Shown here: positions 1 through 64,000 of the stretch, piece by piece
Numbering within the stretch: position 1 is the stretch's first letter
Layout: every line of letters begins with the position of its first letter
Assembly: GCA_963848515.1 (NCBI GenBank)
Contig: CAWKEG010000021.1
Coordinates: 29,591 to 93,590 of the forward strand
Direction: 5' to 3'
Length of the DNA stretch: 64,000 nucleotides
Source of the DNA: an uncultured Acidobacteriaceae bacterium
GTDB lineage: Bacteria > Acidobacteriota > Terriglobia > Terriglobales > Acidobacteriaceae
Notes under the pieces: model-generated
What the model saw: the letters and a program-made list of their open reading frames with translations, nothing else
Database searches by the model: none
Told to the model about the DNA's origin: nothing
Position numbers and translations under genes: made by a program

Positions 1-170
1 CCGCAGGGTTCGCAAGCATTGGCGTGCTCTACCTGACGTACTTGATTCTGCCGAACTGGGTCATGGCTTGCGGCGCCGTCCAGCCCATTTGGTGGATTGC
101 CGCCGCGGTTACGCTGATGGTCAGAAGCGGCAAAATCGCAGCGGCGGAGAGCCAGATCGCTCAGCCTTGA
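1..170 (+). CDS. 3' end of a membrane protein (partial)
   Basis: Open frame from nt 3 reads AGFASIGVLYLTYLILPNWVMACGAVQPIWWIAAAVTLMVRSGK... to TGA at 168-170; hydrophobic. Confidence 0.55.
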   Translation, partial: AGFASIGVLYLTYLILPNWVMACGAVQPIWWIAAAVTLMVRSGKIAAAESQIAQP

Positions 171-222
171 GCTGCGGCTTTGATCGATTGCTGCGGAACC
201 AGGTTGCTCACTTGACCTTGCC

Positions 223-906
223 TTAATAGCCGCTGGCGACGAGCCAGGCTTCAGTTAAGTCGAGTTCGGACTTTTTCTTTTCCTGCAACTGAGCATGGGC
301 CAGTTTTACTAAAACGTCTGCTTCTATGTTGACGGGGGCGCCGGGGGCGAGGGTGTGGAGGTTTGTCCGCCAGTAGGTTAAGGGCAGGATGGCGATGGCG
401 ATGGTCTCGCCGTCAAAGTCTGCGATCGTCAGGCTGATGCCTTCAACGGCGACTGAGCCTTTCAGGACCATCCAGGGGCGGACGCTTTCAGAGACGCGAA
501 CTTTGAGGGTCCAGTCGGTGGTTTCGCGGTTGAACTGCGGGCTGGAGAGGGGGATGACGGGGTCGAGAGACGTCAGGATGCCGCAGCCGTCGACGTGGCC
601 TTGAACGATGTGCCCGCCGAGGGGGCTGCCGGCGGCGGTGGGGAGTTCGAGGTTGACCTTGGCGCCGGGGGCGAGGGAGCCGAGGGAGGTTCTGTCGAGT
701 GTTTCCTGGGCGAGGTCGGCGTGGAAGAGGGTGGGGTCGACATCTAACGCCGTGAGACAGACGCCGGAGACGCCGAGGGAGTCGCCTTCGCGGAGGCGGC
801 CGGCCAGGCCTGGGGCTTCGACGGTGAGACGGCGGACGCCGCCCGTGTCCTTGAGGCTGACGATGGTTCCGGTCTGCTCGATGATGCCGGTGAACATGGA
901 ATCCAT
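223..906 (-). CDS. ribE: Riboflavin synthase (alpha chain)
   Basis: N-terminal MFTGIIE, GVCLT, LGGHIVQGHVDG, GSVAVEGISLT and VNIEAD lumazine-binding repeat motifs. Confidence 0.95.
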   Translation of the reverse strand: MDSMFTGIIEQTGTIVSLKDTGGVRRLTVEAPGLAGRLREGDSLGVSGVCLTALDVDPTLFHADLAQETLDRTSLGSLAPGAKVNLELPTAAGSPLGGHIVQGHVDGCGILTSLDPVIPLSSPQFNRETTDWTLKVRVSESVRPWMVLKGSVAVEGISLTIADFDGETIAIAILPLTYWRTNLHTLAPGAPVNIEADVLVKLAHAQLQEKKKSELDLTEAWLVASGY

Positions 907-913
907 TCTAAGC

Positions 914-958
914 GGTCAGGGATCAGGGGTCAGGGGTTAGGGGTCTGGGAACAGGGTA
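914..958. repeat. Degenerate 7-bp tandem array
   Basis: tcaggga tcagggg tcagggg ttagggg...; AG recurs every 7 nt. Confidence 0.7.
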
Positions 959-963
959 GGGCG

Positions 964-1437
964 TCAGCTTTCGTCCGAGTCTTCTGGAAGTGCGAACTCT
1001 GTGCAGGTGTCGCGCAGGTGGCAGGTGGAGCAAAGGTCTGCGTCTTCGCAGATGCGGAGTTGGGGGGCAATCATTTCACCATCGCTGGAGAGGGAGAAGG
1101 CGTCGACGGACCTGAAGGGGAGGATGTCCTGCTTGCGCTCGACGTTCTGGGAAGCGATCTGGACGGCGTAAAGCAAGATACCGGCGCGGCGGGGGTCGAG
1201 CTTTGAGGAACTGAGATCGTTGATGATCTGTGAGAGGGCGACCTGGATGGCGGTACGGTCTTCAAGGATGGGGTACTTGAAAGGTTCGTCTCCTGCCTTT
1301 GCGGAATGGGATTTGGCGCGGGATGGTTTGGCGATGGCTTGGATGCGGTTGTGGAAATAGCAAAAGTTCATGTCGTGGAGTGCGGGCGAGTGGCAGCGAG
1401 CCCCGTTGGGCATAATGTGGCGGCATTCGAAGTACAT
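964..1437 (-). CDS. Hypothetical Cys/His-rich protein (putative Zn-binding)
   Basis: N-terminal CRHIMPNGARCHSPALHDMNFCYFH and C-terminal CEDADLCSTCHLRDTC. Confidence 0.75.
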   Translation of the reverse strand: MYFECRHIMPNGARCHSPALHDMNFCYFHNRIQAIAKPSRAKSHSAKAGDEPFKYPILEDRTAIQVALSQIINDLSSSKLDPRRAGILLYAVQIASQNVERKQDILPFRSVDAFSLSSDGEMIAPQLRICEDADLCSTCHLRDTCTEFALPEDSDES

Positions 1438-1486
1438 ATCTCAACTCCTGCGGGGGGGTACCCCCTCCCCTCCCCTGTTTTGGCTA

Positions 1487-1762
1487 AATTAGTCCGCTGA
1501 ATGGACTTATGGGTCGGGAAGCTTTGGAAAATCTTCTAAACATTGAGGTTACGGGCAAAATCTTCTTAGCAAAGGGTTTGCGGCGATTTTCTGCCGGTTC
1601 TGCACCATTTCCGGTGCATTTCGTCCGTTATGATTCAGAAAGAATCCCATACTGCGATACTTCTAGGCGCTGTCTTCCCTCGCCGCGGCCTGTCTTTGAG
1701 CGGTGGAGGGGCCTGATCTACCTTTATTGTGCGCCGGGTGGGTGTAATTATCTGCAAACGGG
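1487..1762. repeat. Composite non-coding element, copy A (29-bp-period quasi-palindromic units plus a conserved 36-bp block)
   Basis: aaaatcttc-taaaca-ttgaggtta (1528-1551) and aaaatcttc-ttagca-aagggtttg (1557-1580); block 1726-1761 aligns with 62275-62310. Confidence 0.65.
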
Positions 1763-1888
1763 GGGAACGGAAGTTTGGGGAGCGGGGCCGGGCCTCGAGG
1801 GCGGCAGACGGGAAGGGGCAACGAGGGCTTTCTGCTCTTCGGCAAAAGGGATCTCTTCGGTTCGAATGCGGTGAACGGATCCACTCAT

Positions 1889-1914
1889 TCTTTACTTCTG
1901 ATAAAATGTAAAGA
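1889..1914. promoter_or_regulatory. Putative antitoxin operator
   Basis: Inverted repeat tctttac-N12-gtaaaga just upstream of the AbrB-family gene. Confidence 0.4.
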
Positions 1915-1931
1915 GAGGAGAGTGCGGATTC

Positions 1932-2177
1932 ATGGAGGCTAAGCTCAGTAGCAAAGGGCAGGCAACGATCCCCAAAGCGGTGCGCGATCGCCTGCAAATC
2001 AAGGCGGGGGACCGGTTCAAGTTCTTCTTCCACCCTGACGGCGTGATCATTCTACCCAAGATTCCAACTGCTCGACTCAAGGGTCTGATTCCAAGGCCGG
2101 CCCAATCGGTGTCTCTTGAAGAAATGGATCGGGCGATCGCCAAAGGCGCAACAGAAAGATTCCGGCGAAGGAAATGA
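1932..2177 (+). CDS. AbrB/MazE/SpoVT-family antitoxin (VapB-like)
   Basis: MEAKLSSKGQATIPKAVRDRLQIKAGDRF swapped-hairpin motif; GAGGAG RBS; ATGA overlap with the PIN gene. Confidence 0.9.
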   Translation: MEAKLSSKGQATIPKAVRDRLQIKAGDRFKFFFHPDGVIILPKIPTARLKGLIPRPAQSVSLEEMDRAIAKGATERFRRRK

Positions 2178-2572
2178 TCGGTCTAGATACGAACGTGCTG
2201 CTGCGCTACCTTGCGCAAGACGATCCAATTCAGTCCCCTCGCGCAACGGAGATCATCGAGCGGCGCTTGACGGAGGAAGAGCCGGGGTTCCTCAGCCTGG
2301 TGAGTGTTCTTGAAGTTGCATGGGTTCTCAAAAGCCTTTTCAAGCGCTCCCGGCAGGAGATTGCAAACGATATCGAAATGCTGTTAGCGGCGGATACGAT
2401 CGAGGTTCAGAATGAGCAGGAGGTTTATAACGCAGTAGTTTCGCTCCGCAACGGAATCGGAACATTCGAAGATGCCTTGATCGGTTTGCTCGGCGTATGG
2501 AGGGGTTGTTCGGCAACCCTGACCTTTGATGAAGATGCCGCAAGGCGGCTGCACGGGTTTGAACTCGCGTGA
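2174..2572 (+). CDS. vapC: PIN-domain toxin (VapC family)
   Basis: MIGLDTNVLLRYL, E, FEDALI and TFD acidic PIN residues. Confidence 0.9.
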   Translation: MIGLDTNVLLRYLAQDDPIQSPRATEIIERRLTEEEPGFLSLVSVLEVAWVLKSLFKRSRQEIANDIEMLLAADTIEVQNEQEVYNAVVSLRNGIGTFEDALIGLLGVWRGCSATLTFDEDAARRLHGFELA

Positions 2573-2602
2573 TTGGTTAAAAGGCGGCGGGTGGAGTGGG
2601 TT

Positions 2603-2723
2603 GCTGTCCCACCCATTTCACGGAGTTTCAAGAAGCAAGTCCCCACTCGACTACGCTCAGGGCAGGGTTTCTGCGCGTCCGCCGCGGCGGACGCGCTCAG
2701 GATGACAGAAATGAATGGGGCAC
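2603..2723. repeat. REP-like family A element with a family B element nested in its loop
   Basis: Arms gctgtcccacccatttc (2603-2619) and gaaatgaatggggcac (2708-2723) flank ...cgactacgctcagggcagg...gctcaggatgaca. Confidence 0.75.
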
Positions 2724-2775
2724 TCGGCGGTGGGCACGCGAGCCGGGTTGTGGTTCCAAGGATTTGCGGCTTCGG

Positions 2776-3297
2776 TTACTTGTCGGGCACGACGATTGGT
2801 TTTACGCTGCCGCAGTCGGGGCCTTTGTAGACGGAGGTTGAGAGGATTGTGTATTCGATAGGGGTTGCGTTCTGTCCCATCTGCATGGAGCCCTCGAAGT
2901 GCACTTTGCCGGTGGCGTGATCGGGGTCGGACCAGGAGGACTCGACGGAACCTTTGCCGGCCATCATGCCGGAGCAGACCCAGTCGGCGGTCATGCTGCC
3001 GGGGTTCAGGTGGACGTTGGAGATCTGGCACTGGTTGTTATGGCTCTGCGGGGTGGGAGCGCCGAACTTGTCGATCATGGCCTGGGTGAGGCAGACCTGG
3101 GTGGTGCGGGCTCCGCCGCCGAAGGGGGAGTTTGCGCCGGCAGGCATGGTCATTCCCGGGGGCATGGGCGATTTTTGCCAGGTCATGGTGCTGGTCATCT
3201 CCCACAGGCCGGGCTTTCTGCTGGCCTGGGCCGAGGCGCCGAGCGAGATGAAGAAGAGACAAAATCCGATGGCGAGCAAAACACGGGTCTTGTTCAT
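2776..3297 (-). CDS. Secreted DUF3617-like protein
   Basis: GGAGG RBS then MNKTRV; signal peptide; KPGLWEMTS and paired Cys motifs. Confidence 0.75.
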   Translation of the reverse strand: MNKTRVLLAIGFCLFFISLGASAQASRKPGLWEMTSTMTWQKSPMPPGMTMPAGANSPFGGGARTTQVCLTQAMIDKFGAPTPQSHNNQCQISNVHLNPGSMTADWVCSGMMAGKGSVESSWSDPDHATGKVHFEGSMQMGQNATPIEYTILSTSVYKGPDCGSVKPIVVPDK

Positions 3298-3429
3298 GAT
3301 TCCTCCAGGGTGATTTGGCAGGCGGGAGCCCACGCGCTTTCACTTTATACGAGCGTGGAAGGGGTGGGGAAGGGAAAGTTGAAAAACAGCTCAAGCGTAC
3401 TAGGGAGTGGGTTCGAAGCTTCTTGAAAA

Positions 3430-3500
3430 GCAGATGCAGGTCCTTCGACTCACCACCCCCAAACTGAGAGGCGTTTGGGGCCCCGTTCGCTCAGGATGAC
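3430..3500. repeat. REP-like family B
   Basis: gcaggtccttcgact...cgctcaggatgac, shared with 2633-2707 and 37003-37056. Confidence 0.75.
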
Positions 3501-3558
3501 CGCCTCTCGGAGGTATTCAGAGCGACTGCAGTCTGTGGCTGACATTCGAGGCAGGACA

Positions 3559-4635
3559 CTAGTTGCGCGCAAGAAGGGCGGTGCGGCCGAGGGCGAGCAG
3601 GGCTCCGGTGACGCGGCCGGCGGCGTGGCGGACGACAGACTCTTCGCTGGCGAAGTCTCCGGCGATGCAGCGGACGCCGAGGGCCTGAATGCGTTCGACA
3701 TCGGCGGGGATGGGCGAAGCGCCTTCGGCCTGGTAGCGGGCGATGGTCTCCGGCGAGAAGGGAGCGGTGTTGACCAGAGCGCAGTCGAAGATGGGGGCGC
3801 GGGTGTGCTCGTAGATGCGCTCGATGTGCTCGGCGGCGGTGAGGTTGAGGCTCTCGTTGGCCTGGGTCATGAGATTGCAGACGAAGACGCGGAGGCCGCG
3901 GGCGTTGGCGAGAGCGGAGGGGATGCCTTCAACGAGGAGATTGGTGATGAGCGAGGTGTAGAGGGAGCCGGGGCCGACGGTGATCAGATCGGCGCGGCGG
4001 ATGGCTTCCATGGTTTCAGGCAGGGGGGCGGGGTTGGGCGGATCGAGCGTGAGTTCGACGATGCGGCGATGGCTGGCGGTGATGTTGGTTTCGCCGCGGA
4101 CGAAGGAGCCGTCGTCCATCTCGGCGACCAAGGTGGTGTTGACCGAGGTCGCGGGGTAGATGCGGCCGCGGGTGGCGAGAATCTTGGAGGAGAGCTGGAT
4201 GGCCTGGACGAAGTCGCCGGTGATCTCAGTGAGGGCGGCAACGAAGAGGTTGCCGAAGTTGTGGCCCTGGAGAGCGTCGCCGGCGCGGAAGCGATGGTTG
4301 AAGAGGCGGGCGAGAAGATCTTCTTCTTCGCTGAGGGCGACCATGCAGTTGCGCAGGTCGCCGGGGGGAAGCATGTTGAAATCCTTGCGCAGGCGGCCGG
4401 AGGAGCCACCGTCGTCGGTGACGGTGACGACGGCAGCGAGGTCGGAGATGTCGCCGCGTGGGCCGTTGCGCGGGCCGGGGGTGGCGACGTGACGGCGGAG
4501 GCCGCGGAGCAGCGTGGAGAGGCCGGTTCCCCCGCCGATGGCGACGACGCGCATGGGATGGGCAGACGCGGACGAATCGACGCCGGGGGCGAGCGCTAGA
4601 GGAAATTTGCCGTTTTCAGAGTTCGCAGCGTTCAA
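3559..4635 (-). CDS. yvcK: YvcK/CofD-like gluconeogenesis factor (UPF0052)
   Basis: VVAIGGGTGLS, VTVTDDGGSSGRLR, PPGDLRN, GHNFGNL and GPGSLYTS motifs; start may be downstream (MRVVAIGG). Confidence 0.9.
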   Translation of the reverse strand: MNAANSENGKFPLALAPGVDSSASAHPMRVVAIGGGTGLSTLLRGLRRHVATPGPRNGPRGDISDLAAVVTVTDDGGSSGRLRKDFNMLPPGDLRNCMVALSEEEDLLARLFNHRFRAGDALQGHNFGNLFVAALTEITGDFVQAIQLSSKILATRGRIYPATSVNTTLVAEMDDGSFVRGETNITASHRRIVELTLDPPNPAPLPETMEAIRRADLITVGPGSLYTSLITNLLVEGIPSALANARGLRVFVCNLMTQANESLNLTAAEHIERIYEHTRAPIFDCALVNTAPFSPETIARYQAEGASPIPADVERIQALGVRCIAGDFASEESVVRHAAGRVTGALLALGRTALLARN

Positions 4636-4643
4636 AACAGGCC

Positions 4644-5207
4644 TTACGGAATCTCAGGATACAGCAATTCGGTAAAGCGAGGGTCGTCCACCATGCTTTG
4701 AAAGTCGTTATCCACGCGCGCCTGGAGGCGGTTTTTTGGATTCAACTCGATGGCTTTAGCAAGGTGGTCGAGGCACTCCTGAGACTGACCGGTGATGGAG
4801 TCGAGCAAGGCAAGGCCGTAGTAGGCGTAGTCGGCGTCTGGATGGCCGGAAAGGATGTTTTTGAACTGCTCGCGCGCCTCTTCGTAGTAGCCGGTGTTCA
4901 GTTGCGAGACCGCGTAGTCGTAGTTTTCTTCGGGGGTGGCAAAGGTGAGGTTGGGGCGCTCAAGCTGGCGCTGGCAGGTGGCGATGTACATCTTGCAGCG
5001 CTCGCGAATTTCGGCAGGGGCGGTGGGCAGCATTTTTTCAAAGGCGGCGAGGGCGCGCTCGAACTTGCCCTGCTGGAGCAACTGGACGGCCGCCTGGTAG
5101 TGCTGGAACGAAGACGCTGAGCCCGAGGTCGAGTGACTGTCGGGCTTGGCAGCGATGGCGGGAGAGTTATTGCGGCTGTGCGCCGCTGATCGGGCCTCTT
5201 GCATCAT
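4644..5207 (-). CDS. Tetratricopeptide repeat protein
   Basis: TPR-like helices (YQAAVQLLQQGKFERA; YYGLALLDSITGQ; LAKAIELNP). Confidence 0.8.
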   Translation of the reverse strand: MMQEARSAAHSRNNSPAIAAKPDSHSTSGSASSFQHYQAAVQLLQQGKFERALAAFEKMLPTAPAEIRERCKMYIATCQRQLERPNLTFATPEENYDYAVSQLNTGYYEEAREQFKNILSGHPDADYAYYGLALLDSITGQSQECLDHLAKAIELNPKNRLQARVDNDFQSMVDDPRFTELLYPEIP

Positions 5208-5367
5208 GTTTTTGCCTGGAGAGCGTGTTCCTCAGCGCGCGAAATAACCGTAGGGCTACCAGCTTAAAGCCCGCGCTCGGGAATAACGCTGCTCAGGCCC
5301 CTTTTATACGCATAACCCCGTAAGACGTCAATGGGGGAGTCTGCTTTGGAAAAAACGCGGGTAGGGT

Positions 5368-5982
5368 TCAGGACGCGGGCGGGCCGGGAAGATTGCGGTA
5401 GATGGCCGGGTTGAGCGCGGGATCGTTATACATCTTCAGTTGGCGGTAGAGCTTGAATTGACGGGTTCCGTCGATGGTTTCGCGCCATAAGGCATCGAGA
5501 CAGGCGGCCAGATCGGCGCGCTGCTGCTCGAGGATGGCGAGGCGGTCGCGGTTGCGCTCGGCGTGGCCCGCGGGCGCGTTGGTTCGCTCGGCTTCTTCGC
5601 GGGTGTGGAAGATTTTGAGGGCCAGGATGGAGAGCCGGTCGATGATGAGGCCGGGTGATTCGGAGTGGAGCGGAGCGTCAGCGTTTGGCAGGGCCTGGGG
5701 TTCGAGCCAGGCGAGCAGGAAAGTGTCGAGCTGTTCGGCCAGGTCGTTGCGGAGTTGGTTGGTCTTGTCGATGCGGTGCTTGACGTTGGCAACAGCGGCG
5801 TCGGTGACGCCGGGCGTGCGGGCCTCGTCTTCAATGTGCCATAGGTCGAAGTTGGCGCGATGCTGGCGTTCAACGGCGAGGAGCCACGCGCCGGGCGGGG
5901 CATCGAAAGCGGCGTCTTGCGGTTGATGCCAGGCGCGGGTTTGCCGGTCGTGCAGGTCGACGATTTGTACGGCGGAGATCAT
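5368..5982 (-). CDS. DUF4254-like protein
   Basis: 3' part of the 5368..7527 ORF starting at ATG 5982; NFDLWHIEDEAR, IDKTNQLRNDL, ESPGLIIDRLSILALKIFH and QLKMYNDP. Confidence 0.8.
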   Translation of the reverse strand: MISAVQIVDLHDRQTRAWHQPQDAAFDAPPGAWLLAVERQHRANFDLWHIEDEARTPGVTDAAVANVKHRIDKTNQLRNDLAEQLDTFLLAWLEPQALPNADAPLHSESPGLIIDRLSILALKIFHTREEAERTNAPAGHAERNRDRLAILEQQRADLAACLDALWRETIDGTRQFKLYRQLKMYNDPALNPAIYRNLPGPPAS

Positions 5983-6063
5983 GCTCGACAATTTCCCTGC
6001 GTAACGGGATGCAGGCTCTATGGTAGAACTATCCTCGCCGGGCAGTCCAAGGCGGGGTGGGCG

Positions 6064-7269
6064 ATGTTGGACACTACCGAGCGATTTCTCGTGATCGCGA
6101 GCAGCGAGAAGGGGCAGGATTTTCTGCGCCAGTCCTCGGAGATGGGCGTAAAGTCCACGCTGTTGACGCTGAACAAGCTCGGCGATGGCGACTGGCCGCG
6201 CGAGGCTCTCGAAGAGCTGGCAACGATGCCTTCGGGGCTGAATCGCGAGCAGATTCTGAATACAGTTTCGTGGATGGCGCGCAGCAGGCGCTTCGATCGG
6301 ATTGTCGCGCTGGATGAGGCCGACCTGGAGATGGCGGCCGAGATCCGCGAACACATGCGCGTTCCGGGGATGGGCGTGACGACTGCGCGCTGCTACAGGG
6401 ACATGCTGGGCATGCGGGTGATTGCGCGCGCGATGGGGTTCCCGGTGGTGGAGTTTTGCCGGGTGCTGAACTACGACGAGCTGCGCGCGTTTATGGAGCG
6501 CGTTCCGGCACCGTGGTTGCTGAGGCCGCGCGCGGAGGCATCGGCATTGGCCACGCGCAAAATCGAAGAGCCCGAGCAACTTTGGCGCATCCTTGAGGAC
6601 CTGGGCGACGCGCAAAGCCACTACCTGTTGGAACAGCTTGTGGCGGGCGATGTTTTCGAGGTGGACTCGATCGTGAGCGAGGGCGAGGTCAAGTTCCAGG
6701 CCGTGCATCAGTGCGGGCGGCTGGCGATGCGCGGGGTGCGCGATGGCGGCGTATTCACTATGCGTACGGTCGACCGCGAGAGTAATGACCATAAGGATCT
6801 GTCTGCGTTGAACGCGAATCTTGCGCCTTCGCTGGGGATGCTGCGCGGCGTGACGCATGCGGAGTTCCAGCGCGCCCATGCCGATGGACGCTTCTATTTC
6901 CTTGAGGTCGGAGCTCGGGTTGGCGGCGGAGTGATTGCCGGACTGGTGGAGGCGGCTAGTGGCGTGAACCTGTGGCGGGAGTGGGCACGGCTGGAGGTCG
7001 GAAACCTGCGCGGGGAAGGCTATGCGCTGCCGGACGCATTTGAGGCCTATGCGGGCAGTGTGGTGTGCGTGGCGCAGGACGCTGGACCGGATGCCGGCGG
7101 ATTCGAGGCTCCGGAGATTGTGACGCGCTTCAAGAAGCAGCACCAGGCGGGGCTGATTGTGCGCTCGAGCAGGCCTGCGCGAGTGGCTGAGCTGGTGGAC
7201 GAATACGGCGCGGGGTTCTCGCGGCGTCTCTTGGATGCGCTGCCGCCGGAGAGCCTGGCGCAGGGTTAG
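6064..7269 (+). CDS. ATP-grasp domain protein
   Basis: LLRPRAEASA, YLLEQLVAG and FYFLEVGARVGG ATP-grasp motifs; start taken at MLDTTERF. Confidence 0.85.
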   Translation: MLDTTERFLVIASSEKGQDFLRQSSEMGVKSTLLTLNKLGDGDWPREALEELATMPSGLNREQILNTVSWMARSRRFDRIVALDEADLEMAAEIREHMRVPGMGVTTARCYRDMLGMRVIARAMGFPVVEFCRVLNYDELRAFMERVPAPWLLRPRAEASALATRKIEEPEQLWRILEDLGDAQSHYLLEQLVAGDVFEVDSIVSEGEVKFQAVHQCGRLAMRGVRDGGVFTMRTVDRESNDHKDLSALNANLAPSLGMLRGVTHAEFQRAHADGRFYFLEVGARVGGGVIAGLVEAASGVNLWREWARLEVGNLRGEGYALPDAFEAYAGSVVCVAQDAGPDAGGFEAPEIVTRFKKQHQAGLIVRSSRPARVAELVDEYGAGFSRRLLDALPPESLAQG

Positions 7270-7316
7270 GGGTTGCAGTTGGGGGTGTGGGCGGCTCGGG
7301 GGTGCGAAAGAGGCGA

Positions 7317-7345
7317 TTGACAGGGTACCCACTAATCGGTATGGT
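7317..7345 (+). promoter_or_regulatory. Sigma70-type promoter with overlapping TetR-type operator
   Basis: TTGACA-17 nt-TATGGT; near-palindrome tacccactaatcggta (7326-7341) lies in the spacer. Confidence 0.7.
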
Positions 7346-7368
7346 AAGGGCCAACTGGCCAGGTTGCC

Positions 7369-7998
7369 ATGCAAACGACTGAAAGACAACGCGAAGCGCA
7401 ACATGAGTCGAAGACGAAGCTTTTGGATGCGGCGCTGCGGGTGATCCGCGCCAAGGGCTATGGCGCGACGCGGATTGATGACGTTTGCGAGGCGGCCGGG
7501 CTGACCAAGGGCAGCTTTTTTCATCATTTCAACAGCAAAGAGGAGCTTGCGCTGGAGGCGGCGGAGTACTCTTCGCTACTTGCCGAAAAGGTGTTTTTAA
7601 CGGCGCCCTATCTGAGCCTGCCCGACCCGCTTGAGCGGTTGGTTGGGTACGTCGAATTCCGCAAGGCGATTCTGCAAGGCGACCAGCTGGATTACACCTG
7701 CCTGCTGGGTACCATGGTGCAGGAGACTTGCGAGACGCATCCCGCGATCCGGAAGGCCTGCGACCGGTACATTTGCGCTCATGCAGCTACGCTGGTGCCG
7801 GATATTGAGGCGGCGATACGCAAATACGGCATCCAGCCTGCGTGGACGGCAGAGAGCCTTGCCTACCATATACAGGCCGTGATGCAAGGGGCTTTCGTTC
7901 TGGCCAGGTCCAGGCAGAGCGCGCAGGTGGCGGTTGTTTGCCTGGATCATCTGCGGCGCTATCTGAAGACGCTGTTTCTTTATTCCTCGAACACATGA
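7369..7998 (+). CDS. TetR/AcrR-family transcriptional regulator
   Basis: KGYGATRIDDVCEAAGLTKGSFFHHFNSKEEL HTH; CLLG motif in the C-terminal domain. Confidence 0.93.
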   Translation: MQTTERQREAQHESKTKLLDAALRVIRAKGYGATRIDDVCEAAGLTKGSFFHHFNSKEELALEAAEYSSLLAEKVFLTAPYLSLPDPLERLVGYVEFRKAILQGDQLDYTCLLGTMVQETCETHPAIRKACDRYICAHAATLVPDIEAAIRKYGIQPAWTAESLAYHIQAVMQGAFVLARSRQSAQVAVVCLDHLRRYLKTLFLYSSNT

Positions 7999-8079
7999 GG
8001 AGAGACCGCGGCCCGGGCTGAGAACGCCGGTACTTGTCCTGGGAAGGTCCTGGAGGGGGAAAAACGGCGGCCAATGGTG

Positions 8080-8155
8080 TGGTGAGCTCGCTGGGATTCG
8101 AACCCAGGACCCACGCCTTAAAAGGGCGTTGCTCTACCAACTGAGCTACGAGCTC
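8080..8155 (-). tRNA. tRNA-Lys (anticodon TTT)
   Basis: 76 nt; GAGCTCG acceptor stem, D-arm agctcagttggtagagc, anticodon loop CTTTTAA, GGTTCGAATCC T-arm, encoded CCA. Confidence 0.97.
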
Positions 8156-8386
8156 GTTCAAGGCCGCTGCTTCCAAACTAACACAGGAGAAGCGATGCTG
8201 GCGGGTAGAAGGAGTTGCCATCCATGGGTGAGGGCGGAGGGTTTAGGTGAGGGCTTTGGGCGGGGGCGATACGGCAGTTGGGCAGGTACTCGATAATGGT
8301 GGTACTATGGTAATCATAATTCCGGATAGACGAGTTACTCGCATAGAAAGAAACTCTGCATCGCAAACAAAATGAGGCGTTTCGGG

Positions 8387-8407
8387 ACTTTCCCATGACG
8401 GGAAAGT
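8387..8407. promoter_or_regulatory. Perfect inverted repeat upstream of the cellulose operon
   Basis: actttccc-atgac-gggaaagt. Confidence 0.4.
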
Positions 8408-8586
8408 GGTAGAGACTGATCCGAGCAAGTGTTATTGATGTGTCAACAGCGAGCGACTAGGATTCCGGGTAAGGATATCCTCCGTTTTGGTGAGTCCGTC
8501 TTGGCCTTCCGCGGCATTAGAGCTTAAATAGAGACCTGAAGTGAGCGGGAAATCGGGGGCGACAGCGGGAGGTCCTGGGGTGTGGG

Positions 8587-10941
8587 ATGACTGAACGTGG
8601 ACCGCTGTACGACCAGGATGAGACGCCGGAAGATGTGGCGACGCTCTATTCCTGGGCCAATCTGCACGGCGCCAAGTATCGCGATTTTTCTGCGTCGCGG
8701 GCGCAGACGCGGGAGAAGGCGCGGTTGCGCGTGCAGCAGGCGATAGACGAAGAGCAGGCGCGGGCGCAGCAGGCAGCGGGAGCGGAACAGCCGGCGGAAA
8801 TCAACAATCTTGCAGACGTGGAACGCGCGGCGGAGATGCGGCGTCTGGCCGAGCAGGCACGGGCGGCCGAACAGGCGCGCATTGAGGAATTGGCGGCGCA
8901 GCAGGCGGCACTTGAAGCAGCCCAGCAGGCGGCACGCGATGCAGCCGACAAGGCGGCGCGGGAAGCAGGCGAAGCGGCGGCACGTGAGGCAGCAGAGCAG
9001 AAGGCACGCGAAGCGGCGGCGGAAGCTGCGCGCCAGGCAGCAGAGCAGGCTGCGCAAAGAGCAGCGGAGCAGGCAGCGCGCGTGGCAGCAGAAGACGCGG
9101 CACGCCGGGCTGCGGAAGCGGCAGCGCAAAGAGCAGCGGAGCAGGCGGCGGCGCAGGAGGCCGCACAAAGAGCTGCGGAAGCGGCAGCGCGCCAGGCTGC
9201 AGAAGAAGCAACGCGCCGAGCGGCGCAGGAGGCGGCGGAGCGAGCGGCAGAAGAGATAGCTCGCCGGACCGCGCAGCTTGCAGCGCAACAGGCAGCGGAG
9301 AGAGAAGCAGAGCAGGCGGCACGCGTGGCGGCGGAAAAGGCCGCGCAACAATTGGCCGAGCAAAGACTGGCTGCGCAGAGAGCGGCGCAGGAGGCCCAGT
9401 TGCAGGCTACGCGACTGGCAGCGGAGAAGGCTGCGCAACAGTTGGCTGCGCAACGGGCAGCGCTGCAGGCGCAGGCGGCCAAGGACGCTGCTCAGCGGGT
9501 TGCTGAAGAGGCCGCTCGGCAGGCAGAGCAACAGGCTGCGCGGCAGGCCGCCGAACAGGCTGCACAGCAACGGGCCGCGCAACTTGCGGCGGAACAAGCT
9601 GCTCATGAAGCCGCAGAACAGGCAGCGCGCGAGGCAGCGGAACGGGAGGCGCAACTGGCCGCAGAGCTAGCGGCGCAAGAGGCGGCGGAACGAGTCGCGC
9701 TGGAAGCAGCGCAGCGGGAAGCGCAGCAAAGGGCTCATGCGGAGCGCCTGGCTGCCGCGATGGCTGCGGAGGCTGCGCGGGCGACCTCACAACCAGCCGC
9801 ACCTTACTCCCCGCCCAAGCGCGATTACGCTGGACGCGATTTCCCAGGACACGATTACCCAGGGCACGATTTTCCGGGCTATGTTCCTCCTCCGGCTCAT
9901 GCGCCAGTTGAGAGCCAGCCGCAGGCTTCGGCGAAACACGAAGACAGCTATGCGCTGCCGCGCAATCCATGGGCAGCAGGCGATCAAGGCGAACATGCGG
10001 GTCGTCCGGCCTGGTTGATGCCGGACCGCGCGGAAGCCGCGCCTCCGCCGCCCATGCCTCAGGCCCCTGAAGATACACTGCAGGGCTCGCGGGATCGGCT
10101 GGCTTCACGCTGGTATGCGTTGCGGGGAGTTTTTGAAGGAGCGGGTGCGCAGGCGGAGGCGGTTCCGGCTCCGGTGGCGGCGCGCGCTCCGGTGGTGGCC
10201 ATCTTCTCGCTGGCCGGCGGCGTTGGCAAGACCAGCCTGGTGGCAACGCTGGGACGGGCACTCTCGGCACGCGGGGAGCGGGTTCTGCTGGTGGATACGG
10301 CGCCTTACGGATTGCTGCCGTTCTTCTTTGGCGCGCGCGATCAGCGGCCGGGGTTGCTGAGGACCTTCAGCCCTCCGGGCAATAGCGGCGATGCACCGAT
10401 CCAGATGGTGACGATCGACCCAGAGGGATTGGGTCCGGACTCGGCGAACCAGGATGCGCTGTCGGGAGAGATCACGACGTATTCGCGCGGCGCGAGCCGC
10501 GTGATTGTGGATTTGGCGACGGCCTCGGGTGCAACGACGCGGCGGGTTTTGCGGCTGGCGCCGCTGGTGCTGGTGCCGCTCGTGCCGGACATGAATTCGG
10601 TGGTCAGCTTCAGTTCCATCGACAGCTTCTTTCAACACAATGGAAACGCTCAAGCTAAACCGCCGCTGCCGTTCTATGTGCTGAACCAGTTCGATCCTTC
10701 GCTTCCGCTGCACCTGGATATTCGTGAAGTGCTTCGCGAGCAGTTGGGCGACCGTCTGCTGCCGTTTGTTCTTCGCCGCACGCCGGCGGTGAGCGAGGCG
10801 CTGGCCGAGGGGATGACGGTGATGGACTACGCGCCCAACTCCACCGTAGCTGAGGATTTCGGCAGCCTTGCCGGATGGGTGAAGAGCCAATCGGCTGCCG
10901 CGAGCAGCACCTATCGCGGAGTGCGCTGGAGTGAACGATGA
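8587..10941 (+). CDS. bcsQ: Cellulose biosynthesis BcsQ (MinD/ParA-like ATPase) fused to a BcsR/BcsP-like N-terminus and a long Ala/Glu/Gln/Arg-rich linker
   Basis: Walker A SLAGGVGKTS, VIVDL and EALAEG in the C-terminal ~250 aa; N-terminal DVATLYSWANLHGAKYRDFS; ATGA overlap with bcsA. Confidence 0.85.
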   Translation: MTERGPLYDQDETPEDVATLYSWANLHGAKYRDFSASRAQTREKARLRVQQAIDEEQARAQQAAGAEQPAEINNLADVERAAEMRRLAEQARAAEQARIEELAAQQAALEAAQQAARDAADKAAREAGEAAAREAAEQKAREAAAEAARQAAEQAAQRAAEQAARVAAEDAARRAAEAAAQRAAEQAAAQEAAQRAAEAAARQAAEEATRRAAQEAAERAAEEIARRTAQLAAQQAAEREAEQAARVAAEKAAQQLAEQRLAAQRAAQEAQLQATRLAAEKAAQQLAAQRAALQAQAAKDAAQRVAEEAARQAEQQAARQAAEQAAQQRAAQLAAEQAAHEAAEQAAREAAEREAQLAAELAAQEAAERVALEAAQREAQQRAHAERLAAAMAAEAARATSQPAAPYSPPKRDYAGRDFPGHDYPGHDFPGYVPPPAHAPVESQPQASAKHEDSYALPRNPWAAGDQGEHAGRPAWLMPDRAEAAPPPPMPQAPEDTLQGSRDRLASRWYALRGVFEGAGAQAEAVPAPVAARAPVVAIFSLAGGVGKTSLVATLGRALSARGERVLLVDTAPYGLLPFFFGARDQRPGLLRTFSPPGNSGDAPIQMVTIDPEGLGPDSANQDALSGEITTYSRGASRVIVDLATASGATTRRVLRLAPLVLVPLVPDMNSVVSFSSIDSFFQHNGNAQAKPPLPFYVLNQFDPSLPLHLDIREVLREQLGDRLLPFVLRRTPAVSEALAEGMTVMDYAPNSTVAEDFGSLAGWVKSQSAAASSTYRGVRWSER
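8720..9785 (+). repeat. Coding low-complexity helical repeat (AAEQAARxA-like)
   Basis: ~350 codons of imperfect A-A-E/Q-Q/E-A-A-R/Q repeats; proline is absent after the first few residues. Confidence 0.9.
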
Positions 10942-13900
10942 CCGCATCGGGCCTTTGGCAGGACATTGGGGCAGGGGAGAATTTTTTCACCAGGCTCCTG
11001 CGCCTGATTTTCCTGCTGGCAGCGGCGGCGTGCTTCTGCTTTCTCGCGATTTTGCCGCTGACCTGGCCGCAACAGGCGGTGCTGGGGTTGCTGACTTTGC
11101 TGATGGCGCTGGCCATGGCGCGCAGCTCCGACTCCTACCTGGTGACGCTGACCCTGATGATGATGTCGATGTTCTGCACGTTTCGCTATGGATACTGGCG
11201 CATCATGCAGGTGGTGCAGTTTTTTCAGGATCCGGCGAGTCACTGGGGCGCGCTGGATGTGTTTTTCATCATGTGCCTGCTGCTTGCCGAGGCGTATGCA
11301 TTTTTGATTTTGTTTCTCGGATACTTCCAGACGATCTGGCCGTTGCGGCGCGCGCCGGTGTCGCTGCCTGAGAATACGGACGACTGGCCGCATGTCGATG
11401 TCTTGATTCCGACCTATAACGAGCCGCTGGATGTGGTGCGCTACTCGGCGCTGGGCGCGATGAACATGGATTGGCCGGCGGACAAGATCCATATCTATGT
11501 TCTGGACGACGGGCGCAGGAAAGCGTTTGAGCGATTTGCGTTCGAGGCCGGCATCGGTTACAAGACCCGGGCTGACAATGCGCACGCCAAGGCGGGCAAC
11601 ATCAACGCCGCGCTGAAGACGCTGAGTTCGCCGCTGGTGGCCATCTTCGATTGCGATCACGTGCCGACGCGCAGCTTTCTGCAGATGACGGTGGGCTGGT
11701 TTTTGCGCGACCGCAAGCTGGCGATGCTGCAGACGCCGCACCATTTTTATTCTCCCGATCCTTTTGAGCGCAACCTGGAACAGTTTCGCGTGATTCCCAA
11801 CGAGGGCGAACTGTTCTATGGAGTCGTGCAGGACGGCAACGACTTCTGGAACGCGTCGTTCTTTTGCGGCTCGTGCGCGGTGCTGCGGCGGACGGCTCTC
11901 GATGAAGTGGGCGGCATCGCGGTCGAGACAGTGACGGAGGACGCACACACCTCGCTGCGCATGCAGATGAACGGCTGGGGCACGGCTTACGTGAATATTC
12001 CGCAGGCGGCCGGGCTGGCGACGGAAAGTCTGTCGGCGCACGTGGGCCAGCGCATTCGCTGGGCGCGGGGCATGATCCAGATTCTGCGCACCGACAACCC
12101 GCTGTTTGCACCGGGGCTGACGTTTGCGCAGCGCCTGTGCTACTTCAACGCGATGTGCCATTTTCTGTACGCGGTGCCGCGGCTGATCTTTTTGACCGCG
12201 CCGCTGATTTATCTTTTGCTGAACCACACCAATATTCCCGGCTACTGGGCGGCGATTCTGGCCTATGCGCTGCCTCACCTGACGCTTTCAAACGTGACCA
12301 ACTCGAGGATTCAGGGCGAGCACCGTCACTCTTTCTGGAACGAGATTTACGAGACGGTATTGTCGCCGTATATTCTGCTGCCGACCATGATGGCGTTGAT
12401 CAATCCCAAGCTGGGCAAGTTCAACGTGACCTCAAAGGGCGGCGTGGTGAAGCGCACCTTCTTCGACACGCGGATAGCGCAGCCGTTTCTGGTGATGCTG
12501 CTGTTCAACATTGCGGGGCTGATCGTGGCGATTCCGCGCTTCTTTATCTGGGACAGGGACCGTCCGGGCACGGTGATGATGAACGTGCTCTGGTGCTGCT
12601 TCAATGTTGTGATTCTGGGCGTGTGCACGGCGGTGGCGCGGGAGCTGAAGCAGTTGCGGACTACGGTGCGTATCAGCGTGGTTACCCCCGTTGTGGCCAG
12701 AATGCCGGACGGAAGGCGGATCAGCGGAGAGACAATCAACATGTCCAGTGGTGGCACCAGCATCCGCCTGAATGAGGCGATTGAAATCGCGCCATTGACT
12801 GAGGTGCGCCTGGCGTTTCCGGCGCCGGCCGCGGGAACCGAGATGCATGCGTCAGTCATGTCCTGCGAGGGATCGGTGCTGCGCGTGCGGTTTGAGAATT
12901 TATCGATTGCCGAAGAGGAAGTGTTGACGATGGTGCTTTATTCACGAGCAGACTCGTGGCTTGGCTGGGGTGAAGCACGCGAAAGCGATAACGTGCTGGT
13001 CAGCCTTGGACGCATTTTCCGGATATCGATGCATGGACTTGCCTCGACCTTCAGAAGCCTGTTTACCGACAAGGACGACGACGACCGGAAGGCGAGCTCG
13101 CTTTCCATTGCGCGCAGTTCGGTGATCTTCATCTTGGCCGCGCTTCTGATGGGCGGCGGGCAACACCTGCGCGGACAGGCGCAGCACGCGGCAGTTGCGG
13201 CAAAGACCGCGGCCAAAGCCGACGCTCCCCTTGGCCCTGGGCACTACAAGGACACGTTCTCGCTGAACGACGCCGGCTCGCCGCAGATTGAACTGCATGG
13301 CATCGACAGCATGCACAATATTTATTTCACGCTGCCCGAGACCCACGTTGTGAAGACGGCAAAGATTCACGTCTACTATGCATTTTCTCCGAGCCTGTTG
13401 CCGCAGTTGAGTCATCTGAAGCTGATTCTGAATGGAACGCTGTTTGCCACCATCCAGCCGACGCCGGGGCAGGTGGGCGGCTCCGACAGCCGCGATGCGG
13501 AGGCGGAGTTCACCATTCCGACGGATCTGCTGGTGCACAACAACACGCTGACCATCGAGTTCATCGGGCACTACACGATGGTTTGCGAGGACCCGGCTAA
13601 TACGACGCTTTGGGCACGCGTACATCGCACGACGTTTCTCGATATTGAGGGCGACCTGCTGCCACTGGCCGACGACCTGAAGCAGTTGCCGATTCCGTTT
13701 CTTGATCCGGCCGTGATTCAGCCTCTCAGCATACCGGTGGTTTTTGCAGGCACGCCCAGCTACAAGGCGATCCAGGCGGCGGGCATCGTGACCAGCTACT
13801 TCGGCATGCTCTCTGAAAACAGGCCGGTGCGTTTTCCAGTTCATTTTGGAGCTATTCCGCAAGGCAATGCAATCGTGATTGCGGACAATGCGGCGAATCT

Positions 13901-15350
13901 TCCCGCGGGGCTTGGCCTGCCCAGCATCAGCCTGCCGACCGTGGCCATGCGCACCAATCCCAACGACCAGTACGGCAAGATTTTGATTGTGACCGGCGGC
14001 GACGCCGACCAGCTTTTGATTGCGGCCCAGGCCGTGGCCTTGCACAGCGACATGCTGTCCGGCGGACTGGCCAGCATTGACAGCATCAAGCTGCCGGAGA
14101 AGCAGGGACCCGATACAGCGCCGCGCTGGGCACGCACCGATCAGACGATTCCGCTGTGGGATTACGCATTGTCCGATCAATTGCAGGGCGACGGCACTGC
14201 GCCCTTGAATGTCTACTTCCGCATTCCTCCCGACATTTTTTATGCCGACCGACCCAATGCGGTGCTGAAGCTGGTGTATCGCTACAATTCGATTCCGATC
14301 GGACCAATCTCGAGCCTCCAGGTGCGGGTCAACAACGCGTTTCTCGGATCGACACCGCTGATACCCGGGCAAGAGGCTTCGCGCAAGATGGAGACCGAGG
14401 TTCCGGTGCCGGTCGTGAATCTGCGGCCGTTCTCGAACTCGCTTTCCTTCGACTTCACTTTTCAATTGCTGAAAAAGGGAGGCTGCGAGGACACGACGCC
14501 GATCAATATGCAGGGCTCGATTCTGCGCGACTCGTACCTTGATCTGCGCGGCTATCCGCACTACGCGCCGCTGCCGAACCTGGAAACATTTGCCAACGCG
14601 GGGTTCCCGTTTACGCGCTTTGCCGATCTCGGCGAGACCACCGTTGTGCTTCCGCCCACGCCCACCGAGCAGGAGATCGAGACCTTCGTTACGCTGATGG
14701 GACACTTCGGCCGGCAAACGGGCTATCCGGGACTGCGCGTGACCGTGGCGGGGCCGGATGCGCTGCACCTGGGCGCGAGAACGGATTTTCTGATTCTGGG
14801 CACAGGGGACGATCAGCCGGGATTCGACCAGTTGAACAACACCCTCCCGGTTGCCTTGCGCAGCGGCCAGATTCAGGTGCGCGATACGCAGGGATTTTTT
14901 GCGCCGCTGCATCAGGCATGGTGGAAGCTCCGCTCCGACGAGCACTCCGAGTCCGGCGACCTGACCGCCTCCGGCACGCCTGACGCGGTGATTGAGGGAG
15001 TGGAATCGCCGTTCGATCCGGGCGCGGGCCGCAGCATTGTTGCCATTCACCTGAGGGATGCGAGCGCCTTCGAGCCTTTCATGGACACGTTCATAAAGAT
15101 TCAACAGTCGAGCGATGTCTCGGGCTCGGTTTCGGTTTTGCATGGGACGCAGTTCCAATCCTTCAGGATCGGCGCAGCGGTTTATCACGTGGGCGCGGTG
15201 CCATGGTGGACGCGACTGCGGCTTTGGCTCCGGCAGGTTCCGTGGCTGATCGCGGTGATCGTGGTGATTCTGGCGCTGCTTGTTTCGCTGTGGACAAGGC
15301 AGTGGCTGAGGGGCAGGGCCCGGTCGCGTCTGAGGATGATTGAGGACTGA
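10938..15350 (+). CDS. bcsA: Cellulose synthase BcsA-BcsB fusion (GT2 + PilZ + BcsB periplasmic domains)
   Basis: PTYNE, DDG, HAKAGN, FDCDH, QTPH, FFCGS, TED and QRIRW; PilZ RTTVR...NMSSGG; BcsB-like C-half (LDLRGYPHYAPLPNL...ANAGFPFTRFADL) with a terminal TM. Confidence 0.95.
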   Translation: MTASGLWQDIGAGENFFTRLLRLIFLLAAAACFCFLAILPLTWPQQAVLGLLTLLMALAMARSSDSYLVTLTLMMMSMFCTFRYGYWRIMQVVQFFQDPASHWGALDVFFIMCLLLAEAYAFLILFLGYFQTIWPLRRAPVSLPENTDDWPHVDVLIPTYNEPLDVVRYSALGAMNMDWPADKIHIYVLDDGRRKAFERFAFEAGIGYKTRADNAHAKAGNINAALKTLSSPLVAIFDCDHVPTRSFLQMTVGWFLRDRKLAMLQTPHHFYSPDPFERNLEQFRVIPNEGELFYGVVQDGNDFWNASFFCGSCAVLRRTALDEVGGIAVETVTEDAHTSLRMQMNGWGTAYVNIPQAAGLATESLSAHVGQRIRWARGMIQILRTDNPLFAPGLTFAQRLCYFNAMCHFLYAVPRLIFLTAPLIYLLLNHTNIPGYWAAILAYALPHLTLSNVTNSRIQGEHRHSFWNEIYETVLSPYILLPTMMALINPKLGKFNVTSKGGVVKRTFFDTRIAQPFLVMLLFNIAGLIVAIPRFFIWDRDRPGTVMMNVLWCCFNVVILGVCTAVARELKQLRTTVRISVVTPVVARMPDGRRISGETINMSSGGTSIRLNEAIEIAPLTEVRLAFPAPAAGTEMHASVMSCEGSVLRVRFENLSIAEEEVLTMVLYSRADSWLGWGEARESDNVLVSLGRIFRISMHGLASTFRSLFTDKDDDDRKASSLSIARSSVIFILAALLMGGGQHLRGQAQHAAVAAKTAAKADAPLGPGHYKDTFSLNDAGSPQIELHGIDSMHNIYFTLPETHVVKTAKIHVYYAFSPSLLPQLSHLKLILNGTLFATIQPTPGQVGGSDSRDAEAEFTIPTDLLVHNNTLTIEFIGHYTMVCEDPANTTLWARVHRTTFLDIEGDLLPLADDLKQLPIPFLDPAVIQPLSIPVVFAGTPSYKAIQAAGIVTSYFGMLSENRPVRFPVHFGAIPQGNAIVIADNAANLPAGLGLPSISLPTVAMRTNPNDQYGKILIVTGGDADQLLIAAQAVALHSDMLSGGLASIDSIKLPEKQGPDTAPRWARTDQTIPLWDYALSDQLQGDGTAPLNVYFRIPPDIFYADRPNAVLKLVYRYNSIPIGPISSLQVRVNNAFLGSTPLIPGQEASRKMETEVPVPVVNLRPFSNSLSFDFTFQLLKKGGCEDTTPINMQGSILRDSYLDLRGYPHYAPLPNLETFANAGFPFTRFADLGETTVVLPPTPTEQEIETFVTLMGHFGRQTGYPGLRVTVAGPDALHLGARTDFLILGTGDDQPGFDQLNNTLPVALRSGQIQVRDTQGFFAPLHQAWWKLRSDEHSESGDLTASGTPDAVIEGVESPFDPGAGRSIVAIHLRDASAFEPFMDTFIKIQQSSDVSGSVSVLHGTQFQSFRIGAAVYHVGAVPWWTRLRLWLRQVPWLIAVIVVILALLVSLWTRQWLRGRARSRLRMIED

Positions 15351-15383
15351 GAGCGGCGGGCGAAAGTGATGAATCAGCGATAG

Positions 15384-15426
15384 GCAACAGCCACCAGACA
15401 AAAGAATTCTGGTGGCTGTTGCTTTT
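15384..15426 (+). terminator. Intrinsic terminator between bcsAB and bcsZ
   Basis: 15-bp perfect stem gcaacagccaccaga / tctggtggctgttgc with a 9-nt loop, followed by TTTT. Confidence 0.75.
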
Positions 15427-15581
15427 GCACATTCCTCTTCTCCGTTGTCCCTGCACATCGTCTTTAACTCCATGGAAACAAGCTGTATGCTAGAGGAATA
15501 GATAGCGGTTACTCGAAGGGGCGCCTGGCCGGATTCCAATAGCGATCTGCCACGCGGGCCTCTTTGCCGAGGACTTGTGCG

Positions 15582-16754
15582 ATGGGCATTCGGAAGTCCC
15601 TGCGCGGGAAGTGTGTTCTGCCGATCGTGCTATTGTCGATGCTCTCTGCAACGGGCGGGTGCAAGCAGCATAATTGGGCGCTCTGGGACGCGTATTCTTC
15701 GCGATTCATCGATGCACAGGGCCGCGTATTCGATCCCAAAGGTGATCAACACACCACGTCGGAAGGTCAGGCGTACGCGATGTTCTTTGCGCTGGCCGGC
15801 GATGATCGCGCACACTTCGACAAATTGCTCAGTTGGACCCAAGGCAACCTGGCTCAGGGCGACCTCGGCACGCATCTGCCGGCATGGCTATGGGGAAAAG
15901 ACCCGAGCGGCGCGTGGAAGACGCTGGACGCAAACTCGGCATCGGATGCGGATGTCTGGATGGCTTACACGCTGGTGGAAGCGGGGCGGCTTTGGAACAA
16001 TCCGCAGTACACGAACCTGGGCAGCCGGATGCTTTCGCAGATTGCCGTCACCGAGGTGGCGAATCTTCCCGGTTTCGGCTTGATGCTGCTGCCGGGCCCG
16101 ACAGGTTTCCAGCACGATCAGACGTGGACGCTGAATCCGAGCTATCTTCCGGTTTTTGTCTTTCAGCGGCTGGGGCAGTTCGATCCGAAAGGACCCTGGC
16201 AGCAGATCGCGCTCAACATTCCGCACCTGCTTGAGCAGAGCGCGCGCCACGGCTACGCGATGGATTGGGTAGATTATTTTCCCGGTGACGGTTTTTATCC
16301 TGCGACCGTCGAGAAGCCAGGAAGCAGCAGCAGCGATGGCGCGGGCGGTGGGTATGACGCAATCCGCGTATATCTGTGGGCAGGCATGACGGACGACAGC
16401 CAGGGAGCGCGTACAGATTTGGTAAATTACGTTTCCGGAATGGGCGGATATCTTGCCGATCATGATGCCCCCCCGGAAAAGGTAAGTGACCTTGGCGTGC
16501 CGATGGCGCAAGATGGTCCTGTGGGATTCTCGGCGGCCCTGCTGCCGTATTTGAATGCATTTCCCAATTTCTCGAAGATCAGCATTCAACAGATGATTCG
16601 AATGAATCTGATGAAGGATGAGTCGACGGGTTTGTATGGGAAAGACCTAAGCTATTACGATCAGAATCTTGTGCTGTTCGCAACTGGTTTTCTGGACGGC
16701 AGATTCCGGTTTGGCCCAGGGGGCGAACTGAAAGTAGATTGGAAGCGCCGATGA
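15582..16754 (+). CDS. bcsZ: Endo-1,4-beta-glucanase BcsZ (GH8)
   Basis: TTSEGQAYAMFFAL, LPAWLWG, NSASDAD, NPSYLP, YDAIRVYLW and YYDQNL; lipoprotein-like signal; GAGGA RBS. Confidence 0.95.
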   Translation: MGIRKSLRGKCVLPIVLLSMLSATGGCKQHNWALWDAYSSRFIDAQGRVFDPKGDQHTTSEGQAYAMFFALAGDDRAHFDKLLSWTQGNLAQGDLGTHLPAWLWGKDPSGAWKTLDANSASDADVWMAYTLVEAGRLWNNPQYTNLGSRMLSQIAVTEVANLPGFGLMLLPGPTGFQHDQTWTLNPSYLPVFVFQRLGQFDPKGPWQQIALNIPHLLEQSARHGYAMDWVDYFPGDGFYPATVEKPGSSSSDGAGGGYDAIRVYLWAGMTDDSQGARTDLVNYVSGMGGYLADHDAPPEKVSDLGVPMAQDGPVGFSAALLPYLNAFPNFSKISIQQMIRMNLMKDESTGLYGKDLSYYDQNLVLFATGFLDGRFRFGPGGELKVDWKRR

Positions 16755-19700
16755 GGGTTGGTTGCGGGACGGGGAGCAGGATTCTAGTTGCAGCGGGGTG
16801 CCTTTTGCTGGCGCTCCCGGTCGGTCTTGCTCAAAAGAAACCCGCCGCCGGCGCGCATGAGGGCGAACGGGGCACGCTGATTGACAAGGCGCGGGCGCTG
16901 GAGTCGCGGGGCCGGCCGGATATGGCCGTTCAACTTTGGCAGCAGATTCTGCTTTCGCAGCCCAACAATGCTGACGCACTCGCCGGCGTGGCCAAAGACT
17001 ATAAATTGATGGGCGAGGCGGACAAGGCTGACGCGGCACTGGATCGTCTGCGCAGGGTAAATCCCAACGACCCGAATATTGCCAAAATCGAGGCGCTGAG
17101 CAGCTCGAGCGCTCAGAGCGACGAGCTGCGCCACGCAGGCGAGCTGGCCAGGCAGGGCAGGGCCGATGAGGCGATGCAGATTTATCGGCAGTTGTACGGC
17201 GAACATCCGCCGGAAGGGCCAGTTGCGATTGCCTACTATCAAACGCTGTTTGGCACGGCCAACGGCAAAGCTGCGGCGATTGCGGGGATGAGATCGCTGG
17301 CCGATCGCAATCCGGGCGACGCGAGCACTGCGGTGGCGCTGGGCACGCTGCTGACTTACGACGCCAAGACCCGGCCCGAGGGAGTGCGCATTCTTGAGGC
17401 GCATCCGCAGGATGCCGATGCGCAGGCGGCGCTGCGGCAGGCGCTGATATGGGACTCGGCCAATCCGGCTTCCGCTGCGGAGTTGCGCCAATATTTGAAA
17501 GAGCATCCTCAGGATACGGAAGTTGCCGCAAACCTGAAGTCGAGCGAACGGAAGCTTGCGCAAATGAACTCGGGGATTGCGCGCACGCCGGCCGAGCGCG
17601 CGGCCTTTGCAGCGCTCAACGCGCACCGGTTGGAGGATGCGCAGCAGCGATTCGAGGCCTTGTTGCAGAAGGAGCCGAAGAACGGACGCGTTGCGGCGGG
17701 CATGGGATTTCTGCGCATGCAGCAGAAAGATTTTGGCGGCGCCATCAGTTATCTGACCGAAGCGCAGCAGGACGGCTACACGGCGAGAACGGTCGAGAAT
17801 GCGCTTACGACTTCGCGCTTCTGGTTCACGATGGCCGAGGCAACGCAGGCCTTCAACGAGAATCAACTGGTCGCGGCCGAAGCAAAGTACAAGACAGCGC
17901 TGGGCATGAATGCCCGCAGCGCCGAAGCGTTGAATGGATTGGCTGGCCTGCTGACCAAAGAGCAGAAGTATGCGCAGGCGGCGAGCGTCTACGAGCAATT
18001 GATCAAGGTGCAGCCCAATAATCTGGACGGATGGCGCGGAGTCTTTCTCTCCTATGCGCGCGACCACCAGTACCAGAAGGCTCTTTCGACGGCGGGGCGC
18101 TATCCGGCGCGGGTGAGACTGGCTTTGGCCAGGGATCCGGAGTACTTGAGCTCGCTGGCAAGCATCTATGAGGCGCAGGGGCGGAGCGCGGATGCCGAAC
18201 ACGTGTTGGCGCAGGCGCTGGCGCTGCCATTCCCCGACAACGGGACGAGCCTGAAGACGGATACAAAGCTGCAATACGCGGGCATCCTGATGGAGGCTAA
18301 ACGCTACGAGCAGGCCGCGGCGTTGTATACGCAAATACTCAACGAAGATCGAAACAACCTGTCGGCGTGGCTCGGCCTGGTGAGCGCGCATCACGGGCTG
18401 GGGCAGGATACGCTGGCCATCACGGACGTGCAGAAGATGCCTCCGGCGACGTACGAGGCCGCGCTGGGCGATGCGGGATTTCTATCGCTGCTGGGCGCAA
18501 TCTATCAGCAGGCCAATCAGCTTGAAGTGGCGCAAGGATTGCTGGAGCGGTCCGAGAAGCTGCAGACTGCGGCGGGCGGGCAGCCCAGCGTTGCGCTCGA
18601 ACTGCAGTTGGCCGGCATCTACCTGCTGCGCAATAACACCGCGCAGGCTTACGACATTTATAGCCGGGTGCTCAAAGCCAATCCCGGAAGTGCCGATGCG
18701 TGGAAGGGTTTGATTTCAACGCTGGCCGCGACCAACCGAAATGCGCAGGCGCTTGAAGAGATCGCGATGATTCCCGCGCCGGTGCGCAAGCAGCTTGAGA
18801 GCGATATTGAATTCGAGCAGACCGAGGCGGGCGTGTACGCCACAAGCGGCGATACGGCTCATGCCGTGGAATACATGAACCGCGTGCAGGCGCATTACGC
18901 GCGGCTCAAGATGCAGCCGCCGGCGAATGTAGACATCCAGAACGCGTGGCTGCTCTACAACACCGGCAACGACCGCGCTCTTTATCCTGCGCTGATGCGG
19001 CTGGGGAGCCGGAACGATCTCTCCGTCGCGCAGCGAGAGACGGTTCAGAACATCTGGGCCAACTGGAGCGTCCGCCGTGCCGCGGCGGCGATGGAGAACG
19101 GCAACATGCGTCGCGCGGTCGATATTTTGGATGCGGCTTCGCAGGCATTCCCAAACAACCTGACAGTGCGCAAGGCAGTGGCCGGTGGATTTGCGCGTGT
19201 GGGCCGCGCGAAGGAGTCGCTGGCGCTCTTCAAAGCGATTCCCATGCAGGATGCGAGCTCGGGCGATTTTCAAGGCGCGATTGGCGCGGCGCTGCAGGCA
19301 AACGACCGGAGCCAGGCTGAGTTGTGGTTGCGCCAGGCGCTGGAGCGGTTTCCGAACGACCCGGCGATTTTGTCGCTTGGGGCGCGTTACGAGCAGGCAC
19401 GCGGCGACAACGAGCGCGCTGCGGATTACTGGCGCGCGGCGCTGGCGGCCATGCCGGCGGCTACGCCCGTTGACAGGCTTGCGCACCAGTTGGCCTATCC
19501 CGAGCAGGATACAAAATCGCATCGCGCAGTAACGGCGGCCGATTTGCAGAACCTGCTCGATCCTGAGAACGAGCCTTTTGCGAAGACAACCAAGGTGCCG
19601 CCGCTGCCCGCATACGGGCCCGACCCTTATAACGGACCCGTGCCGGTAATGATCCCGCAGCCGCAGTCGTATGCGCCGCGGGCGGCAGACGCGGCGGGCA

Positions 19701-22700
19701 GAAACGCTTCTTCATCGAATGCCGGCCAGCCCGACGCGAATCCGCAGATCAAAGCGATTCCGTCGTCGCAGACGGCAAGTCCGCAACGGTTCCAGCAGCA
19801 GAGCGCGACGCGGATGGAAGCTGGAGATTCAGGTTGGAGCCAGGCGGGCTTTGGCGGATTGGTGGTTCGCGACGCGGTCTACCATCCGCAGGATCGAGTC
19901 TTGCGATTCGGTGCAACGGCGACGCCTCAGCGAGTTTATGACGCAAGCGGAGCAGCTTCGGCAGAGTTCGAACAAGCGCAGTATGCGAGCCAGGCAGACG
20001 TGCCGATCGCAGCGAACGCGCCGCATTCGATGGCATCCGACGCATGGAAGGGACTGGTCTTCTCGTTGATGGCGGGGAATCGCAACACAGAGGCGCTCGC
20101 AACGCTGAACAAGATTCCGCCGGATGTGCGTCGTCAACTGGAGAGCGATATCGAGTTTGTGCAGGGCGTCGCCAGCTTGTATGTGGCCGTGGGCGATGCG
20201 GCAATGGCGCGTGACTATTTGAACCGCGTGGAGAACTACTATCTGCTGCACCGGTCGGCTGCGCCGGCGGGTCTTGAAGTGCAACACGCGTGGCTGCTCT
20301 ATAACCTGAAGGATGACGTCTCTTTGTATCCGCTGATGCTGCGCCTGGATGCGCGCCCGGATTTGAGCGCGGCCGAGCGAGCGCAGTTGGATTCATTGTG
20401 GGCCACCTGGGCCGTGCGCCGTGCTGAGACTGCGATGAATGGAGGCAATCTTCTGCGCGGCGTGGAGATTTTGCAGGCTGCATCGAAGGATTACCCGGAC
20501 AATCTGGATGTGCGCAGAGCGGTGGCCGGTGCGTATGCACGAGTCGGGCGCGCTGCCGACGCGGTCACTCTTTTCAAAACGATTTCGATGGAGAACGCGA
20601 CCTCCGGCGATTACCAGGGAGCGATTTCGGCGGCTCTCGGCGCGACGGACATGGCGCAGGCCGAAGCCTGGTTGCGCCAGGCGTTGGCACGTTTCCCGAG
20701 CGATCCGAAGGTGCTGGGGCTTGCCGCACGATTCGAGCAGGCACGCGGCAACAATGAACGCGCCGCGGACTACTGGCGCGCTGCGCTGGCGACCATGCCT
20801 GCTGACTCGGCGGTCAAAAGTCTCGATAGCGGGCTCGGTTATCCGGCTGGATCGATCGCGCCCGCTGCGCCGGGAGACACAAAGCGATTGCTCGACCCGC
20901 GGCACGAGCCGGCAGCGAACAGTTTGCCGCCGTTGCCTGCCTATCCAACGGCTGATGCGAACCGTGCGCCGGTGGGCCTGGCCGGCCCACCCGCGGAATC
21001 CGCACCGCAGCATCAATGGCTCAACGCGCCGTCGAACGATCCACTGCCCATGCCTGGCGGGACGGGAGCGAACATTGTTCCGTTGCCGAATGCGCAGGGA
21101 ATCGCACCAGTGTACTCTCCGCAAAACGCGCAACAAGGAACGTCGGTGGCGCAGCCGGTGTTGATCCAGCAGAGTTGGACGCACCTGGTGACGACATGGC
21201 CGGAGGTGAGTGCAACTCATAGACGGAAGAAGGCTCATCGGCATCCTTCGACGTATGGCGCTTCGGCGCGGACACGGTCCGCTGCTAGAGCCAGGACCGC
21301 TGCGAGGGCCCGCGCCGCCGCAAGAGGACGAACGACGCTGCGTGCCAGGGCTGCATCCGGTACGCGAATGGCGCCGAGTGCAAGGACAGCCGCGAGTCCC
21401 CATCGTTATGCAGGCACGGTGAAGCTGCCGCCCTCGGAGCAGACCATCGCTTCGACGGAGGCGACAGTTGCAGCGCCAGGATTGCGGATCGCATCCGCGC
21501 CCATGGGACCGCTGGCAGCGCAGGTAAACGCCCGGTTTGCCGAAGAGACCGACAGCCAATTGACGCAGGGTTCGGCCGCGGTCATTCACACGCTGGCGAA
21601 TGCGCCGGTTAATGCGCAAATCCAGATGGGCGCGGCGCAGGTTCCGGCTGCTGCGACCGACGGTCAATACACGCAGGCGCAATATACGCCGTCTGCCCAG
21701 GAAGCAGCCACGGGCGCCTATTCGGTGCCGAGAAAACCTGCTGAAACCACGCCCGAGAAGCCTGCCGCGTCGACGCCGCGGACGTATGCGCATAAGAAAA
21801 CCCGTAAAAAAAGCAAACGAGCAATGCAGCAGGCCAGCCAGCCAACGAACGCGACGCTGGGCAATACGCCCGCACTGAGCAACGCACCGCAGACGCCTGC
21901 GGCTGAAAACGCGCAGCAGAACCAAACCTACGATGCGCAGTCTCCCGCGCCAACCTCAACGGGCGGGGGTTTGTCCGACGAGGAACTGGAGCAGAGGAAT
22001 CTGCCTCCGCTGCGCGGGCCATGGGTGCGCGTGCAGCGCGAGCCCAAACCCGTCAGTCCGCGTGAAGAGGCGGAGATGCAGTTGCGCACCATCGAGAGCG
22101 GCTACAGCGGCTGGCTCGGCGGCACGGGCTACATCAACTACCGCAGCGGCGCGCTGGGCTTTGACCACTTGTCGGCGCTTGAGTCACCGTTTGAAGCGTC
22201 CGCACCACTCGGGTACAACGGCCGGGTCACCCTTGTGGTCAAGCCCGTGTTCCTGGACTCCGGTCAGGCCGACGGCAGCGCGACGATCTCGGTAACGCAG
22301 TCGACGACGGGCGGCAATCAACTGGTTTCCATTCCCGAGCCCATCGGCACCCTGACCACGACCGACGTTAACCCGCCGGCGCAGCAAAACGCGGTCGGCT
22401 TTGGCGGCGAGGTGCAACTTGCGTTTCCTCACGCGGCAATTGCCGGCGGATACACACCGTACGGATTCCTGGTTTCGACCTTCACGGCTCGCGGCATGTT
22501 CCGGCCTGGCAACGGGCCCGTCACCATCACTGTCGCGCGCGACTCAGTCAAAGACAGCCAGCTCTCTTACAGCGGACTGCGCGACCCGGCGGGCGACACG
22601 CTTGGCAACCAGGGACAGATCTGGGGCGGCGTAGTTGCCAACCAGGGCAACGTGCAATTCTCGCGCGGCGACGCGATGTCTGGGTTCTACGTGGGCGCGG

Positions 22701-23293
22701 GCGGCCAGTACCTGACCGGCTATCACGTCGAAAACAATACGCGCATCGATGGGAACGGCGGCGCGTATTGGCGGCTGATGACTTCGCCGGAGAATGGCAA
22801 CCTGAGCATCGGCGTCAACTTTTTTGCAATGCATTACGCCAACAACGAGAACGCGTTTACGCACGGCATGGGCGGATACTTCAGTCCGCAGGGCTACTTC
22901 CTGGCCAATGTGCCGTTCACGTTCGTGGGCCACTACGGAACCAACTGGCACTACAACGTTGTGGGCGGGCTGGGCGTGCAGGCCTTCCAGGAAAACAAAA
23001 CGCCGCTGTGGCCGCTGGCCGGTGACAAGGCAATTGAGACAGGCCAGAACAATCCTATGCTGCCGGATGTGACCAACGTCGGGCCGAACTACGATTTGCG
23101 CGGCCAGGTGTCTTACCAGATCAGTCCGCACTGGTTTGCAGGTGGATTCTTCGGTGCGAACAATACGCGCAACTACTCGTCGGCCTCGGCAGGATTCTCG
23201 ATCCGCTACATGTTCCGCGAGCAGCCGTCCACGGCGACCGAGCCAACGGGGATCTTCCCTAGCGACGGCTTGCGGCCGTTTACGGTGCCGTAG
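16751..23293 (+). CDS. bcsC: Cellulose export outer-membrane protein BcsC (TPR + beta-barrel), unusually long
   Basis: Signal peptide; TPRs; C-terminal barrel with GGYFSPQ motif; position after bcsZ with ATGA overlap. Confidence 0.9.
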   Translation: MRVGCGTGSRILVAAGCLLLALPVGLAQKKPAAGAHEGERGTLIDKARALESRGRPDMAVQLWQQILLSQPNNADALAGVAKDYKLMGEADKADAALDRLRRVNPNDPNIAKIEALSSSSAQSDELRHAGELARQGRADEAMQIYRQLYGEHPPEGPVAIAYYQTLFGTANGKAAAIAGMRSLADRNPGDASTAVALGTLLTYDAKTRPEGVRILEAHPQDADAQAALRQALIWDSANPASAAELRQYLKEHPQDTEVAANLKSSERKLAQMNSGIARTPAERAAFAALNAHRLEDAQQRFEALLQKEPKNGRVAAGMGFLRMQQKDFGGAISYLTEAQQDGYTARTVENALTTSRFWFTMAEATQAFNENQLVAAEAKYKTALGMNARSAEALNGLAGLLTKEQKYAQAASVYEQLIKVQPNNLDGWRGVFLSYARDHQYQKALSTAGRYPARVRLALARDPEYLSSLASIYEAQGRSADAEHVLAQALALPFPDNGTSLKTDTKLQYAGILMEAKRYEQAAALYTQILNEDRNNLSAWLGLVSAHHGLGQDTLAITDVQKMPPATYEAALGDAGFLSLLGAIYQQANQLEVAQGLLERSEKLQTAAGGQPSVALELQLAGIYLLRNNTAQAYDIYSRVLKANPGSADAWKGLISTLAATNRNAQALEEIAMIPAPVRKQLESDIEFEQTEAGVYATSGDTAHAVEYMNRVQAHYARLKMQPPANVDIQNAWLLYNTGNDRALYPALMRLGSRNDLSVAQRETVQNIWANWSVRRAAAAMENGNMRRAVDILDAASQAFPNNLTVRKAVAGGFARVGRAKESLALFKAIPMQDASSGDFQGAIGAALQANDRSQAELWLRQALERFPNDPAILSLGARYEQARGDNERAADYWRAALAAMPAATPVDRLAHQLAYPEQDTKSHRAVTAADLQNLLDPENEPFAKTTKVPPLPAYGPDPYNGPVPVMIPQPQSYAPRAADAAGRNASSSNAGQPDANPQIKAIPSSQTASPQRFQQQSATRMEAGDSGWSQAGFGGLVVRDAVYHPQDRVLRFGATATPQRVYDASGAASAEFEQAQYASQADVPIAANAPHSMASDAWKGLVFSLMAGNRNTEALATLNKIPPDVRRQLESDIEFVQGVASLYVAVGDAAMARDYLNRVENYYLLHRSAAPAGLEVQHAWLLYNLKDDVSLYPLMLRLDARPDLSAAERAQLDSLWATWAVRRAETAMNGGNLLRGVEILQAASKDYPDNLDVRRAVAGAYARVGRAADAVTLFKTISMENATSGDYQGAISAALGATDMAQAEAWLRQALARFPSDPKVLGLAARFEQARGNNERAADYWRAALATMPADSAVKSLDSGLGYPAGSIAPAAPGDTKRLLDPRHEPAANSLPPLPAYPTADANRAPVGLAGPPAESAPQHQWLNAPSNDPLPMPGGTGANIVPLPNAQGIAPVYSPQNAQQGTSVAQPVLIQQSWTHLVTTWPEVSATHRRKKAHRHPSTYGASARTRSAARARTAARARAAARGRTTLRARAASGTRMAPSARTAASPHRYAGTVKLPPSEQTIASTEATVAAPGLRIASAPMGPLAAQVNARFAEETDSQLTQGSAAVIHTLANAPVNAQIQMGAAQVPAAATDGQYTQAQYTPSAQEAATGAYSVPRKPAETTPEKPAASTPRTYAHKKTRKKSKRAMQQASQPTNATLGNTPALSNAPQTPAAENAQQNQTYDAQSPAPTSTGGGLSDEELEQRNLPPLRGPWVRVQREPKPVSPREEAEMQLRTIESGYSGWLGGTGYINYRSGALGFDHLSALESPFEASAPLGYNGRVTLVVKPVFLDSGQADGSATISVTQSTTGGNQLVSIPEPIGTLTTTDVNPPAQQNAVGFGGEVQLAFPHAAIAGGYTPYGFLVSTFTARGMFRPGNGPVTITVARDSVKDSQLSYSGLRDPAGDTLGNQGQIWGGVVANQGNVQFSRGDAMSGFYVGAGGQYLTGYHVENNTRIDGNGGAYWRLMTSPENGNLSIGVNFFAMHYANNENAFTHGMGGYFSPQGYFLANVPFTFVGHYGTNWHYNVVGGLGVQAFQENKTPLWPLAGDKAIETGQNNPMLPDVTNVGPNYDLRGQVSYQISPHWFAGGFFGANNTRNYSSASAGFSIRYMFREQPSTATEPTGIFPSDGLRPFTVP

Positions 23294-23378
23294 GCTTTCA
23301 CAAGAGTCAGCCTGGCGCGGAGGAGATCGAATCTTCCCCTTTTAGCACTGCCGGTGAACTTACTTCAGATAGCATTCA

Positions 23379-23436
23379 TCCGGGCCTGAAGGCCCGGAGA
23401 GTTGCGCTGACTTTTTCAGGGGGATAAATCCCCCTG
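23379..23436. repeat. REP-like family C (two hairpins)
   Basis: tccgggcc-tgaa-ggcccgga and cagggggat-aa-atccccctg. Confidence 0.6.
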
Positions 23437-23593
23437 CTCCCTCCGGAACGACTATCTGTAACTTAAGTACGCGTGTCTGGATGCTTTTTGGACACAGTAA
23501 ATTGCAGACCTGTTTACTCCGTGTGTCATCTGCTGCCTTCGTGCTATTCGTTCAAATTGCAACAGATGGTAGGGTCACAGTGAGGAGATTCCT

Positions 23594-24577
23594 GTGACTC
23601 TGATCAGCTTTCTCGCCAAGCAGTTCATCGATGTTATTGAGTGGAATGAGCCGGAAGACGGCATTCTGACCTATCGCTATCCGATGCAGGATCTCGAGAT
23701 CCAGAACGGCGGCCAGCTTACGGTAAGCGAGTCGCAAATGGCGGCCTTCGTCAACGAAGGGCGCATTGCGGATGTCTTCGGGCCCGGCCTCTACACACTC
23801 AACACGCGCAATCTGCCCATCCTGACCGATCTGATGAACTGGGACAAGGACTTCGAGTCGCCCTTCAAGTCAGAGGTCTACTTCTTTTCCACGCGCTTGC
23901 AGATGGATCAGAAGTGGGGCACGGCTACCTCGATCACTATCCGCGACAAGGAGTTTGGCGCCGTCCGGCTGCACTGTTACGGAATCTACTCTTACCGCAT
24001 CGTTGATCCCCGCGTCTTTTTCAACCAGGTGAGCGGCACACGCGACGTCTACTTTACCGCGGACCTCGACGGCCAGCTGCGGGATACGATTCTGGCCAAC
24101 ATCGCGCCGATCTTCGCTAACAGCGGCATCTCCTTCCTCGACCTGACGGCAAGCCAGGCGCTGCTTGCCGATAAAATTGCCGAACAGATCAAGCCCACGT
24201 TTACCTCGCTGGGTCTGGAGCTGGACCGTTTCGTAGTTGAGAACATCTCGCTGCCCGAGGAGCTCTCGAAGGTCCTGGATCAGCGCATCGGAATGGGCAT
24301 GGTGGGCGATGTGGGCCGCTATACGCAATACGCCGCGGCTGAGTCGCTCGACCTAGCGGCGGCGAACACTGGCGGCGGCGCTGGTGTCGGCATGGGGCTT
24401 GGCGCGGGAGCAGCAGTTGCGCAGGTGCTTGCGACGTCATTGAAGTCGTCCGCGGTCTCGCCCGTTGCGCAGGCTGCGCCGGCTGTCCCCGCGACCGATA
24501 CCAAGTTCTGCATCAACTGCGGCCAGCCCATTCCTGCGAGCGCAAAATTTTGCGCGGAGTGCGGGAAGGCCCAGTGA
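23594..24577 (+). CDS. SPFH/Band-7-like protein with C-terminal zinc ribbon (YdjI-like)
   Basis: FIDVIEW, QKWGT, IRDKEFG and FCINCG...FCAECG double zinc ribbon. Confidence 0.85.
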   Translation: MTLISFLAKQFIDVIEWNEPEDGILTYRYPMQDLEIQNGGQLTVSESQMAAFVNEGRIADVFGPGLYTLNTRNLPILTDLMNWDKDFESPFKSEVYFFSTRLQMDQKWGTATSITIRDKEFGAVRLHCYGIYSYRIVDPRVFFNQVSGTRDVYFTADLDGQLRDTILANIAPIFANSGISFLDLTASQALLADKIAEQIKPTFTSLGLELDRFVVENISLPEELSKVLDQRIGMGMVGDVGRYTQYAAAESLDLAAANTGGGAGVGMGLGAGAAVAQVLATSLKSSAVSPVAQAAPAVPATDTKFCINCGQPIPASAKFCAECGKAQ

Positions 24578-25081
24578 ACTGTCCCTCGTGCGGCGCTCCG
24601 ATCACGCTGAGGCCGGATACGGAGGGCTACAAGTGCGACTATTGCCACACGGTTTTCTATCCCGGCGAGGAAGACACGGGCGTCGAAGTCACGGGCGAGC
24701 CGACCGGCGACAGCCTTGCCTGCCCGTTGTGCAGACAATCGCTTGTTCCTGCGGCGATCGCCAGAATCCCGGTCATTTATTGCAGGCAATGCCATGGACT
24801 TCTGCTTCCCATGCCGGTGCTTCAGCCGCTGCTTGCAGCAACTGCGCAGCGGCGACCGAAGCCCCGCCGTGCAGGCCCCGCCCGACAGCGGCGATCTGAA
24901 GCGCGTGATTCAATGTCCGAAGTGCAATCGGCGGATGGACACGCATTTCTATGCCGGTCCGGGCAACGTGATTGTGGACACCTGCGACAACTGCGACCTG
25001 ATCTGGCTCGATCGCGGGGAACTGACGCGCATTGCGCATTCGCCGGATGAAAGCGACGACACAGAGCCGAACTGGTCCTGA
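24574..25081 (+). pseudogene. Multi-zinc-ribbon (zf-TFIIB-like) protein, frameshifted near 24836
   Basis: GTG start; CPSC, CDYC, CPLC and CRQC in one frame, CPKC and CDNC...WLDRGEL in the next; removing one base gives LQPLLEQLRSG and 169 codons. Confidence 0.75.
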
Positions 25082-25270
25082 CGCACCCTCCGCGAATTAC
25101 TTTCCTTACCTAACAAATCAAAAACAGATTTACAAGATGTTTCCGAATTTGGTTACGGCAAACGCCCGAACGTCGAGCGGAACATTCAAATTGACCTGCG
25201 TCGCGAAATGACGGCAGCAATTAGTTTGGTTCCCTAGCGCGACAGGTGTTTCGAACGACGGTGAAGCACT

Positions 25271-26177
25271 CTATGACAAGGGCGCAATGTTCTTGCGAAG
25301 GAAGACTGTTGCCTGCGGGTTATCGTTATAGCGCTGGCATGAAACGTATCCGCGTTTGCGGTAGAGAGCAATCGCAACTTTCAAGTCATCGTAGCTATCA
25401 AGGTAGATCCACCGCAGACCCTTGTTGCGGGCGAAGTCCTCTAGTGCATCAAGCAACTTATGCGCAATGCGATTTCCCCGGCCCTCCGGCTTCACATAGA
25501 GACGCTTGCATTCGCCCGCGAACGGAATGTTGCTGAGATTCCTGAGCACTACGCATCCGACGGCCTTTTCGTTCAGATACGCGAGCCACACGCCAGAACA
25601 AGGGTTATCGATGATCTTCTGGATTGCTTCAGGGGTGTCTCGCTGGACAACGTTTACTGCCTCGTAATACTCCTGCAGTAATCGAATTGCATCTTCGTTG
25701 GATTCGGACCATGCGAACGATGCGAACCACATGGGGTCCACTCAGAATGGAGCGGATGCTGGAAAGCGAATCGAGCAGGGCAGCGCAGTCCGCCGAGTTG
25801 ACGTTGGCCAATAGCTCCCGAATCTCCCCGTCAGATTGTTCGTTCAGCCGGGCTACGGCGGCTTTCCCCGCATTCGAGAGCGTTAGCAGCTTCTCTCGAC
25901 CGTCCCGCCGGGAGGTTGTCTGGCACACCAGTTTTCGCCTGGTTAGCAGTGCAAGAATTCGGCTGACATAGCCGGCATTCAGGCCAAGTTTGATCCGTAA
26001 AGAGGACGCAGTGAGATCGGGAGCGGCTCCTATTTCATACAGGATGCGCGCCTCCGTGAGGGAAAAATCTCCATCGAGGTGCCGCTTGCGCAACAGGCCT
26101 AACCGCGCCGTGTAGAAGCGATTGAACTCCCGTACGGCGGAGATTTGCTCCTCTTCTCCCATCATTCCGATCTCCAT
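25271..26177 (-). pseudogene. MarR-GNAT bifunctional regulator, frameshifted near 25709
   Basis: MarR half (VREFNRFYT, SLTEARILYEI, DGREKLLTL) and GNAT half (ECKRLYVKPEGRGNRIA); removing one G joins them as VRM-SESNEDAIRLL. Confidence 0.8.
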
Positions 26178-26190
26178 CGAAAGAGTTTAG

Positions 26191-26223
26191 ACGAAGATAG
26201 TTGCGAAAAGCAACTATCTTCGT
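26191..26223. promoter_or_regulatory. Putative MarR operator
   Basis: Perfect 14-bp inverted repeat acgaagatagttgc-gaaaa-gcaactatcttcgt immediately upstream of the MarR start. Confidence 0.75.
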
Positions 26224-26273
26224 GGGGTCAATCTGGCACTCTTTGAAATAATTCAGAAAATCAATAAACTCTA

Positions 26274-26302
26274 TTGTACAACTAAATAATCTTAAGTATA
26301 GT
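26274..26302 (+). promoter_or_regulatory. Sigma70-type promoter for the DUF2089 operon
   Basis: TTGTAC-17 nt-TATAGT in an AT-rich tract. Confidence 0.55.
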
Positions 26303-26336
26303 TGTCCTTGTAGTTGAGAAAAGAGACAAACGCCCA

Positions 26337-26724
26337 ATGACTTCTATGCCCAAAACTGCTCTCAGACTGGCAGGAATTGCTCCGAATCGCCCAGGGCGGC
26401 ACGCTGATCGTCGAGCGCGTCCGCATCCCGGAAAAAGAGATTGCCGTCGAGGGGGCCTTCACGCTGCCGGAGCTCGCGCGGCTGGGGCTCGATGACCAGG
26501 TTTTTGTGGTGGCGTTTTTGCGCTCGCATGGCTCGATCAAGGAGATGGAGCAGACCTTTGGCGTCAGCTATCCGACCATCAAGGCGCGGCTGAACCGGAT
26601 TGCGGGGCAACTGGAGTTTGTGGACACCAACCCGTCGCCCTCGCGCGCAGAGGTGCTGGAGCGGCTGAAGAACGGCGAGATCACGGCCGAGGAAGCGATC
26701 CGGGCGCTCGAGGCATTGCAATGA
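26337..26724 (+). CDS. DUF2089-family HTH protein (apparent +1 frameshift in the AAAA run at 26352-26355)
   Basis: FVVAFLRSHGSIKEMEQTFGVSYPTIKARLNRI; the ATGs at 26337/26346 become in frame (MPKLLSDWQELL) if one A is removed. Confidence 0.8.
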
Positions 26725-26981
26725 CACCGAGCCTTGCATTCGTTCGCGTGGAAACGCCGGGGTGGCGTGGCATTCCGATCTGGCTTCCGCTGTTTCTGCT
26801 TTGGATTCCGGCGATTGTGTTTGCGCCGCTGATTTTGCCGATTCTGGTTGTGGTTTGCCTGGCCGGACGGATCAATCCCTGGCGCGCGATTGCGGCGTTG
26901 TGGGCGATTGTGTGCAGCTTGCCAGGGACATATGTGGATGTTCGCACCCAAGGGAAACAGGTCATGGTTCGCATCTTGTAG
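26721..26981 (+). CDS. Small membrane protein
   Basis: Hydrophobic IPIWLPLFLLW...; ATGA overlap with the upstream gene. Confidence 0.75.
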   Translation: MTPSLAFVRVETPGWRGIPIWLPLFLLWIPAIVFAPLILPILVVVCLAGRINPWRAIAALWAIVCSLPGTYVDVRTQGKQVMVRIL

Positions 26982-27049
26982 CGGCTCGCCGGCATTGAGG
27001 CGGCTGCATTTGACTGAGGCAGATTTTTTAACCGACAGGAGGATTTCTT

Positions 27050-27490
27050 ATGAACGAGGATCGTAGACAGATTTTGGAGATGCTGGCGGCGGGGAAGATT
27101 ACCGTCGACGAAGCCGAGCGGCTGCTGGCCGCGCTTGAACCGGACACCGCCGCAAAAACGGCGGAGTTTACCGGCAAGACCGCGGGCGAAAACGGCGCCA
27201 AAGTGAAGACCCAGGCGAAGTTCCTGCGCGTGCAGGTCGAGGGACCGACGACGGTGAACGTGCGGGTGCCCATGCAACTGTTGCGCGCGGGCGTGCGGCT
27301 GGCAAGCCTGATTCCGGTGCAGGCGCACGAGCAGTTGGATGATGCGCTGAACAAACACGGGGTTCCGCTGACGCTTTCGCAGATCAAGCCGGAGAACCTG
27401 GAAGAGCTGGTTGACCATCTTGAGGATTTGAAGGTGGATGTGGACGGCAACGATGGCAATACGACCAAGGTGCGGGTGTACTGCGAGTAG
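27050..27490 (+). CDS. SHOCT-like domain protein
   Basis: MNEDRRQILEMLAAGKITVDEAERLL, VNVRVPM and KVRVYCE; AGGAG RBS. Confidence 0.8.
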   Translation: MNEDRRQILEMLAAGKITVDEAERLLAALEPDTAAKTAEFTGKTAGENGAKVKTQAKFLRVQVEGPTTVNVRVPMQLLRAGVRLASLIPVQAHEQLDDALNKHGVPLTLSQIKPENLEELVDHLEDLKVDVDGNDGNTTKVRVYCE

Positions 27491-27516
27491 TGCGGTTCTG
27501 CGTGGGTGAGTGCGCT

Positions 27517-27561
27517 GCTCTCCCACCCATCCCGCAAAAAGCGCGGGATGGATGGGGCATC
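27517..27561. repeat. REP-like family A
   Basis: ctcccacccatcccgc-aaaaagc-gcgggatggatggggca. Confidence 0.75.
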
Positions 27562-27612
27562 GTGGCGGTCCTGCAATTGTTCGCAATTGGAAGAACTGTG
27601 GAAGAAGCCGCT

Positions 27613-28740
27613 CTAGCCGCGGCGCAGGGGTTTGTTCATAGGCACGACCTGCACGGTGACGTCGCGGACTTCTGAGAGAAAGCGGTTGAGCACCGAGCCG
27701 CGCCACAGAATGTCCCAGCGCGAGCGGGCGGACTGACCAAAGACCACGTGCGAGATGCTCTCCTGCTGAGCAAAGCGGATGAGGGCGTCGGAGACGTTGC
27801 GGTCTGTCAGGTTGACGACCTTGGCGCCAAGATCGCGAGCCATGCGCTCGTACTCTTCAAGCCGATGGAAGGCTTCCGGATCGCCGTGACCCTTGTCGTC
27901 GTCGGGGCGAGTGACGTAGACCGCATACCAATTGCTGGCCAGGCGGCCGGCGACGCGGGCGCCCACGCGCAGCAGCCGCTCAGTTCCGGGACGGGTGCTG
28001 AGGCAGACCATGACTTTTTCAGGAATGGGCGCCTGTTCCAGGCCTTGCGTGCGGCGATACTCTGAGGCGCGGCTGCTCACCTGCTCGGCGGTGGTGCGCA
28101 GCGCGAGTTCGCGGAGCATGTTCAGGTTGCCCTTGCGGAAGAAGTTGGCCAGCGACTGCTCGACCTTTTCCGCGGCGTAGATTTTTCCCTGGCGCAGGCG
28201 TGAGCGAAGTTCGTCCACAGTCACGTCGACGTTGACGACCTCATCGGCGCGCTTGAAGAAATTGTCGGGGACGGTCTCGCGGATGACGGTGTTCGCGGAG
28301 CGGTTGACGGCGTCGTTCAGCGTTTCAAGGTGCTGGATGTTGACGGCCGTCATCACATTAATGCCGGCTTCAAGCAGCTCGAGAACATCTTCGTAGCGTT
28401 TGCGGTTTTTGCTGCCGGGGACGTTGGTGTGGGCCAGCTCGTCTACCACTACGGTGTTGGGATGGCGGGCAATGATGGCGTCGACGTCCATCTCTTTCAG
28501 GTTGACGCCGCGGTAGGGAATCACGCGCTGGGGAATGATCTCGAGGTCACGGACGCGGGCCTCGGTTTCTGCGCGGCCATGGGATTCAACCAGGCCGATG
28601 ACGACATCGACGCCCAACTGGTGCTTCATGCGGTGGGCATCGTTGAGCATGTCGTAGGTTTTGCCCACGCCGGGCGCGGCTCCCAGGTAGATGCGGAGTT
28701 TGGCGGCTTCCGGCTTTTTTTCGAGGACGATCTCTGCCAT
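27613..28740 (-). CDS. KdpD N-terminal sensor domain + Usp domain (stand-alone)
   Basis: LRIYLGAAPGVGKTYDML, VDELAHTN, KRYEDV, NIQHLETLND and LRELALR; Usp-like VVFGQSARSRW. Confidence 0.9.
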   Translation of the reverse strand: MAEIVLEKKPEAAKLRIYLGAAPGVGKTYDMLNDAHRMKHQLGVDVVIGLVESHGRAETEARVRDLEIIPQRVIPYRGVNLKEMDVDAIIARHPNTVVVDELAHTNVPGSKNRKRYEDVLELLEAGINVMTAVNIQHLETLNDAVNRSANTVIRETVPDNFFKRADEVVNVDVTVDELRSRLRQGKIYAAEKVEQSLANFFRKGNLNMLRELALRTTAEQVSSRASEYRRTQGLEQAPIPEKVMVCLSTRPGTERLLRVGARVAGRLASNWYAVYVTRPDDDKGHGDPEAFHRLEEYERMARDLGAKVVNLTDRNVSDALIRFAQQESISHVVFGQSARSRWDILWRGSVLNRFLSEVRDVTVQVVPMNKPLRRG

Positions 28741-28743
28741 GGT

Positions 28744-30150
28744 TCAGCCCACCTCTACGGGATGCCGGACGTCTTCCGCAACGGCAACTGGAAGAGTGAA
28801 GCGGAACGTGGCTCCGTGGCCGAGGCGGCTCTCGACGGCGATCTGGCCGCCGAGCGACTCGACCAAACGCCGGACCAGCGCCAGGCCGAGGCCCGTACCC
28901 TGGTCAGAGAAAGTGTTGAAGCGGTCGAAGATGGTGCTGAGCCTGTCTGCCTCGATGCCGCGGCCGGTGTCGCGCACGGTGAACTGGACAACGTTCTTCA
29001 TCTCCTCGGCGGCGAGCAGGATTTCGCCGTCCTGCGGCGTATAGCGAATCGCGTTCGAAAGCAGGTTGTCGAGGATGGAACGCAGGGCGCGCCTGTCGGC
29101 TTTGACGACGGAGAGGTCGGCGTAGGCATTCACTTCCACGCGAATGTGTTTCTCCGTCGCTTCATCGCAATAGCGGTCGCGAGCCTCGCCCAGAGCCTGC
29201 AACGGCCTGAGCCGCTCGAGCTTGAGTTCGCGCTTGCCGGAATCGAGCTCGGCAACTTCGATCAGGTCGCGCATCAGGTCGTCCAGCTTCTCGGTCTCGT
29301 TGCTGGCCGAGGCTACCAGCTCAGCCTGCAAGGGAAGCAGTTCGCCGCCGAAGCCCTGGTTGAGCGCATAAAGACCGCGGCGCAACTGGAGGAGCGGGCC
29401 GCGCAGCTTGCGGCTGGCGACCGCGATAAATTGTGTTTTGAAGCGGTCGGTATCCTGCAGCGAGGTGACATCTTCAAGCGTTGTGACGGTGCCGAGCAGG
29501 CGGCCTTCGGAGTCGCGCATGGGCGTGGTGCGGAGCCGGAAGCTGCGCTCCTGTTTGCCGATGCGCATGGGCAGCATGGAGGCTTCATCTTCAGTGGCCA
29601 CGGCCTTTTGCATGGAGACGGCGTCGCGAATGGCGCTCAGAATCTTGTCGCCTCCGGGGGTATTGGTAAGCGCCATGCGGTCTGTGGCGGCCTCACCCAG
29701 CAGCTCTGCGGCAGCCGGGTTGACCTTGAGTACGTGGCCTTTGCCGTCGGTAACGATGATGGGCTCAAAGATGGATTGAAGCACGGCATCGGAGAGTTGA
29801 AACTCCATCTGGCGTCGGCCGGCCTCGGAGTCGCGCAGTTCGCGGAGACGAACGGCGATGCGGCTCAGCTCGCCGGCCAGAATGCCGAAGTCGTCGCGGC
29901 TGCTCCACTCCACGCGGTGCTCGAGATTGCCCTGGGCGATGCGGTGGGCGTCGCGCGCCAACATGCGGATAGGGGAAAGCACAAAGTAGACGGTCGCGAT
30001 TTCAACCAGCAACGCGGCCACGATGAAGCCGTAAGCCAGGGTGGTTTGGCCGGCAGCGGCAAGGGCGCGATGGGTAAGTGCCACGAGCCCTGCCGTAAGG
30101 CAGGCGAGTAGCACACAGCCGATAACAAGTCGCTGGGAAAGGTTGAGCAT
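28744..30150 (-). CDS. Membrane HAMP-PAS histidine-kinase-like protein lacking the phospho-acceptor His
   Basis: Two TMs, HAMP, PAS; H-box reads ASRKLRGPL; intact NLLSNAIRYT, DTGRGI and GTGLGL. Confidence 0.85.
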   Translation of the reverse strand: MLNLSQRLVIGCVLLACLTAGLVALTHRALAAAGQTTLAYGFIVAALLVEIATVYFVLSPIRMLARDAHRIAQGNLEHRVEWSSRDDFGILAGELSRIAVRLRELRDSEAGRRQMEFQLSDAVLQSIFEPIIVTDGKGHVLKVNPAAAELLGEAATDRMALTNTPGGDKILSAIRDAVSMQKAVATEDEASMLPMRIGKQERSFRLRTTPMRDSEGRLLGTVTTLEDVTSLQDTDRFKTQFIAVASRKLRGPLLQLRRGLYALNQGFGGELLPLQAELVASASNETEKLDDLMRDLIEVAELDSGKRELKLERLRPLQALGEARDRYCDEATEKHIRVEVNAYADLSVVKADRRALRSILDNLLSNAIRYTPQDGEILLAAEEMKNVVQFTVRDTGRGIEADRLSTIFDRFNTFSDQGTGLGLALVRRLVESLGGQIAVESRLGHGATFRFTLPVAVAEDVRHPVEVG

Positions 30151-30223
30151 TGCCCGGTCTCCAGGCCGGTAGAGGGTGTCAATTCCATTTTCGCGGAAAG
30201 AGCTTCATTCTGCAATGAGGAGA

Positions 30224-30310
30224 GGCAGGGAATAGGGAATAGGGAATAGGGAATACGAAGAGTGATTCAGGGCAGGGAACGGAAATCGGGGATCAGGGAT
30301 CAGGGAGGAG
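30224..30310. repeat. Degenerate 7-bp tandem array
   Basis: (agggaat)x4 then agggaac, ggggatc, agggatc. Confidence 0.85.
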
Positions 30311-30475
30311 GGACCGAGGGACTCGGGGAGGATTCCTCGGTAGCCAGAGTCCGCGTCGGTTCTATGGGCTTCATACGGGGTAAATGCCTGGCCTACCGCA
30401 CGGACAGCAGTTCTTCCGCAGCGGGTGCGTTGGGCGTGACGGTCATCCGTGCAGCACGTTCTGAAGGTCCGAACA

Positions 30476-30508
30476 CTGTGCACTGAGCACTGCTCACTGT
30501 CCTCTGCT
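30476..30508. repeat. Degenerate 7-bp tandem array
   Basis: cactgtg cactgag cactgct cactgtc ctctgct. Confidence 0.7.
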
Positions 30509-30509
30509 C

Positions 30510-32006
30510 TCAGGGGATTTGGCAGACCGCTAACGACGCGTTGTGCCAATGACAAGCCAACCCTGCCGGCTGGGGATAACTGACCATGACCCAATCGACG
30601 CCGAACTCGGACTTCAACCGCTCAAAGTCCGCGATCTGAAAATCTTTCCAGCCTTGCTGGGCCTCGACCTGGCGTTCCCAGTCGGGGCCGAGTTCGGGAA
30701 CCTGGGTGACGACCGCGGTGTCCTTGATTGCATCGGCTAGCTGGCTTCGCTCGGCGAGAGCGCGGAAGCTGTGGTAGTTCTCCCCTGGCGCGGCAAGATA
30801 GCGGGGATCGAGGGCAAAGTAGGCGTTCGTGGGAGTATTGGCCGCGATCCATTCAAAAGCCTGAATCCAGGGATTCGCGGTTGTGCGTCCGGGCCACTCG
30901 ATTTGATAGGAACCGCCAAGCTGCGCGCGCTGCGCGGCAAGCATGGAGCCGTTGAAGAGAACCAGAAAAAGCGCCCAGCGCCAGACGTGGGCCTTGAGAA
31001 GGTACTTTCCGAGCAGGCATCCGGCGGTAAGGGCCAGAAAGAGGTAAATGAGGTGAAGGTAGCGCATGGGCTGCAAGGGTGTGAGCCGGACCAGGGCAGG
31101 GAAACCGAGCACGGTCATGGCTACCGCTTGCTGAAAGACTCCGTAGACGAAGACGGCCATGGCAAAGCGCGCCAGCAGGGTTTCTCCGCGTTTCTGGGCC
31201 ACGCGCCAGAGCAGCCAGAACAGGAACAAGGGAGCCAATGCGCCGAGCCACTCGTACCAATGCCACTTGTAGAGGAAGTAGTAGGAACGGGTGTCCAGCG
31301 CCGTTCTCCAGGTCGGGCTCTGCGGTTCAAAGACCCAGCTCAAAGGGGCAAAGGCTGCCGCCACCGAGGTGGCTCTTGCCGGGCTCAAGGATTGGAGCCA
31401 GACATGGACGGGCTCCCACAAGGCCAAGGTGAGGAAGAAGCAGAAGGAGATGCCCAGCGCGGCCATGATGGGATGGATGATAAAGGCCACCAGCAACATA
31501 GGCACAATGCGCCAGCGCCTGCCCTCGATAATCCACGCGATGGCCATGAGGATGAGGGCGGTGGCCACGCTGCGGGCGTGCAAATGAGCGTCAAAAACAT
31601 AGAGCGCGGTGCCGGCGACGGGCAGGGTAAACATGGCGCCGACCAGGGCAACCCCCGCCCAGTGTGCGCGCGCCTCGGGAAACAGGCTTCGCGCGATACG
31701 CCAGGCTGCATAAAGCGTCAGCATGATGGTTGCAAGTTGAAGGAGCAGCTCGGCGGCAGCAATGGGGATGTGCGAGAGGCGGATGAATTCCGCGACCCAG
31801 CTATCGAAGACGGTGGCCTGGAGCTGGAGACGGAAGAACTCGGCGTCGTGGGGATAGAGAGCGGGATTCAGATCGGCCTTGACGGCCGAAAGGTAGACAC
31901 CGTCATCTTCAATGCCGGGATGGTAGCCCATCACGGCGAAAGAGAGCGCTGTAAAGCCCAAGATCAACAACAAGTTGATCAGGAATTTGTTCCGTTGCAC
32001 TATCAA
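30510..32006 (-). CDS. Polytopic membrane protein, possible GT-C glycosyltransferase
   Basis: Many TM segments; acidic EDDGVY motif after TM1; C-terminal soluble domain; divergent from the GT2 gene. Confidence 0.6.
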   Translation of the reverse strand: MIVQRNKFLINLLLILGFTALSFAVMGYHPGIEDDGVYLSAVKADLNPALYPHDAEFFRLQLQATVFDSWVAEFIRLSHIPIAAAELLLQLATIMLTLYAAWRIARSLFPEARAHWAGVALVGAMFTLPVAGTALYVFDAHLHARSVATALILMAIAWIIEGRRWRIVPMLLVAFIIHPIMAALGISFCFFLTLALWEPVHVWLQSLSPARATSVAAAFAPLSWVFEPQSPTWRTALDTRSYYFLYKWHWYEWLGALAPLFLFWLLWRVAQKRGETLLARFAMAVFVYGVFQQAVAMTVLGFPALVRLTPLQPMRYLHLIYLFLALTAGCLLGKYLLKAHVWRWALFLVLFNGSMLAAQRAQLGGSYQIEWPGRTTANPWIQAFEWIAANTPTNAYFALDPRYLAAPGENYHSFRALAERSQLADAIKDTAVVTQVPELGPDWERQVEAQQGWKDFQIADFERLKSEFGVDWVMVSYPQPAGLACHWHNASLAVCQIP

Positions 32007-32078
32007 TCTCGTATACTCAAAGTCAGAATGTCATCAACAATTATTGTTCCATCCTACATACAGATAGACGGCGCCACA

Positions 32079-32834
32079 ATGGATTCGCTGACATCAGCGG
32101 GACAGGAAAAGCTTACCCTGGACAAACTTGCGCTCGTGATTCCCACCCTGGGTGAGGCGGAGAATATTGGCGGGCTGCTGGATCATGTGCGGTCGGTGCT
32201 CGATCCGTTGGGAATTAATTACGAGATTCTGGTAGTGGACGACGATAGCCAGGACGGCACCGAGGGCATTGTTACCGCAATTGCCAGCCAGGACCCCCGC
32301 GTTCGGCTGCTTGTCCGCCGTGGGCAGAGAGGCTTGTCCGGGGCTGTTCTCTTCGGTTGGCAAAACACGGATGCATCGATTCTGGGCGTGATGGATGCTG
32401 ACCTGCAGCACCCGCCGGAACTGCTGCCGGAGCTGCTCCATTCGATCGAGACCGGGCACGACCTGGTGATCGGCAGCCGTTACGTAGCCGGCGGTCGCCT
32501 GGGCAACTGGAATCCGATTCGAAAGTTTCTTTCTGCGGCGGCGGTGTGGGTCACCTTGCCCATTCAAAAAGCGGGAATGCACGCCAAAGATCCGATGTCG
32601 GGGTTCTTCCTGGTGCGCCGCGAATGCGTGGAGCGGATTCCGTTTCAGCGCGCGGGTTTCAAGCTTTTGCTGGAGGTCCTGGTGCGCGGGCGGATTCGGT
32701 CGGTGGAGGAGATTCCGCTGGCATTTGGGCTGCGATACCGCGGGGCCAGCAAGGCCAACTTCAAGGTTGCCGTCGATTATGGCAGTCTGCTGATCAGGCT
32801 CTATGCCGGGCGGTTCGGGCTGTCGCGAAACTGA
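32079..32834 (+). CDS. Polyprenol-phosphate sugar synthase (DPM1-like GT2)
   Basis: VIPTLGEAENI, VVDDDSQDGT, RGLSGAV, MDADLQHPPE, GSRY, DPMSGFF and GFKLLLE. Confidence 0.9.
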   Translation: MDSLTSAGQEKLTLDKLALVIPTLGEAENIGGLLDHVRSVLDPLGINYEILVVDDDSQDGTEGIVTAIASQDPRVRLLVRRGQRGLSGAVLFGWQNTDASILGVMDADLQHPPELLPELLHSIETGHDLVIGSRYVAGGRLGNWNPIRKFLSAAAVWVTLPIQKAGMHAKDPMSGFFLVRRECVERIPFQRAGFKLLLEVLVRGRIRSVEEIPLAFGLRYRGASKANFKVAVDYGSLLIRLYAGRFGLSRN

Positions 32835-32841
32835 TTTCGAA

Positions 32842-33567
32842 TCACAGCGCAGGCAGCAGCATGCGCATCACAAGAAACGCGCCGACCCCCGCAAAAAACA
32901 CCAAAGCCATCCGTATCCCCGGTTCCCGATTGACTTCAGGGACCAGATCCGTTGCGCCTACGTAAATGGCGACGCCGGCAGAGATGGGCAATCCGTAGGT
33001 AAGCCAGGCGGGCACCACTTCAATGACCAGCACGCCCAGCAGCGTGGCAACAGCCAATCCTGTAGCGGAGTAGAGCGCTGTGGTACGGCTCCGTCCGCTG
33101 GCCAGCATGACCGAAGCCATCGTGAAGCCTTCCGGCGCCTTGTGCAGCAGGATGGCCAGAAAGATGAGCCAGCCCAGCCAGTTCGAGACCACAAAGCCGG
33201 AGCCGATGGCCACTCCGTCGAAAAGCGCATGAACGGAAAGGCCAACCAGCACGGCTATACTGGTGCGCCGCGTTACAAGCGCGCCGTGGTGCGTCTCTTC
33301 GCCATAGTGGAAGTGCGAGCTGATGGTGTGCTCGAGCAGGTGCACGACGCAATAACCGGCCATGATGAGGATGGGACCGAGGTGCGGGCTCAGGCGATAG
33401 CTCTCGGGAGCCATCTCGAGCAGGGCGACGGCCATCAGGAATCCAGCACCGAGGGCGACAAAATAGCGCAGGTAGCGCTCGATGCCCTTGGCGCGCACCA
33501 GCACAAGGCCGCCTGCCACATCGGCCAGCGCAGCGATGGTTCCGAGAATGAGTGAAAGCTTCAGCAT
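32842..33567 (-). CDS. ZIP-family metal transporter
   Basis: HFHYGEETHH loop, HALFDG and LHKAPEG. Confidence 0.9.
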   Translation of the reverse strand: MLKLSLILGTIAALADVAGGLVLVRAKGIERYLRYFVALGAGFLMAVALLEMAPESYRLSPHLGPILIMAGYCVVHLLEHTISSHFHYGEETHHGALVTRRTSIAVLVGLSVHALFDGVAIGSGFVVSNWLGWLIFLAILLHKAPEGFTMASVMLASGRSRTTALYSATGLAVATLLGVLVIEVVPAWLTYGLPISAGVAIYVGATDLVPEVNREPGIRMALVFFAGVGAFLVMRMLLPAL

Positions 33568-33572
33568 CTGGG

Positions 33573-34652
33573 TCAGCCACTATGCCGGATGTGCATGACG
33601 TCGCCATCCTGCACGATGTATTCCTTGCCTTCCAGGCGCAAGGTGCCTTTGCCGCGCGCGGCTGCTTCAGAGCCCGCTTCGAGCAGGTTGTCCCAGCGAA
33701 TAGTTTCGGCGCGGATGAAGTGATGTTCGAGATCCGAGTGAATGGCGCCGGCTGCCTGCGGGGCTTTGGAGCCCAAAGGCACCGTCCATGCGCGGCACTC
33801 GTCTTCGCCCGCGGTGAAAAAGCTGATCAGGCCGAGCAACTCATAGCTCTTGCGGATGAGGCGCACCAGGCCACTTTCGTTCAGACCGTAGCTGCCCAGA
33901 AACTCAGCCGCTTCCTCGTCGTCCATCTCGGCGAGCTCGGCTTCAACTTTGCCGCAGATGGCGGTTGCGCCGGCGTTGGGGCGGTGGGCCACTTCGTCCA
34001 GCTTGAAACGAGCCACGGCCGCGTCCAGGTCAACGCCGAGCGTGGTGCTTTCGCCAATGTTGAGCGCGTAGAGAATCGGCTTTTGTGACAGGAACATGAA
34101 GCCCTTGATCAGCTTCTTCTCCTCGTTCGTCATCTCGAGCTCGCGGAGCGGCTGCTCCTTTTCGAGAGCTTCTTTTGAGCGGAGCAGCAGTGCCTGTTCG
34201 CGCTCCAGATCGCTGGTGCGGCCCTTCTTCAGGTCTTTCTCCAGCCGCTCGAGCCGCTTTTCGACCTGCGTCAAATCGCTGATCATCAGATCGAACTCGA
34301 CATTCTTGATATCGCGCAGCGGATCGATGGGGCCGACGTGGGGAATCGACTCGTCTTCGAAGGCGCGCAGTACGTGAATGAGCGCGTCCACCTGGCGCAG
34401 GCTGGCGAGGAAGGCTGTTTCCTTCAGCGCTTCTTGCCCAATCGCGGCCACGTCGACAAAATCAACCGACGCGAAGGTGGTTTTCTTGGGCGAGTAGAGC
34501 GCGGAGAGTTTTTCCAGCCGTTCGTCGGGCACGCGGGCCACGCCGATGTGCTCCTGGCGGGAGTGGGCGCGCTCTTCGAGCTTGGCCTTGGTCAGAATCT
34601 TGAACAGCGAAGTTTTGCCCACCTGCGGCAGGCCGATAATGCCGGTTTTCAT
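33573..34652 (-). CDS. ychF: Redox-regulated ATPase YchF
   Basis: GLPQVGKTS, AAGAIHSD, FIRAE and EGKEYIVQDGDV. Confidence 0.95.
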   Translation of the reverse strand: MKTGIIGLPQVGKTSLFKILTKAKLEERAHSRQEHIGVARVPDERLEKLSALYSPKKTTFASVDFVDVAAIGQEALKETAFLASLRQVDALIHVLRAFEDESIPHVGPIDPLRDIKNVEFDLMISDLTQVEKRLERLEKDLKKGRTSDLEREQALLLRSKEALEKEQPLRELEMTNEEKKLIKGFMFLSQKPILYALNIGESTTLGVDLDAAVARFKLDEVAHRPNAGATAICGKVEAELAEMDDEEAAEFLGSYGLNESGLVRLIRKSYELLGLISFFTAGEDECRAWTVPLGSKAPQAAGAIHSDLEHHFIRAETIRWDNLLEAGSEAAARGKGTLRLEGKEYIVQDGDVMHIRHSG

Positions 34653-34722
34653 CGTCTTCCTATTGTGGCCCCGTCAGGATGGGATGCGCGTGCGAGGGCC
34701 TCTCCGATGATACAAGATCGGG

Positions 34723-34808
34723 GAACAGAGGACAGAGCGCAGAGAGCAGCGAACAGCGAACAAGGAACAGGGAACAGGGAACAGGGAGCAAGGATCAGGG
34801 AACGGGGA
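34723..34808. repeat. Degenerate 7-bp tandem array (~12 units)
   Basis: ...agcgaac agcgaac aaggaac agggaac agggaac agggagc aaggatc agggaac. Confidence 0.85.
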
Positions 34809-34864
34809 AATGACGGAGTTGGTCCCCAAAAGTTGTCCGCCAAGCAGAGGGTCACTCTTGTTTC

Positions 34865-34985
34865 GAAAGGGCATGGCTTTACAGTCCGTTTCGAAATTCA
34901 CCGAATTCTTGTTCTGTAACAAGGGCACGGCTTCAGCCGGGCCGCAACCATCGCCAAATCATCGTGGGCTATAGCCCCTGAGGGA
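34865..34985. repeat. REP-like family C
   Basis: aagggcacggcttcagccgggccg...gggctatagcccctgaggg, preceded by a degenerate aaagggcatggcttt copy. Confidence 0.6.
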
Positions 34986-35021
34986 ACGCTCGACGCGAAG
35001 GGTCAATTGATCGGACGTTCC

Positions 35022-35513
35022 CTAGCTCTTGGTGGTTTCCGCACGAGCCACCAGTACAACGGTTGCGAGGCCCAGCAGCAGAATCACCTCTTCAACAAAC
35101 TCGCTGCGGTTGTGGAGCTTGTTGAAGTCGGCGGTGACGGGGCCCGTGGCGTCGGCTGTGTCGATCGCTCCGCCTGCGGCCAGGCGGTCGCGCTCCATGG
35201 CGGGGATGATGGCGAATTGCGAAAAGATGGTGAGGAAGATCATCAACACCAGCAGGCCCATGGGCGCAAGCACCACGCGCGGCTTGTAGATGTTCCACGC
35301 CGGGGCGAGAGCGAGCAGAGCAAGCGCCACCATGCCCGAGACCAGGCCCATGCCGTGCAGGATGCGGAGCAGTTGGCCGACGATGGTGCCGGCGGTGTGC
35401 GTGTCTGGGCGCAGCGTGGTGAATGTGATGGCGGCAACGACTGGAAAGAAGATCTCAGCGCCCAGCCAGACGATGAGCGCGAGATAGAGAAGGGTGCGGA
35501 GAAGAGTTTTCAA
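35022..35513 (-). CDS. DUF4149-like membrane protein
   Basis: LIVWLGAEIFF, AGTIVG and FNKLHNRS; four TM segments. Confidence 0.75.
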   Translation of the reverse strand: MKTLLRTLLYLALIVWLGAEIFFPVVAAITFTTLRPDTHTAGTIVGQLLRILHGMGLVSGMVALALLALAPAWNIYKPRVVLAPMGLLVLMIFLTIFSQFAIIPAMERDRLAAGGAIDTADATGPVTADFNKLHNRSEFVEEVILLLGLATVVLVARAETTKS

Positions 35514-35518
35514 GTCAG

Positions 35519-35634
35519 CCTCTAGCTGCTAGCTTCTAGCCGCTAGCTCCGGTGCTTCAGCAATTCTAATTCCGTGACCACGCGATGCAAATGCGCAGCC
35601 GGGAAAAAAGCTAGAAGCTAGAAGCTAGAAGCTG
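35519..35634. repeat. Two inversely oriented degenerate 7-bp arrays
   Basis: tctagct gctagct tctagcc gctagct (35521-35548) and (agctaga)x3 (35610-35630). Confidence 0.75.
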
Positions 35635-35637
35635 TAC

Positions 35638-36942
35638 CTAGGCGCTGTGCTTCAGGGCGCGTTTAAGCACAATTTCGAGAGCGGCTTTTACCTGCGCGTA
35701 CTCCTCTGCCGTGATGGTGCCGGAGATTTTTTCGCTTTCAAGGGCGAAGAGCTCTTCCTTGAGAGCGTTGAGCAAGGCGGCGTTTTTGCCCGCTGCACTG
35801 GTCTTGGATTGGTAGGCGAAAGTGTCTCCATGGGCAACTGCGACGCCTTGCGCGCCGGTATCTGCGGTTGTGGCGATGACGCCCGCGGTGGCCGGTTTGC
35901 GCAGTAGGAAGGCAGCGGCTGCCGAAAGCAGCAAGGCGAGCCCGCCGAGAATCCACCATTTATATTTCGACAGCGGGTCGGGCGTGTCGATCGGTGTTCC
36001 GATGCCGCCGCCGGGCTGGGCTGGGTTGGCGCCCGCGTCCTGGCCGCCGCCTGCTTGCGGACCGGCTGGGGTGCTTTGCGATTCGCGCGGCATGGAGCCG
36101 GTTCCGGCGACGCTGAAGGCGATCGGCTTGCCGGGAGCCGGGTTCTTGAGTAGCCAGGTCTGGATGCCGGGATCTTCCTGCACGGATTGGAAGGCCGCTC
36201 CGGAACCGGGCGTAAAGCTCATGCTCTTAGGCATCAGGATCGCGAGGTTGTCGGCTGGCAGAGAGACTTGCGTCTTGAAGTTGTACTTGCCGCTGCTGTA
36301 GGGCAGGTTGTAGCTGATCTGGAACAGCGTGTCCTTGTCGCCGTTGTCGGGCTGGATGGGAAAGTTGAAAGAGTAGTGGCCCTTCGGTCCGTCGGGGTCC
36401 ATCTTGGTCGAGGTAGGAAGGCCGCCCGGACGCTGCGCGCCCACGTCGTTGAGCACCGCATCTTCCGGAAGCACCACCTCGAACGACTTCTTGCTCCACT
36501 GCGTTGTGGGCGGGGAGCTGGTGTTGTGCACAAAATAGCGCTCGTCGATTTTGAGCTGGCCGTTCTCGGCTTCGACTTCAATGACATCGGCCTCTATAAA
36601 GACGCCCTGAACCTTGGCCGCCACGTCATAGACGGGAATGTCGCCGGGCGCGCCACCCTGCGGCGCGGCGATAAAGTAACCCGCGCCCTGGTGCGTGACG
36701 CGGACGAGGTACGGACCGCTGCCCGGCTCGCTGAGCGAATAGCGGCCTTGGGCGTCGGTCGTGGCGTGGGCTACCTCGCCCATGCCGGCCTGCACATCGA
36801 CTAGCACCACGTTATCGCCGGCGGCGGGCTTGTTCGTCGTTTTGTCTGTGACTGTGCCAGTGACGGTGGCGGCCTGCGCGAGAGCGGCGGAGAAAATCGC
36901 AGCGAAAGCAAGAGTGCGAAAAACAAAGATTGTCGATTTCAT
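35638..36942 (-). CDS. Exported carboxypeptidase-regulatory-like domain protein with a TM and CcmI-like tail
   Basis: Signal peptide, ATVTGTVTDKT, TDAQGRY; C-terminal TM then LKEELFALESEKISGTITAEEY. Confidence 0.7.
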   Translation of the reverse strand: MKSTIFVFRTLAFAAIFSAALAQAATVTGTVTDKTTNKPAAGDNVVLVDVQAGMGEVAHATTDAQGRYSLSEPGSGPYLVRVTHQGAGYFIAAPQGGAPGDIPVYDVAAKVQGVFIEADVIEVEAENGQLKIDERYFVHNTSSPPTTQWSKKSFEVVLPEDAVLNDVGAQRPGGLPTSTKMDPDGPKGHYSFNFPIQPDNGDKDTLFQISYNLPYSSGKYNFKTQVSLPADNLAILMPKSMSFTPGSGAAFQSVQEDPGIQTWLLKNPAPGKPIAFSVAGTGSMPRESQSTPAGPQAGGGQDAGANPAQPGGGIGTPIDTPDPLSKYKWWILGGLALLLSAAAAFLLRKPATAGVIATTADTGAQGVAVAHGDTFAYQSKTSAAGKNAALLNALKEELFALESEKISGTITAEEYAQVKAALEIVLKRALKHSA

Positions 36943-37002
36943 GGTCGTGAGAGCGTCCTATGGGTGGTGCGTGGTTCGGTTATGAGCATTGTTCAAAGGA
37001 GA

Positions 37003-37056
37003 CAACCGCAGATCCTTCGACTTGGTCCGCCGCGGCGCACTTCGCCCAGGATGACA
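37003..37056. repeat. REP-like family B
   Basis: gcagatccttcgacttggtccgccgcggcgcacttcgcccaggatgaca. Confidence 0.75.
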
Positions 37057-37070
37057 GCGCGTGGCGGCGT

Positions 37071-37349
37071 TCAGGCCTGCTGAAGATGATCGATTTCAGA
37101 CAGTAGCTGGGCTGCTTCGTTTTCGAGCTGTGCGCGCTGCGAATTAAAGTCCTCTTCAGGATATTTGCCGGCTTTGTATTCGAAGTTCAGGTCGCGGAGG
37201 TTTTCGTAGAGTTGATCTTTGCGCTCCAGCAGATAGTCGAGCCGCGTCTTCTGGCGCTGGCTGGCAAAGACATTCTCAGGCCAGAAGGTGTAGACCAGCA
37301 GCGCGAACAAAAGAAACAGTCCGGCGATCATGCCCTGGGTTTCTGTCAT
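37071..37349 (-). CDS. Small CcmI N-terminal-like protein
   Basis: One TM followed by LRDLNFEYKAGKYPEEDF; lies in the ccm operon. Confidence 0.6.
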   Translation of the reverse strand: MTETQGMIAGLFLLFALLVYTFWPENVFASQRQKTRLDYLLERKDQLYENLRDLNFEYKAGKYPEEDFNSQRAQLENEAAQLLSEIDHLQQA

Positions 37350-37352
37350 GGA

Positions 37353-37892
37353 CTAAAATCCTCCGTCGCCGGTTTCGCGGCGAATTCGTTCTCTGCGCTC
37401 GATGTCGGCTGGGTCGTCGATGGCAATGTTTGGTCCGGCGGCTTGTGCTTTTGCGCCGGCCAGGCCAGCCCAGCGGCGGATCAGAAGAATCGTGCCCAGC
37501 AGCGCCGCGCCGAAGACGGCAAAGGGTGCAACCCAGGCAACCAGATCGAAGCCATGCGTGGTAGGAGCGGCCAGAACGGTGGCGCCATACTTGGCCGTAA
37601 AGGCGGAGAAAATTTGCTGGTCGCTCATGCCGGCGGCAATGTCGGCGCTTAGCTCGCTCAGTTCCTGGCCGGAGGACGGGCAGCCGACGTGGTTGCATTC
37701 GCCCAGCAACTGCGCGCATCCGCAGGTGCACATCAGGCGGTGGTTCAGGTCATGGTAGCGGGCGCTCGAGTCCGTCGCGCCCATCGAGAAGCAGACGGCG
37801 ACGGCCAATATTAGCGCTTCGGCTGACTTAATCCAGAAGGCCGCGGGCTTGGACTGAGAGGTGAGTGTCTTGCTATCCCACTCATTTCGCAA
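37353..37892 (-). CDS. ccmH: Cytochrome c biogenesis protein CcmH/CycL-like (start uncertain)
   Basis: LMCTCGC, YGATVLAAP and WVAP TM; downstream of ccmF. Confidence 0.8.
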   Translation of the reverse strand: MRNEWDSKTLTSQSKPAAFWIKSAEALILAVAVCFSMGATDSSARYHDLNHRLMCTCGCAQLLGECNHVGCPSSGQELSELSADIAAGMSDQQIFSAFTAKYGATVLAAPTTHGFDLVAWVAPFAVFGAALLGTILLIRRWAGLAGAKAQAAGPNIAIDDPADIERRERIRRETGDGGF

Positions 37893-37915
37893 AGTGCGCG
37901 AAATGAATGGGGCAC
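37872..37915. repeat. REP-like family A
   Basis: gctatcccactcatttcgc-aaagtgc-gcgaaatgaatggggcac. Confidence 0.75.
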
Positions 37916-37954
37916 AGGTTCTCATCCATAAAGTAAAACGTGCGGGAGCACCCA

Positions 37955-40018
37955 TCAGTCGCCTCCTTTGAGAGCCGGTTGGGAAGGCGCGGGTCGTGTG
38001 ACCGGCACACGCAGAGACGCAGTAGCCGGCGAGATGCTTGGAACCAATGCCACAAACGTGCCGAAGATCAAAATCACAAGGCCGGCCCAGATCCAACCGA
38101 CCAACGGATTGAGAAACGCCTTGATGATCGGTTGGCTCGTGTCTGGATTGGTGCCTTCATAGACGACGTAGAGATCCCAACTCGGCAGCGAGTGAATGGC
38201 TACCATGGTCTGCGGCTGGTCGCTGGCATGATACACGCGCTTTTCAGGAGTCATCTGGAACTGCTTCTTGCCGTTCCTGTAGACATCGAGCATCGCGTAG
38301 TCTGAGTCGTAGTTGTCATTCGAGTCCTGCGTAAAGCCGATGCACTCGAGCGTGTAAGGGCCGATGAGCAGCTTGTCGTGCAGGCCCAGCTCCTGCTCCT
38401 GGCTGGTGTTGAAGGCCGCTCCGGCCAGACCGACGACTACGATCACAACGCCGATATGGATAATGTAACCGCCGTAGCGGCGCGTGTTGCGGCGCGTCAG
38501 CAGCCATGTGGAGACGAGCAGATTGCGGCCAGTCTGGCGCGAGATGACACCGGCGCCGCGCAGAAACTCGGAGAGAATGGCGGTCAGCACAGCCGCCGAG
38601 ACTGCGAAACTCACAATCGCATAAAAGCTGCCATTGGAAAACGTCCCGTCTTTCCACGGGTTCACGCCCACCGCGAAGCAAACGATCACCGTGGCCCATA
38701 GCGCAATGACCGGCAGAATAAAGTTGCGCTTGATGCTTTTGAGCGATGTAGAGCGCCACGGCAGCAGCGGTCCCACGCCCGTGAGGAACAGCAAGAACAG
38801 CCCGATGGGAATGGCGACGCGGTTATAGAATGGCGCGCCTACGGTGACCTTGTTGCCGACGACGTATTCACTCAGGATCGGGAAGAGCGTTCCCCACAGA
38901 ATCACAAAGCAGGCAGTAAGCAGGACGAGATTATTGAATAGGAAGCTGGATTCGCGGCTAACCAGCGACTCCAAATGATGTTCGGTTTTGAGATGACCGC
39001 GCTGCAGAACGTAAGTGAAGATGCAGACCGCAAGCACGATGCACATAAACACGATGAACCACGTGCCGATGGACGATTGCGCGAAGGCGTGCACGGAGCT
39101 GACCAGCCCGGCGCGCGTGAGCAACGTGCCCAGCAGCGTGAGCAGAAACGTGGAGAAGATGAGCCACACATTCCAGCTCTTCATCATGCCTTTCTTCTCC
39201 TGCATCATGACGGAGTGGAGAAAGGCAGTGCCTGTAAGCCACGGCATGAAGCTCGCATTCTCGACCGGGTCCCATCCCCAGTAGCCGCCCCATCCGAGCA
39301 CGGCGTAGGCCCAGTGCATGCCGAGAAAGATGCCTGCCGTAAGAAACAGCCACGTCACCATGGTCCAGGCGCGGGTGACCTTGATCCATTTTTCGCCGGG
39401 GTAGCGCATCATCAGCGCGCCCAGCGCAAAGGCGAAGGGAACAGAGAAACCAACATAGCCCAGGTAAAGCATGGGCGGATGAATCACCATCTCCGGATAC
39501 TGGAGCAGGGGATTGAGTCCGTTGCCGTCTGCGGGAATCGCGCCACGATAGAGCGCAAAGGGCGGCGCGGCAAAGTTGAGCACGAGCAGGAAGAAGACCT
39601 GAATACCTGCCAGAATTGTGCCGGCGTAGGCGTAGAGCTTGACGTCGGTCTTATGCGTGAGCCGAAGGACGAAGCCGTAGGTTCCCAGCAGCCAAGCCCA
39701 CAGCAGCAGCGAGCCTTCCTGGCCGCTCCACAGCGCTGAGAACTTGTAAGCGGCGGGAAGCGCGCGGTTGGAGTGCTCCATGATGTAGGTGATGGAGAAG
39801 TCGTTGGTAAAAACCGACCAGATGAGCGCGAAAGCTGCGGCGGTAATGGCCAGAAAGCCGGCGATTCCGGCGCGGCGTGCTGTGTCGGCCAGCCGCTCGG
39901 GCGAGATGCGGGCTGGCTGTCCGGTGGCGATAAGTCGAAGTGCGAGAGCGCCGGCGAGTAGATTGTAAGCGGCCAAGGCCAGCGCGATGATGAGTGCAAA
40001 GCTACCGAATGCTGCCAT
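37955..40018 (-). CDS. ccmF: Heme lyase CcmF
   Basis: WSGQEGSLLLW, HPPMLYLGY, WAYAVLGWGGYWGWDPVENAS (WWD domain) and SVHAF. Confidence 0.96.
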   Translation of the reverse strand: MAAFGSFALIIALALAAYNLLAGALALRLIATGQPARISPERLADTARRAGIAGFLAITAAAFALIWSVFTNDFSITYIMEHSNRALPAAYKFSALWSGQEGSLLLWAWLLGTYGFVLRLTHKTDVKLYAYAGTILAGIQVFFLLVLNFAAPPFALYRGAIPADGNGLNPLLQYPEMVIHPPMLYLGYVGFSVPFAFALGALMMRYPGEKWIKVTRAWTMVTWLFLTAGIFLGMHWAYAVLGWGGYWGWDPVENASFMPWLTGTAFLHSVMMQEKKGMMKSWNVWLIFSTFLLTLLGTLLTRAGLVSSVHAFAQSSIGTWFIVFMCIVLAVCIFTYVLQRGHLKTEHHLESLVSRESSFLFNNLVLLTACFVILWGTLFPILSEYVVGNKVTVGAPFYNRVAIPIGLFLLFLTGVGPLLPWRSTSLKSIKRNFILPVIALWATVIVCFAVGVNPWKDGTFSNGSFYAIVSFAVSAAVLTAILSEFLRGAGVISRQTGRNLLVSTWLLTRRNTRRYGGYIIHIGVVIVVVGLAGAAFNTSQEQELGLHDKLLIGPYTLECIGFTQDSNDNYDSDYAMLDVYRNGKKQFQMTPEKRVYHASDQPQTMVAIHSLPSWDLYVVYEGTNPDTSQPIIKAFLNPLVGWIWAGLVILIFGTFVALVPSISPATASLRVPVTRPAPSQPALKGGD

Positions 40019-40180
40019 GAGGAATAGGACTCCACGATGATTCTCGCATGCAGATGGGGAGGCAGCGAGAATCCCAACGAGGTAATTCTCTAACCATCAT
40101 AGGCTTTTCGGGTGTGATTTAGCTCACACTATGATCAGGCTGAGGAAACGCAGGCTTTCGCGCTGGGATGCAGCTGGGGA

Positions 40181-40558
40181 TCAGGCTGTTCTGCGTTGAT
40201 TCTCAGCAAGCAACTGGGTTGCGAGCGCGAGTAACTGATCCGCGGGAACGGGCCGGGTAAGGAAGGAGACGTGTTCGCCGTGATACTCGCCGCGTTCTTC
40301 GCTGCTTTCGACCAGCACCAGCACGGGAAGCGAAGGTATCCGCGTGTGCAATTCGGCGACGAGGGCCGGTCCCCCGATGCCTGCGAGCCGGTGTCCCGTG
40401 ATGACCAGGCCGAGGCTGTCGGCGAACTGAGGCTGCTCCACCAGGCGCAACGCATCGGCCGCGCCTGCCACGCGAAGCACCTCGGAGAATCGTTTTTCCA
40501 GCATGGACTTGCGCACCGACCCCTGAAAGGGGTCGTCGTCCACGAGAAGAATTGTCAA
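40181..40558 (-). CDS. Single-domain response regulator with a degenerate phosphorylation site
   Basis: ILLVDDD; LVITGH in place of LVITD; FLTRP in place of KP. Confidence 0.8.
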   Translation of the reverse strand: MTILLVDDDPFQGSVRKSMLEKRFSEVLRVAGAADALRLVEQPQFADSLGLVITGHRLAGIGGPALVAELHTRIPSLPVLVLVESSEERGEYHGEHVSFLTRPVPADQLLALATQLLAENQRRTA

Positions 40559-40674
40559 AATATGCCCCAGACCCAGCGCCGCCTCTCGGCTGGCTAAATT
40601 AATTTACTAACTGGAATCTTAGGATGAGGGGGTGGACAATATCGTTGCCTGAGGAGGGGAAAGTTCTTGACGGC

Positions 40675-42666
40675 TTAGCCGAAAAGGAACTCCTTGTCGC
40701 GCAGCTCCTTGATGGCGTCCCGCAGCCGGGCGGCCTTCTCGAACTCGAACTTCTTCGCCGCCTCCCGCATCTGCGTCTCCTGTTTTTCGATATAGGCGTC
40801 CAGCTCCGCCTGCGAGGCGAACTCAGGCAGCCCCGCCGTCTCTTCCTCGTCAATATCGCCGTACTCGGCCTTCAATATCTGCGCCAGGCCCATGTCCATG
40901 GTGTTGATGATCGACTGCGGCGTAATGCCGTGCTCCTCGTTATAGGCGCGCTGCACCGTGCGTCGCCGATCCGTCTCGTCCATCGCCCGGCGCATCGAGT
41001 CCGTGATTCGATCTGCATAGAGAATCGCGCGGCCCTCCAGATGACGGGCGGCGCGGCCCATGGTCTGGATCAGCGACCCCGCCGAGCGCAGAAAGCCTTC
41101 CTTGTCCGCATCCAGAATCGCCACCAGCGAAACCTCCGGCAAATCCAGTCCCTCACGCAGCAGGTTGATGCCGATCAGCACGTCGTACTCGCCCCTGCGC
41201 AACCCGGCCAGCAGCTTCACGCGCTCCAGCGTCTCAATCTCGGAGTGCATATACCGGCAGCGCACGCCCACCTCCGTGTAGTACCCGGCCAGGTCCTCAG
41301 CCATGCGCTTGGTCAGCGTCGTCACCAGCACGCGCTCATTCTTCTTTGCCCGGTCGCGGATCTCGCCCAGCAAATCGTCGATCTGCCCTTTCACCGGACG
41401 AATCTCAACCTCAGGATCGACCAGCCCCGTCGGCCGAATCACCTGCTCCACCACCACGCCCGCCGAGCGCGTCAGCTCATAAGGTCCCGGTGTCGCCGAG
41501 ACATAAATCGTCTGGTGAATGCGGCTCTCGAACTCCTCAAACTTCAGCGGCCGATTGTCGCGCGCCGAGGGCAGCCGGAAGCCGTAATCCACCAGGTTCT
41601 GCTTGCGGCTCTGGTCGCCGAACCACATCCCGTGCACCTGCGGAATCGTCGCGTGGCTCTCATCCACAAACAGCAGAAAATCGCGCGGAAAATAATCCAG
41701 CAGCGTAGGCGGCGGCTCGCCCGGCAGGCGGCCGGAAAAGTGGCGCGAGTAGTTCTCGATGCCATGGCAGTAGCCCATCGACTTGATCATCTCCAGGTCA
41801 AAGCGCGTGCGCTGGTGAACCCTCTGCGCCTCCACCATGCGCCCCTCGGCCTCAAGCTCAGCCACCCGCTCATTCAGCTCGGTCACGATCGTGTCGATGG
41901 CCAGCGCCTTCCGTTCCGGCTGCACCACGTAGTGGCTCTTGGGATAGATCGGCAGCCGCGAATACTTCTGCTTCACCGTGCCAAACAGCGGATCAATCTG
42001 CGACAGCGACTCGATCTCGTCGCCGAACAGCTCAATCCGATACGCCGTTTCGTCATAGGTAGGGAAGACCTCGATCACGTCCCCGCGCACCCTGAACGTC
42101 CCGCGCCGAAAATCCGTGTCGTTGCGCTCGTAGAGAATCTCCACCAGCCGCCGCGTAATGTCTTTGCGGCTGATGTGCTGCCCCTTCTCCAGCAGCAGCA
42201 ACATGCCGTAGTAAGCCTCCGGCGACCCAAGACCGTAGATGCAACTCACCGAGCTCACAATAATCGAGTCGCGCCGCTCAAACAGCGACCGCGTCGCCGA
42301 CAGCCGCAGCTTGTCCAGCTCTTCGTTGATCGTCGCTTCCTTCTCTATATAGAGGTCACCGGCCGGAATGTAAGCCTCCGGCTGGTAGTAGTCGTAGTAG
42401 CTCACAAAGTACTCAACCGCATTGTCCGGGAAAAACTGCTTGAACTCGTGATAAAGCTGCGCCGCCAGCGTCTTGTTATGCGCCAGAATCAGCGCCGGCC
42501 GGTTCGACTGCTCAATCACCTTCGCCATGGTGAACGTCTTGCCCGACCCCGTCACGCCCAGCAGCACCTGGTGCTTCTCCCCGGCGTTCAGCCCATTCAC
42601 AAGCTCATCAATCGCCCGCGGCTGATCGCCCTTCGGCTTGTAGGAGGTCACCAGTTGAAAGTCCAT
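40675..42666 (-). CDS. uvrB: Excinuclease ABC subunit B
   Basis: [49 protein letters not shown] and QTMGRAAR. Confidence 0.98.
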
Positions 42667-42853
42667 TGAAAGATTATACGCCAAAGGCGAAGATTTAGCG
42701 AATAAAATACCGAACCGTGCAAGATCGGATCTCCACCGGCTATCCTCAAGCCCGCCCTAGAGCAGGCCTTGCCCGGTTTTGCCGGACACACCATTTACGT
42801 ATCATGTTCCTGGGAATGTTCGATCATCAGTCGATTGGGTTGGGGAGAGGACA

Positions 42854-43765
42854 ATGCGCGTATTTGTGGCAGGGGCAAGCGGAGCGATTGGCGAACCGTT
42901 GGTTGCGGAGTTGTTAAGGAAGGGACACTCCGTAGTGGGGATGACAGCGAGCGAGACGCGAGCCGGGAATCTGAAGAGCCAGGGCGCCGAAGCAGTGATC
43001 GCTGACGCGTTCAATGCAGCCGAGGTGGAGACTGCGCTGCGGCAGGCGAACGTGGAGGCTGTCATCGATGAATTGACCTCGCTGCCCAAAGAACAGAGTG
43101 ATATGCCGAAGTATGCGCCGGGCGACAGAAGGCTGAGGATTGAAGGCGGAGGGAATCTATTTCGTGCGGCTATCGCCTGCGGCGTGCGGCGCTATCTGCA
43201 GCAATCCAGCGGATTCTTCTTGAAGGCTGCGGGAGGGACATTGGCGGACGAGGGGGCCTCGTTAGATGTAAATGCGAGCCCAAGAGTGGCGCAGAGCGCT
43301 CGGACGTATACGGAACTGGAGGCACGGCTTTTCAGTTCCAACGCAATTGAGGGCGTGGCTCTGCGGTATGGATTTTTCTATGGGCCGAAGACCTGGTACT
43401 ATCCCGGCGGGTCAGCGGCAAACATGGTCATGCGGCAACAGAATCCCGTAGTAGGTAAAGGCGAGGGCGTGTCGTCTTTTGTGCATATCAACGATGCGGC
43501 GGTTGCCACGGTTGCGGCGTTGACGGCAGACCCGGGCGTCTACAACCTTGTCGATGATGATCCTTCTCCGCAGGCCGTTTGGCTGCCCGCGTTTGCCAGG
43601 TTTCTTGGTGCTCCGGAGCCCCCGCGGATGAGCGAAGCTGAAGTAATAGCAATTGCGTGGGAAGATGCTGTGTACTACGCGACCAGGCTGAGCGGGGCCT
43701 CGAATGCGAAGGCGAAGCGGGTCCTCGAATGGAAACCAAGACGGCTGGAGTGGCTTCAGGCGTAA
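42854..43765 (+). CDS. NAD-dependent epimerase/dehydratase family protein
   Basis: MRVFVAGASGAIG Rossmann motif, LRYGFFYGP; GGAGAGG RBS. Confidence 0.9.
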   Translation: MRVFVAGASGAIGEPLVAELLRKGHSVVGMTASETRAGNLKSQGAEAVIADAFNAAEVETALRQANVEAVIDELTSLPKEQSDMPKYAPGDRRLRIEGGGNLFRAAIACGVRRYLQQSSGFFLKAAGGTLADEGASLDVNASPRVAQSARTYTELEARLFSSNAIEGVALRYGFFYGPKTWYYPGGSAANMVMRQQNPVVGKGEGVSSFVHINDAAVATVAALTADPGVYNLVDDDPSPQAVWLPAFARFLGAPEPPRMSEAEVIAIAWEDAVYYATRLSGASNAKAKRVLEWKPRRLEWLQA

Positions 43766-43810
43766 GCGAATTCCGTCACCGAAATTCCGCACCCGTAGGC
43801 GAGCTGCCGG

Positions 43811-45106
43811 TTAACCCGCCGCCTGCCTTGCATGCCGATCAAGCCATTTCATAGCCACAGGAACGGTCTCTCGGATCATATCGCCAACCCACGGCTCCGG
43901 TTGCCAGGCACGCTCGTTTGCGCGATCAAGCAAAAAATCAAACCAAAGCATCAGTCCAAGGAACTTCAGACCATCCTTGTCCATCTTCGACTTGGCGCCA
44001 ACCCACGCAATCCTCTCCGCAAAAGCGCTATCCTCAAACTCATCCGTCCAAAGTTCGCGGAACAGTTTCCCCACGCCAAATCCCCGGTTGCCTCGGTACG
44101 AATTGATGATCATGAACAAGGCATCCACCAGCGGTATGCCGTCCCTGCGCGCGTGGTCCCAGTCAATCACGCCTTTAAGCGTGTCACCGTTGAACAGAAC
44201 ATTGCCCAGCGTAAAGTCTCCATGCGCAACGCCTACCGGTATGCGCACCGCCGCGAACCACTCCAGAAGCGCATCCGCCAACGGCAGCAGCAACTCTCTG
44301 TAGCAAGGAGAATACGAGCAAACCAGTTCCAGTCGCTGGCCCAGCTCGGCCACCGTTTCCCCATTGCGCGAAGGCCCGCGCGATAACCAGAATTCGTTGG
44401 CAATATCAATCCTGCGCCAGGAGAACTCGCAAGCATCGGCAGGGATCCGTGATTCCACCAAAAGTTCCGCGCCATTGGCCAGGGTCTTATGCGCAAGCAA
44501 TTTGGGCAAAAGCGGTGCGATTGCAGCATCGGATGCGGCGACCACAAGGCCGGCGGCCTGATGCCCGATATCAGAAATTCCACGGCTGCAGTTTCCGTAA
44601 TGTATTACGGCTGGAACACCATCCCAATTGGCCATCAACACCAGGCTGCAGTTCGCCTTTGAAATGTAAAGCCGTGGCACCGGCTCCGGGTCGCAGCCCA
44701 GAAATGCGCCAATCGATTTGGCCGGCGCCACGCCCGGCACAACAAACAGCGGCTGCTTCGATCTCGTAAAACGGCGCAATTGCGTCAGAACCGGATCTGT
44801 CGAATATTCGACCTCGCCGCTGCGCCAGGCAATCGACTCGCCGGTCAAGAACACACGGTCCCTGCCAACTGTTTTGAACAGTCCCCATAGGCTATTGCCG
44901 GTTTGCACAACCCGAGCGAACTTCGATATGGAGTCAACTGGAAACGCCGCTCTTGGGCACCCAACCGTCTTGCCCGCAATCAGGCTAAGTGCACTCGAGA
45001 GCCCGCAAGCCCTATGGTCGGAAGGATCGAATTTGGATGACCATGCGTTTGTCCCGCTGGAATCATTCAATTCAACAGTCCTGGTGGTCATAGACATTTT
45101 AATCAT
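43811..45106 (-). CDS. Aminoglycoside-phosphotransferase-like kinase
   Basis: HGDFTLGNVL and VIDWD kinase motifs. Confidence 0.75.
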   Translation of the reverse strand: MIKMSMTTRTVELNDSSGTNAWSSKFDPSDHRACGLSSALSLIAGKTVGCPRAAFPVDSISKFARVVQTGNSLWGLFKTVGRDRVFLTGESIAWRSGEVEYSTDPVLTQLRRFTRSKQPLFVVPGVAPAKSIGAFLGCDPEPVPRLYISKANCSLVLMANWDGVPAVIHYGNCSRGISDIGHQAAGLVVAASDAAIAPLLPKLLAHKTLANGAELLVESRIPADACEFSWRRIDIANEFWLSRGPSRNGETVAELGQRLELVCSYSPCYRELLLPLADALLEWFAAVRIPVGVAHGDFTLGNVLFNGDTLKGVIDWDHARRDGIPLVDALFMIINSYRGNRGFGVGKLFRELWTDEFEDSAFAERIAWVGAKSKMDKDGLKFLGLMLWFDFLLDRANERAWQPEPWVGDMIRETVPVAMKWLDRHARQAAG

Positions 45107-45249
45107 CTTTTAACGGAACTGGCCCCGAACCCTAATAAAAATTGACCCCACCGAGGTGGGATTCAGCCTGGCGCTCCGGCCCTCAAGCCCTCCAGCCCAG
45201 CTGGCCATCCCGCTCGGGCGCTCGCAGCCCGCGGAGTACATTAGTACCT

Positions 45250-45921
45250 ATGACAACCAGCGGCCATCCCAGCGAAACGCATACCGGGCCCAGGCCGAAA
45301 CGCCACCGCCTTCGCTATCCCGCCGCACTGGGCTTCGGCGTTCTGCTCGGGTTGCTGGCCATGATGGGGTTTGCGCGCGTGGCGCAGGCCGGCTTGTGGG
45401 ATCGGGTCGCGGGGTTTGTCCTGGGCCGCCCCGCCCGGTTCGACGTCTCGTCTCCAACCGTCGTCGACAAAATCAGGCAGCTCTCCAGGCTTGAGACGGT
45501 CGAATACTCGCTCGACAAGATCGTCGAAGGCGAGCGCCAGAGCGCCTACCTGCCCAACTTTCTGGCCGGCGACAAGCTGCTGCTGGTCGCGCACGGAGAG
45601 GTGATTGCCGGCATCGACCTCGGCCAGTTCAAGGCCGGCGATGTCCAGGTCAGCGGCGATGCCGTGCATGTCCATCTGCCGGCCGCGCAAATTCTCTCCA
45701 CGCGCATCGATAACGGCCGCACCCGCGTCTATTCCCGCACGACGGGCTTATTGGTAGCCACCGACCCCAACCTTGAGTCCGAAGTTCGCCAGCTTGCCGA
45801 GCAGCAGATTGCCCAGGCAGCCCTCGACGACGGCATTCTTGACAAGGCCCGGCAAAACGCGCGAACCAGCGTAACGGCTCTCTTGTATGGGTTGGGATTT
45901 CGCACGGTAGTCGTCGAGTAA
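45250..45921 (+). CDS. DUF4230-like membrane-anchored protein
   Basis: N-terminal TM; IRQLSRLET, AGIDL and HLPAAQI. Confidence 0.75.
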   Translation: MTTSGHPSETHTGPRPKRHRLRYPAALGFGVLLGLLAMMGFARVAQAGLWDRVAGFVLGRPARFDVSSPTVVDKIRQLSRLETVEYSLDKIVEGERQSAYLPNFLAGDKLLLVAHGEVIAGIDLGQFKAGDVQVSGDAVHVHLPAAQILSTRIDNGRTRVYSRTTGLLVATDPNLESEVRQLAEQQIAQAALDDGILDKARQNARTSVTALLYGLGFRTVVVE

Positions 45922-46000
45922 GCCAGGCATCACGGACCACGGACCAGACAGGCGCCCCAGGCTATCAATCCAGAAGAATCGACTTGAACCATGAGAAACT

Positions 46001-46046
46001 GTGCCCCGTTCATCGTGGCCCCATCGCGATGAGCGGGTCTTCGAGC
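46001..46046. repeat. REP-like family A (opposite orientation)
   Basis: gtgccccgttcatcg...cgatgagcggg. Confidence 0.6.
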
Positions 46047-46600
46047 AATCAAGAGCACGCCTATCAATCACCAGACCAACACAATCGAATTCATAGACCG
46101 GAGTCCTGCCGCTCATAAAATGGCATTGGATCAAACCGAGCTCACGGGTTCAAGATTCCCATTGGTTGCTTTGCCGAAGCCCAGACTCTTTCATGACGAC
46201 AAGGGCGTTTTTCAGGATCTATCTAAAGATCGCCGAGATCGATGAACGATTTGGCCTTTTGGCCTCCATTCAGGATCGTGAGGAATCAGATCGGCGAACG
46301 CTGGCCGATTTGTCGTTAAAAAAGGCGGTCTGGATGAACGGTACAGTAAGCCCGCTTGTCAGAGAACGATCACCTCAGAGTCGGCGAGCGCTTTGCCTTG
46401 GCTTTGCAGTAAGCTGTTCGAAAGCGGACATCCGATCCACAGATGGACAGTGTGTTGGCGGAGCCGGGAGATAATGCCGCAGCCTATGTCGATGACGGAT
46501 AGAAACTTACCGTCAAACGTGTTTTGGCACATTGCATGCATGTCCTGATAGAGCAAGACTCTGGTTCCCCAAGATCAAACTTCATTTGAAGGAGATAGGC

Positions 46601-49033
46601 GTGAGAGGGCTGCTTCAGGATTTTCGTTTTGCCTTGCGGCAACTTCGCAAGAATCCGGCATACACGATCGCGGCTACGCTGATGTTGGCAGTTGCCATTT
46701 GCGCCAACGGCACGGTGTTCAGCTGGATTGACGGGACGATGCTGCACCCGATACCGGGAGCGCGCGATATGAGCTCGCTGGTAAGCGTGATGCGAGGGCA
46801 GTGGAATACTTCGCCGACTCCGCCATTCTCCTATCTCGATTACCGCGATCTGCGGGACCAGAATCACAGCTTCGAGGGAATCATCGCGTATCACAACGAT
46901 TGGCTTGCGTTGACCAGCGGAGCCGAGCCGGAACGGATCTATGTTGCCAACGTGACTGCGAATTTCTTCGATGTACTCGGCGTGAAGCCCCTCTACGGGC
47001 GTTTTTTCCGTCCGGAAGAAGAGGCTGCAGGGCGAAGCATTCCGTACGTTGTTATCAGCTACTCGCTCTGGAAGACGCATTTTGCGGGCGACCCCGGGAT
47101 TGTGGGCAAGTCGCTGGAGATTGCTCGCCACCAGGTGACAGTGATCGGCGTGGCGCCGAAGGGTTTCGTCGGTGCGGCGCCGGGGCTGCGGGACGATATG
47201 TGGGTTACGCTCGATCCGCTCGGAACGGGCGGTTGGCGGATGAGCGAGCGCAGCGGGAATTGGCTGATCATGGTGGGAAGGCTGCGGCCGGGCGTGAGCC
47301 GCGAGCAGGCAAACCAGGATCTTGAGACCATCATGCGGCGGATTGTGGCGGCGTATCCTAACGATCACCTGGGCACGAACACGATCACGCTCGATCCGAT
47401 GTGGCGGTCGCCGTTCGGCGCGAACGGATATATGGCGACTACGCTCCCCATCCTGCTGTCGATTGCAGGGATGGTGTTGCTGCTGACGTGCACTAATGTG
47501 GCCACGCTGACGCTGGTGCGGTTTGTGTCGCGGCGGCGCGATATCGCAATCCGACAGTCGCTGGGCGCAGGTCGCGTGCGCGTCGTCCGGCAGATGATGC
47601 TCGAAGGCGTGATTCTTGCCCTCTGCGCGGGAGCGGCGGCGTTTTTCCTGACTCTGTGGACGGCGAAGTCACTCGCACTGTTCATTCCGGCGAACGCGAT
47701 CCCGGTCTCGATCAACGGCATGGTCGATCCCGGCGTTGTGATCGCAATTGTGGCTCTGGCAGTTCTGGCGAGCCTGCTGTGCGGGGCATTTCCGGCCTGG
47801 CGGTCGTCGCAGGTATCGGCGGCGGAGGTGCTCAAGGAGGAATCGGCAAGCGTATCGGGCAGTAAGCACAATCGGCGGTTGCTTAGCGGCCTGGTGGTCT
47901 CGCAGGTGGCGCTCTCGCTTGCTCTGCTGGTTAGCTCCGGACTGTTTTTGCGCACGCTCAGGAACATTGCCCATGCAGATCCGGGATTTGAGCAAGATCA
48001 TGTTTTGACCGCGTCCGTGGGATTGAACATCTCCGGCTATCCGAATGACCAAAGGCGGTTAGTCCGCGACAAAATTCTGCAGCGCGTGGAGGCATTGCCC
48101 GGCGTGACCGTGGCTTCGCTTACCGACTGGGTTCCGCTGACGCTGACGCGAAAGACGGAGGATGCGTATCCGGAAGGATACGCGCCACGGCCGCATGAGT
48201 CGCTGGAAGTAGGGAGAGCGGATGTATCGCCGCGGTACTTCGAGACCATGGGGATACCCATTCTGGAAGGGCGCGACTTTACGCAGGACGACAATGAGAA
48301 AGCGCCGCTCGTACTGATCGTGGACCAGACAGCGGCGAACCGGTACTGGCCGGGGCAGGATCCGATGGGGAAAAAGCTGAGCATAGGTAGCAGCCTGTTC
48401 ACGGTGGTCGGCGTGGTGAGGAACTCGAAGCACCTGATGATGAGTGAGCGGCCCGGGCCCATGGTCTATATCAGCTATTATCAGCAACCGGGCCCGGAAC
48501 TTATCGTGCAAATGAAGACCATGGGCAATCCGGCGGGTCTGCTGCAGGCGGTCGAGGGCGCGATCCAGGAGGTTGACAGTCGGCTCCCGGTTTATGACGT
48601 GCGCACGATGAGGGAGAGCACCGCCTTAGCGAGTACGTTTGTCCTGATGCAGAGCACGTTCGCGGGGATATTCGCGATCATCGCGCTGGTTCTGGCGGCC
48701 ACGGGCATTTATGGCGTGATGGCATACCGTACCGAGCTCAGGACGCACGAGATCGGCATCCGCGTAGCTTTGGGTGCCTCGCGAGTGGATGTGATGAGGC
48801 TGGTGCTGATCCAGGGAATGCGGCTGGCTGCCATTGGGCTGGCGCTGGGACTGGCTCTTTCGTTCGGGCTGACCCGCTTCATTGCCGGTCTGCTGTACGG
48901 CATCGGCGCCAATGACCCATTGACGATTTTTACAGTGGTGATTCTGCTTGCGGCGATGTCATTGCTGGCATGCTACGTTCCGGCACGTCGAGCGATGCGG
49001 GTGAATCCGGTGACGGCGATCCGCGAACACTAA
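46601..49033 (+). CDS. ADOP-type duplicated MacB/FtsX-like ABC permease
   Basis: GGAG then GTG start; LLQDFRFALRQLRKNP, two MacB-PCD/FtsX units, EIGIRVALGA and PARRAMRVNP; no ATPase gene adjacent. Confidence 0.9.
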   Translation: MRGLLQDFRFALRQLRKNPAYTIAATLMLAVAICANGTVFSWIDGTMLHPIPGARDMSSLVSVMRGQWNTSPTPPFSYLDYRDLRDQNHSFEGIIAYHNDWLALTSGAEPERIYVANVTANFFDVLGVKPLYGRFFRPEEEAAGRSIPYVVISYSLWKTHFAGDPGIVGKSLEIARHQVTVIGVAPKGFVGAAPGLRDDMWVTLDPLGTGGWRMSERSGNWLIMVGRLRPGVSREQANQDLETIMRRIVAAYPNDHLGTNTITLDPMWRSPFGANGYMATTLPILLSIAGMVLLLTCTNVATLTLVRFVSRRRDIAIRQSLGAGRVRVVRQMMLEGVILALCAGAAAFFLTLWTAKSLALFIPANAIPVSINGMVDPGVVIAIVALAVLASLLCGAFPAWRSSQVSAAEVLKEESASVSGSKHNRRLLSGLVVSQVALSLALLVSSGLFLRTLRNIAHADPGFEQDHVLTASVGLNISGYPNDQRRLVRDKILQRVEALPGVTVASLTDWVPLTLTRKTEDAYPEGYAPRPHESLEVGRADVSPRYFETMGIPILEGRDFTQDDNEKAPLVLIVDQTAANRYWPGQDPMGKKLSIGSSLFTVVGVVRNSKHLMMSERPGPMVYISYYQQPGPELIVQMKTMGNPAGLLQAVEGAIQEVDSRLPVYDVRTMRESTALASTFVLMQSTFAGIFAIIALVLAATGIYGVMAYRTELRTHEIGIRVALGASRVDVMRLVLIQGMRLAAIGLALGLALSFGLTRFIAGLLYGIGANDPLTIFTVVILLAAMSLLACYVPARRAMRVNPVTAIREH

Positions 49034-49310
49034 ACAATGTAATCCGGGTGCGTCATCAACTTTCAGCGAGAGACGCCGAGGGCGTGGACGTCACAAGACG
49101 TTCAGTCGCGACCATGCACGATTTCAGGATCTATGCCGGCAAGTGCCAAAGGCTCCGGGCGCACTTCTGGAATGACGCCAAATCGCCTAAGCACTCATCG
49201 AGCACAGATGGGTACCGATAAGTCGGCAAACGTCCAGGAATAGGACGATGAATGGCCGGGTGCCCCCTTAGTCTCGCGGCGGAAGGCCCGGGATTGAGGC
49301 CGCTCACACT

Positions 49311-50420
49311 CTAGGTAAGCTTCACCAACTCATAACTGGTGCTGCGCCCGCCTTCGGCGCTCCGGACCAGCAAGCCGCGCTCGACGAGTTCCTGTATATC
49401 GCGCAGCGCCGTATCATGCGAGCACTTCGCCAGCGTCGCCCACTTGGCAGTCGTGAGCTTGCCCTCAAATCCGTCGAGCATTCGGTTCAGTACCAGCCGC
49501 TCCCGCGCGCTCAACGGCAAGCCGCCAACCCGCTCCCAGAAGCGCGTCTTGTCCGGCACGGTTTTGAGCGAGTCTTCTGCGCCCACGATGGCGCGGTCAA
49601 GGCAGGCAAGAAACCATTGCATCCACGCCGTCACATCCAGTGTGGCCTTCTGTGTCTGTTCGAGGATGCGGTAGTAATCGTCCCGCTCGTGGCCGATCTG
49701 CGCGGACATGCTGTAGAAGCGCTGCGGACTATTCTCCGAGCGCGCCAGGGCCATGTCCGCGATGGCGAGCGCAATGCGGCCGTTGCCATCGTCGAACGGG
49801 TGAACCGTTACGACCCAGAGATGAGCTAGCGCGGCCTTGAGCACCCAGTCTGCTTCGTTCTCCTCGTTGAACCACGCCAGGAACTGCGCCATCTCCGCGT
49901 CCAGGCGAGCGGCCGCCGGAGCTTCGTAGTGGATGTGTTCACGGCCCATGGGGCCAGAGACCACCTGCATCGGGCCGGTGCTGTCGTCGCGCCAGGCGCC
50001 GGCGCGGATTCGCCTCATGCCGCTACTGGCGGTAGGGAACAGAGCCGCATGCCACGCAAACAAGCGCTCCCTGGTAAGGGGCTCGCCAAATTTCTCCGTC
50101 GCGTCGAGCGTCACTTCGACAATGCCCTCGACGTTCCGGTCGACAGGCTTCAGCGCTCCAATGTCGATCCCGAGCCTGCGCGCAATCGACGAGCGGACTT
50201 GATCGGAATTCAGGTGCTCGCCCTCGATCTCGCTGGACTTGACCACGTCCGCGGTCAGCGTGTGGAGCGCCGCTTCCTGCCGAGGCTCAAAGCCGAGCGC
50301 TTCCATCCGTCCAAGCAATCGGCCCTGCCTGTGCCGCACGGCAGCCAGCGGTTCCGCCAGCGCCGCGCGGTCGAAGCCGAAGTGGGGCCACTCCGGTTGC
50401 TCATAAAGGTAGGGAGACAT
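49311..50420 (-). CDS. Fic-family protein (DUF4172-type N-terminus, C-terminal wHTH)
   Basis: YLYEQPEWPHF, SSEIEG inhibitory motif, HPFDDGNGRIAL and GGRSTSY. Confidence 0.9.
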   Translation of the reverse strand: MSPYLYEQPEWPHFGFDRAALAEPLAAVRHRQGRLLGRMEALGFEPRQEAALHTLTADVVKSSEIEGEHLNSDQVRSSIARRLGIDIGALKPVDRNVEGIVEVTLDATEKFGEPLTRERLFAWHAALFPTASSGMRRIRAGAWRDDSTGPMQVVSGPMGREHIHYEAPAAARLDAEMAQFLAWFNEENEADWVLKAALAHLWVVTVHPFDDGNGRIALAIADMALARSENSPQRFYSMSAQIGHERDDYYRILEQTQKATLDVTAWMQWFLACLDRAIVGAEDSLKTVPDKTRFWERVGGLPLSARERLVLNRMLDGFEGKLTTAKWATLAKCSHDTALRDIQELVERGLLVRSAEGGRSTSYELVKLT

Positions 50421-50731
50421 TCTACGCATCCTTTGCGTAGATTATGGCAGCTATTCGACGCAAAAAGCAAATATATCTACGCACAATTTGTGTAGATTAA
50501 GACCCTAATCGACGCACCACCGCCCCGGCCCGAGTCTTTCCCCCGCTCATGATAGCCAAAACCCGCAAAAAACAGCCCTCAAACGCACTTCTAATCGATT
50601 AGAAACACGCTTTTAACGCGTTTTAACGCTCATTTCGGGTAGTTCGGAGCAACCCATGCCCGCTTTTCCGCACTTTGTAGACCAACAAACGCTCGCTTTA
50701 GGTGGTCTGAAAGGTTAAGTAACTGAAAAAC

Positions 50732-50819
50732 CGCAACCTTCTAAGCCAACATTTGCAGCGAATTCGCAACCTTATAAGCGAACGTTTCCCGCTTTCGCGT
50801 AACCATCTAAGCGAACATT
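50732..50819. repeat. Three 22-bp direct repeats at exact 33-bp period
   Basis: Starts at 50732, 50765 and 50798; consensus CGYAACCWTMTAAGCSAACRTT; followed by the palindrome tgtttcgaaaca (50823-50834). Confidence 0.8.
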
Positions 50820-50896
50820 ACCTGTTTCGAAACAGTCACTTACGCCTAAATCCTCTGTTTACTTGAGCATCGCGTTCAAATTCGCGCTGCGGAGTT

Positions 50897-51793
50897 TCAG
50901 AGTTGGAAGCTGAACTCGGGCAACACACCTGTCTCCGCAGCCATCCGGAAGAACCCGCGCATCCCTTCTATGCATTCTTGGTCGAGGTCGTAGTGGATGT
51001 TGGTTGAGAGATAAGAGCGGATCGTCGCCTCGGGAATGGGGAGCTTGCGGGACCATTCGGCAGCCAGGGCTTCAATGTTCTGGAGGCCGTGGATGCGGGA
51101 TTGATTCAGATCGTCTGCGACTCTCTCATCCAAAGGGCTGCCGTGCGCAGCACCCCAGACGGCGGAGACGAAGGGAAGTCCGGTGAGTGTGTGCCACTCG
51201 TGGGCGAGATCGTGATAGACGAGTTCTTCGCCGGTGCGTTCGAAGCGATTGGAGCGTTCTTCCAGGGCAAATAGTGCGGGATCGCCAATAACGACGGCTG
51301 CTTCAGCCTTGTCGAGCATGGAGTTGAGATCGGCGGCCATGGGCACGAAAGGAACATCAGGGTTGCCCCACTTGTGAAAGAGGATGCGGGTGTAGGCGAT
51401 GGTGGTGCGGCTGGCGGTGTCGGCCGCAACGGAGCGCAGAGTGGCGAGGGGCTGGCTGGCGCGGCGAACCAGAAGCAGCGAACGGACACGGCCCTTCGAG
51501 GCGATGGTGCAACCGGGCAGGATGCGCAGGCCGGGCGTGGTGGCCAGGGCGGCGATGGGAATCAGACCGATGTCGGCGGTGCCGGCGGCCAGGCGGCGCG
51601 CGCATTCCGAGGGTGTCATGCGGTCGATTTGATAGCGGCGAGCGAGAGGGGCGTCGAGGGGCGGATGCCCAAAGTCCCACATCAGGGGTGCGGGATTCAG
51701 AAAGCCGATCGCGGCAATGCGCAGGCGTGCATCTTGCACAGGATTCACTTCTATTAGAGTACCAATGATTTGTGAAGGAATCGAGACAGGCAA
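50897..51793 (-). CDS. mqnA: Chorismate dehydratase MqnA (futalosine menaquinone pathway)
   Basis: IGFLNPAPL, DTASRTT, VIGDPAL, DLAHEW and LPFVSAVW. Confidence 0.85.
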   Translation of the reverse strand: MPVSIPSQIIGTLIEVNPVQDARLRIAAIGFLNPAPLMWDFGHPPLDAPLARRYQIDRMTPSECARRLAAGTADIGLIPIAALATTPGLRILPGCTIASKGRVRSLLLVRRASQPLATLRSVAADTASRTTIAYTRILFHKWGNPDVPFVPMAADLNSMLDKAEAAVVIGDPALFALEERSNRFERTGEELVYHDLAHEWHTLTGLPFVSAVWGAAHGSPLDERVADDLNQSRIHGLQNIEALAAEWSRKLPIPEATIRSYLSTNIHYDLDQECIEGMRGFFRMAAETGVLPEFSFQL

Positions 51794-51803
51794 TGGGCGC
51801 CGC

Positions 51804-51832
51804 TTGACACGGAGTGCGGCGAGGGCTAAGGT
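51804..51832 (+). promoter_or_regulatory. Sigma70-type promoter of dprA
   Basis: TTGACA-17 nt-TAAGGT. Confidence 0.65.
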
Positions 51833-51915
51833 GAGCGCAAATCCCTTTGATTGGTCTAATGATTTCTTATGAGGAAGCGGAAGTGTGCAATTTCAGGGAC
51901 TAAAGAATATTAAGG

Positions 51916-53113
51916 TTGGCAGACTTGGCTGAGAATGTTGGTACTTCGCAGGCTCAAACGACTGTGAGTTCGGCGGCGGAAGAGGATCGGCTGGCGTGGC
52001 TGGCGCTGGCGCTTTCGCCGGGGCTGGGGCCGAAGCGGATTCTCGATGCGATGAACGGACTGGAGGCGCCGAGCCGGATTTTTTCGATGCGGCTGACGGA
52101 ACTCGAAGGGCTAAGGTTTCCGGCAGCGGCAGCGCAGTTTATTTTTGACGGAAAGGCGCGGGCCGCGGCCGAAACGGAGTGGGCGCAGGTAGCGGCGCAA
52201 GGGGCAACGGTGGTGAGCTTTGGGTGCGCGGAGTATCCGGAGCGGCTGAAGGAGATCTACGATCCGCCGCCGGTGCTTTGGGTGCGCGGCGATGCGCAGT
52301 TACTGGCGAGGCCTTCGATTGCGGTGGTGGGGACGCGGCATCCGACGCCGTATGGATCGGGGATTGCAGAGATGATTTCGCGGGACTTGGCCGCTCGACA
52401 ACTGCTGATCGTCAGCGGAATGGCGCGGGGAATCGATACGTGCGCGCATAAAGGGGCGCTGGCCGCGCGGATGCCGACGGTGGCTGTGTGGGGCACGGGG
52501 ATCGATGTTGTTTATCCGAAGGAAAATAAAAAACTCGCAGAAGAGATCCTGGCCACGGGTGGGGCGATTGTGAGCGAGGTTCCGATGGGCACGTTTCCTG
52601 CGCCGCAGAATTTTCCGCGTCGGAACCGGATCTTGAGCGGGTTGAGCGTGGCCGTGCTGGTGGTGGAGGCGAGCGAGAACTCTGGGACGCGGGTGACGGC
52701 GCGCTGTGCGGCAGAGCAGAACCGGGATCTTTTCGCAGTGCCGGGGAATGTGACCAATAAGGGGTCGTGGACGCCTAACACGCTGATAAAACAGGGGGCC
52801 AAGCTGGTGGCTACCTGGGAGGATGTGTGGGAGGATTTGCCCTCGCAGGTGCGTCTGGAACTGGAGTCGCTGGCGCCGGTTGAATCCAGATCGACGACGA
52901 CGGCATCCTTATTGCCTGACCCAATGCTGCGGCCGCAGGAGGCGATGGTTCTGGAGGTGTTGCAAAAGGATGCGAGCCTTCAGATTGACGAAATTCTGGA
53001 TCGGCTGGAGACGCAACTGACTTCGTCTGAGGTGTTTACGGCGTTGTTTGAGCTGGAGATGGCGGGGCGGATACAGGGGATTGCCGGGGAAGAATTACGT
53101 GAGAACGATGTAA
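51916..53113 (+). CDS. dprA: DNA-processing protein DprA (apparent +1 frameshift in GGGG at 53076-53079)
   Basis: IAVVGTRHPT, VSGMARGID, NFPRRNRILSG; removing one G gives the terminus GRIQGLPGKNYVRTM-stop at 53113. Confidence 0.93.
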
Positions 53114-53115
53114 GA

Positions 53116-53148
53116 ACAGGGAACGGGGTCAGGGATCAGGGATCAGAA
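53116..53148. repeat. Degenerate 7-bp tandem array
   Basis: agggaac ggggtc agggatc agggatc, right after the restored dprA stop. Confidence 0.65.
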
Positions 53149-53526
53149 AGACAGCGGGGTCCCGACCTGGACTGTTCTTGGAACGAGCTGATGAGTTTTC
53201 TTTTCCTGCGGATAGGGCGGGCTGCCTACGATTCCGTGGAGTGACTCTTTACAGCTGTAAACAGGGGTTTTGCGGCGGGATTTCCCGGACGCTATGGTTG
53301 GGTTCTGCGCATCCGCAGATGACGTCTCAGGTGACGAAAAAGGTCCGGGCGAGTGGAAATGCGGTGGTAATTCGTGGTAGGGTGCATAACTTGCGGCCAA
53401 TTTTTTCCTCGAATGGGACGAGCGGGCAGGCGCTGGCCTGAAGCCGGTCCCGGTCTTGGAATGAATCGAAATCGCGAAAGCTGAGTCCAACAGGGCTAAC
53501 AGGGTAGATCGGGTACTGTATTAAGG

Positions 53527-56211
53527 ATGGCAATGACCAAATCATTAGTGATCGTGGAGTCGCCGGCCAAGGCGAAGACGATCGAGAAGTATCTTGGCAA
53601 GGGCTTTGAGGTGCGTGCCTCGGTGGGGCACATCATGGACCTGCCCAAGAATGACATTGGCGTGGAGCTTGAGAATCGGACGTTTGAGCCGAAGCTGGTC
53701 GTGTCTCCGGGCAAGGAGAAGGTGGTGGACCAACTGAAGAAGTTGGCGGCCAAGGCAGACGAAATCTATTTGGCGCCTGACCCGGATCGCGAGGGCGAGG
53801 CGATTGCGTACCACCTGGCTTTGCAACTCGGGACCAGCGCGAAAGAACGCAAGAAGATCAGGCGCGTGACCTTCAACGAGATTACGAAGAAGGCAGTGCA
53901 GGAAGCCTTCAATCACGCGCGGGATGTAGACCAGAACCTGGTGGACGCGCAGCAGACTCGCCGGGTACTGGACAGGCTGGTGGGTTACCAGATTTCTCCG
54001 TTGTTGTGGGATAAGGTGCGGCGCGGATTGTCGGCGGGACGTGTGCAGACGGTTGCGGTGCGACTGATTGTGGAACGGGAACGGGAGATTGGCGCGTTCC
54101 AGCCTTTGGAGTACTGGACGCTGGACGCGATGCTGCACCCGGAGAAGCAGGCGGAGAAGAGGTTCAAGGCGCGATTTGTCGGCATTAATGGAGAGCCGGT
54201 TCGCGTTGCCAACGGGACGGACAAGGACGGGAAGGCGCAGTGGATCTCGAACGCCCTGGCGGGCAAGGCGGCGATGGACGAAACCCTCGCCGCTCTCGAT
54301 AAGGCGCAGTGGACGCTGGCATCTGTGCAGGCTACGGAGAAGCAGCGCAGGCCAGTGCCGCCGTTTATCACCAGCCAATTGCAGAGGGATGCCTCGAGCA
54401 AACTGGGCTTCAATGTGCGCCGGACGATGGGCGTGGCGCAACGGCTCTATGAAGGCGTGGATGTTGGCGCCGAGGGGACGGTGGGCCTGATCACTTACAT
54501 GCGTACCGATTCTCCACGCGTGGCGCCGGAGGCGGTAGCGGGTGCGCGGGAGTGGGTGACGAAGAACCTGGGAGCGAAGTACCTGCCGCCGACGCCGAAT
54601 GCGTACAAGGGAAAGAAAGATGCGCAGGATGCGCATGAGGCGATTCGTCCGACGGATGCTTCGCGGACGCCGGAGTCGATTGCGCGGTATCTGAGCGACG
54701 AGCAGTTGAAGCTTTACCGGCTGATCTGGCAGCGGTTTGTAGCATCGCAGATGGTTCCGGCGGTCTACGATGTGACGACGGCGAATATCGCGGCAAAATC
54801 CGCGAAGAACGGCAAGACCTACGATTTTCGCGTCAGCGGATCGGTGCTGCGGTTCGACGGATTTCTGAAAGTGTACGAGATTGCCGAAGAGAAGAAGGAC
54901 GAAGACGACGAGAGCGCGAACAAGCTGCCGATTCTTGATGGCGTGAAGGCGCTGGAGTTGGAAAAGCTGGAGAACGAGCAGCACTTTACGCAGCCGCCTC
55001 CGCGGTACAACGAAGCGTCGCTGGTGAAGGAGCTGGAAGAGCGGGGGATCGGCCGGCCGTCGACGTATGCGTCAATTATCAGCACCATTCAAGACCGGGA
55101 GTACGTGGTGAAACATGGCGGATCGCGGGGACGGTTCTATCCGACCGAGATTGGTGTGGTGGTGTGCGATCTGCTGGTGAAGAATTTTCCGTACATCTTC
55201 GACCCGGCCTACACGGCGAAGCTGGAAACGGAACTGGACGATATTGAAGAGGGCAAGGAGAAGTGGACCGATCTGCTGAATGGGTTCTACGACTATTTTG
55301 AGGTGGAACTCAAAGATGCCGGCGAGAACATGGAAAACATCAAGCGGATGGAGCAGGTGACGGGCGAGAAGTGCGAGGTTTGCGGGTCGCCGCTGGTGTT
55401 GAAGTGGGGCAAGTTCGGTACGTTCTTTGCCTGTTCGGCCTATAACAAAAAGGATCCGACGAGCTGCACGTTTACCAAGGAGAACATCGCGGCCAAGCCC
55501 GACCTGAATACCCCCGAGGCGCAGGAGGCGGGCGAGACCGAGGAGTATTGCGAGAACTGCGGCAAGGTAATGATTATGCGGCGAGGCCTGTTTGGGCCGT
55601 TTATGAGCTGTCCGGACTATAACGCCGATCCGCCGTGCAAGACTTTCAGGAAGCTGAGCCAGAAGCAACAGCAAAAGCCGCCCGAGCCGACAGGCGAAGA
55701 CTGCCCTCTGTGCAGTAAGCCGCTGGTGCTGCGGCAGGGAGCGTATGGGGAGTTTGTCTCCTGCTCTGGGTATCCGAAGTGCAAGTACATCAAGCAGAAC
55801 CTGATTGAAGGGATGAAGTGCCCGAAGTGCGGCACCGGCGACCTGGCAGAACGCAAGGCGCGGCGTGGGAACGTGTTCTGGGGCTGCACGAACTATCCGA
55901 AGTGCGACTTTACCTCGAATCTGAAGCCGGTGGCGAAGAAGTGTCCCGAGTGCGGGAGCCCTTACCTGCTGGAAAAGACGCTGAAGTCGGGAATCTTCCT
56001 GGAGTGCCCGAACAAGAAGAAGGGCGCCGAGGAAGAGGTTGCACCGAAGAAGCGCGGGAAGAAAGTTGCGGCAGCACCGGCTGAAGAGGGCGAGAAAGTG
56101 GTGTGCAGCTATTCGAAGCGGATCGGCGATGCACCGCCTCCGCCGACGGTGGAAACGCACGGGCCGGTGGTCGAGAAGAAGGGCGGGAAGAAGGAGCTGG
56201 TGGTGGCGTAA
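53527..56211 (+). CDS. topA: DNA topoisomerase I with C4 zinc ribbons
   Basis: LVIVESPAKAKTI, DPDREGEAI, SAGRVQ, ITYMRTDS, DAHEAIRPT and GIGRPSTY. Confidence 0.98.
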   Translation: MAMTKSLVIVESPAKAKTIEKYLGKGFEVRASVGHIMDLPKNDIGVELENRTFEPKLVVSPGKEKVVDQLKKLAAKADEIYLAPDPDREGEAIAYHLALQLGTSAKERKKIRRVTFNEITKKAVQEAFNHARDVDQNLVDAQQTRRVLDRLVGYQISPLLWDKVRRGLSAGRVQTVAVRLIVEREREIGAFQPLEYWTLDAMLHPEKQAEKRFKARFVGINGEPVRVANGTDKDGKAQWISNALAGKAAMDETLAALDKAQWTLASVQATEKQRRPVPPFITSQLQRDASSKLGFNVRRTMGVAQRLYEGVDVGAEGTVGLITYMRTDSPRVAPEAVAGAREWVTKNLGAKYLPPTPNAYKGKKDAQDAHEAIRPTDASRTPESIARYLSDEQLKLYRLIWQRFVASQMVPAVYDVTTANIAAKSAKNGKTYDFRVSGSVLRFDGFLKVYEIAEEKKDEDDESANKLPILDGVKALELEKLENEQHFTQPPPRYNEASLVKELEERGIGRPSTYASIISTIQDREYVVKHGGSRGRFYPTEIGVVVCDLLVKNFPYIFDPAYTAKLETELDDIEEGKEKWTDLLNGFYDYFEVELKDAGENMENIKRMEQVTGEKCEVCGSPLVLKWGKFGTFFACSAYNKKDPTSCTFTKENIAAKPDLNTPEAQEAGETEEYCENCGKVMIMRRGLFGPFMSCPDYNADPPCKTFRKLSQKQQQKPPEPTGEDCPLCSKPLVLRQGAYGEFVSCSGYPKCKYIKQNLIEGMKCPKCGTGDLAERKARRGNVFWGCTNYPKCDFTSNLKPVAKKCPECGSPYLLEKTLKSGIFLECPNKKKGAEEEVAPKKRGKKVAAAPAEEGEKVVCSYSKRIGDAPPPPTVETHGPVVEKKGGKKELVVA

Positions 56212-56213
56212 AT

Positions 56214-56250
56214 GCCAGCTTCCAGCTTTTAGCTTCCAGCCTTCAGCCTG
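56214..56250. repeat. Degenerate 7-bp tandem array
   Basis: ccagctt ccagctt ttagctt ccagcct tcagcct after the topA stop. Confidence 0.75.
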
Positions 56251-56430
56251 CTTCTGCGGGTTCGTCCTTTGGGTGCGGCCGTAATCTTGATTGAGGTCTT
56301 GTTCGACCTCGGATCTTCCGCTGCGGCGGATGGGACTTGGGATATATCCGCGGGCGAAACTGATCGGAAAACACGGTCCTCGGCAGATTCTGGTTGAATC
56401 CGGTAGTATTGGGCATCGGAGAAGACCTGA

Positions 56431-56874
56431 ATGGAACGGATGCTTGCTACGCCCGCGGATGCGGAGATTATTTTAAAACTTTACTCGTTGCGCACCGAAG
56501 CGGTGTTGCGGCAGGCACGCGCGTGGGTCGGCGGCGAGTTTTGGCCGACGACGGCGGATGAGCTGCTGGCCGTACTGCTGAACCCCCAGGACCCGCATAA
56601 CGCGCATCTGCGGCAGGTGCTGAGCTACTGGGAGATGGCGGCGGCGATGGTGCTGCACGGGGCTGTGTCGGCGGAGCTGTTTGTGGATTGCAACGGCGAG
56701 GGTTTTTTTCTGTTGGCCAAGTTTGCGCCGATTGTTGAGGCAGTGCGGGAGCGCTATCCGGGGTTCATGGTGAAGACTTCGGAGCTGGTGGAGCGGTTCT
56801 CAGCGGCATCGCAGCGCTACGAGACGACACTGAAGATGATGGAAGCGAGACGCCAGCGCATGTCGGCGCAGTAA
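56431..56874 (+). CDS. Conserved hypothetical protein (DUF4760-like)
   Basis: ADAEIILKLYSLRTE and VLSYWEMAA; coding-like composition. Confidence 0.65.
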   Translation: MERMLATPADAEIILKLYSLRTEAVLRQARAWVGGEFWPTTADELLAVLLNPQDPHNAHLRQVLSYWEMAAAMVLHGAVSAELFVDCNGEGFFLLAKFAPIVEAVRERYPGFMVKTSELVERFSAASQRYETTLKMMEARRQRMSAQ

Positions 56875-56993
56875 AAACGAGCAGCGGAATTTTCGATTGA
56901 AGGAACACTGGATTTCTCGCCGCTTGTGAAAAGTGGTGCGGGAGGAGCATGATTGTGGTTGTTCGTGACTTCTCAACTCCCCGGAGGTTCTTT

Positions 56994-57314
56994 GTGAAGC
57001 GTCTATCGTTTGTAGTGGCAGTATTTGCGCTGACCGCGTCGGCGGCCATGGCTGCGGATTCAAGCAAGATCACCGGCTATATCTCCGACTCGATGTGCGG
57101 GGCCAAGCACATGGGCACGGGCTCGGAGTGCGTAAAGAAGTGCATCGAGGGCGGCATGAAGCCGGTTTTCGTGAGCGAGAAGGACAAGGCTGTCTGGACG
57201 ATCGACAATCCGGACTCGGTGAAAGCTTTTTACGGCGACCATGTGACGGTAACTGCGAAGGCCGACGCATCGGCAAAGAGCGTTCACATCGACAGGATCG
57301 AAGCTGCCAAGTGA
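56994..57314 (+). CDS. Small secreted Cys-containing protein
   Basis: GGAGG then GTG; signal peptide; GYISDSMCGAKH...ECVKKCIEGG. Confidence 0.75.
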   Translation: MKRLSFVVAVFALTASAAMAADSSKITGYISDSMCGAKHMGTGSECVKKCIEGGMKPVFVSEKDKAVWTIDNPDSVKAFYGDHVTVTAKADASAKSVHIDRIEAAK

Positions 57315-57473
57315 TAGGGCGGGCCGCCAGGTAAATGGAGCTGTCCAACAGGTTACGTGCGCACAATTGAATACGCGAAGGGACTCGCCACACCGCGCAA
57401 TCTCTGGTAGTGTCGTATCCGGCGGCATTTGTGTGGCCATTTTTGGCGCGTGAATGCTCCTGCGGAATTGAAA

Positions 57474-57758
57474 ATGGCGCGAGCAATCTGGAACGGCAAA
57501 TTAATTGCCGAAAGCGATAAGACGCAAACGGTGGAAGGGGCGGTTTATTTTCCTGAGTCCAGCCTCAGGCGCGAGTACTTTCGCCCAAGTTCTACAACTT
57601 CAACCGATCCGATGAAGGGGCAGGCGCGGTACATGAGCCTGCTGATCGACGGTCAGGACAATCCTGACGCGGCCTGGTTCTACCCGGACCCGAAGCCGAT
57701 AGCGCGCAAGCTCAGAGGCTATGTGGCGTTCTGGCGGGGCGTCGACATTCTGGAATAA
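57474..57758 (+). CDS. DUF427-like protein
   Basis: ARAIWNGKLIAES, VYFP, KGQARY, AAWFYPDP and VAFW. Confidence 0.85.
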   Translation: MARAIWNGKLIAESDKTQTVEGAVYFPESSLRREYFRPSSTTSTDPMKGQARYMSLLIDGQDNPDAAWFYPDPKPIARKLRGYVAFWRGVDILE

Positions 57759-57813
57759 CCAGGACAGAGACAAGGGACCGGGTGGTTGAGAGTTTGCCGG
57801 CGCGGGGGAATTC

Positions 57814-58278
57814 ATGCGGATTCGGCGAGTTCTGGCCATATTTCTGATTACAGGATTGCCGGCAGGGTGCGCGATGCATCAGCCGGCGGTTTTGTCTGCA
57901 GGAACGGCGCCGACGCTTGCCGGCGATCCGGCCCATCCTGGCAGCACGCGGGGATGGGTGGATACCAAGCTCTACTTTGGGCTGGGACCGGCGGACGATT
58001 CGAAGAAGGGAATCAGCGAGGCAGATTGGCGGGACTTTCTGGATCGGGAGGTGACGACGCGCTTTCCGTCTGGGTTGAGCGTGGTGGATGTGTACGGGCA
58101 GTGGCAGGGGAAGAATGAAAGCGCACCGGAGCGGCTGCGGACGAAGATGCTGATCATCGACTATCCGGATACGGAGGAAAACCGGAAGAAGATTGAAGCG
58201 ATTCGCATGGCTTGGAAACAGAAGACCGGCGACCAGTCGGTGATGCAGGTGACGGAGCCGGCGGAAGTGTCGTTTTGA
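57814..58278 (+). CDS. DUF3574-like lipoprotein
   Basis: Lipobox AGC; TKLYFG, FLDREVTTRFPSG and QQSV-like tail. Confidence 0.8.
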   Translation: MRIRRVLAIFLITGLPAGCAMHQPAVLSAGTAPTLAGDPAHPGSTRGWVDTKLYFGLGPADDSKKGISEADWRDFLDREVTTRFPSGLSVVDVYGQWQGKNESAPERLRTKMLIIDYPDTEENRKKIEAIRMAWKQKTGDQSVMQVTEPAEVSF

Positions 58279-58280
58279 GA

Positions 58281-58316
58281 AACAGTGGTCAGTTGTCAGT
58301 GATCAGTGGACAGTGC
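58281..58316. repeat. Degenerate 7-bp tandem array
   Basis: cagtggt cagttgt cagtgat cagtgga cagtgcc. Confidence 0.8.
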
Positions 58317-58338
58317 CACGCAACGCGGAACACAGGCC

Positions 58339-59781
58339 TCAGTAGGCCTGGAGCTGGTCGAGGGGCAGGCGGACGCGGAAGCAGGTGGACCCTGGCTCGG
58401 AGCGGACACTGATGAAGCCGCGATGCTTGCGGACGATGCGCATGGCGTTGTCGAGTCCTAGCCCGAGGCCCTGGCCGGGAGCTTTGGTGGTGAAGAAGGG
58501 TTCGAAGATGCGTTCCTGCAATTCCGCGGGAATGCCAGGTCCGGTATCCCAGATCTCAACCAGCATCATTTCGCCTTCAAGGCGGCAGGCGAGACGCAGG
58601 AGACCTTCGTTGCCGAGTGCGTCGAGGGCGTTTTCAAGCAGTGCGGTCCAGACCTGGTTGAGCTCGCCTCCATAGGCGTTGATGGTGGGCAGGCCGGGCT
58701 CGTAATCGCGCTCGATTCGGATGTTGGTCATGCGTGACTGGAGCATCTGGACGGTGGCGTCGAGGCCGGCAGGAACGTCGACTTCGAGAATTGGTGCGCG
58801 GTCCATGCCGGAGTAGGTCTTAACGGCATCGATGAGGTCAAAGATGCGTGCGGTGGAGTGGGCCAGAGTCTGGACGGAGCGCGTGGCGCGGAGATAGCGG
58901 GCAAAGAACTGCAGGGAGATGCAGGTTTCGTTGCCGTTGAGCAAAGTGCGCAACTGGTCAAGATCGGCGACGCAAACACCCTGCTCTGCCAACTGGGGCG
59001 CGACTTCCCATGGATCGGGACAGCCCAGCTTCTCAAGCCACTGGCGGAGTGCCTCTTCGCGGGCGATGAAGGCCAGGGCACCGGGCTCCTGAGACGGACC
59101 TGGGAGGCTGCGCCGGAGGATGTTTTCTTCCCAGGCCTGCACGCCGCGAATCTGCACTTCAGTGAGGCAGAGGTTGACGAGTTTGAAGCGGTCTTCGCGG
59201 TTGGCTGTGAGAGCGTTGGCGAGGCTGGAGGCGGCGCTTTGGGCGGCGGAGGCGGGGTTGTTGAGTTCGTGGGCCAAGTTGCCGGCGAGTTTGCCGAGCG
59301 CGGTGAGTTTTTCAGCCTGCTGCTCGATGCGGGTGACTTCGCGGACGCGGTCGAGCAGCGTGGCGACAACGCGCTGGGCCATTGAAGGGATGGCCTGCAG
59401 CATCTGAGGGAAGATGGTCTTGGGAATGATGAGCGCCCAGACTGGAGAGATAGCGAAGCCTTGTCCGCCGTAGGTCTTCATGCGCGAGAAGGGGAGTACG
59501 CCGGTCATTTGCCCAGCGCGGCCGATGAACAAGGCCATGGGACCACCATGCTGGCGGCGAACGTGGATTTCGCCTTTGAGGATAAGAATCATGTTTTGAG
59601 CCGAGGCGCCTTCTTCAAAGAGGACATCGCCGGCGTTGGCGATGAACTCCTCGCCATGGCGCGCGAGCCAGAGGCGGTCCTCAAGAGGAAGGCCATTGAG
59701 CGGGCCAATGCGTTGAAGAGCCTCGGCGATTTTTTCTGCCGGGGTGGGCGTAACGGGAGCGGAAACGGTAGGGGAAAGCAT
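58339..59781 (-). CDS. cNMP-binding-domain sensor histidine kinase
   Basis: N-terminal cNMP-like domain (LFEEG); LAHELNNP; NQVWTALLENA, DTGPGI, FFTTK and GLGLGL. Confidence 0.9.
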   Translation of the reverse strand: MLSPTVSAPVTPTPAEKIAEALQRIGPLNGLPLEDRLWLARHGEEFIANAGDVLFEEGASAQNMILILKGEIHVRRQHGGPMALFIGRAGQMTGVLPFSRMKTYGGQGFAISPVWALIIPKTIFPQMLQAIPSMAQRVVATLLDRVREVTRIEQQAEKLTALGKLAGNLAHELNNPASAAQSAASSLANALTANREDRFKLVNLCLTEVQIRGVQAWEENILRRSLPGPSQEPGALAFIAREEALRQWLEKLGCPDPWEVAPQLAEQGVCVADLDQLRTLLNGNETCISLQFFARYLRATRSVQTLAHSTARIFDLIDAVKTYSGMDRAPILEVDVPAGLDATVQMLQSRMTNIRIERDYEPGLPTINAYGGELNQVWTALLENALDALGNEGLLRLACRLEGEMMLVEIWDTGPGIPAELQERIFEPFFTTKAPGQGLGLGLDNAMRIVRKHRGFISVRSEPGSTCFRVRLPLDQLQAY

Positions 59782-59927
59782 CCGGTGACCTCCGGGCGTT
59801 CTCTCTAAGAATACCCGATTATGGTTGAGTCTAGAGTTTGGCTTGATCCCGGCGGTTTCCTGACCGATGGTTATTTTCTGATAGCCTGTTGAGGCTTGGG
59901 ACGACATTTGGAGTGGAGGTTTTTGGA

Positions 59928-60527
59928 ATGCGTGTTTGGGGTTTGGTTGCATGTTGTGTGATGGGCATGGCGTCTTTGACGGCGTCGGCGCAGATGGGCG
60001 CAGATGGGGCAAAGGGGCCAGCGGCGGGAACGATTGTTTCACCGGCGCAGGCGATGGACTCGGAGTTGAGCCTGATTGAAGGCGAAATGATGGGCGCTGT
60101 GAAGGCGATGCCGGCGGAGAAGTTCGGGTTTGCGCCGAGCGCGGCGATTTTTGTGCCGGGGCAGAAGGCTGAGTTTGCAACGGTGAGGAGCTTTGCGCAG
60201 CAGGCGGCTCACGTGGCGGAGGCGAACTACTACTTCTTTTCGACGGTTGGCGGACTGAAGCCGGATGTGAACACGAGCGCGGTGGAAAAGCTGACGAACA
60301 AGGACGAGGTTGTGGCGGCACTGGCCGCTTCTTTCGCCTTCGGTCACAAGGCAATTGCGACATTGACGGCGGCCAATGCATTCGAAGTGCTGAACGCGCC
60401 GGAGCCTGGAATCCAGACGCGGGTCACGCTTGCGGGCTTCGCCATTTCTCACGCCAACGACCACTATGGGCAGATGGTGGAGTACCTGCGCATGAATGGG
60501 ATTGTGCCTCCGGCGAGTGCGAGGTAG
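59928..60527 (+). CDS. DinB-family exported protein
   Basis: Signal peptide; AMPAEKFGF, HVAEAN and HANDHYGQMVEYLRMNGIVPPAS. Confidence 0.85.
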   Translation: MRVWGLVACCVMGMASLTASAQMGADGAKGPAAGTIVSPAQAMDSELSLIEGEMMGAVKAMPAEKFGFAPSAAIFVPGQKAEFATVRSFAQQAAHVAEANYYFFSTVGGLKPDVNTSAVEKLTNKDEVVAALAASFAFGHKAIATLTAANAFEVLNAPEPGIQTRVTLAGFAISHANDHYGQMVEYLRMNGIVPPASAR

Positions 60528-60606
60528 GGGGCGCGCCCGGAGACTCCGCGGTCTGAGAAAAGCGAGACCTCGGCGCCGGCTTGCGGCAGAGGTAGCATAT
60601 TCTGCG

Positions 60607-61893
60607 TCAGTTTTGGGCTTGAACGCAGACGCCTGATCTGATCTTGAGTGCGTCTTCGATGATATCGGCGGCGAGGCCGAGGCCGTCGGATTGCTGGATG
60701 GATGCCTGGAGTTTTTTGGCGGCGCTGCGGTAGGAATCATTTTCAAAGACAGTGCTCACGGCGGCGTGCAAGCGCCTGGCATTGAGCTTTTGGCGTGGGA
60801 CGACAACGCCTGCTCCCCGCGCGGCGACACGGGCTGCGACACCGGGCTGGTCGTTGCCAATGGGAATGCAAACGAGAGGGATGCCCTCGGCGAGGGACTC
60901 GAGCGCGGTGTTGATGCCGGCATGGGTGATGACGATTGCCGAGCGCTTGATGAGTTCCAACTGCGGCGCGTATTTGACGACGATAGGATCGCCGTCGAGG
61001 ACGCCTAGCCGTTCCTGATCGAGGCCCGCGCCGAGCGAGATGACGAGTTGCACGGGAAGACTTGCGCAGGCGGCAGCGATGGTGCGGAAGATCTCTTCGG
61101 AACCATTTTGCAGAGTGCCGAGAGAGGCGTAGACGAGCGGACGGCCGTCGAGACATTCCCATGGGAATTCGATGTGTGGACGCTGCTGAGGATTGACGAA
61201 AGGGCCGGTGTAGTGGAGGAGAGGATGACGGTCGCTCATGGGGATGTCAAACTCGAGCGCGGCGGGCATCTGGGCGACCTGGGCCAATGTTGATAGCGCC
61301 TGAGACCATTCGGTGTGCGGTTTCAGTCCCCAGGCCTTGCGTTGCTGGTTGACGAGGGCGAGGATTGGCGATGCCACTCGTGCGAGAAAGCGAATGGTGA
61401 TTTCATTGCGCAGGCGGATTGGGATGGAGTTGCCGGCGGACCAGGGAAACAAATAGGGCGGAATGCGGTTGTCCCAGACCATGGGCGGAATGATGGCGAT
61501 GGAGACCCAGGGCAGGCCAAGGCAGTCAGCGACGTTGCCGCCGAAGTCGGCTTCGTCGATGAGGAAGGCTTCAATCTCCGCGCGGCGAGCGGCTTGGGGG
61601 CCGTCGCGGAACACCATGCGGGCGGTGTCGGCAATGCGTTCGAGCGTGAAGCGAAAGCTTGGCAGGCCGTGGAGCTGGCTCAGTTTAAAGTCGAGTTTCT
61701 CGAGCGTTCCAGACGGGAAGTCGCTCTGGCCGATGAGGGAGAACTCGATGCCGGCGGCTTTGACGCGTTGCTCGACGTCGGCGATACCGAACAAGACAAC
61801 GGAATGGCCGCGCTGCTGGAGGCGGCGTGCCAGGGCGGTCATGGGGTTAAGGTGTCCGGTGCCGGGGAAACAGAATGCGCCGATCCTTGCCAA
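60607..61893 (-). CDS. UDP-glycosyltransferase (GT1, MGT family)
   Basis: GHLNP, ASLGT, PQLELI, ITHAGINT...E and DQPGVA. Confidence 0.9.
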   Translation of the reverse strand: MARIGAFCFPGTGHLNPMTALARRLQQRGHSVVLFGIADVEQRVKAAGIEFSLIGQSDFPSGTLEKLDFKLSQLHGLPSFRFTLERIADTARMVFRDGPQAARRAEIEAFLIDEADFGGNVADCLGLPWVSIAIIPPMVWDNRIPPYLFPWSAGNSIPIRLRNEITIRFLARVASPILALVNQQRKAWGLKPHTEWSQALSTLAQVAQMPAALEFDIPMSDRHPLLHYTGPFVNPQQRPHIEFPWECLDGRPLVYASLGTLQNGSEEIFRTIAAACASLPVQLVISLGAGLDQERLGVLDGDPIVVKYAPQLELIKRSAIVITHAGINTALESLAEGIPLVCIPIGNDQPGVAARVAARGAGVVVPRQKLNARRLHAAVSTVFENDSYRSAAKKLQASIQQSDGLGLAADIIEDALKIRSGVCVQAQN

Positions 61894-62137
61894 GCTTTTC
61901 TCCGAGTACAGATGGATAAGACGGACTCGCGGTGCGTGCGCGGGCTTGATTGGATTCTCTCAGACCGGGGTGACGGGTAGGTGAAAGAGGGCGGCACCGG
62001 GGTGAGGTTAGGCGTCGCAGGCGCATACGCGGGGCAGGGGCAGGGGCGATACGGCGGCGTTGGGGGGGGCAAAAAAAATTCTGGACTTTTTGAGGAAGTT
62101 CCTGCGGTGCAACAGGATACGCGGTGGTCGCTGTTCT

Positions 62138-62310
62138 TAAGTCGTCTTTAAATTGAAGTTATGGGTAGAGTCCTCTCAGCAAAGGAGTTAGGGGCAGTGG
62201 ACAGTGGGCAGTGGACGGTGGTCAGTTGTCAGTGGTCGGCTTCTGGCTTCCGGTGAAGGATGCACTCTGAAGTCATTGTGCATCAAATGGGGGAAATTAT
62301 ATGCAAAGGG
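62138..62310. repeat. Composite non-coding element, copy B
   Basis: taagtcgtc-tttaaa-ttgaagtta and agagtcctc-tcagca-aaggagtta at 29-bp period; 36-bp block 62275-62310 matches 1726-1761 at 27/36. Confidence 0.65.
62192..62240. repeat. Degenerate 7-bp tandem array
   Basis: cagtgga cagtggg cagtgga cggtggt cagttgt cagtggt. Confidence 0.8.
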
Positions 62311-62404
62311 CAGACGCTGGTTAAGTGTCTCATTTTGAATGGGATGAAGAAGGGGCTGCCTCAACTTTATTTGACACCGAGTTTGTGCTGGTCAGGTTTG
62401 GTTT

Positions 62405-62480
62405 TCGGCAGAGGAATCCTACGCTGAAGACTACGCTGGCGGTGATGAGGGCGCTGGGGATCGGGCTGACAGTCAGGGTT
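62405..62480 (+). pseudogene. Remnant of an addiction-module antidote HTH protein
   Basis: RNPTLKTTLAVMRALGIGLTV resembles the C-terminus of HI1420-type antidotes; the N-terminal part is not recognisable. Confidence 0.5.
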
Positions 62481-62794
62481 CAGCGGGCGGGTTGGCGGCT
62501 GAGGGTTTCGCGGGCGAAGGTGATGCGCAGGCGGGTTCGGGTGGCTTTGGCGAAGCGCTCAAGCGTACGGGTTGAGGGGAGGACTTTGCCGCTTTCGAGG
62601 CGGGCGATCACGGCCTGAGTGGTTCCCATAGCCTTGGCGACCTGCTCCTGGGTCATGTCGGCGTCGGCACGGGCCTTGATCATTGCGGATGCGAGGGCGA
62701 ACTCTTCTTCGAGCGCGTTGTAGGCGGCAACATACTTGGGGTCCTTCTTCCACTTCTTGAAGGAGTCTTCGACGGGGATGAAATTGGTTTTCAT
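62480..62794 (-). CDS. Xre/HigA-type HTH antitoxin
   Basis: RADADMTQEQVAKAMGTTQAVIARLESG; ATGA overlap with the toxin. Confidence 0.9.
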   Translation of the reverse strand: MKTNFIPVEDSFKKWKKDPKYVAAYNALEEEFALASAMIKARADADMTQEQVAKAMGTTQAVIARLESGKVLPSTRTLERFAKATRTRLRITFARETLSRQPAR

Positions 62795-63114
62795 TGAACC
62801 TCCTTTGCCTTTTTCAGGGCCTCAACGATTTCTTTTCTTGGCGTCTTCTGCGTCTTTTTGGCGAAGACATGAACGACAACGATGCGCATGCCGGATGCCG
62901 TCACGTAGACGGCGCGGGCGATTCCGCTCTTGCCCTTGAGGCGCATCTCCCAGAGCGGGCCTTCAAGATGCTTCAGGTAGGGCTCGCGGACTCGTTCCAA
63001 GCCGCGTTGCTGAATTAGCTCTACGATGCGCTGAAAGCTGGCGTGGATATCGATTGGAAATGCATCAAGTGCGGCCTTGGTTTCTTCGTCGAGAAATCCG
63101 ACTTTCCATGGCAT
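62791..63114 (-). CDS. RelE/HigB-like toxin (gp49/DUF891 type)
   Basis: KHLEGPLWEMR, ARAVY and HVFAKKTQKTPRKEI; toxin-first order. Confidence 0.9.
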   Translation of the reverse strand: MPWKVGFLDEETKAALDAFPIDIHASFQRIVELIQQRGLERVREPYLKHLEGPLWEMRLKGKSGIARAVYVTASGMRIVVVHVFAKKTQKTPRKEIVEALKKAKEVQ

Positions 63115-63120
63115 GAAGTT

Positions 63121-63147
63121 AGTATACCATTTTTGCAATATTTTGCA
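63121..63147 (-). promoter_or_regulatory. Extended -10 promoter and operator of the toxin gene
   Basis: Minus strand TGG-TATACT ends 6 nt before the ATG; near-palindrome tgcaatattttgca at 63134-63147. Confidence 0.6.
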
Positions 63148-63376
63148 TGGACGAGTCCTAGGTCTCAGGAGCGGGACTTGGGGCACCCGGCACCCGGCCT
63201 AATACAATTGACTTAGGGCACGAGGTGATGAGAATGGCGTCCCATTTGAATATTTTCGTTGGCTCTGGAAGGTTTAGTTGTCAATAACTTCTCTGAGACC
63301 TTAGGTTTCAAAAGGGAGACCTAGAGTGCCGGACAGTGGTATGCTCGGTATCGTATAGTCTTGATGCAAACCAACA

Positions 63377-64000
63377 ATGACAAACATGCGAATTCAGTTG
63401 CTTGAGATTCCCAGCGAGGAGCAAGGCACACTGGCGAGCTTAGTGACGCTTTCCAGTGAAGCTTTGGTGGAACTGGGGTCGGCGCTTAGCGCTGTGAAGC
63501 CGACTCTCGATAAGGAAGTCTTGATCTCGCAGTTGCGAGAGAACCCGAGCCTTGCACGCGTTTTGGACTTGGATAGGATCGTAGCATCGCTTATCAATAT
63601 TGCCGGCACGGCCTATACGGCGGGCGTTGATACTGACGATGTGATAGATGCCGCGATCCAGACAATCAAGAGCGACGATGTTGTTGAACTTTCCGAAGAA
63701 GAGGCTGAAACTCTTAGGCTGCGATTGTCAAATCTCGAGAAGCTGCCCGCAATTGAGCTGATCGCGAAAGCGAGTGAGCTCTTAAAGGCAAACGAACGCA
63801 CCTTTCATTCGGCAAGGATCGTGAGCGATTTGCGCCCAATATGCTTAGGGGAGGACACGAGAATTGCGGGAGCGGTTATTGTCCACCAACTCGCCGTTCG
63901 CTCGTCTCGCAATGGTCGACGTGAGGTCATTTATGTTGCACTTGACTCATCAGATCTCACGGACCTAAATGAGGTTATTTTGCGAGCTATGAAAAAAGAC
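63377..64000 (+). CDS. Hypothetical protein, runs off the window (possibly COMM-domain-like)
   Basis: Stop-free frame MTNMRIQLLEIPSEEQG...ERTFHSARIVSDLRPI...VALDSSDLTDLNEVILRAMKKD; visibly lower GC. Confidence 0.7.
   Translation, partial: MTNMRIQLLEIPSEEQGTLASLVTLSSEALVELGSALSAVKPTLDKEVLISQLRENPSLARVLDLDRIVASLINIAGTAYTAGVDTDDVIDAAIQTIKSDDVVELSEEEAETLRLRLSNLEKLPAIELIAKASELLKANERTFHSARIVSDLRPICLGEDTRIAGAVIVHQLAVRSSRNGRREVIYVALDSSDLTDLNEVILRAMKKD

Follow-up and report, generated by a model that had tools for sequence, protein, structure and literature searches.

The window analysed here, a 64,000-nt stretch of contig CAWKEG010000021.1 from an uncultured Acidobacteriaceae bacterium, carries two copies of a composite intergenic element, copy A near its left end and copy B near its right end, with type II toxin–antitoxin (TA) genes (MazE/PIN and HigB/HTH) lying beyond them. 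Each copy comprises block 1, made of two tandem 29-nt units, and block 2 (B2), and to the left of copy A lies the gene of an orphan protein of 157 aa. The features are as follows.

964-1437, - strand: ORF, gene of the orphan Cys/His-rich 157-aa protein
1452-1483, + strand: G7-TA-C5 palindrome followed by a T-run, a terminator-like match; left boundary of copy A
1487-1515, + strand: a third, degenerate unit (unit 0) preceding the two 29-nt units of block 1; the sequence reads aaattagtccgctgaatggacttatgggt
1528-1585, + strand: block 1 of copy A, two tandem 29-nt units; HMM match 1525-1583, E=2e-13; 23 homologues aligned
1717-1761, + strand: B2 of copy A, core 1726-1758 = ATTGTGCGCCGGGTGGGTGTAATTATCTGCAAA; HMM E=5.6e-13
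62062-62091, + strand: motif at the left end of copy B, eight G (G8) followed by the palindrome A8-TTCTGGAC-T5, as read from the sequence
62138-62195, + strand: block 1 of copy B, two tandem 29-nt units; HMM match 62135-62195, E=2.2e-14
62195-62239, + strand: heptamer-type tandem repeats (CAGTGGA-like) between block 1 and B2 of copy B, as read from the sequence
62265-62311, + strand: B2 of copy B, core 62275-62307 = ATTGTGCATCAAATGGGGGAAATTATATGCAAA; HMM E=5.8e-11

The two copies have the same order on the same strand and are homologous over both blocks. When intergenic region A was compared with the whole window by blastn, its sole partner was copy B, with 35/47 identical positions over block 1 (E=1.2e-4) and 27/36 over B2 (E=0.03); IUPAC patterns from both copies, with up to 3 mismatches allowed, found no third copy in the window. 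Chance similarity is ruled out by these matches together with hundreds of external copies. The preliminary description of this DNA had placed two composite copies at these positions, and the blocks are confirmed there, with family members found outside the window; its exact 29-bp period holds as well (unit starts 1528 and 1557 in copy A, 62138 and 62167 in copy B), as do its unrelated spacers between the blocks, ~140 nt in copy A and 79 nt in copy B. The 36-bp block that it delimited, with 27/36 identities, is real but too narrow, the conserved core being wider (~1717-1761 and 62265-62311), and the “antidote remnant” that it saw beside copy B, ORF 62325-62618, has no Pfam match.

Several of the smaller features recur elsewhere. 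The palindrome at 1452-1483 immediately precedes the 157-aa gene's Shine-Dalgarno sequence and ATG, and its GGGTACCCCC motif is also found at the left edge of loci L002, L069, L037, L125, and L134; sequences like unit 0 are present in L082, L069, L037, and L125. Locus L053 belongs to the same subfamily as the left-end motif of copy B, for which similar contigs occur in metagenomes X2–X4. The heptamers at 62195-62239 differ in copy number among metagenome strains (X2 and X3 contain joints of the “goes back 40/43” kind), and arrays of this type flank B2 in many loci.

A profile scan of further genomes had been proposed with the preliminary description, and the B2 pattern ATTGTGCGCC-R9-TAATTATCTGCAAA indeed recovers 27 genome loci from MAGs of Acidobacteriaceae/Terracidiphilus, plus at least 120 in metagenomes, with up to 6 B2 copies per MAG; nearly all carriers of the genome loci are labelled Acidobacteriaceae or Terracidiphilus, and one bin is labelled Actinomycetes. 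The dispersed composite non-coding element is genuine, and copies A and B are members of a large modular family of non-coding intergenic DNA in Terracidiphilus-like Acidobacteriaceae. A keyword search of the literature for a description of the element found nothing relevant.

B2 is the sole universal part of the family, and several subfamilies have it alone in common. It is an asymmetric core of 33–45 nt consisting of cATG..ATTGTGCGCC, nine mostly purine bases, and TAATTATCTGCAAA. The search pattern itself dictated the left box ATTGTGCG and the right box AATTATnTGCAA, and because the patterns used to retrieve B2 loci fixed 19–23 bases, conservation at those bases is partly by construction; among the free positions of the family-wide profile, C8–C9, which adjoin the left box, are conserved, and the R-rich linker is variable. 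A near-invariant asymmetric site of 33 nt exceeds the size of a typical operator. Metagenome contigs pile up 5- to 10-fold precisely on 1723-1759 with unrelated flanks on both sides, and in the profile the sequence 3' of B2 is not conserved family-wide. Non-coding DNA always surrounds B2 unequally, reaching ~330 nt to one side and ~175 nt to the other. B2 copies are spaced from 133 nt to 60 kb apart, a second B2-like match is present in 6 loci, and 6/6 of these pairs are on the same strand; the B2 HMM found no inverted pair in 1.07 Mb covering 148 loci.

The long side of B2 is occupied by several alternative modules, one of which is block 1. A strict block-1 pattern gave 0 matches in a first genome scan because it was too strict, and the block-1 HMM gives 25 matches in 1.07 Mb, every one of which is followed by a B2 on its own strand at a distance of 32–170 nt; the unit consensus is AAAaTCnTC-N4-5-CAwwGrAGTTAyGGG. 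Over the 450 nt upstream of B2, TCTGCAA boxes reach an enrichment of 7-fold on the + strand and 4-fold on the - strand, with no enrichment downstream, and TAATTATCTGCAAGG repeats in tandem 75–85-nt units. With this anatomy the element is a modular dispersed intergenic repeat of the BOX/BIME kind. It resembles pneumococcal BOX (boxA-boxB(n)-boxC), enterobacterial BIME/REP, ERIC, and Neisseria Correia sequences in being non-coding and strictly intergenic, with tens of copies per genome, and in being a mosaic of modules with a variable number of short tandem units, in which subfamilies have one conserved module in common; possible promoter and protein-binding activity would be a further likeness. 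Unlike Correia elements and ERIC, it has no terminal inverted repeats, and it also lacks a REP-type palindrome. Unlike repeats of the BOX/BIME type, it keeps one asymmetric 33-nt core across a family-level clade, its orientation tracks the replication strand, and when complete it goes with one particular small protein gene.

The block-1 units had been described as 9-6-9 quasi-palindromes and likened to the core of a tyrosine-recombinase site (dif/att), in which inverted arms of ~9–11 bp surround a centre of 6–8 bp. Neither the palindromes nor the core with its 6-bp spacer survives comparison of 23 homologues: the arms, as read from the window sequence, are only 2-5/9 complementary in register, and their pairing is not kept among the homologues, paired cells amount to 74.6% as against 74.1% in shuffles, without excess covariation, and 4/13 candidate pairs are unpaired in 10–17 of the 23 sequences. 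These palindromes had been part of a larger proposal, that the element is a recombination or gene-capture site recruiting TA cassettes, which we now consider most improbable. In its favour, both window copies and L012 have a TA pair ~173–176 nt beyond B2 on its downstream side, but ~150–195 nt is the common gap between B2 and the next gene, whichever gene follows. The TA linkage itself dissolves on tabulation of flanking genes: TA genes neighbour B2 at background frequency, at 1/27 independent loci (L012), with no enrichment (the outcome that, as regards TA genes, the preliminary description had named as refuting it), and the neighbours are mostly core metabolic and other diverse housekeeping genes (TGT, TIM, KARI, citrate synthase, a tRNA synthetase). 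No Pfam family occurs more than twice among the 90 ORFs within 1.5 kb of B2 at the 27 independent genome loci, no recombinase or integrase is among the 25 Pfam families listed (133 matched) for neighbour ORFs, and no transposase enrichment was found among B2 neighbours. The variable-content junctions that had been anticipated are represented by one case (L151 against L152), in which strains do differ near an element, though at ~230 nt past B2, within a different repeat and not at the element edge. No joints were found at the blocks in four metagenomes. Tabulation of flanking genes thus largely refutes gene capture. We also rejected an integron attC site, an imperfect palindrome (R''-L''...L'-R') that ends in GTTRRRY and stands in cassette arrays: the element has no palindrome, its GTTAyGGG misfits RRRY by eye, and its copies are solitary and bound no cassettes.

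All copies are intergenic, and their placement relative to genes follows chance, with B2 lying between divergent genes in 27 cases, between convergent genes in 26 (25% of copies), and among co-directional genes in 49. Such random placement, convergent regions included, is unusual for transcriptional operators and would suit a selfish or mobile element equally. B2 orientation tracks the replication strand and not the neighbouring genes: the B2 motif strand is the G-rich (replication-skew) strand in 83/107 loci (p=9e-9), a 78% agreement between B2 polarity and the sign of local skew, which is an imperfect proxy for fork direction. Skew near B2 is equal for genes on either strand (+0.062 and +0.068), and in the window 7/8 blocks have positive local skew.

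We find no sign that the element encodes protein. The window copies look protein-like by eye (K/R, I/V, third positions), yet no frame is open across copies, which led us to drop a coding or pseudogene origin; the median open length across B2 is 75–215 nt over the six frames, and blocks 1 and 2 of copy B, as read from the sequence, lie in different frames. The ncRNA cassette suggested earlier likewise finds no backing, there being neither an Rfam family nor locus-specific complementarity. Searched against Rfam with both the gathering and an E-value threshold, the window and 34 loci gave no match on the elements (the sole matches, a tRNA and one borderline hit, are off them), fold z-scores of the elements are ordinary, and duplexes of the variable part of B2 with its flanks have the same energies as permuted controls. 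In the six-copy CAWHLO alignment, pairs are invariant or repeat-derived only; G-U-containing + strand stems of the units had seemed possible, and were rejected because their left halves vary without compensation. Type III TA RNA repeats (ToxI-like), which form a tandem array directly upstream of a ToxN/AbiQ-type toxin gene, were rejected on the grounds that the neighbouring TA genes are type II and that most copies have no TA neighbour.

These results bear on the proposal, unlikely in our view, that B2 is a specialised promoter launching short or leader transcripts, or else an RNA element. On the + strand it would offer a TTGATT-like -35, a 17-nt spacer, and AATTAT as the -10, or on the - strand GATAAT as the -10; block 1 would serve as an upstream activator site or, on the - strand, would belong to a long 5' leader that precedes the 157-aa gene and carries anti-Shine-Dalgarno-like UAACUCCUUUG motifs. 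The AT box is indeed the best -10-like sequence on both strands, and a consensus scan returned a single site, a TTAACC-17-TATAAT match on the - strand of copy B. The + strand shows an enrichment of terminator-like hairpins immediately ahead of B2 and at the left edge, the - strand has almost none, and the replication co-orientation described above is typical of strongly transcribed units. A sigma-70 promoter has TTGnnn at -35, TAnnnT at -10 with 17±1 bp between them, and a transcript start 6–8 nt downstream, but TTG stands at the -35 position in only 33/148 copies, and the “spacer” GTGCGCC and “start” CTGCAAA exceed in conservation what promoter hexamers would require; the lack of orientation preference toward flanking genes, the quarter of copies between convergent genes, and the unconserved sequence downstream of B2 also speak against a promoter. 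Transcript evidence comes from metatranscriptome X11, where a single locus was informative and neither L117 nor L030 is represented. There, an RNA contig begins at G28 of one B2 and reaches 155 nt into the downstream + strand gene, and no RNA contig lies over the 470 nt inside that element; however, the RNA 5' end is 3 nt after the -10 box, too near for a sigma-70 start, and three other RNA contigs span B2. The contig that starts at the 3' edge of B2, with the three that span it, leaves some room for a role as RNA, as does one subfamily with a hairpin of varying sequence and T-rich loop after B2 (stems by eye), to be set against the absence of an Rfam family and of hairpin covariation in block 1 or with the variable part of B2.

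A sigma-54 promoter with an upstream activator was rejected. As at sigma-54/Qrr sRNA promoters, tandem upstream repeats lie 80–215 nt from a conserved downstream box, and B2 contains GG-N10-GC in many copies. Sigma-54 promoters have a near-invariant GG at -24 and GC at -12, N10 apart, whereas in B2 the -24 GG is only 62% (G16) and 73% (G17) conserved, in a G-run that the search left free, and copy A has GT; the AATTAT between “-24” and “-12” is more conserved than those positions. Unlike at sigma-54 promoters, there is also no conserved transcript and no orientation to genes.

The product of the 157-aa gene has an N-terminus of the form CRHIMPNGxRCHSPAL..YCYFH and a C-terminus with a CxxC cluster, and the Cys/His clusters are conserved among homologues, which form 112 clusters. 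The protein has no match in Pfam, PHROG, or PDB sequences and no significant NCBIfam match, and its AlphaFold model (pLDDT 74) has no Foldseek match and no recognisable DNA-binding fold. We sampled 8 homologue loci, at which the proteins are 41–61% identical and the neighbours unrelated: block 1 lies upstream of the gene in 7/8 and B2 in 6/8, in a fixed geometry that, counted from the ATG, puts B2 at -214 to -320 and the core of block 1 at -97 to -137. The gene is on the C-rich strand in 9/9 loci. That the boxes are still recognisable while the protein has diverged to this extent suggests constraint on the DNA sequence. The complete composite makes up the conserved DNA upstream of the genes of an orphan family of small Cys/His-rich proteins. 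Together with gene 964-1437, copy A forms one such complete unit; copy B is an orphan that lacks the gene, with no trace of the 157-aa family to its left, and L125 keeps a 23-aa remnant of the gene. Only ~5% of B2 loci have the gene. We had also read the loci that share it (winA, L013, L025, L140, and L045) as an orthologous locus at which the element is kept, and dropped this because the shared gene is part of the unit and not an independent host marker.

Gene and element together may be a small autonomous transposable module (B2, repeats, block 1, promoter, 157-aa gene), with B2 as a conserved cis-acting end, gene-less copies such as copy B as MITE-like non-autonomous derivatives, and the strand bias produced by a single-strand or replication-coupled mechanism, as for IS200/IS605 and PATE elements. 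We regard this as possible but doubtful. Consistent with it are the random placement and orientation of the copies relative to genes, all in intergenic DNA; the excess of gene-less over gene-bearing copies (~140 to 7); the L125 remnant; subfamilies with only B2 in common; the 72–79% identity of copies within one genome; the unrelated contexts of 157-aa homologues that nearly always keep block 1 and usually B2; and the strand bias relative to GC skew. As with IS200/IS605 and PATE, the unit is ~0.8–0.9 kb long (964-1761, to which a right-hand arm may be added) and contains a single gene of ~150 aa, a size similar to that of IS200 TnpA; it lacks inverted repeats and has palindromes near its left end, many gene-less derivatives, and a replication-relative orientation bias. 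Unlike in IS200/IS605, however, the protein has no Y1/HUH or other transposase signature (no Pfam match in a library that includes PF01797, and no fold match), its gene lies opposite the G-rich “top” strand, and no defined ends, target site, target duplication, or empty sites were found. Four soil metagenomes (X1–X4) yielded no precise presence/absence or excision joints at the elements. Against mobility there is also the better conservation of B2 than of the 157-aa protein, atypical of IS ends, the position of B2 inside the non-coding tract and not at its edge (~175 nt of non-coding DNA lies beyond it), and the age of the copies, which in one genome are old and diverged, with no near-identical recent ones found. 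A full-length IS with B2 ends, or a MITE with terminal inverted repeats, was rejected, as no inverted partner exists in the 148 loci. The non-autonomous mobile element of the preliminary description stays a live rival.

Our preferred reading, to which we would give a probability of roughly one in three, is that the element works at the level of DNA, as an array of boxes that are bound by protein and in which orientation matters, rather than as structured RNA, as coding DNA, or as the core of a recombinase site. TCTGCAA-type boxes, GTGCGCC, and AAGGAGTTA units would be arranged around an AT-rich promoter-like TAATTAT box, and the likeliest ligand would be the adjacent zinc-finger-like 157-aa protein, which may act as an autoregulator where the unit is complete and elsewhere may sit on the orphan sites. 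A regulon-like version of this reading needs action in trans, since only so small a share of B2 loci have the gene.

A further reading, which we hold to be quite unlikely, builds on replication polarity: B2 may be the recognition site of a new replication-direction-sensitive system, either a Ter-like polar barrier or pause site bound by the 157-aa protein or the end of a new replication-coupled mobile element in which that protein would be a transposase of a new type. Like the sites of Tus-Ter in E. coli and RTP-Ter in Bacillus subtilis, which are asymmetric, 23–33 bp long, and present in roughly ten or more copies, B2 has a polarity fixed relative to replication direction, at the level of skew agreement given above. 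The tus gene lies beside TerB and rtp beside TerI/II, each site in the gene's own promoter region, and the 157-aa gene similarly adjoins a site that its product may bind. The 157-aa protein resembles Tus and RTP in neither sequence nor fold, and unlike Ter sites, B2 copies lie as little as 133 nt and up to 60 kb apart, each accompanied by a further ~300 nt of repeats.

Acidobacteriaceae count among the most abundant bacteria of soil and peat, and to our knowledge almost nothing is known of their non-coding genome. A near-invariant asymmetric 33-nt motif that is carried on hundreds of environmental contigs, is absent from Rfam, is oriented by replication strand, and is linked to an orphan Cys/His-rich protein family gives a handle on what may be a novel DNA-binding protein with sites across the genome, and on a possible replication- or single-strand-coupled process in the phylum; the tempting link to TA capture is corrected. 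In fragmented MAGs, B2 may also serve as a marker of the leading and lagging strands.

Two copies of a composite intergenic element lie in the window, and the sequence there bears out the positions that a preliminary description had assigned them. The features concerned are as follows.

964-1437, divergent from copy A: ORF for a 157-aa protein
1487-1515: further degenerate 29-nt unit, the third of copy A
1528-1585, + strand: block 1 of copy A, two tandem 29-nt units
1726-1758, + strand: block 2 core (B2, 33 nt) of copy A
62138-62195, + strand: block 1 of copy B
62275-62307, + strand: B2 of copy B
62325-62618, + strand: ORF once read as an antidote remnant

The intergenic region of copy A (1438-1931), searched against the whole 64-kb window, matched copy B and nothing else, with no third copy found; 35 of 47 positions are identical in block 1 (E=1.2e-4) and 27 of 36 in block 2 (E=0.03), and the blocks keep the same order and strand. 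Both copies keep the 29-bp period exactly, as had been described. The 9-6-9 quasi-palindromes read into these units are weak, with in-register complementarity at just 2-5 of 9 positions. A conserved hairpin or inverted repeat was rejected, as across an alignment of 23 block-1 homologues 74.6% of cells in the two proposed stems are paired, compared to 74.1% in shuffled controls, and four of the pairs are mostly unpaired.

The source organism comes from a soil metagenome, and contigs of four soil metagenomes pile up on copy A 5-10-fold exactly at 1723-1759, with unrelated flanks on both sides. A block-2 pattern search of GTDB species representatives gave 27 loci, nearly all in Acidobacteriaceae/Terracidiphilus MAGs (at most six copies in one MAG), and a second pattern that leaves the G-run unfixed gave at least 120 loci, a lower bound, in peat, bog and soil metagenomes. 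The B2 consensus is cATG..(ttg)ATTGTGCGCC, then nine mostly purine bases with GGG at the end, then TAATTATCTGCAAA. A block-1 HMM found 25 matches on both strands of 1.07 Mb, all of them 32-170 nt upstream of a same-strand B2; the dispersed composite element proposed earlier is therefore real.

Block 1 is present at only ∼15% of B2 loci, the remainder having other upstream modules: a ∼350-380 nt type (six copies in MAG CAWHLO, 72-79% identical), a long type containing GTTGATTTCAAAsGGGTTAnAAATAATCTGCAAGG and the palindrome TATACCCC..GGGGTATA, and arrays in which TAATTATCTGCAAGG, the B2 right half, recurs every 75-85 nt. Heptamer tandem repeats adjoin B2 at many loci (e.g. L026, L017, and L003); the types CAGGGAT, CAGGGAA, CAGTGGA, and CTAGCTN are common in the intergenic DNA of these genomes, often abutting B2, and arrays occur in the window at 917-957, 30273-30313, 34733-34808, 35516-35634, and 62195-62239. 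The last, in copy B, varies in copy number among metagenome strains (joints that go back 40/43). Two loci have a second, diverged B2 (L014, 3021-3065; L027, 2471-2512, minus strand) that keeps the orientation of the main copy, lies 1.3-1.5 kb away from it and carries GGCCGG or TGAGGG in place of the G-run; an additional TAATTCTCTGCAAA half-site and a G-run/TA/C-run motif come before each. Downstream of B2, k-mers such as GGATGGGGCACCCG are enriched. A 39-nt motif ∼110 nt downstream of B2 in L117 (13943-13981) recurs in several metatranscriptome contigs with differing flanks (depth up to 17.8) and appears to be another dispersed, transcribed repeat.

The element had also been read as a toxin–antitoxin (TA) capture site or recombinase site. 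TA genes do stand beside both copies, as guessed: a MazE/AbrB-type antitoxin and PIN toxin after copy A, and a Gp49/HigB toxin and HTH antitoxin after copy B. No Pfam family turns up more than twice in the 90 ORFs that lie up to 1.5 kb from B2 at the 27 genome loci; TGT, triose-phosphate isomerase, ribBA, KARI, citrate synthase, and a tRNA synthetase are among the neighbours. Only one of these independent loci, L012, is TA-adjacent, and the B2-to-TA-gene gap, ∼174 nt, is a common distance to the next gene of whatever kind; the capture or recombinase-site reading is essentially refuted. In L012 two pairs stand directly downstream of B2 (552-2054): the toxin TumE is paired with a member of the HVO_A0114 family, and a PIN toxin with a partner of 95 aa. 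The supposed antidote remnant has no Pfam match and its HTH-like C-terminal string went unconfirmed; the gene for the HTH antitoxin, on the opposite strand, overlaps it with its 3′ end.

Linked to the element is the 157-aa gene. Its product belongs to a family of 112 clusters, which Terracidiphilus records name only "hypothetical", with a conserved N-terminal CRHIMPNGxRCHSPAL..YCYFH, a helical middle, and a C-terminal Cys cluster. Searches of Pfam, NCBIfam, PHROG, and PDB gave no significant match for the protein, and its moderate AlphaFold model (pLDDT 74) has no fold neighbour. Among eight homologues (41-61% identity) the neighbouring genes differ at every locus (ABC transporter, GlmS, GidA, flagellin, TonB, and others), while block 1 lies upstream of seven and B2 of six. 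The complete unit has a fixed order: gene, G-run/TA/C-run hairpin, promoter-like sequence (proximal, resembling TTGAAA-N16-CAGAAT, on the strand of the gene; identified by eye), block-1 core (-97 to -137 relative to the ATG), heptamer repeats, and B2 (-214 to -320). The gene is on the C-rich strand in 9/9 loci. It is present at just 7 of ∼150 B2 loci and 3 of 25 block-1 loci, plus one 23-aa remnant (L125). With the gene beside copy A and no trace of it at copy B, the former is a complete unit and the latter an orphan.

Several gene copies per genome, some decaying, are suggested by a degraded or frameshifted paralogue (cluster P0073) and by P0030, a truncated copy with 91% identity to the window protein, apparently on the same contig (length 54,164). 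Flagellar genes (FliS, FliD, flagellin, FlgK, FlgM) lie a few kb from two homologues (L149, 5536-6483; L156, 3579-6495), probably by coincidence because the other six contexts are unrelated. Contigs L151 and L152 are identical in the 157-aa protein, the element and the genes downstream (GlmS, epimerase) and diverge completely ∼230 nt past B2, on the side away from the 157-aa gene, inside the palindromic repeat GGGCACCC / CCCCGGTCCC..GGGGACCGGGG; the junction marks a strain-level rearrangement, sited in a different repeat family.

At ∼100 loci with genes called on both sides, B2 lies between divergent genes in 27, convergent in 26, and co-directional in 49, matching random placement. On one side of B2 the non-coding gap varies little (median 331 nt, IQR 274-416), and on the other it is ∼175 nt; the element is therefore a self-contained ∼0.5-kb unit rather than a promoter serving its neighbours. 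GC skew, measured more than 500-700 nt from the element, is positive on the motif strand in 83/107 loci (p=9e-9, mean +0.063) and alike in genes of either strand (+0.062 and +0.068), and is therefore of the replication type, not a coding-strand effect. Element orientation thus follows the chromosome: the window, with both copies on the + strand, has a skew of +0.106, and in CAWHLO copies separated by 1.9 Mb of a single contig differ in orientation. Strand bias relative to replication characterises single-strand transposons, IS200/IS605 among them, a likeness that, with the random placement, the excess of orphans, and the differing contexts of the 157-aa gene, makes a mobile module with gene-less non-autonomous derivatives the main rival reading; we rate it a tentative possibility, as no defined ends, empty sites, or recent copies were found, nor a transposase signature in the 157-aa protein. 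A TIR-type IS or MITE was rejected, with no inverted B2 partner found and second copies always direct. A further reading, quite unlikely, is that of a polar site like Ter, bound by a dedicated protein, or of a small replication-coupled transposon of a new kind.

The TCTGCAA box occurs in B2, in the tandem modules upstream, and, in inverted form, where block-1 units join, with 7-fold and 4-fold enrichment upstream of B2; also recurrent are a GTGCGCC box, AAGGAGTTA unit cores, and an AT-rich, near-palindromic TAATTA box. These boxes are asymmetric, conserved as sequence rather than pairing, and more conserved than the adjacent protein, and we therefore favour, at a probability of about 0.35, an orientation-dependent array of putative protein-binding boxes acting on DNA. 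Such an array would have promoter-like activity; its most economical ligand, the adjacent zinc-finger-like protein, would autoregulate its own gene at complete units and bind orphan sites. We infer both the binding and its consequence.

A promoter or RNA element is unlikely, though the AT box and one RNA 5′ end are consistent with it. That end is in a wetland metatranscriptome (X11), where an RNA contig at L062 opens with G28 of the second B2 (6604) and extends into the + strand gene that follows, with no RNA contig covering 470 nt inside the element; since depth is low and contigs are fragmented, an RNA start at B2 is suggestive only. Three further RNA contigs run across a B2 into flanking sequence on either side, and none of the RNA runs searched contains the window. 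On the + strand, terminator-like hairpins show enrichment immediately ahead of B2 and at the left edge. Single-sequence folds were unremarkable, and the B2 variable stretch has no locus-specific complementarity to its own flanks on either strand. Known RNAs (no Rfam match on elements in the window and 34 loci), coding sequence (no open frame kept across B2), and a sigma-54 promoter ("-24 GG" conserved at just 62% and 73%; GT in copy A) were likewise rejected. A match to the Vibrio antisense RNA AS9 in an acidobacterial MAG (L013, 1956-2055, minus strand; 52.4 against a gathering score of 50) is probably spurious.

As Rfam holds no family for it and a literature keyword search found nothing relevant, the element is an undescribed modular dispersed intergenic repeat, unusual in its near-invariant asymmetric core throughout a family-level clade, its replication-strand polarity, and its linkage to an orphan protein family. 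Elsewhere in the window, GC-rich repeats of 12/24-nt period (GCNGCNSARGAG-like, 16-19 copies in each family) form a long array at 8892-9802 that looks like a repetitive Ala/Glu/Gln-rich coding region, and a 300-nt direct repeat (19055-19354 and 20399-20698, 68% identity, 1344 nt apart) probably represents tandem paralogous genes.

Follow-up and report, generated by a model that had tools for sequence, protein, structure and literature searches.

In a soil bacterium, the cellulose-synthesis operon opens with a gene for a BcsQ ATPase whose N-terminal arm is 530 residues long. From the N to the C terminus, this arm comprises an invariant tip of 25 residues, a long and stiff helix, and a floppy proline-rich stretch. 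The arm probably replaces the separate small activators BcsR, BcsP, and BcsO of other bacteria, a role that is suggested by our comparisons rather than proven. The specific form of this proposal, in which the long BcsQ carries in cis, within a single chain, the equivalent of BcsR/BcsP/BcsO and amounts to BcsQ with a tethered, BcsP/BcsO-like activator fused to it, stands in our judgment at about an even chance.

Acidobacteriaceae rank among the most abundant bacteria in soil, and the cellulose operon they carry is minimal, with four genes. The literature searched does not describe how the synthase is regulated in such operons, which are without BcsR/P/O, BcsD, or BcsEFG. If the motif at the tip of the arm is a BcsA-activating plug, the protein would be the BcsR/BcsP-BcsQ module in a natural single-chain form, offering a clean, short, mutable motif together with natural linker-length variants, and the E. 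coli "activation by plug" model would become directly testable in a second phylum. For biotechnology, it could supply engineered cellulose production with a compact regulatory cassette.

The long bcsQ gene and its operon

The window is a stretch of 64,000 nt on the forward strand of contig CAWKEG010000021.1 (positions 29,591 to 93,590) in assembly GCA_963848515.1, from an uncultured Acidobacteriaceae bacterium. Its cellulose genes form a minimal four-gene operon in the order bcsQ-bcsAB-bcsZ-bcsC, without a separate bcsR, bcsP, bcsO, bcsD, bcsE, bcsF, or bcsG.

8587..10941, + strand: long bcsQ, whole gene, a single ORF of 784 aa with an ATG start
10915..10938, + strand: conserved C-terminal tail RGVRWSER, with the GGAG Shine-Dalgarno sequence for bcsAB inside its codons
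10938..15350, + strand: bcsAB fusion of 1470 aa (GT2, PilZ, and BcsB)
15564..16754, + strand: bcsZ, a GH8 endoglucanase (Pfam/NCBIfam scans)
16739..23293, + strand: bcsC, 2184 aa, with TPR repeats and a BCSC_C porin

The stop codon of the long bcsQ and the start codon of bcsAB share the 4 nt ATGA (nt 10938-10941), and the relatives have both the same operon and the same 4-nt bcsQ/bcsAB overlap. An Rfam scan returned tRNA only, and a promoter/terminator scan returned nothing relevant. The BcsA of the window is near that of E. coli (1e-206), and BcsAB R245 and R670, the equivalents of E. coli R367 and R792, are both kept; at the position of the hinge arginine (R792), the aligned Rhodobacter BcsA chains instead have Glu.

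The ORF at 8587-10941 joins a conserved N-terminal motif, a very long spacer, and BcsQ in one polypeptide, just as an earlier note on this DNA had claimed. The source's own gene call is a protein of 295 aa (P0116) that starts at an internal Met and for which a look-up returned no entry, and the long ORF is backed by conservation instead. Other pipelines have called versions of 249-336 aa, and the calls on one contig were 249 versus 926 aa. These short calls, together with a GC3 that is lower in the repeat region (0.61) than in bcsAB (0.77), would fit an annotation artefact in which the real BcsQ starts at internal residue M478 or M490 and the upstream part is untranslated or belongs to a separate gene. 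We find this barely credible, given that in 127 relatives, whose length varies 4.7-fold, the frame is nonetheless open from the motif through BcsQ, that the N-terminal motif is under extreme purifying selection, and that the codon-position GC of the first 62 codons (0.71/0.45/0.76) is typical of the genome. Furthermore, a conserved RPAWL lies upstream of both internal starts, with a conserved pre-ATPase helix just downstream of them. Because gene callers often cut long-BcsQ genes down to the ATPase domain, the N-terminal motif is invisible in many database entries.

The long-BcsQ family of the Acidobacteriaceae has 127 complete members of 454-985 aa, and the single-ORF architecture is found in all of these and in 93 of the 120 best BcsQ homologs. 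Four parts are common to all members: the N-terminal motif, a hypervariable linker, the pre-ATPase helix, and the BcsQ ATPase. In a profile search of 1.84 billion representatives, the best 150 of the 334 matches all belonged to this same acidobacterial family. In the window protein, the parts are placed as follows.

8620..8700, + strand: N-terminal invariant motif, residues 12-38 ETPEDVATLYSWANLHGAKYRDFSASR, a candidate BcsR/BcsP/BcsO-like plug (conservation, hhalign)
8686..8778, + strand: basic helix after the motif, residues 34-64 (AF2 pLDDT 61-81; conserved R38/R42/R46/R48)
8815..9768, + strand: Ala/Glu/Gln/Arg-rich helical spacer, residues 77-394 (degenerate 8-residue, 24-nt repeats; AF2)
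9769..10077, + strand: Pro-rich disordered segment, residues 395-497 (20% Pro; AF2 pLDDT 31-49)
9820-9871, + strand: [RH]D[YF]PG 5-residue repeats (15-nt repeat) inside the Pro-rich segment
10003-10017, + strand: RPAWL motif, residues 473-477 (P474, A475, W476, and L477 at least 90% conserved)
10075..10134, + strand: pre-ATPase conserved helix, residues 497-516 TLQGSRDRLASRWYALRGVF (conservation; AF2 helix 498-516, pLDDT 57-66)
10189..10896, + strand: BcsQ SIMIBI/ParA-like ATPase domain, residues 535-770 (Pfam, NCBIfam, PDB/Foldseek, AF2)
10213-10236, + strand: Walker A AGGVGKTS, A543-S550, inside the ATPase domain

The C-terminal ~250 residues match PF06564 with 73.9 bits (cutoff 21.3), and TIGR03371 gives 156.0 bits (E 1.1e-45), slightly below its equivalog cutoff of 157.85. 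E. coli BcsQ is at the top of a phmmer search of the PDB (5e-9) and is also the best Foldseek match (6yay_B, 2e-9), with Soj/ParA nearly equal in score, and the AF2 pLDDT is above 90 across residues 535-770. Among 123 relatives, residues G544-K548 never vary and the conservation of A543 is at least 90%, showing that the P-loop lysine is kept and that the signature lysine of MinD/ParA (KGGxGK[ST]), absent from the long BcsQ, is replaced by Ala. The earlier reading of this Walker A, with the P-loop lysine present and the MinD signature lysine lacking, is therefore confirmed at A543 and extends to the family.

The N-terminal motif

The motif at the tip of the arm is almost invariant across the family (ETPEDVAtLYSWANLHGAKYRDFSASR), with D16, A18, L20, Y21, W23, A24, N25, L26, G28, K30, Y31, D33, F34, and S35 unchanged in relatives down to ~40% overall identity. 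In E. coli BcsR, residues D21, L25, L31, and Y36 form a BcsA-binding plug, and mutating them abolishes secretion; D21, L25, Y36, and D38 either build this plug or stabilise it (PMC11470070). The segment EDVATLYSWANLHGAKYRDFS (residues 15-35, nt 8629-8691), which had been likened to the first half of BcsR, aligns without gaps to BcsR/BcsP (and BcsO) in the best-scoring register, pairing D16 with D21, V17 with I22, L20 with L25, L26 with L31, Y31 with Y36, D33 with D38, F34 with I39, and S35 with S40. The invariant N-module residues of BcsR/BcsP are D, L(+4), F(+8), and Y(+15), and three of these occur, invariant and at the exact spacing, as D16, L20, and Y31; the F(+8) position is Ala24 here, with Trp23 adjacent to it. 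AF2 predicts a helix at residues 15-26 with low pLDDT (about 50 for the motif in monomer models), which matches helix alphaN of BcsR (D21-S30) and has the low confidence typical of fold-on-binding motifs.

When the motif was compared by hhalign with a BcsR/BcsP profile, P was 0.0097 (3 of 120 shuffles as good; 0.01 in another run), and it was 0.0029 after BcsO was added to the profile (1 of 100 shuffles as good). In this control, 1-3% of column shuffles score equally well, and the hhalign probabilities of 4-11% are far under accepted homology thresholds. The curated models were silent: PF10945, NF040717, and NF040718 gave no match, even at E <= 10, to the whole protein, the N-terminal 90 aa, the pre-ATPase 138 aa, or a spliced N+C construct, so that neither of the two segments that the earlier note had likened to BcsR is recovered by the BcsR/BcsP profiles. 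As a positive control, genuine BcsP proteins score 53-87 bits (1e-14 to 1e-25) against PF10945/NF040718. Pfam and NCBIfam scans of the whole protein and its segments found nothing besides the ATPase. An HMM built from 44 enterobacterial BcsR sequences gave negative bit scores, and a BcsR/BcsP HMM gave the window protein 2-3 bits, with an empirical p of about 0.04 from shuffles and of about 0.24 in the reverse test. The profile of the motif returned no BcsR from the PDB, only chance matches (E > 1). The RWPLL helix of BcsR, expected ~14 residues past the conserved Tyr, is absent, since Y31 is followed by RDFSASRAQTREKARLRVQQ, which has no Trp. Taken together, what stands of the proposed likeness to BcsR is the ungapped alignment in the BcsA-binding register (P 0.003-0.01), and what does not is recognition by the curated models. 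We regard the relationship of the motif to the N-terminal module of BcsR/BcsP/BcsO as suggestive.

It is possible, if on the unlikely side, that the motif is an unrelated short linear motif whose likeness to BcsR/BcsP arose by chance, which would accord with the silent curated models and the weak profile statistics. The motif might then be a tethered regulator of the BcsQ ATPase, like the basic N-terminal peptides by which ParB, ParG, and MinE stimulate the ParA/MinD ATPases, with a basic residue supplied in cis or in trans to compensate for the missing signature lysine. Consistent with such a regulator, the motif and the next helix contain invariant or near-invariant basic residues (K30, R32, R38, R42, R46, and R48), at least 90% of the family have Ala in place of the signature lysine, and the N-terminus of E. 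coli BcsR may also rest on the BcsQ surface in crystals (PMC11470070). Alternatively, the motif might serve as a handle by which BcsQ is anchored at a landmark, either polar or cytoskeletal, and E. coli BcsQ has a polar location (cited in PMC8892547). However, the ungapped best register covers precisely the residues that define the BcsA-binding plug, and the operon has no other BcsR/P/O-type gene, yet its BcsA is of the E. coli type, which uses one. The AF2 monomers, moreover, do not place the motif on the ATPase with confidence.

The spacer and the pre-ATPase helix

The description of the intervening region as Ala/Glu/Gln/Arg repeats and a Pro-rich stretch is borne out by its composition, residues 63-420 being 43% Ala, 15% Glu, 14% Gln, and 11% Arg and residues 420-505 being 20% Pro. 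The spacer DNA consists of degenerate 24-nt/12-nt repeats, and because their identity is 65-80%, the spacer is not an assembly artefact. AF2 predicts helices at residues 77-174 and 182-394 (pLDDT 80-88) with a break at 175-181, giving a linker of a ~320-residue helix and then ~100 disordered Pro-rich residues. The predicted helix contains 45% Ala, 15% Gln, ~30% charged residues, and 7.5% large hydrophobics, and it has 41 i,i+4 opposite-charge pairs where 14.4 are expected (z = 8.3). The autocorrelation of Ala is 0.61 at lag 4 and -0.11 at lag 7. The helix thus shows both the dense opposite-charge pairs and the lack of a hydrophobic heptad that characterize a single alpha-helix (SAH). A canonical heptad coiled coil was rejected for want of a lag-7 signal, so that, of the two forms first suggested for the spacer, the predicted long helix survives and the canonical coiled coil does not.

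The earlier note had also suggested a ruler, a tether, or a polar-localisation architecture, and the comparison of linker lengths that it proposed, made here within the Acidobacteriaceae family, bears directly on the ruler. A calibrated rigid ruler or coiled-coil stalk would hold the target of the motif ~50 nm from BcsQ, and the long run of residues predicted to be helical, with i,i+4 salt bridges in a strong pattern of the kind seen in stable single alpha-helices, would suit such a role. Among the 127 relatives, however, the distance from the motif to Walker A runs from 151 to 705 residues (median 252, a 4.7-fold range), and the short members are nearly without the Ala-rich helix, while other long members expand the disordered part instead. 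In the window protein itself, disordered residues lie in series with a helix that is broken and that has no heptad signal. The spread in length and the near absence of the Ala-rich helix from short members make the ruler very improbable.

The second conserved element, the pre-ATPase helix, has the invariant family consensus TLQGSRDRLaSRW[FY]AL, in which SRW lies 37 +/- 2 residues before Walker A in the large majority of 88 members (range 34-43). SRW[FY]AL, ~470 residues downstream of Y31, holds the sole RW. When it was compared with the RWPLL of BcsR, P was 0.066-0.089 and 19-34% of shuffles were equally good, which is not significant. At P 0.07-0.09, the resemblance to the C-terminal motif of BcsR that had been claimed for RLASRWYALRGVF (residues 504-516, nt 10096-10134 exactly) falls short of significance. 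The C-terminal L..VFERL motif of BcsP/BcsO fits the helix at least as well as RWPLL does (P 0.03), also not significantly. AF2 monomers, one of the window protein and one of a relative of 458 aa, gave no confident docking of either this helix or the N-terminal motif on the ATPase.

These results also bear on the idea of a split BcsR, namely, that an ancestral BcsR-BcsQ fusion had a spacer inserted between the N-terminal hairpin and the C-terminal RW helices, the pre-ATPase helix then being BcsR alphaC1/alphaC2 and clamping the BcsQ dimer. We consider this doubtful. The hhalign comparison does put SRW[FY]AL on RWPLL, collinear with the N-terminal match, the helix is fixed 37 residues before Walker A, roughly at the site of a directly fused BcsR C-terminus, and BcsR-BcsQ fusions have been reported (PMC8892547). 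Nevertheless, the RWPLL match is no better than that of many shuffles, the helix has no Pro for the V-shaped helix pair and is one straight helix in AF2, and the BcsP/BcsO motif is at least as good a fit.

A proposed tethered activator and its known counterparts

If the arm is a BcsP/BcsO-like activator in cis, as we favor, the BcsQ domain would, like its E. coli counterpart, form an ATP sandwich dimer that rests on the BcsAB PilZ module. The N-terminal motif would fold upon binding, as a helix at residues 15-26, a turn, and Y31, and, like the N-terminal hairpin of BcsR/BcsP, would plug the BcsA hinge between glycosyltransferase and PilZ, placing D16 between BcsA R245 and R670 and so stabilising the active synthase. 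The linker would be a flexible or semirigid tether, not a calibrated ruler, that provides 1:1 stoichiometry and a high local concentration, and it may enable a single BcsQ dimer to contact either its own synthase or a neighbouring one. The pre-ATPase helix would be an ATPase-proximal element, whose equivalent may be either the C-terminal RW helix with which BcsR stitches the BcsQ dimer or the L..VFERL helix at the C terminus of BcsP/BcsO.

A distinctly improbable extension is that the arm acts in trans, with an ATP-bound BcsQ dimer and its two plug-tipped arms cross-linking neighbouring BcsAB into clusters or rows. Each arm would then be a ~320-residue helix (~50 nm fully extended) in series with ~100 disordered residues. 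If true, this would be a BcsD/BcsH/BcsE-independent organisation of cellulose terminal complexes, and lineage-specific arm length would tune how far apart they lie and, through this, the architecture of the fibrils in acidobacterial cellulose, the cellulose "chambers" of Acidisarcina (PMC9693552) being a possible case.

A review (PMC8892547, citing Romling & Galperin 2015) already describes BcsR and BcsQ "as separate or fused subunits", and a fusion of the two is therefore no novelty in itself. Compared by their description, these are direct fusions that, like the window protein, combine an accessory peptide and BcsQ in one polypeptide; no long spacer or acidobacterial case among them is described in the literature searched.

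The BcsR-BcsQ complex of E. coli (BcsR2Q2; PDB 6YAR/6YB3, cryo-EM 9FNN) is likewise encoded by the first bcs cistron(s) and consists of a BcsQ-family SIMIBI ATPase and a partner element with an N-terminal D..xL...........Y.D[IF]S. The BcsA type is the same, with both Arg of the R-D-R triad. In contrast to E. coli, the window protein is one chain rather than two, with ~470 residues from the motif to the ATPase-proximal helix and without RWPLL, and its operon has no BcsE/F/G to recruit the complex. The P-loop lysine is kept in the window protein, whereas E. coli BcsQ has GGVGTT.

BcsP (NF040718, PF10945), encoded directly upstream of BcsQ in the bcsD-bcsP-bcsQ arrangement of Burkholderiaceae, resembles the arm in its short N-terminal module and Pro/Ala-rich linker. 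It is 139-265 aa long, with a linker of variable length and a conserved short helix, sLxxvFeRLr, near its C-terminus. However, BcsP is a separate protein with RWPLL 14 residues after the Tyr, it works with BcsD, which is absent from the operon studied here, its linker is without the long Ala/Glu/Arg helix, and it has no significant HMM match to the window protein. The Walker A of Burkholderiaceae BcsQ is KGGVGKTT, versus AGGVGKTS in the window protein. BcsO, from the bcsOQABCDZ clusters of Klebsiella, Enterobacter, Raoultella, and an E. coli plasmid, has a DDLQRF...FKD[LF]S[SA]Q that resembles EDVATL...YRDFSAS of the window protein at equal spacing, a Pro/Ala-rich middle, and a C-terminal QPL.SLLERI helix, and its gene overlaps the start of bcsQ (four BcsO examined). 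In the alignments of this analysis alone, its likenesses to BcsR and to the window protein each have a P of 0.03. BcsO differs in being a protein of its own, 170-195 aa long, that lacks a helical spacer.

Known SAH spacers include ER/K motifs and Ala-based (EAAAK)n helices. The spacer helix, as predicted, is like these in its strong i,i+4 opposite-charge periodicity, its few large hydrophobics, its lack of a heptad, and its length. With ~30% charged residues, 45% Ala, and 15% Gln, it is closer to the designed Ala-based helices than to natural ER/K SAHs.

The long bcsQ gene and its surroundings

The compact bcs operon of the window opens with a long bcsQ gene whose product carries an N-terminal arm ahead of its ATPase domain.

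Features of the bcs region (window positions)
7369-7998: TetR gene, upstream of the tRNA-Lys gene and the bcs operon
8080-8155, minus strand: tRNA-Lys, anticodon TTT (Rfam), between the TetR gene and the bcs operon
8587-10941, plus strand: long bcsQ, ATG start, 784 codons, first gene of the operon
10938-15350, plus strand: bcsA-bcsB fusion (bcsAB), with GT2, PilZ and BcsB domains
15564-16754, plus strand: bcsZ (GH8)
16739-23293, plus strand: bcsC, 2184 aa
18689-19615 and 20033-20944: duplicated copies within bcsC (residues 651-959 and 1099-1402)

The tRNA-Lys gene was the sole Rfam match in the 64-kb window. No small bcsR-, bcsP- or bcsO-like ORF was found between it and the long bcsQ, and no bcsD, bcsE, bcsF or bcsG was found near the operon. 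A relative with a 926-aa protein has the identical bcsQ-bcsAB-bcsZ-bcsC order and identical CofD/DUF4254 neighbors upstream. The bcsQ stop codon and the bcsAB start codon share ATGA, and a GGAG sits within the final bcsQ codons.

Although the source's gene call for the window bcsQ is only 295 aa long (P0116), and the same gene on one relative's 304-kb contig was called at both 926 aa and 249 aa (P0455 and P0508), the long ORF is real, because its architecture is conserved in relatives. The motif near the N terminus and the ATPase lie in a single ORF in 93 of the 120 top-scoring homologs of BcsQ and, once these are pooled with matches from the representative search, in at least 127 complete family members; a motif profile search returned 334 clusters at 50% identity. 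Codon-position GC over the first 62 codons is normal for the genome (0.71/0.45/0.76; bcsAB, 0.59/0.44/0.77), and that of the repeat region is skewed through its composition. Part of the interest of the family lies in its annotation: the arm is routinely dropped, so that the N-terminal motif is often missing from database entries. Database entries of 334 to 336 aa are further ATPase-only calls. The long proteins are labeled plainly YhjQ/BcsQ, and the relatives carry the names Terracidiphilus sp. and Acidobacteriaceae bacterium.

Several further observations concern the neighborhood. A 719-aa ORF (5368-7527, minus strand) has DUF4254 as its sole Pfam match, at C-terminal residues 551-692; because its 5' end overlaps the start of the TetR gene by ~160 nt, its true start is probably internal. 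The DUF4254 protein of one relative (L044) is 216 aa long. In an abundant relative with a 483-aa long BcsQ (L042/L043, 9001-14909; at least 24 contigs), bcsQ-bcsAB is followed by DUF2089/SHOCT-like genes, not by bcsZ and bcsC; a DUF2089 gene is also present in the window (26377-26724). Just upstream of the long-bcsQ locus of another relative (L001) lie a CBASS-like defense cluster (6166-8906, minus strand; SMODS nucleotidyltransferase, E2-CBASS and SAVED effector) and IS21/Mu-type transposase genes. The L001 assembly is rich in frameshifts, with bcsB and bcsZ in pieces and the long bcsQ broken into 88-aa and 264-aa calls. In the unusually long window BcsC, ~305 residues of the TPR region are internally duplicated (54% identity; blastp E value, 1e-115), and a long low-complexity Ala/Arg/Thr/Pro-rich stretch lies ahead of the BCSC_C porin.

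Conserved ends and a plastic linker

The BcsQ ATPase occupies residues 535-770 (PF06564, 73.9 bits; TIGR03371, 1.1e-45 and 156.0 bits, below the 157.85 cutoff), and E. coli BcsQ is its top PDB match by both sequence and fold. An earlier note, made from the sequence alone, had read the Walker A motif as AGGVGKTS without the MinD signature lysine; this was borne out, and its sequence details, including RLASRWYALRGVF at nt 10096-10134, were all found in place.

In an alignment of 123 members, D16, A18, L20, Y21, W23, A24, N25, L26, G28, K30, Y31, D33, F34 and S35 were identical in every sequence, an invariance that holds down to ~40% overall identity. The conserved arginines R38, R42, R46 and R48 follow. 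The linker had zero conserved columns, and three further segments were conserved.

Further conserved segments (123-member alignment)
Residues 473-477: RPAWL
Residues 497-512: TLQGSRDRLaSRW[FY]AL (pre-ATPase helix)
C terminus, after the ATPase: RGVRWSER tail

In the window, the codons of the RGVRWSER tail take in both the GGAG that serves bcsAB as ribosome-binding site and the ATGA overlap (10915-10941), and the tail's conservation may be partly attributable to translational coupling and the embedded ribosome-binding site.

Of 88 members, the large majority have SRW 37 ± 2 residues ahead of Walker A (range, 34 to 43). The distance from the N-terminal motif to Walker A runs from 151 to 705 residues in 127 complete members (median, 252), with the window protein at the 90th percentile, and the whole proteins are 454 to 985 aa long. 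The added length of the window protein is an Ala/Glu/Gln/Arg segment of degenerate 24-nt (8-residue) repeats; this segment is nearly absent from a 458-aa relative, and other long relatives have an enlarged disordered Pro/Ser/Gln part in its place. Inside the Pro-rich segment of the window gene lies a 15-nt (5-residue) tandem repeat (9820-9871), three and a half copies of [RH]D[YF]PG (RDYAGRDFPGHDYPGHDFPGY). The long BcsQ is firmly a conserved family, with an invariant short N-terminal motif tethered to an ATPase-proximal helix by an evolutionarily plastic linker of helix and disorder.

AlphaFold2 (AF2), given the family alignment for the window protein, predicted helices at residues 15-26 (pLDDT, ~50), 34-64, 77-174 and 182-394 (the last two at pLDDT 80 to 88), disorder at 395-497 (pLDDT, 31 to 49), a helix at 498-516 (pLDDT, 57 to 66) and a confident ATPase domain; the shared parts of a model of a short relative agreed. 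Residues 77-394 are 45% Ala, 15% Glu, 15% Gln and 12% Arg, with just 7.5% large hydrophobics, and contain 41 opposite-charge i,i+4 pairs against 14.4 expected (z = 8.3). Their Ala periodicity is 4. Composition, pairing and periodicity together mark a single helix that is Ala-based and salt-bridged, not a heptad coiled coil, which the absence of a lag-7 signal disfavors. The predicted helices and the salt-bridge pattern thus support the long single helix that the earlier note had envisaged. Its suggestion of a ruler found no support, given the varying length in the family and the ~100 disordered residues in series with the helix.

Comparison with BcsR, BcsP and BcsO

In the BcsR of E. coli, a helix of residues D21-S30 turns back, L25, F29, L31 and I34 fill a hydrophobic BcsA pocket, the hairpin is closed by I22:Y36, and D21 lies between BcsA R367 and R792; the BcsR C-terminal helix pair clamps the BcsQ dimer, and BcsP has a BcsR-like N terminus followed by a Pro-rich region (PMC11470070). 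For comparison we used the E. coli BcsR sequence, checked against 6YAR, four BcsO proteins from enterobacterial plasmids (L047-L050), and BcsP proteins from Caballeronia, Cupriavidus and Burkholderia plasmids and 36 Burkholderiaceae genomes, which match NF040718 and PF10945.

BcsP loci
L002: 7260-7715
L003: 7083-7742
L004: 3001-3420
L006-L041: from 2501

Curated HMMs, the check proposed in the earlier note, matched neither the N-terminal nor the pre-ATPase segment of the window protein, and HMM-against-sequence comparison of the motif with BcsR/BcsP gave 2 to 3 bits. Profile-profile alignment placed the N-terminal motif on BcsR without gaps and in the register expected (D16=D21, V17=I22, L20=L25, L26=L31, Y31=Y36, D33=D38, F34=I39 and S35=S40). 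The hhalign P value against BcsR/BcsP was 0.0097 (3 of 120 column shuffles), the server tool gave 0.01, and with BcsO added to the profile the value was 0.0029 (1 of 100 shuffles). Modules this short are at the limit of detection: in the same test, BcsO aligned to BcsR/BcsP at just P = 0.026. BcsO matched no NCBIfam or Pfam model, and its link to BcsR comes only from our own alignment. A serious, though less likely, rival is an unrelated motif, which could be a basic peptide of the ParB/MinE kind, acting as regulator of an ATPase without the signature lysine, or a localization handle.

The pre-ATPase helix fared less well. Against RWPLL it gave P values of 0.066 to 0.089, equaled by 19 to 34% of shuffles, which is not significant; against the BcsP/BcsO C-terminal motif it did slightly better (P = 0.03; 8 of 100 shuffles). 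Of the BcsR resemblance claimed in the earlier note, the N-terminal half thus has suggestive support, in the BcsR register, and the second half does not. A literal split BcsR, with the helix as its C-terminal part, is less likely than a partner equivalent carried in cis, since no BcsR-like character was demonstrable in the second motif.

The window BcsA is of the E. coli type (1e-206 against E. coli BcsA versus 1e-107 against that of Rhodobacter) and keeps both triad arginines. The hinge arginine, E. coli R792, corresponds to window R670 and is Glu in Rhodobacter; R367, unlike the hinge arginine, is universal.

A fusion as such is already known, since a review (PMC8892547) mentions that BcsR and BcsQ occur "as separate or fused subunits"; the acidobacterial extension, its invariant motif and its spacer were not described in the literature searched. 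BcsP and BcsO look like variations of one plan, in which a Pro/Ala-rich linker connects the N-terminal module to a conserved short helix at the C terminus (sLxxvFeRLr or QPLxSLLERI), with bcsQ next. Linker length is variable across the BcsP set, and the BcsO linker was judged from four sequences. The N-terminal modules of both look BcsR-like (in BcsO, DDLQRF...FKD[LF]S...W.I.NQL), and the BcsP and BcsO genes each end at or overlap the bcsQ start, with a C-terminal helix pattern of L..[LV][FL]ER[LI]. On the most economical reading, for which our confidence is about even, the arm would be the cis equivalent of a BcsR/BcsP/BcsO partner, its tip a candidate BcsA-binding plug. Behind this reading stand the operon logic, the register-exact match of residues critical for function, a BcsA of the E. 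coli type and the overall plan that the arm has in common with BcsP and BcsO. The family offers a natural single-chain system for testing the plug model of E. coli, in which the BcsR N-terminal hairpin is inserted into BcsA.

Follow-up and report, generated by a model that had tools for sequence, protein, structure and literature searches.

In BcsC of an uncultured soil bacterium of the Acidobacteriaceae, the final TPR block of ~255 residues is indeed present twice. The bcsC gene (16751-23293, forward strand; 2180 aa from the ATG) lies in a 64,000-nucleotide stretch of the genome (the window) and is the last gene of a bcsQ-bcsAB-bcsZ-bcsC operon, with bcsQ, a fused bcsAB and bcsZ directly upstream on the same strand. 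Our overall explanation, to which we give a probability of roughly 60%, is that a single inherited duplication produced the second copy (module 2) and that this copy may serve as a second glucan- or partner-binding station, the latter part by analogy with the E. coli exporter. The enclosing frame (16739-23293, forward strand) spans 2184 codons without a stop; within it, ATG 16751 is the likely start of bcsC judging from the sequence, as it overlaps the bcsZ stop as ATGA, and the database entry for the window's own protein (P0002) has the matching length of 2180 aa. The features of the gene and its operon partners are listed in Table 1.

Table 1. Features of bcsC and its operon partners in the window. 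Residue numbers are counted from the upstream TTG at 16739 (2184 aa), not from the ATG.
Feature	Coordinates	Strand	Basis or remark
bcsQ with long N-terminal extension	8587..10941	+	operon partner
bcsA-bcsB fusion (GT2 + PilZ + BcsB)	10938..15350	+	operon partner
bcsZ, GH8 endoglucanase	15564..16754	+	stop overlaps bcsC start
Signal-peptide-like N-terminus (MRVGCGTGSRILVAAGCLLLALPVGLAQ)	16751..16834	+	read off translation
N-terminal TPR solenoid, aa 36-650	16844..18688	+	colinear with E. coli BcsC (NF008520, 9b8a); AF2
TPR module 1, aa 651-905, 15 helices	18689..19453	+	ancestral position, more conservative copy
Conserved tail after module 1, aa 906-960, LLDP..EP....PPLPAY	19454..19618	+	alignment of relatives
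Linker 1, aa 961-1080, Ala/Pro/Gln/Ser-rich, variable length	19619..19978	+	conservation, composition
Short conserved stretch before module 2, aa 1081-1098	19979..20032	+	alignment block aa 1081-1110
TPR module 2, aa 1099-1355, 15 helices	20033..20803	+	added copy, faster-evolving
Tail after module 2, aa 1356-1410, LLDPRHEP....PPLPAY	20804..20968	+	less conserved than module 1 tail
Linker 2, aa 1411-1740, low-complexity, net charge +18	20969..21958	+	composition, conservation, AF2
Conserved pre-barrel segment, aa 1741-1809	21959..22165	+	~76% of relatives share query residue
C-terminal outer-membrane beta-barrel (BCSC_C)	22166..23290	+	PF05420; PDB 6tzk, 9b8a

The duplication was established by comparing the N-terminal 1000 residues of the protein with the rest by BLASTP. 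A self-BLASTP of the whole protein returned the identity match only, and the internal match emerged after the protein was split: aa 651-959 aligned with aa 1099-1402 at 168/309 identical residues (54%, E 7e-101), against 23% identity (E 3e-4) for the second-best internal TPR-to-TPR match in the same search. In nucleotides, the duplicated copies correspond to 18689-19615 and 20033-20944. The original prediction of a tandem duplication of a ~260-aa TPR module was therefore borne out by this identity, and the coordinates it gave fell within a few bases of the helical cores (18689-19453 and 20033-20803). The motifs that it cited are present in both copies, which share AWKGL, ESDIEF, AWLLYN, WA.W.VRRA and RAADYWRAALA.MP, and BLASTP, conservation and composition agree with its description of colinear paralogues separated by a low-complexity linker. 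The genome is a draft of 22 contigs (94% complete; NCBI labels relatives of the source bacterium Terracidiphilus sp.), which leaves room in principle for a repeat collapsed or doubled in assembly or for two merged genes. The two copies, however, are merely 63% identical in DNA (50% at third codon positions), with dS ~1.1 and dN/dS ~0.35, and therefore do not stem from a collapsed or doubled assembly. Signal peptide and barrel also lie at the two ends of a single open frame, and the same architecture recurs in 13 complete two-module genes from other, independently assembled genomes of the genus and in all 120 of the 120 best database relatives, each with exactly two modules. The chance of an assembly or annotation artefact is thus practically negligible.

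The protein is a BcsC, the predicted outer-membrane cellulose exporter, as originally proposed; its barrel, its TPRs and its bcsQ-bcsAB-bcsZ context show this. Aa 1810-2160 matched the BCSC_C barrel model (PF05420) from position 2 to its last position, 336, with E 5e-83 and 279.5 bits (cut-off 23.5), the barrels of PDB 6tzk and 9b8a matched the C-terminal barrel at E ~1e-17, and several TPR families matched as well. The N-terminus, read off the translation by eye, is hydrophobic, ends in AQ and resembles a signal peptide. E. coli BcsC, for which full-length structures (PDB 9B8A/9B8H) and a structure of TPR19 plus the barrel (6TZK) served as references (Verma et al. 2024, PMC11379886), likewise has a signal peptide, a TPR solenoid that is colinear over ~700 residues, a C-terminal BCSC_C barrel and a bcs operon with BcsA, BcsB, BcsZ and BcsQ. 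The solenoid alignments pair aa 23-722 with positions 8-703 of NF008520, the model of the E. coli-type BcsC equivalog, and aa 46-729 with 19-696 of PDB 9b8a. The score against NF008520 was 240.7 bits and did not reach the cut-off of 858, and NCBI names the relatives 'BcsC-related outer membrane protein'. By these sequence comparisons the protein is assigned to a divergent branch of the BcsC family, not to the enterobacterial equivalog.

Phylogenetic sampling points to one old duplication within the genus, in the ancestor of one subclade, followed by vertical inheritance. In the family sample, two modules were found only in the window's own genus, and the 22 other genera have one; when sampling was widened to the class and the phylum, module and barrel turned up almost nowhere outside Acidobacteriaceae. 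We tested whether orthologues are all single-module, a possibility named in the original prediction, and they are not: among 47 module-bearing species of the genus, ~32 have two modules, 2 a truncated second copy, 6 one module and 7 the divergent short type only. In the module tree, the module-1 clade (93/84) and the module-2 clade (100/99) are sisters (99/91) with mirrored subtrees, and the next branch consists of single-module proteins from this genus. An independent tree of the barrel domain groups the two-module proteins in one clade (94/88), so that one change is needed. Single-module BcsCs of other Acidobacteriaceae share the operon, the N-terminal solenoid, the module type with its LLDP...PPLPxY tail, the long linker and the barrel; they are colinear with the protein except for an extra piece at about aa 1000-1580, where two modules stand here and one there. 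Two in-frame losses came later than the duplication: two species (G209 and G244) have most of module 2 deleted, with the rest of the gene intact. Disruptions of bcsC are also frequent in the genus. Full-text literature searches brought up no account of a module duplication in BcsC.

The original prediction also stressed the length of the protein, and here only part of the claim stood. At 2180 aa it is indeed far longer than E. coli BcsC (1157 aa by NCBIfam model positions, 1146 aa in the PDB chain). The duplication accounts for ~450 residues, but not for the remainder of the ~1030 extra ones, since single-module genera of the family already have BcsCs of ~1450-1990 aa (stop-to-stop), against ~2020-2340 for the two-module proteins. 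In the family, the remaining extra length consists of more TPR helices and the long linker before the barrel. The proposed parallel with a long BcsQ did not hold, as BcsQ length does not follow module number: for three genomes with two modules the stop-to-stop upper bounds are 485, 538 and 784 aa, and for eight with a single module they are 383-892 aa.

In AF2 models, aa 36-960 are all-helical (mean pLDDT 83), with ~52 helices before linker 1, and each module forms 15 helices at pLDDT ~80-90, against ~30 for the linkers. The tail of module 1 (aa 906-960) is well conserved, with the query residue common to 73-83% of 108 aligned relatives; in linker 1 this share is 15-38%, with gaps of 14-35%. 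The 30-residue block at aa 1081-1110, which partly belongs to module 2, scores 0.63 in the conservation alignment. The LLDP...PPLPxY motif is kept behind both modules, and in the module 2 tail the KRLLDPRHEP block reaches pLDDT 71 between flanks of ~30. Linker 2 holds a genome-specific Arg/Ala expansion at ~21221-21419; a frameshift origin of this tract was considered and rejected, as the other two frames have stops and close relatives bear a shorter basic patch there. E. coli BcsC has 19 TPRs and a short linker between TPR19 and the barrel, unlike the ~52 helices before linker 1, the free-standing 15-helix module and the low-complexity linkers of ~120 and ~330 residues modelled here. Because the linkers on either side of module 2 are poorly conserved, gappy and of pLDDT ~30, module 2 is modelled as a free-standing bead between low-complexity linkers and not as a rigid extension of the solenoid. 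This disfavors the idea, put forward in the original prediction, that module 2 lengthens a rigid periplasm-spanning conduit for a wider periplasm or multichain export in step with BcsQ. The ~52 helices plus the 15 of module 2, compared with 19 TPRs in E. coli (PMC11379886), and the long BcsCs found throughout the family would suit such a conduit. Yet the solenoid is not continued through either flank, BcsQ length does not track module number, single-module sister species occur in the same genus, and two species have lost most of module 2 in frame, which together make the conduit improbable. None of the results points to multichain export.

Selection has acted similarly on the two copies. Between species, module 1 has a median omega of 0.19 and module 2 one of 0.25, the latter drawn from species pairs with dS up to ~1, and nonsynonymous change is ~1.5 times faster in module 2. 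Both copies are under purifying selection and retain a nearly identical set of conserved residues: at 89 positions, 5 Trp and many Arg among them, the two copies agree in a residue that is conserved to 90% or more, and only 7 are fixed to different residues. Because the 89 shared near-invariant positions stand against only 7 fixed differences, the two modules likely share a function. The same comparison speaks against a reading in which module 2 gained a new partner, such as BcsZ, peptidoglycan or another envelope component. Its faster evolution, the seven differently fixed sites and the less conserved tail would fit a new role; no new domain or motif was seen in module 2, however, and we regard such a change of function as quite unlikely.

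Module 2 might instead be a tolerated passenger, a duplication fixed by drift in an insertion-tolerant linker, which folds and adds little or nothing to export. In keeping with this, G209 and G244 lack most of module 2 in genes that are otherwise intact, its nonsynonymous rate is raised and its stem branch in the module tree is long (0.20, against 0.043 for module 1), and the linkers vary highly in length and sequence. However, omega stays near 0.25 over species pairs with dS up to ~1, the 89 near-invariant positions are held in common with module 1, and full-length copies are kept in the ~32 sampled species and all 120 best database proteins. We therefore consider a passenger unlikely, though well worth keeping in mind; as two species have deleted most of module 2 in frame and it evolves faster than module 1, it may contribute little.

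The explanation that we prefer, a second binding station, starts from the duplication itself. The tandem copy, offset by 448 codons (~1.34 kb), took in the final 15 helices of the solenoid, the conserved LLDP...PPLPxY tail and part of the linker, giving the order solenoid with module 1, low-complexity linker, free-standing module 2, longer low-complexity linker and barrel. Module 2 would repeat the job of module 1, which, by analogy, may be to bind the nascent glucan, or a periplasmic partner, during its passage to the pore; it would be a second hand-over station, helpful but dispensable, in the long tether found in every BcsC of the family. In E. coli, the pore-proximal TPRs 16-19 contact a putative cello-oligosaccharide, and a precedent exists there for a flexibly attached periplasmic domain (PMC11379886). 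The module is linked to E. coli BcsC through the colinearity of its first ~70 residues only (positions up to ~703). Searches of the PDB with module 2 alone, with a module profile and with aa 460-960 found only generic TPR proteins and not E. coli BcsC, so that any equation of the module with the TPRs that contact cellotetraose is by analogy. Foldseek with both models similarly returned generic TPR superhelices (CTPR, OGT, Ctr9, Ski3). The E. coli linker residue Trp766 could not be aligned with a Trp of the pre-barrel segment, as phmmer aligned the barrel only, and in an AF2 model of module 2, linker 2 and barrel (14 sequences) the barrel was unfolded (pLDDT ~30).

A bcsQ-bcsAB-bcsZ-bcsC locus is known from Granulicella, Terriglobus, Acidobacterium and Acidisarcina, and a related acidobacterium is reported to produce cellulose, although its bcsC carries a pseudogene annotation (PMC9693552). 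The exporters PgaA, PelB and AlgK/AlgE follow the same general plan, in which TPRs arrayed in the periplasm lead up to a barrel in the outer membrane, but with other barrel families and other polymers; PgaA models gave weak TPR-level matches to the 2180-aa protein. The two-module BcsC is a well-known protein in a form specific to one lineage; it does not represent a novel type of machine and is otherwise an ordinary domain duplication in a repeat protein. The length of acidobacterial BcsC is mostly a matter of low-complexity tethers and extra TPRs, not of one event. A more far-reaching and rather doubtful view is that in Acidobacteriaceae nothing but a disordered tether of ~200-450 residues connects the solenoid with the pore, forming a flexible beads-on-a-string relay of glucan-binding stations in which module 2 would be autonomous within the tether in the Terracidiphilus-like clade. 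The conserved LLDP...PPLPxY tails would then be peptides that fit TPR grooves, either within the molecule or in binding a partner. If this relay were real, the cellulose path would not be a single unbroken solenoid that docks on the pore. Of the core parts of bacterial cellulose secretion, BcsC is the one least understood, and the route that the glucan takes between BcsB and the pore is still deduced from a single putative cellotetraose density, seen in E. coli. The genus offers a natural series, from one module to two to a second that is partly deleted, and thereby a comparison for the role of pore-proximal TPRs and for whether they need to be attached to the barrel.

The window carries a cellulose-synthesis operon of bcsQ, a fused bcsA-bcsB, bcsZ and a bcsC frame, an acidobacterial bcsQ-bcsAB-bcsZ-bcsC locus that is already known (PMC9693552). 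Immediately downstream of bcsC, a gene on the + strand (23594-24577) encodes an SPFH/Band-7 protein carrying a zinc ribbon at its C-terminus. bcsC probably starts at the ATG at 16751, where its start codon and the stop codon of bcsZ overlap as ATGA; the product then has 2180 aa, exactly as long as P0002, the entry for this gene of the window in the searched protein collection. Residues are numbered here from 16739. In domain searches, aa 1810-2160 matched the BCSC_C outer-membrane barrel (PF05420, E 5e-83), and there were numerous TPR matches. E. coli BcsC is colinear with the first ~700 residues (NF008520 model positions 8-703 with aa 23-722; PDB 9b8a positions 19-696 with aa 46-729), but at 241 bits the protein falls well short of the 858 bits that NF008520 requires of an E. 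coli equivalog, in agreement with the NCBI name of the relatives, "BcsC-related outer membrane protein".

Within this protein, a BLASTP comparison of residues 1-1000 with residues 1001-2184 aligned aa 651-959 to aa 1099-1402 at 54% identity and 71% positives (E 7e-101), and the next internal match was an ordinary TPR-to-TPR alignment (23% identity, E 3e-4). The original prediction that this giant BcsC carries two colinear paralogous modules stands, and its coordinates and quoted motifs were correct. Because the copies share only 63% of their DNA (50% at third positions), with a dS of about 1.1 and a dN/dS of about 0.35, the duplication is old and an assembly artefact is impossible; independent assemblies agree. 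E. coli BcsC positions up to ~703, around TPR17-18, are colinear with only the first ~70 residues of the duplicated block, and the module gave no match to E. coli BcsC in module-alone and profile searches of the PDB. In the acidobacterial solenoid, this block forms the end nearest the pore.

Features of the bcs operon and BcsC of the window, and variant bcsC loci of the genus sample (G, sampled genome; C, contig; L, fetched locus)
Feature	Position	Strand	Description
bcsQ	8587-10941	+	BcsQ ATPase domain at residues 536-764 of 784 only
fused bcsA-bcsB	10938-15350	+	domains GT2, PilZ, BcsB
bcsZ	15564-16754	+	GH8 endoglucanase
bcsC frame	16739-23293	+	2184 codons
duplicated copies	18689-19615 and 20033-20944	+	offset 448 codons
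N-terminus			signal-peptide-like
helical solenoid	aa 36-905		continuous, about 52 helices, mean pLDDT 83 (AlphaFold)
tail after module 1	19454-19618		55 residues, conserved, motif LLDP..EP....PPLPAY
linker 1	aa 961-1080		A/P/Q/S-rich, gappy; query residue in only 15-38% of relatives
short conserved stretch	between linker 1 and module 2
module 2	aa 1099-1355		15 helices, pLDDT about 80
tail after module 2	20804-20968		copy of module-1 tail, conserved less
linker 2	aa 1411-1740		pLDDT about 30 in model
pre-barrel segment	aa 1741-1809		conserved
barrel	after pre-barrel segment		C-terminal
L056	G209:C5:389500-404500		alignment to query jumps aa ~1175 to 1612
L057	G244:C247:1-16000		alignment to query jumps aa ~1177 to 1579
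broken bcsC	G215:C12, G167:C4, G232:C14, G217:C12, G242:C1, G181:C5		examples

The anatomy of the protein was derived from a conservation profile of 108 full-length relatives, from composition and from two AlphaFold models, both of which grouped with TPR superhelices in Foldseek; the AF2 run left the barrel unfolded. Module 1 forms the final 15 helices of the solenoid, and its tail retains the query residue in 73-83% of the relatives. Given its flanking linkers and the modelled TPR fold, module 2 is a separate TPR block with a low-complexity stretch on either side and does not extend the solenoid. Each module is followed by a short motif, LLDP..(E/D)P ... PPLP.Y, that the clade has conserved. 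After module 2, the block with KRLLDPRHEP reaches pLDDT 71 in surroundings near 30 (AF2), a hint that it packs against the TPR module. An Arg/Ala-rich basic tract (21221-21419, aa ~1495-1560), containing an 18-nt tandem repeat of 2.7 copies at 21279-21326, is an expansion specific to the window's genome: 95% of relatives are gapped there, and in the closest relatives a short HKRKKAHKAH...RAR patch is all that is present. Stops in both other frames rule out a frameshift artefact.

All of the 120 best database relatives, several labelled Terracidiphilus sp. by NCBI, carry exactly two modules, and the complete ones span about 2040-2295 aa. In a family-wide sample (151 Acidobacteriaceae genomes, 142 genera), two modules in one frame occurred in the window's genus only, and a single module was found in 22 other genera (frames about 1450-1990 aa); when 401 genomes of the phylum and 251 of the class were sampled, the module and the BcsC barrel were essentially limited to the family. 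Of 101 species sampled in the genus, 47 have the module: two modules in about 32 of them (some interrupted by stops or contig ends), a truncated second module in 2, one module of the same subtype in 6 and only a divergent short BcsC type in 7. The latter, a second type in the family (about 1485-1535 aa, module E about 1e-50; L039-L041, L043 and L044, e.g. G155:C3, G208:C23, G106:C7), accompanies the main type in G155 and G106.

In a maximum-likelihood tree of 55 modules, first copies formed one clade (93/84) and second copies another (100/99), and these were sisters (99/91) with mirrored internal branching; single-module proteins of the window's genus branched next, with other genera outside. 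The two-module proteins also grouped as one clade (94/88) in an independent tree built from the C-terminal 440 residues (pre-barrel segment and barrel), where a single change of state is enough. Single-module orthologues are colinear with aa ~5-1000 and then from about 1580-1650 to the end, which identifies about aa 1000-1580 as the added piece and leaves module 1 where the ancestral module stood. In the closest one-module protein (G227), the module matches the query at 67% identity over a stretch including module 1 and at 49% for module 2.

In the main rival explanation, module 2 is a tolerated passenger that matters little for function. In favour of this, module 2 evolves faster, with a between-species median omega of 0.25 versus 0.19 for module 1 (18 pairs, dS below 1), about 1.5 times more nonsynonymous change and a longer stem branch in the module tree (0.20 versus 0.043). 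Moreover, in two species (G209, G244) an otherwise intact gene carries an in-frame deletion that takes out most of module 2 and extends into linker 2, which counts against indispensability. However, persistent purifying selection argues against it. Across 120 proteins, both copies have the identical residue, at least 90% conserved, at 89 positions (five Trp and numerous Arg among them), and only 7 positions are fixed to different residues. Together with the low omega, this indicates that both copies are maintained, their conserved core and surface being essentially the same. In several genomes bcsC is interrupted by stop codons or frameshifts, reflecting either real decay or draft-assembly error; in the literature, bcsC of Acidisarcina polymorpha and of Acidobacterium capsulatum is likewise described as a pseudogene (PMC9693552).

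The protein exceeds E. coli BcsC by roughly 1030 residues, of which the duplication supplies only about 450; the remainder consists of additional TPR helices and a long pre-barrel linker, both found in single-module relatives. Nor was the proposed parallel with BcsQ length borne out, since BcsQ does not track module number: stop-to-stop frames, which give upper bounds, measured 784, 538 and 485 aa where BcsC has two modules (three genomes) and 383 to 892 aa where it has one (eight genomes). In the 11 genomes whose regions upstream of bcsC were compared (L045-L055), the BcsQ N-terminal extension varies greatly in length among close relatives and the ATPase part is conserved; one of them, G175 (L053), encodes BcsA and BcsB in two frames (760 and 762 aa) and not in a fused gene. 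The suggested envelope-spanning conduit, if taken as a longer and rigid one, is difficult to square with a module 2 that lies between low-complexity linkers and has been lost in frame in two species.

The simplest interpretation has both copies binding one and the same ligand, either the nascent glucan or a periplasmic partner. By analogy, the second copy may then act as an extra hand-over station within the long tether between solenoid and pore. A full-text literature search found no description of a duplicated BcsC module. The two-module BcsC represents a known protein family in a lineage-specific architecture and is of modest interest as such; its main use lies in the natural series of one-module, two-module and truncated proteins, with which the role of the pore-proximal TPRs may be probed.
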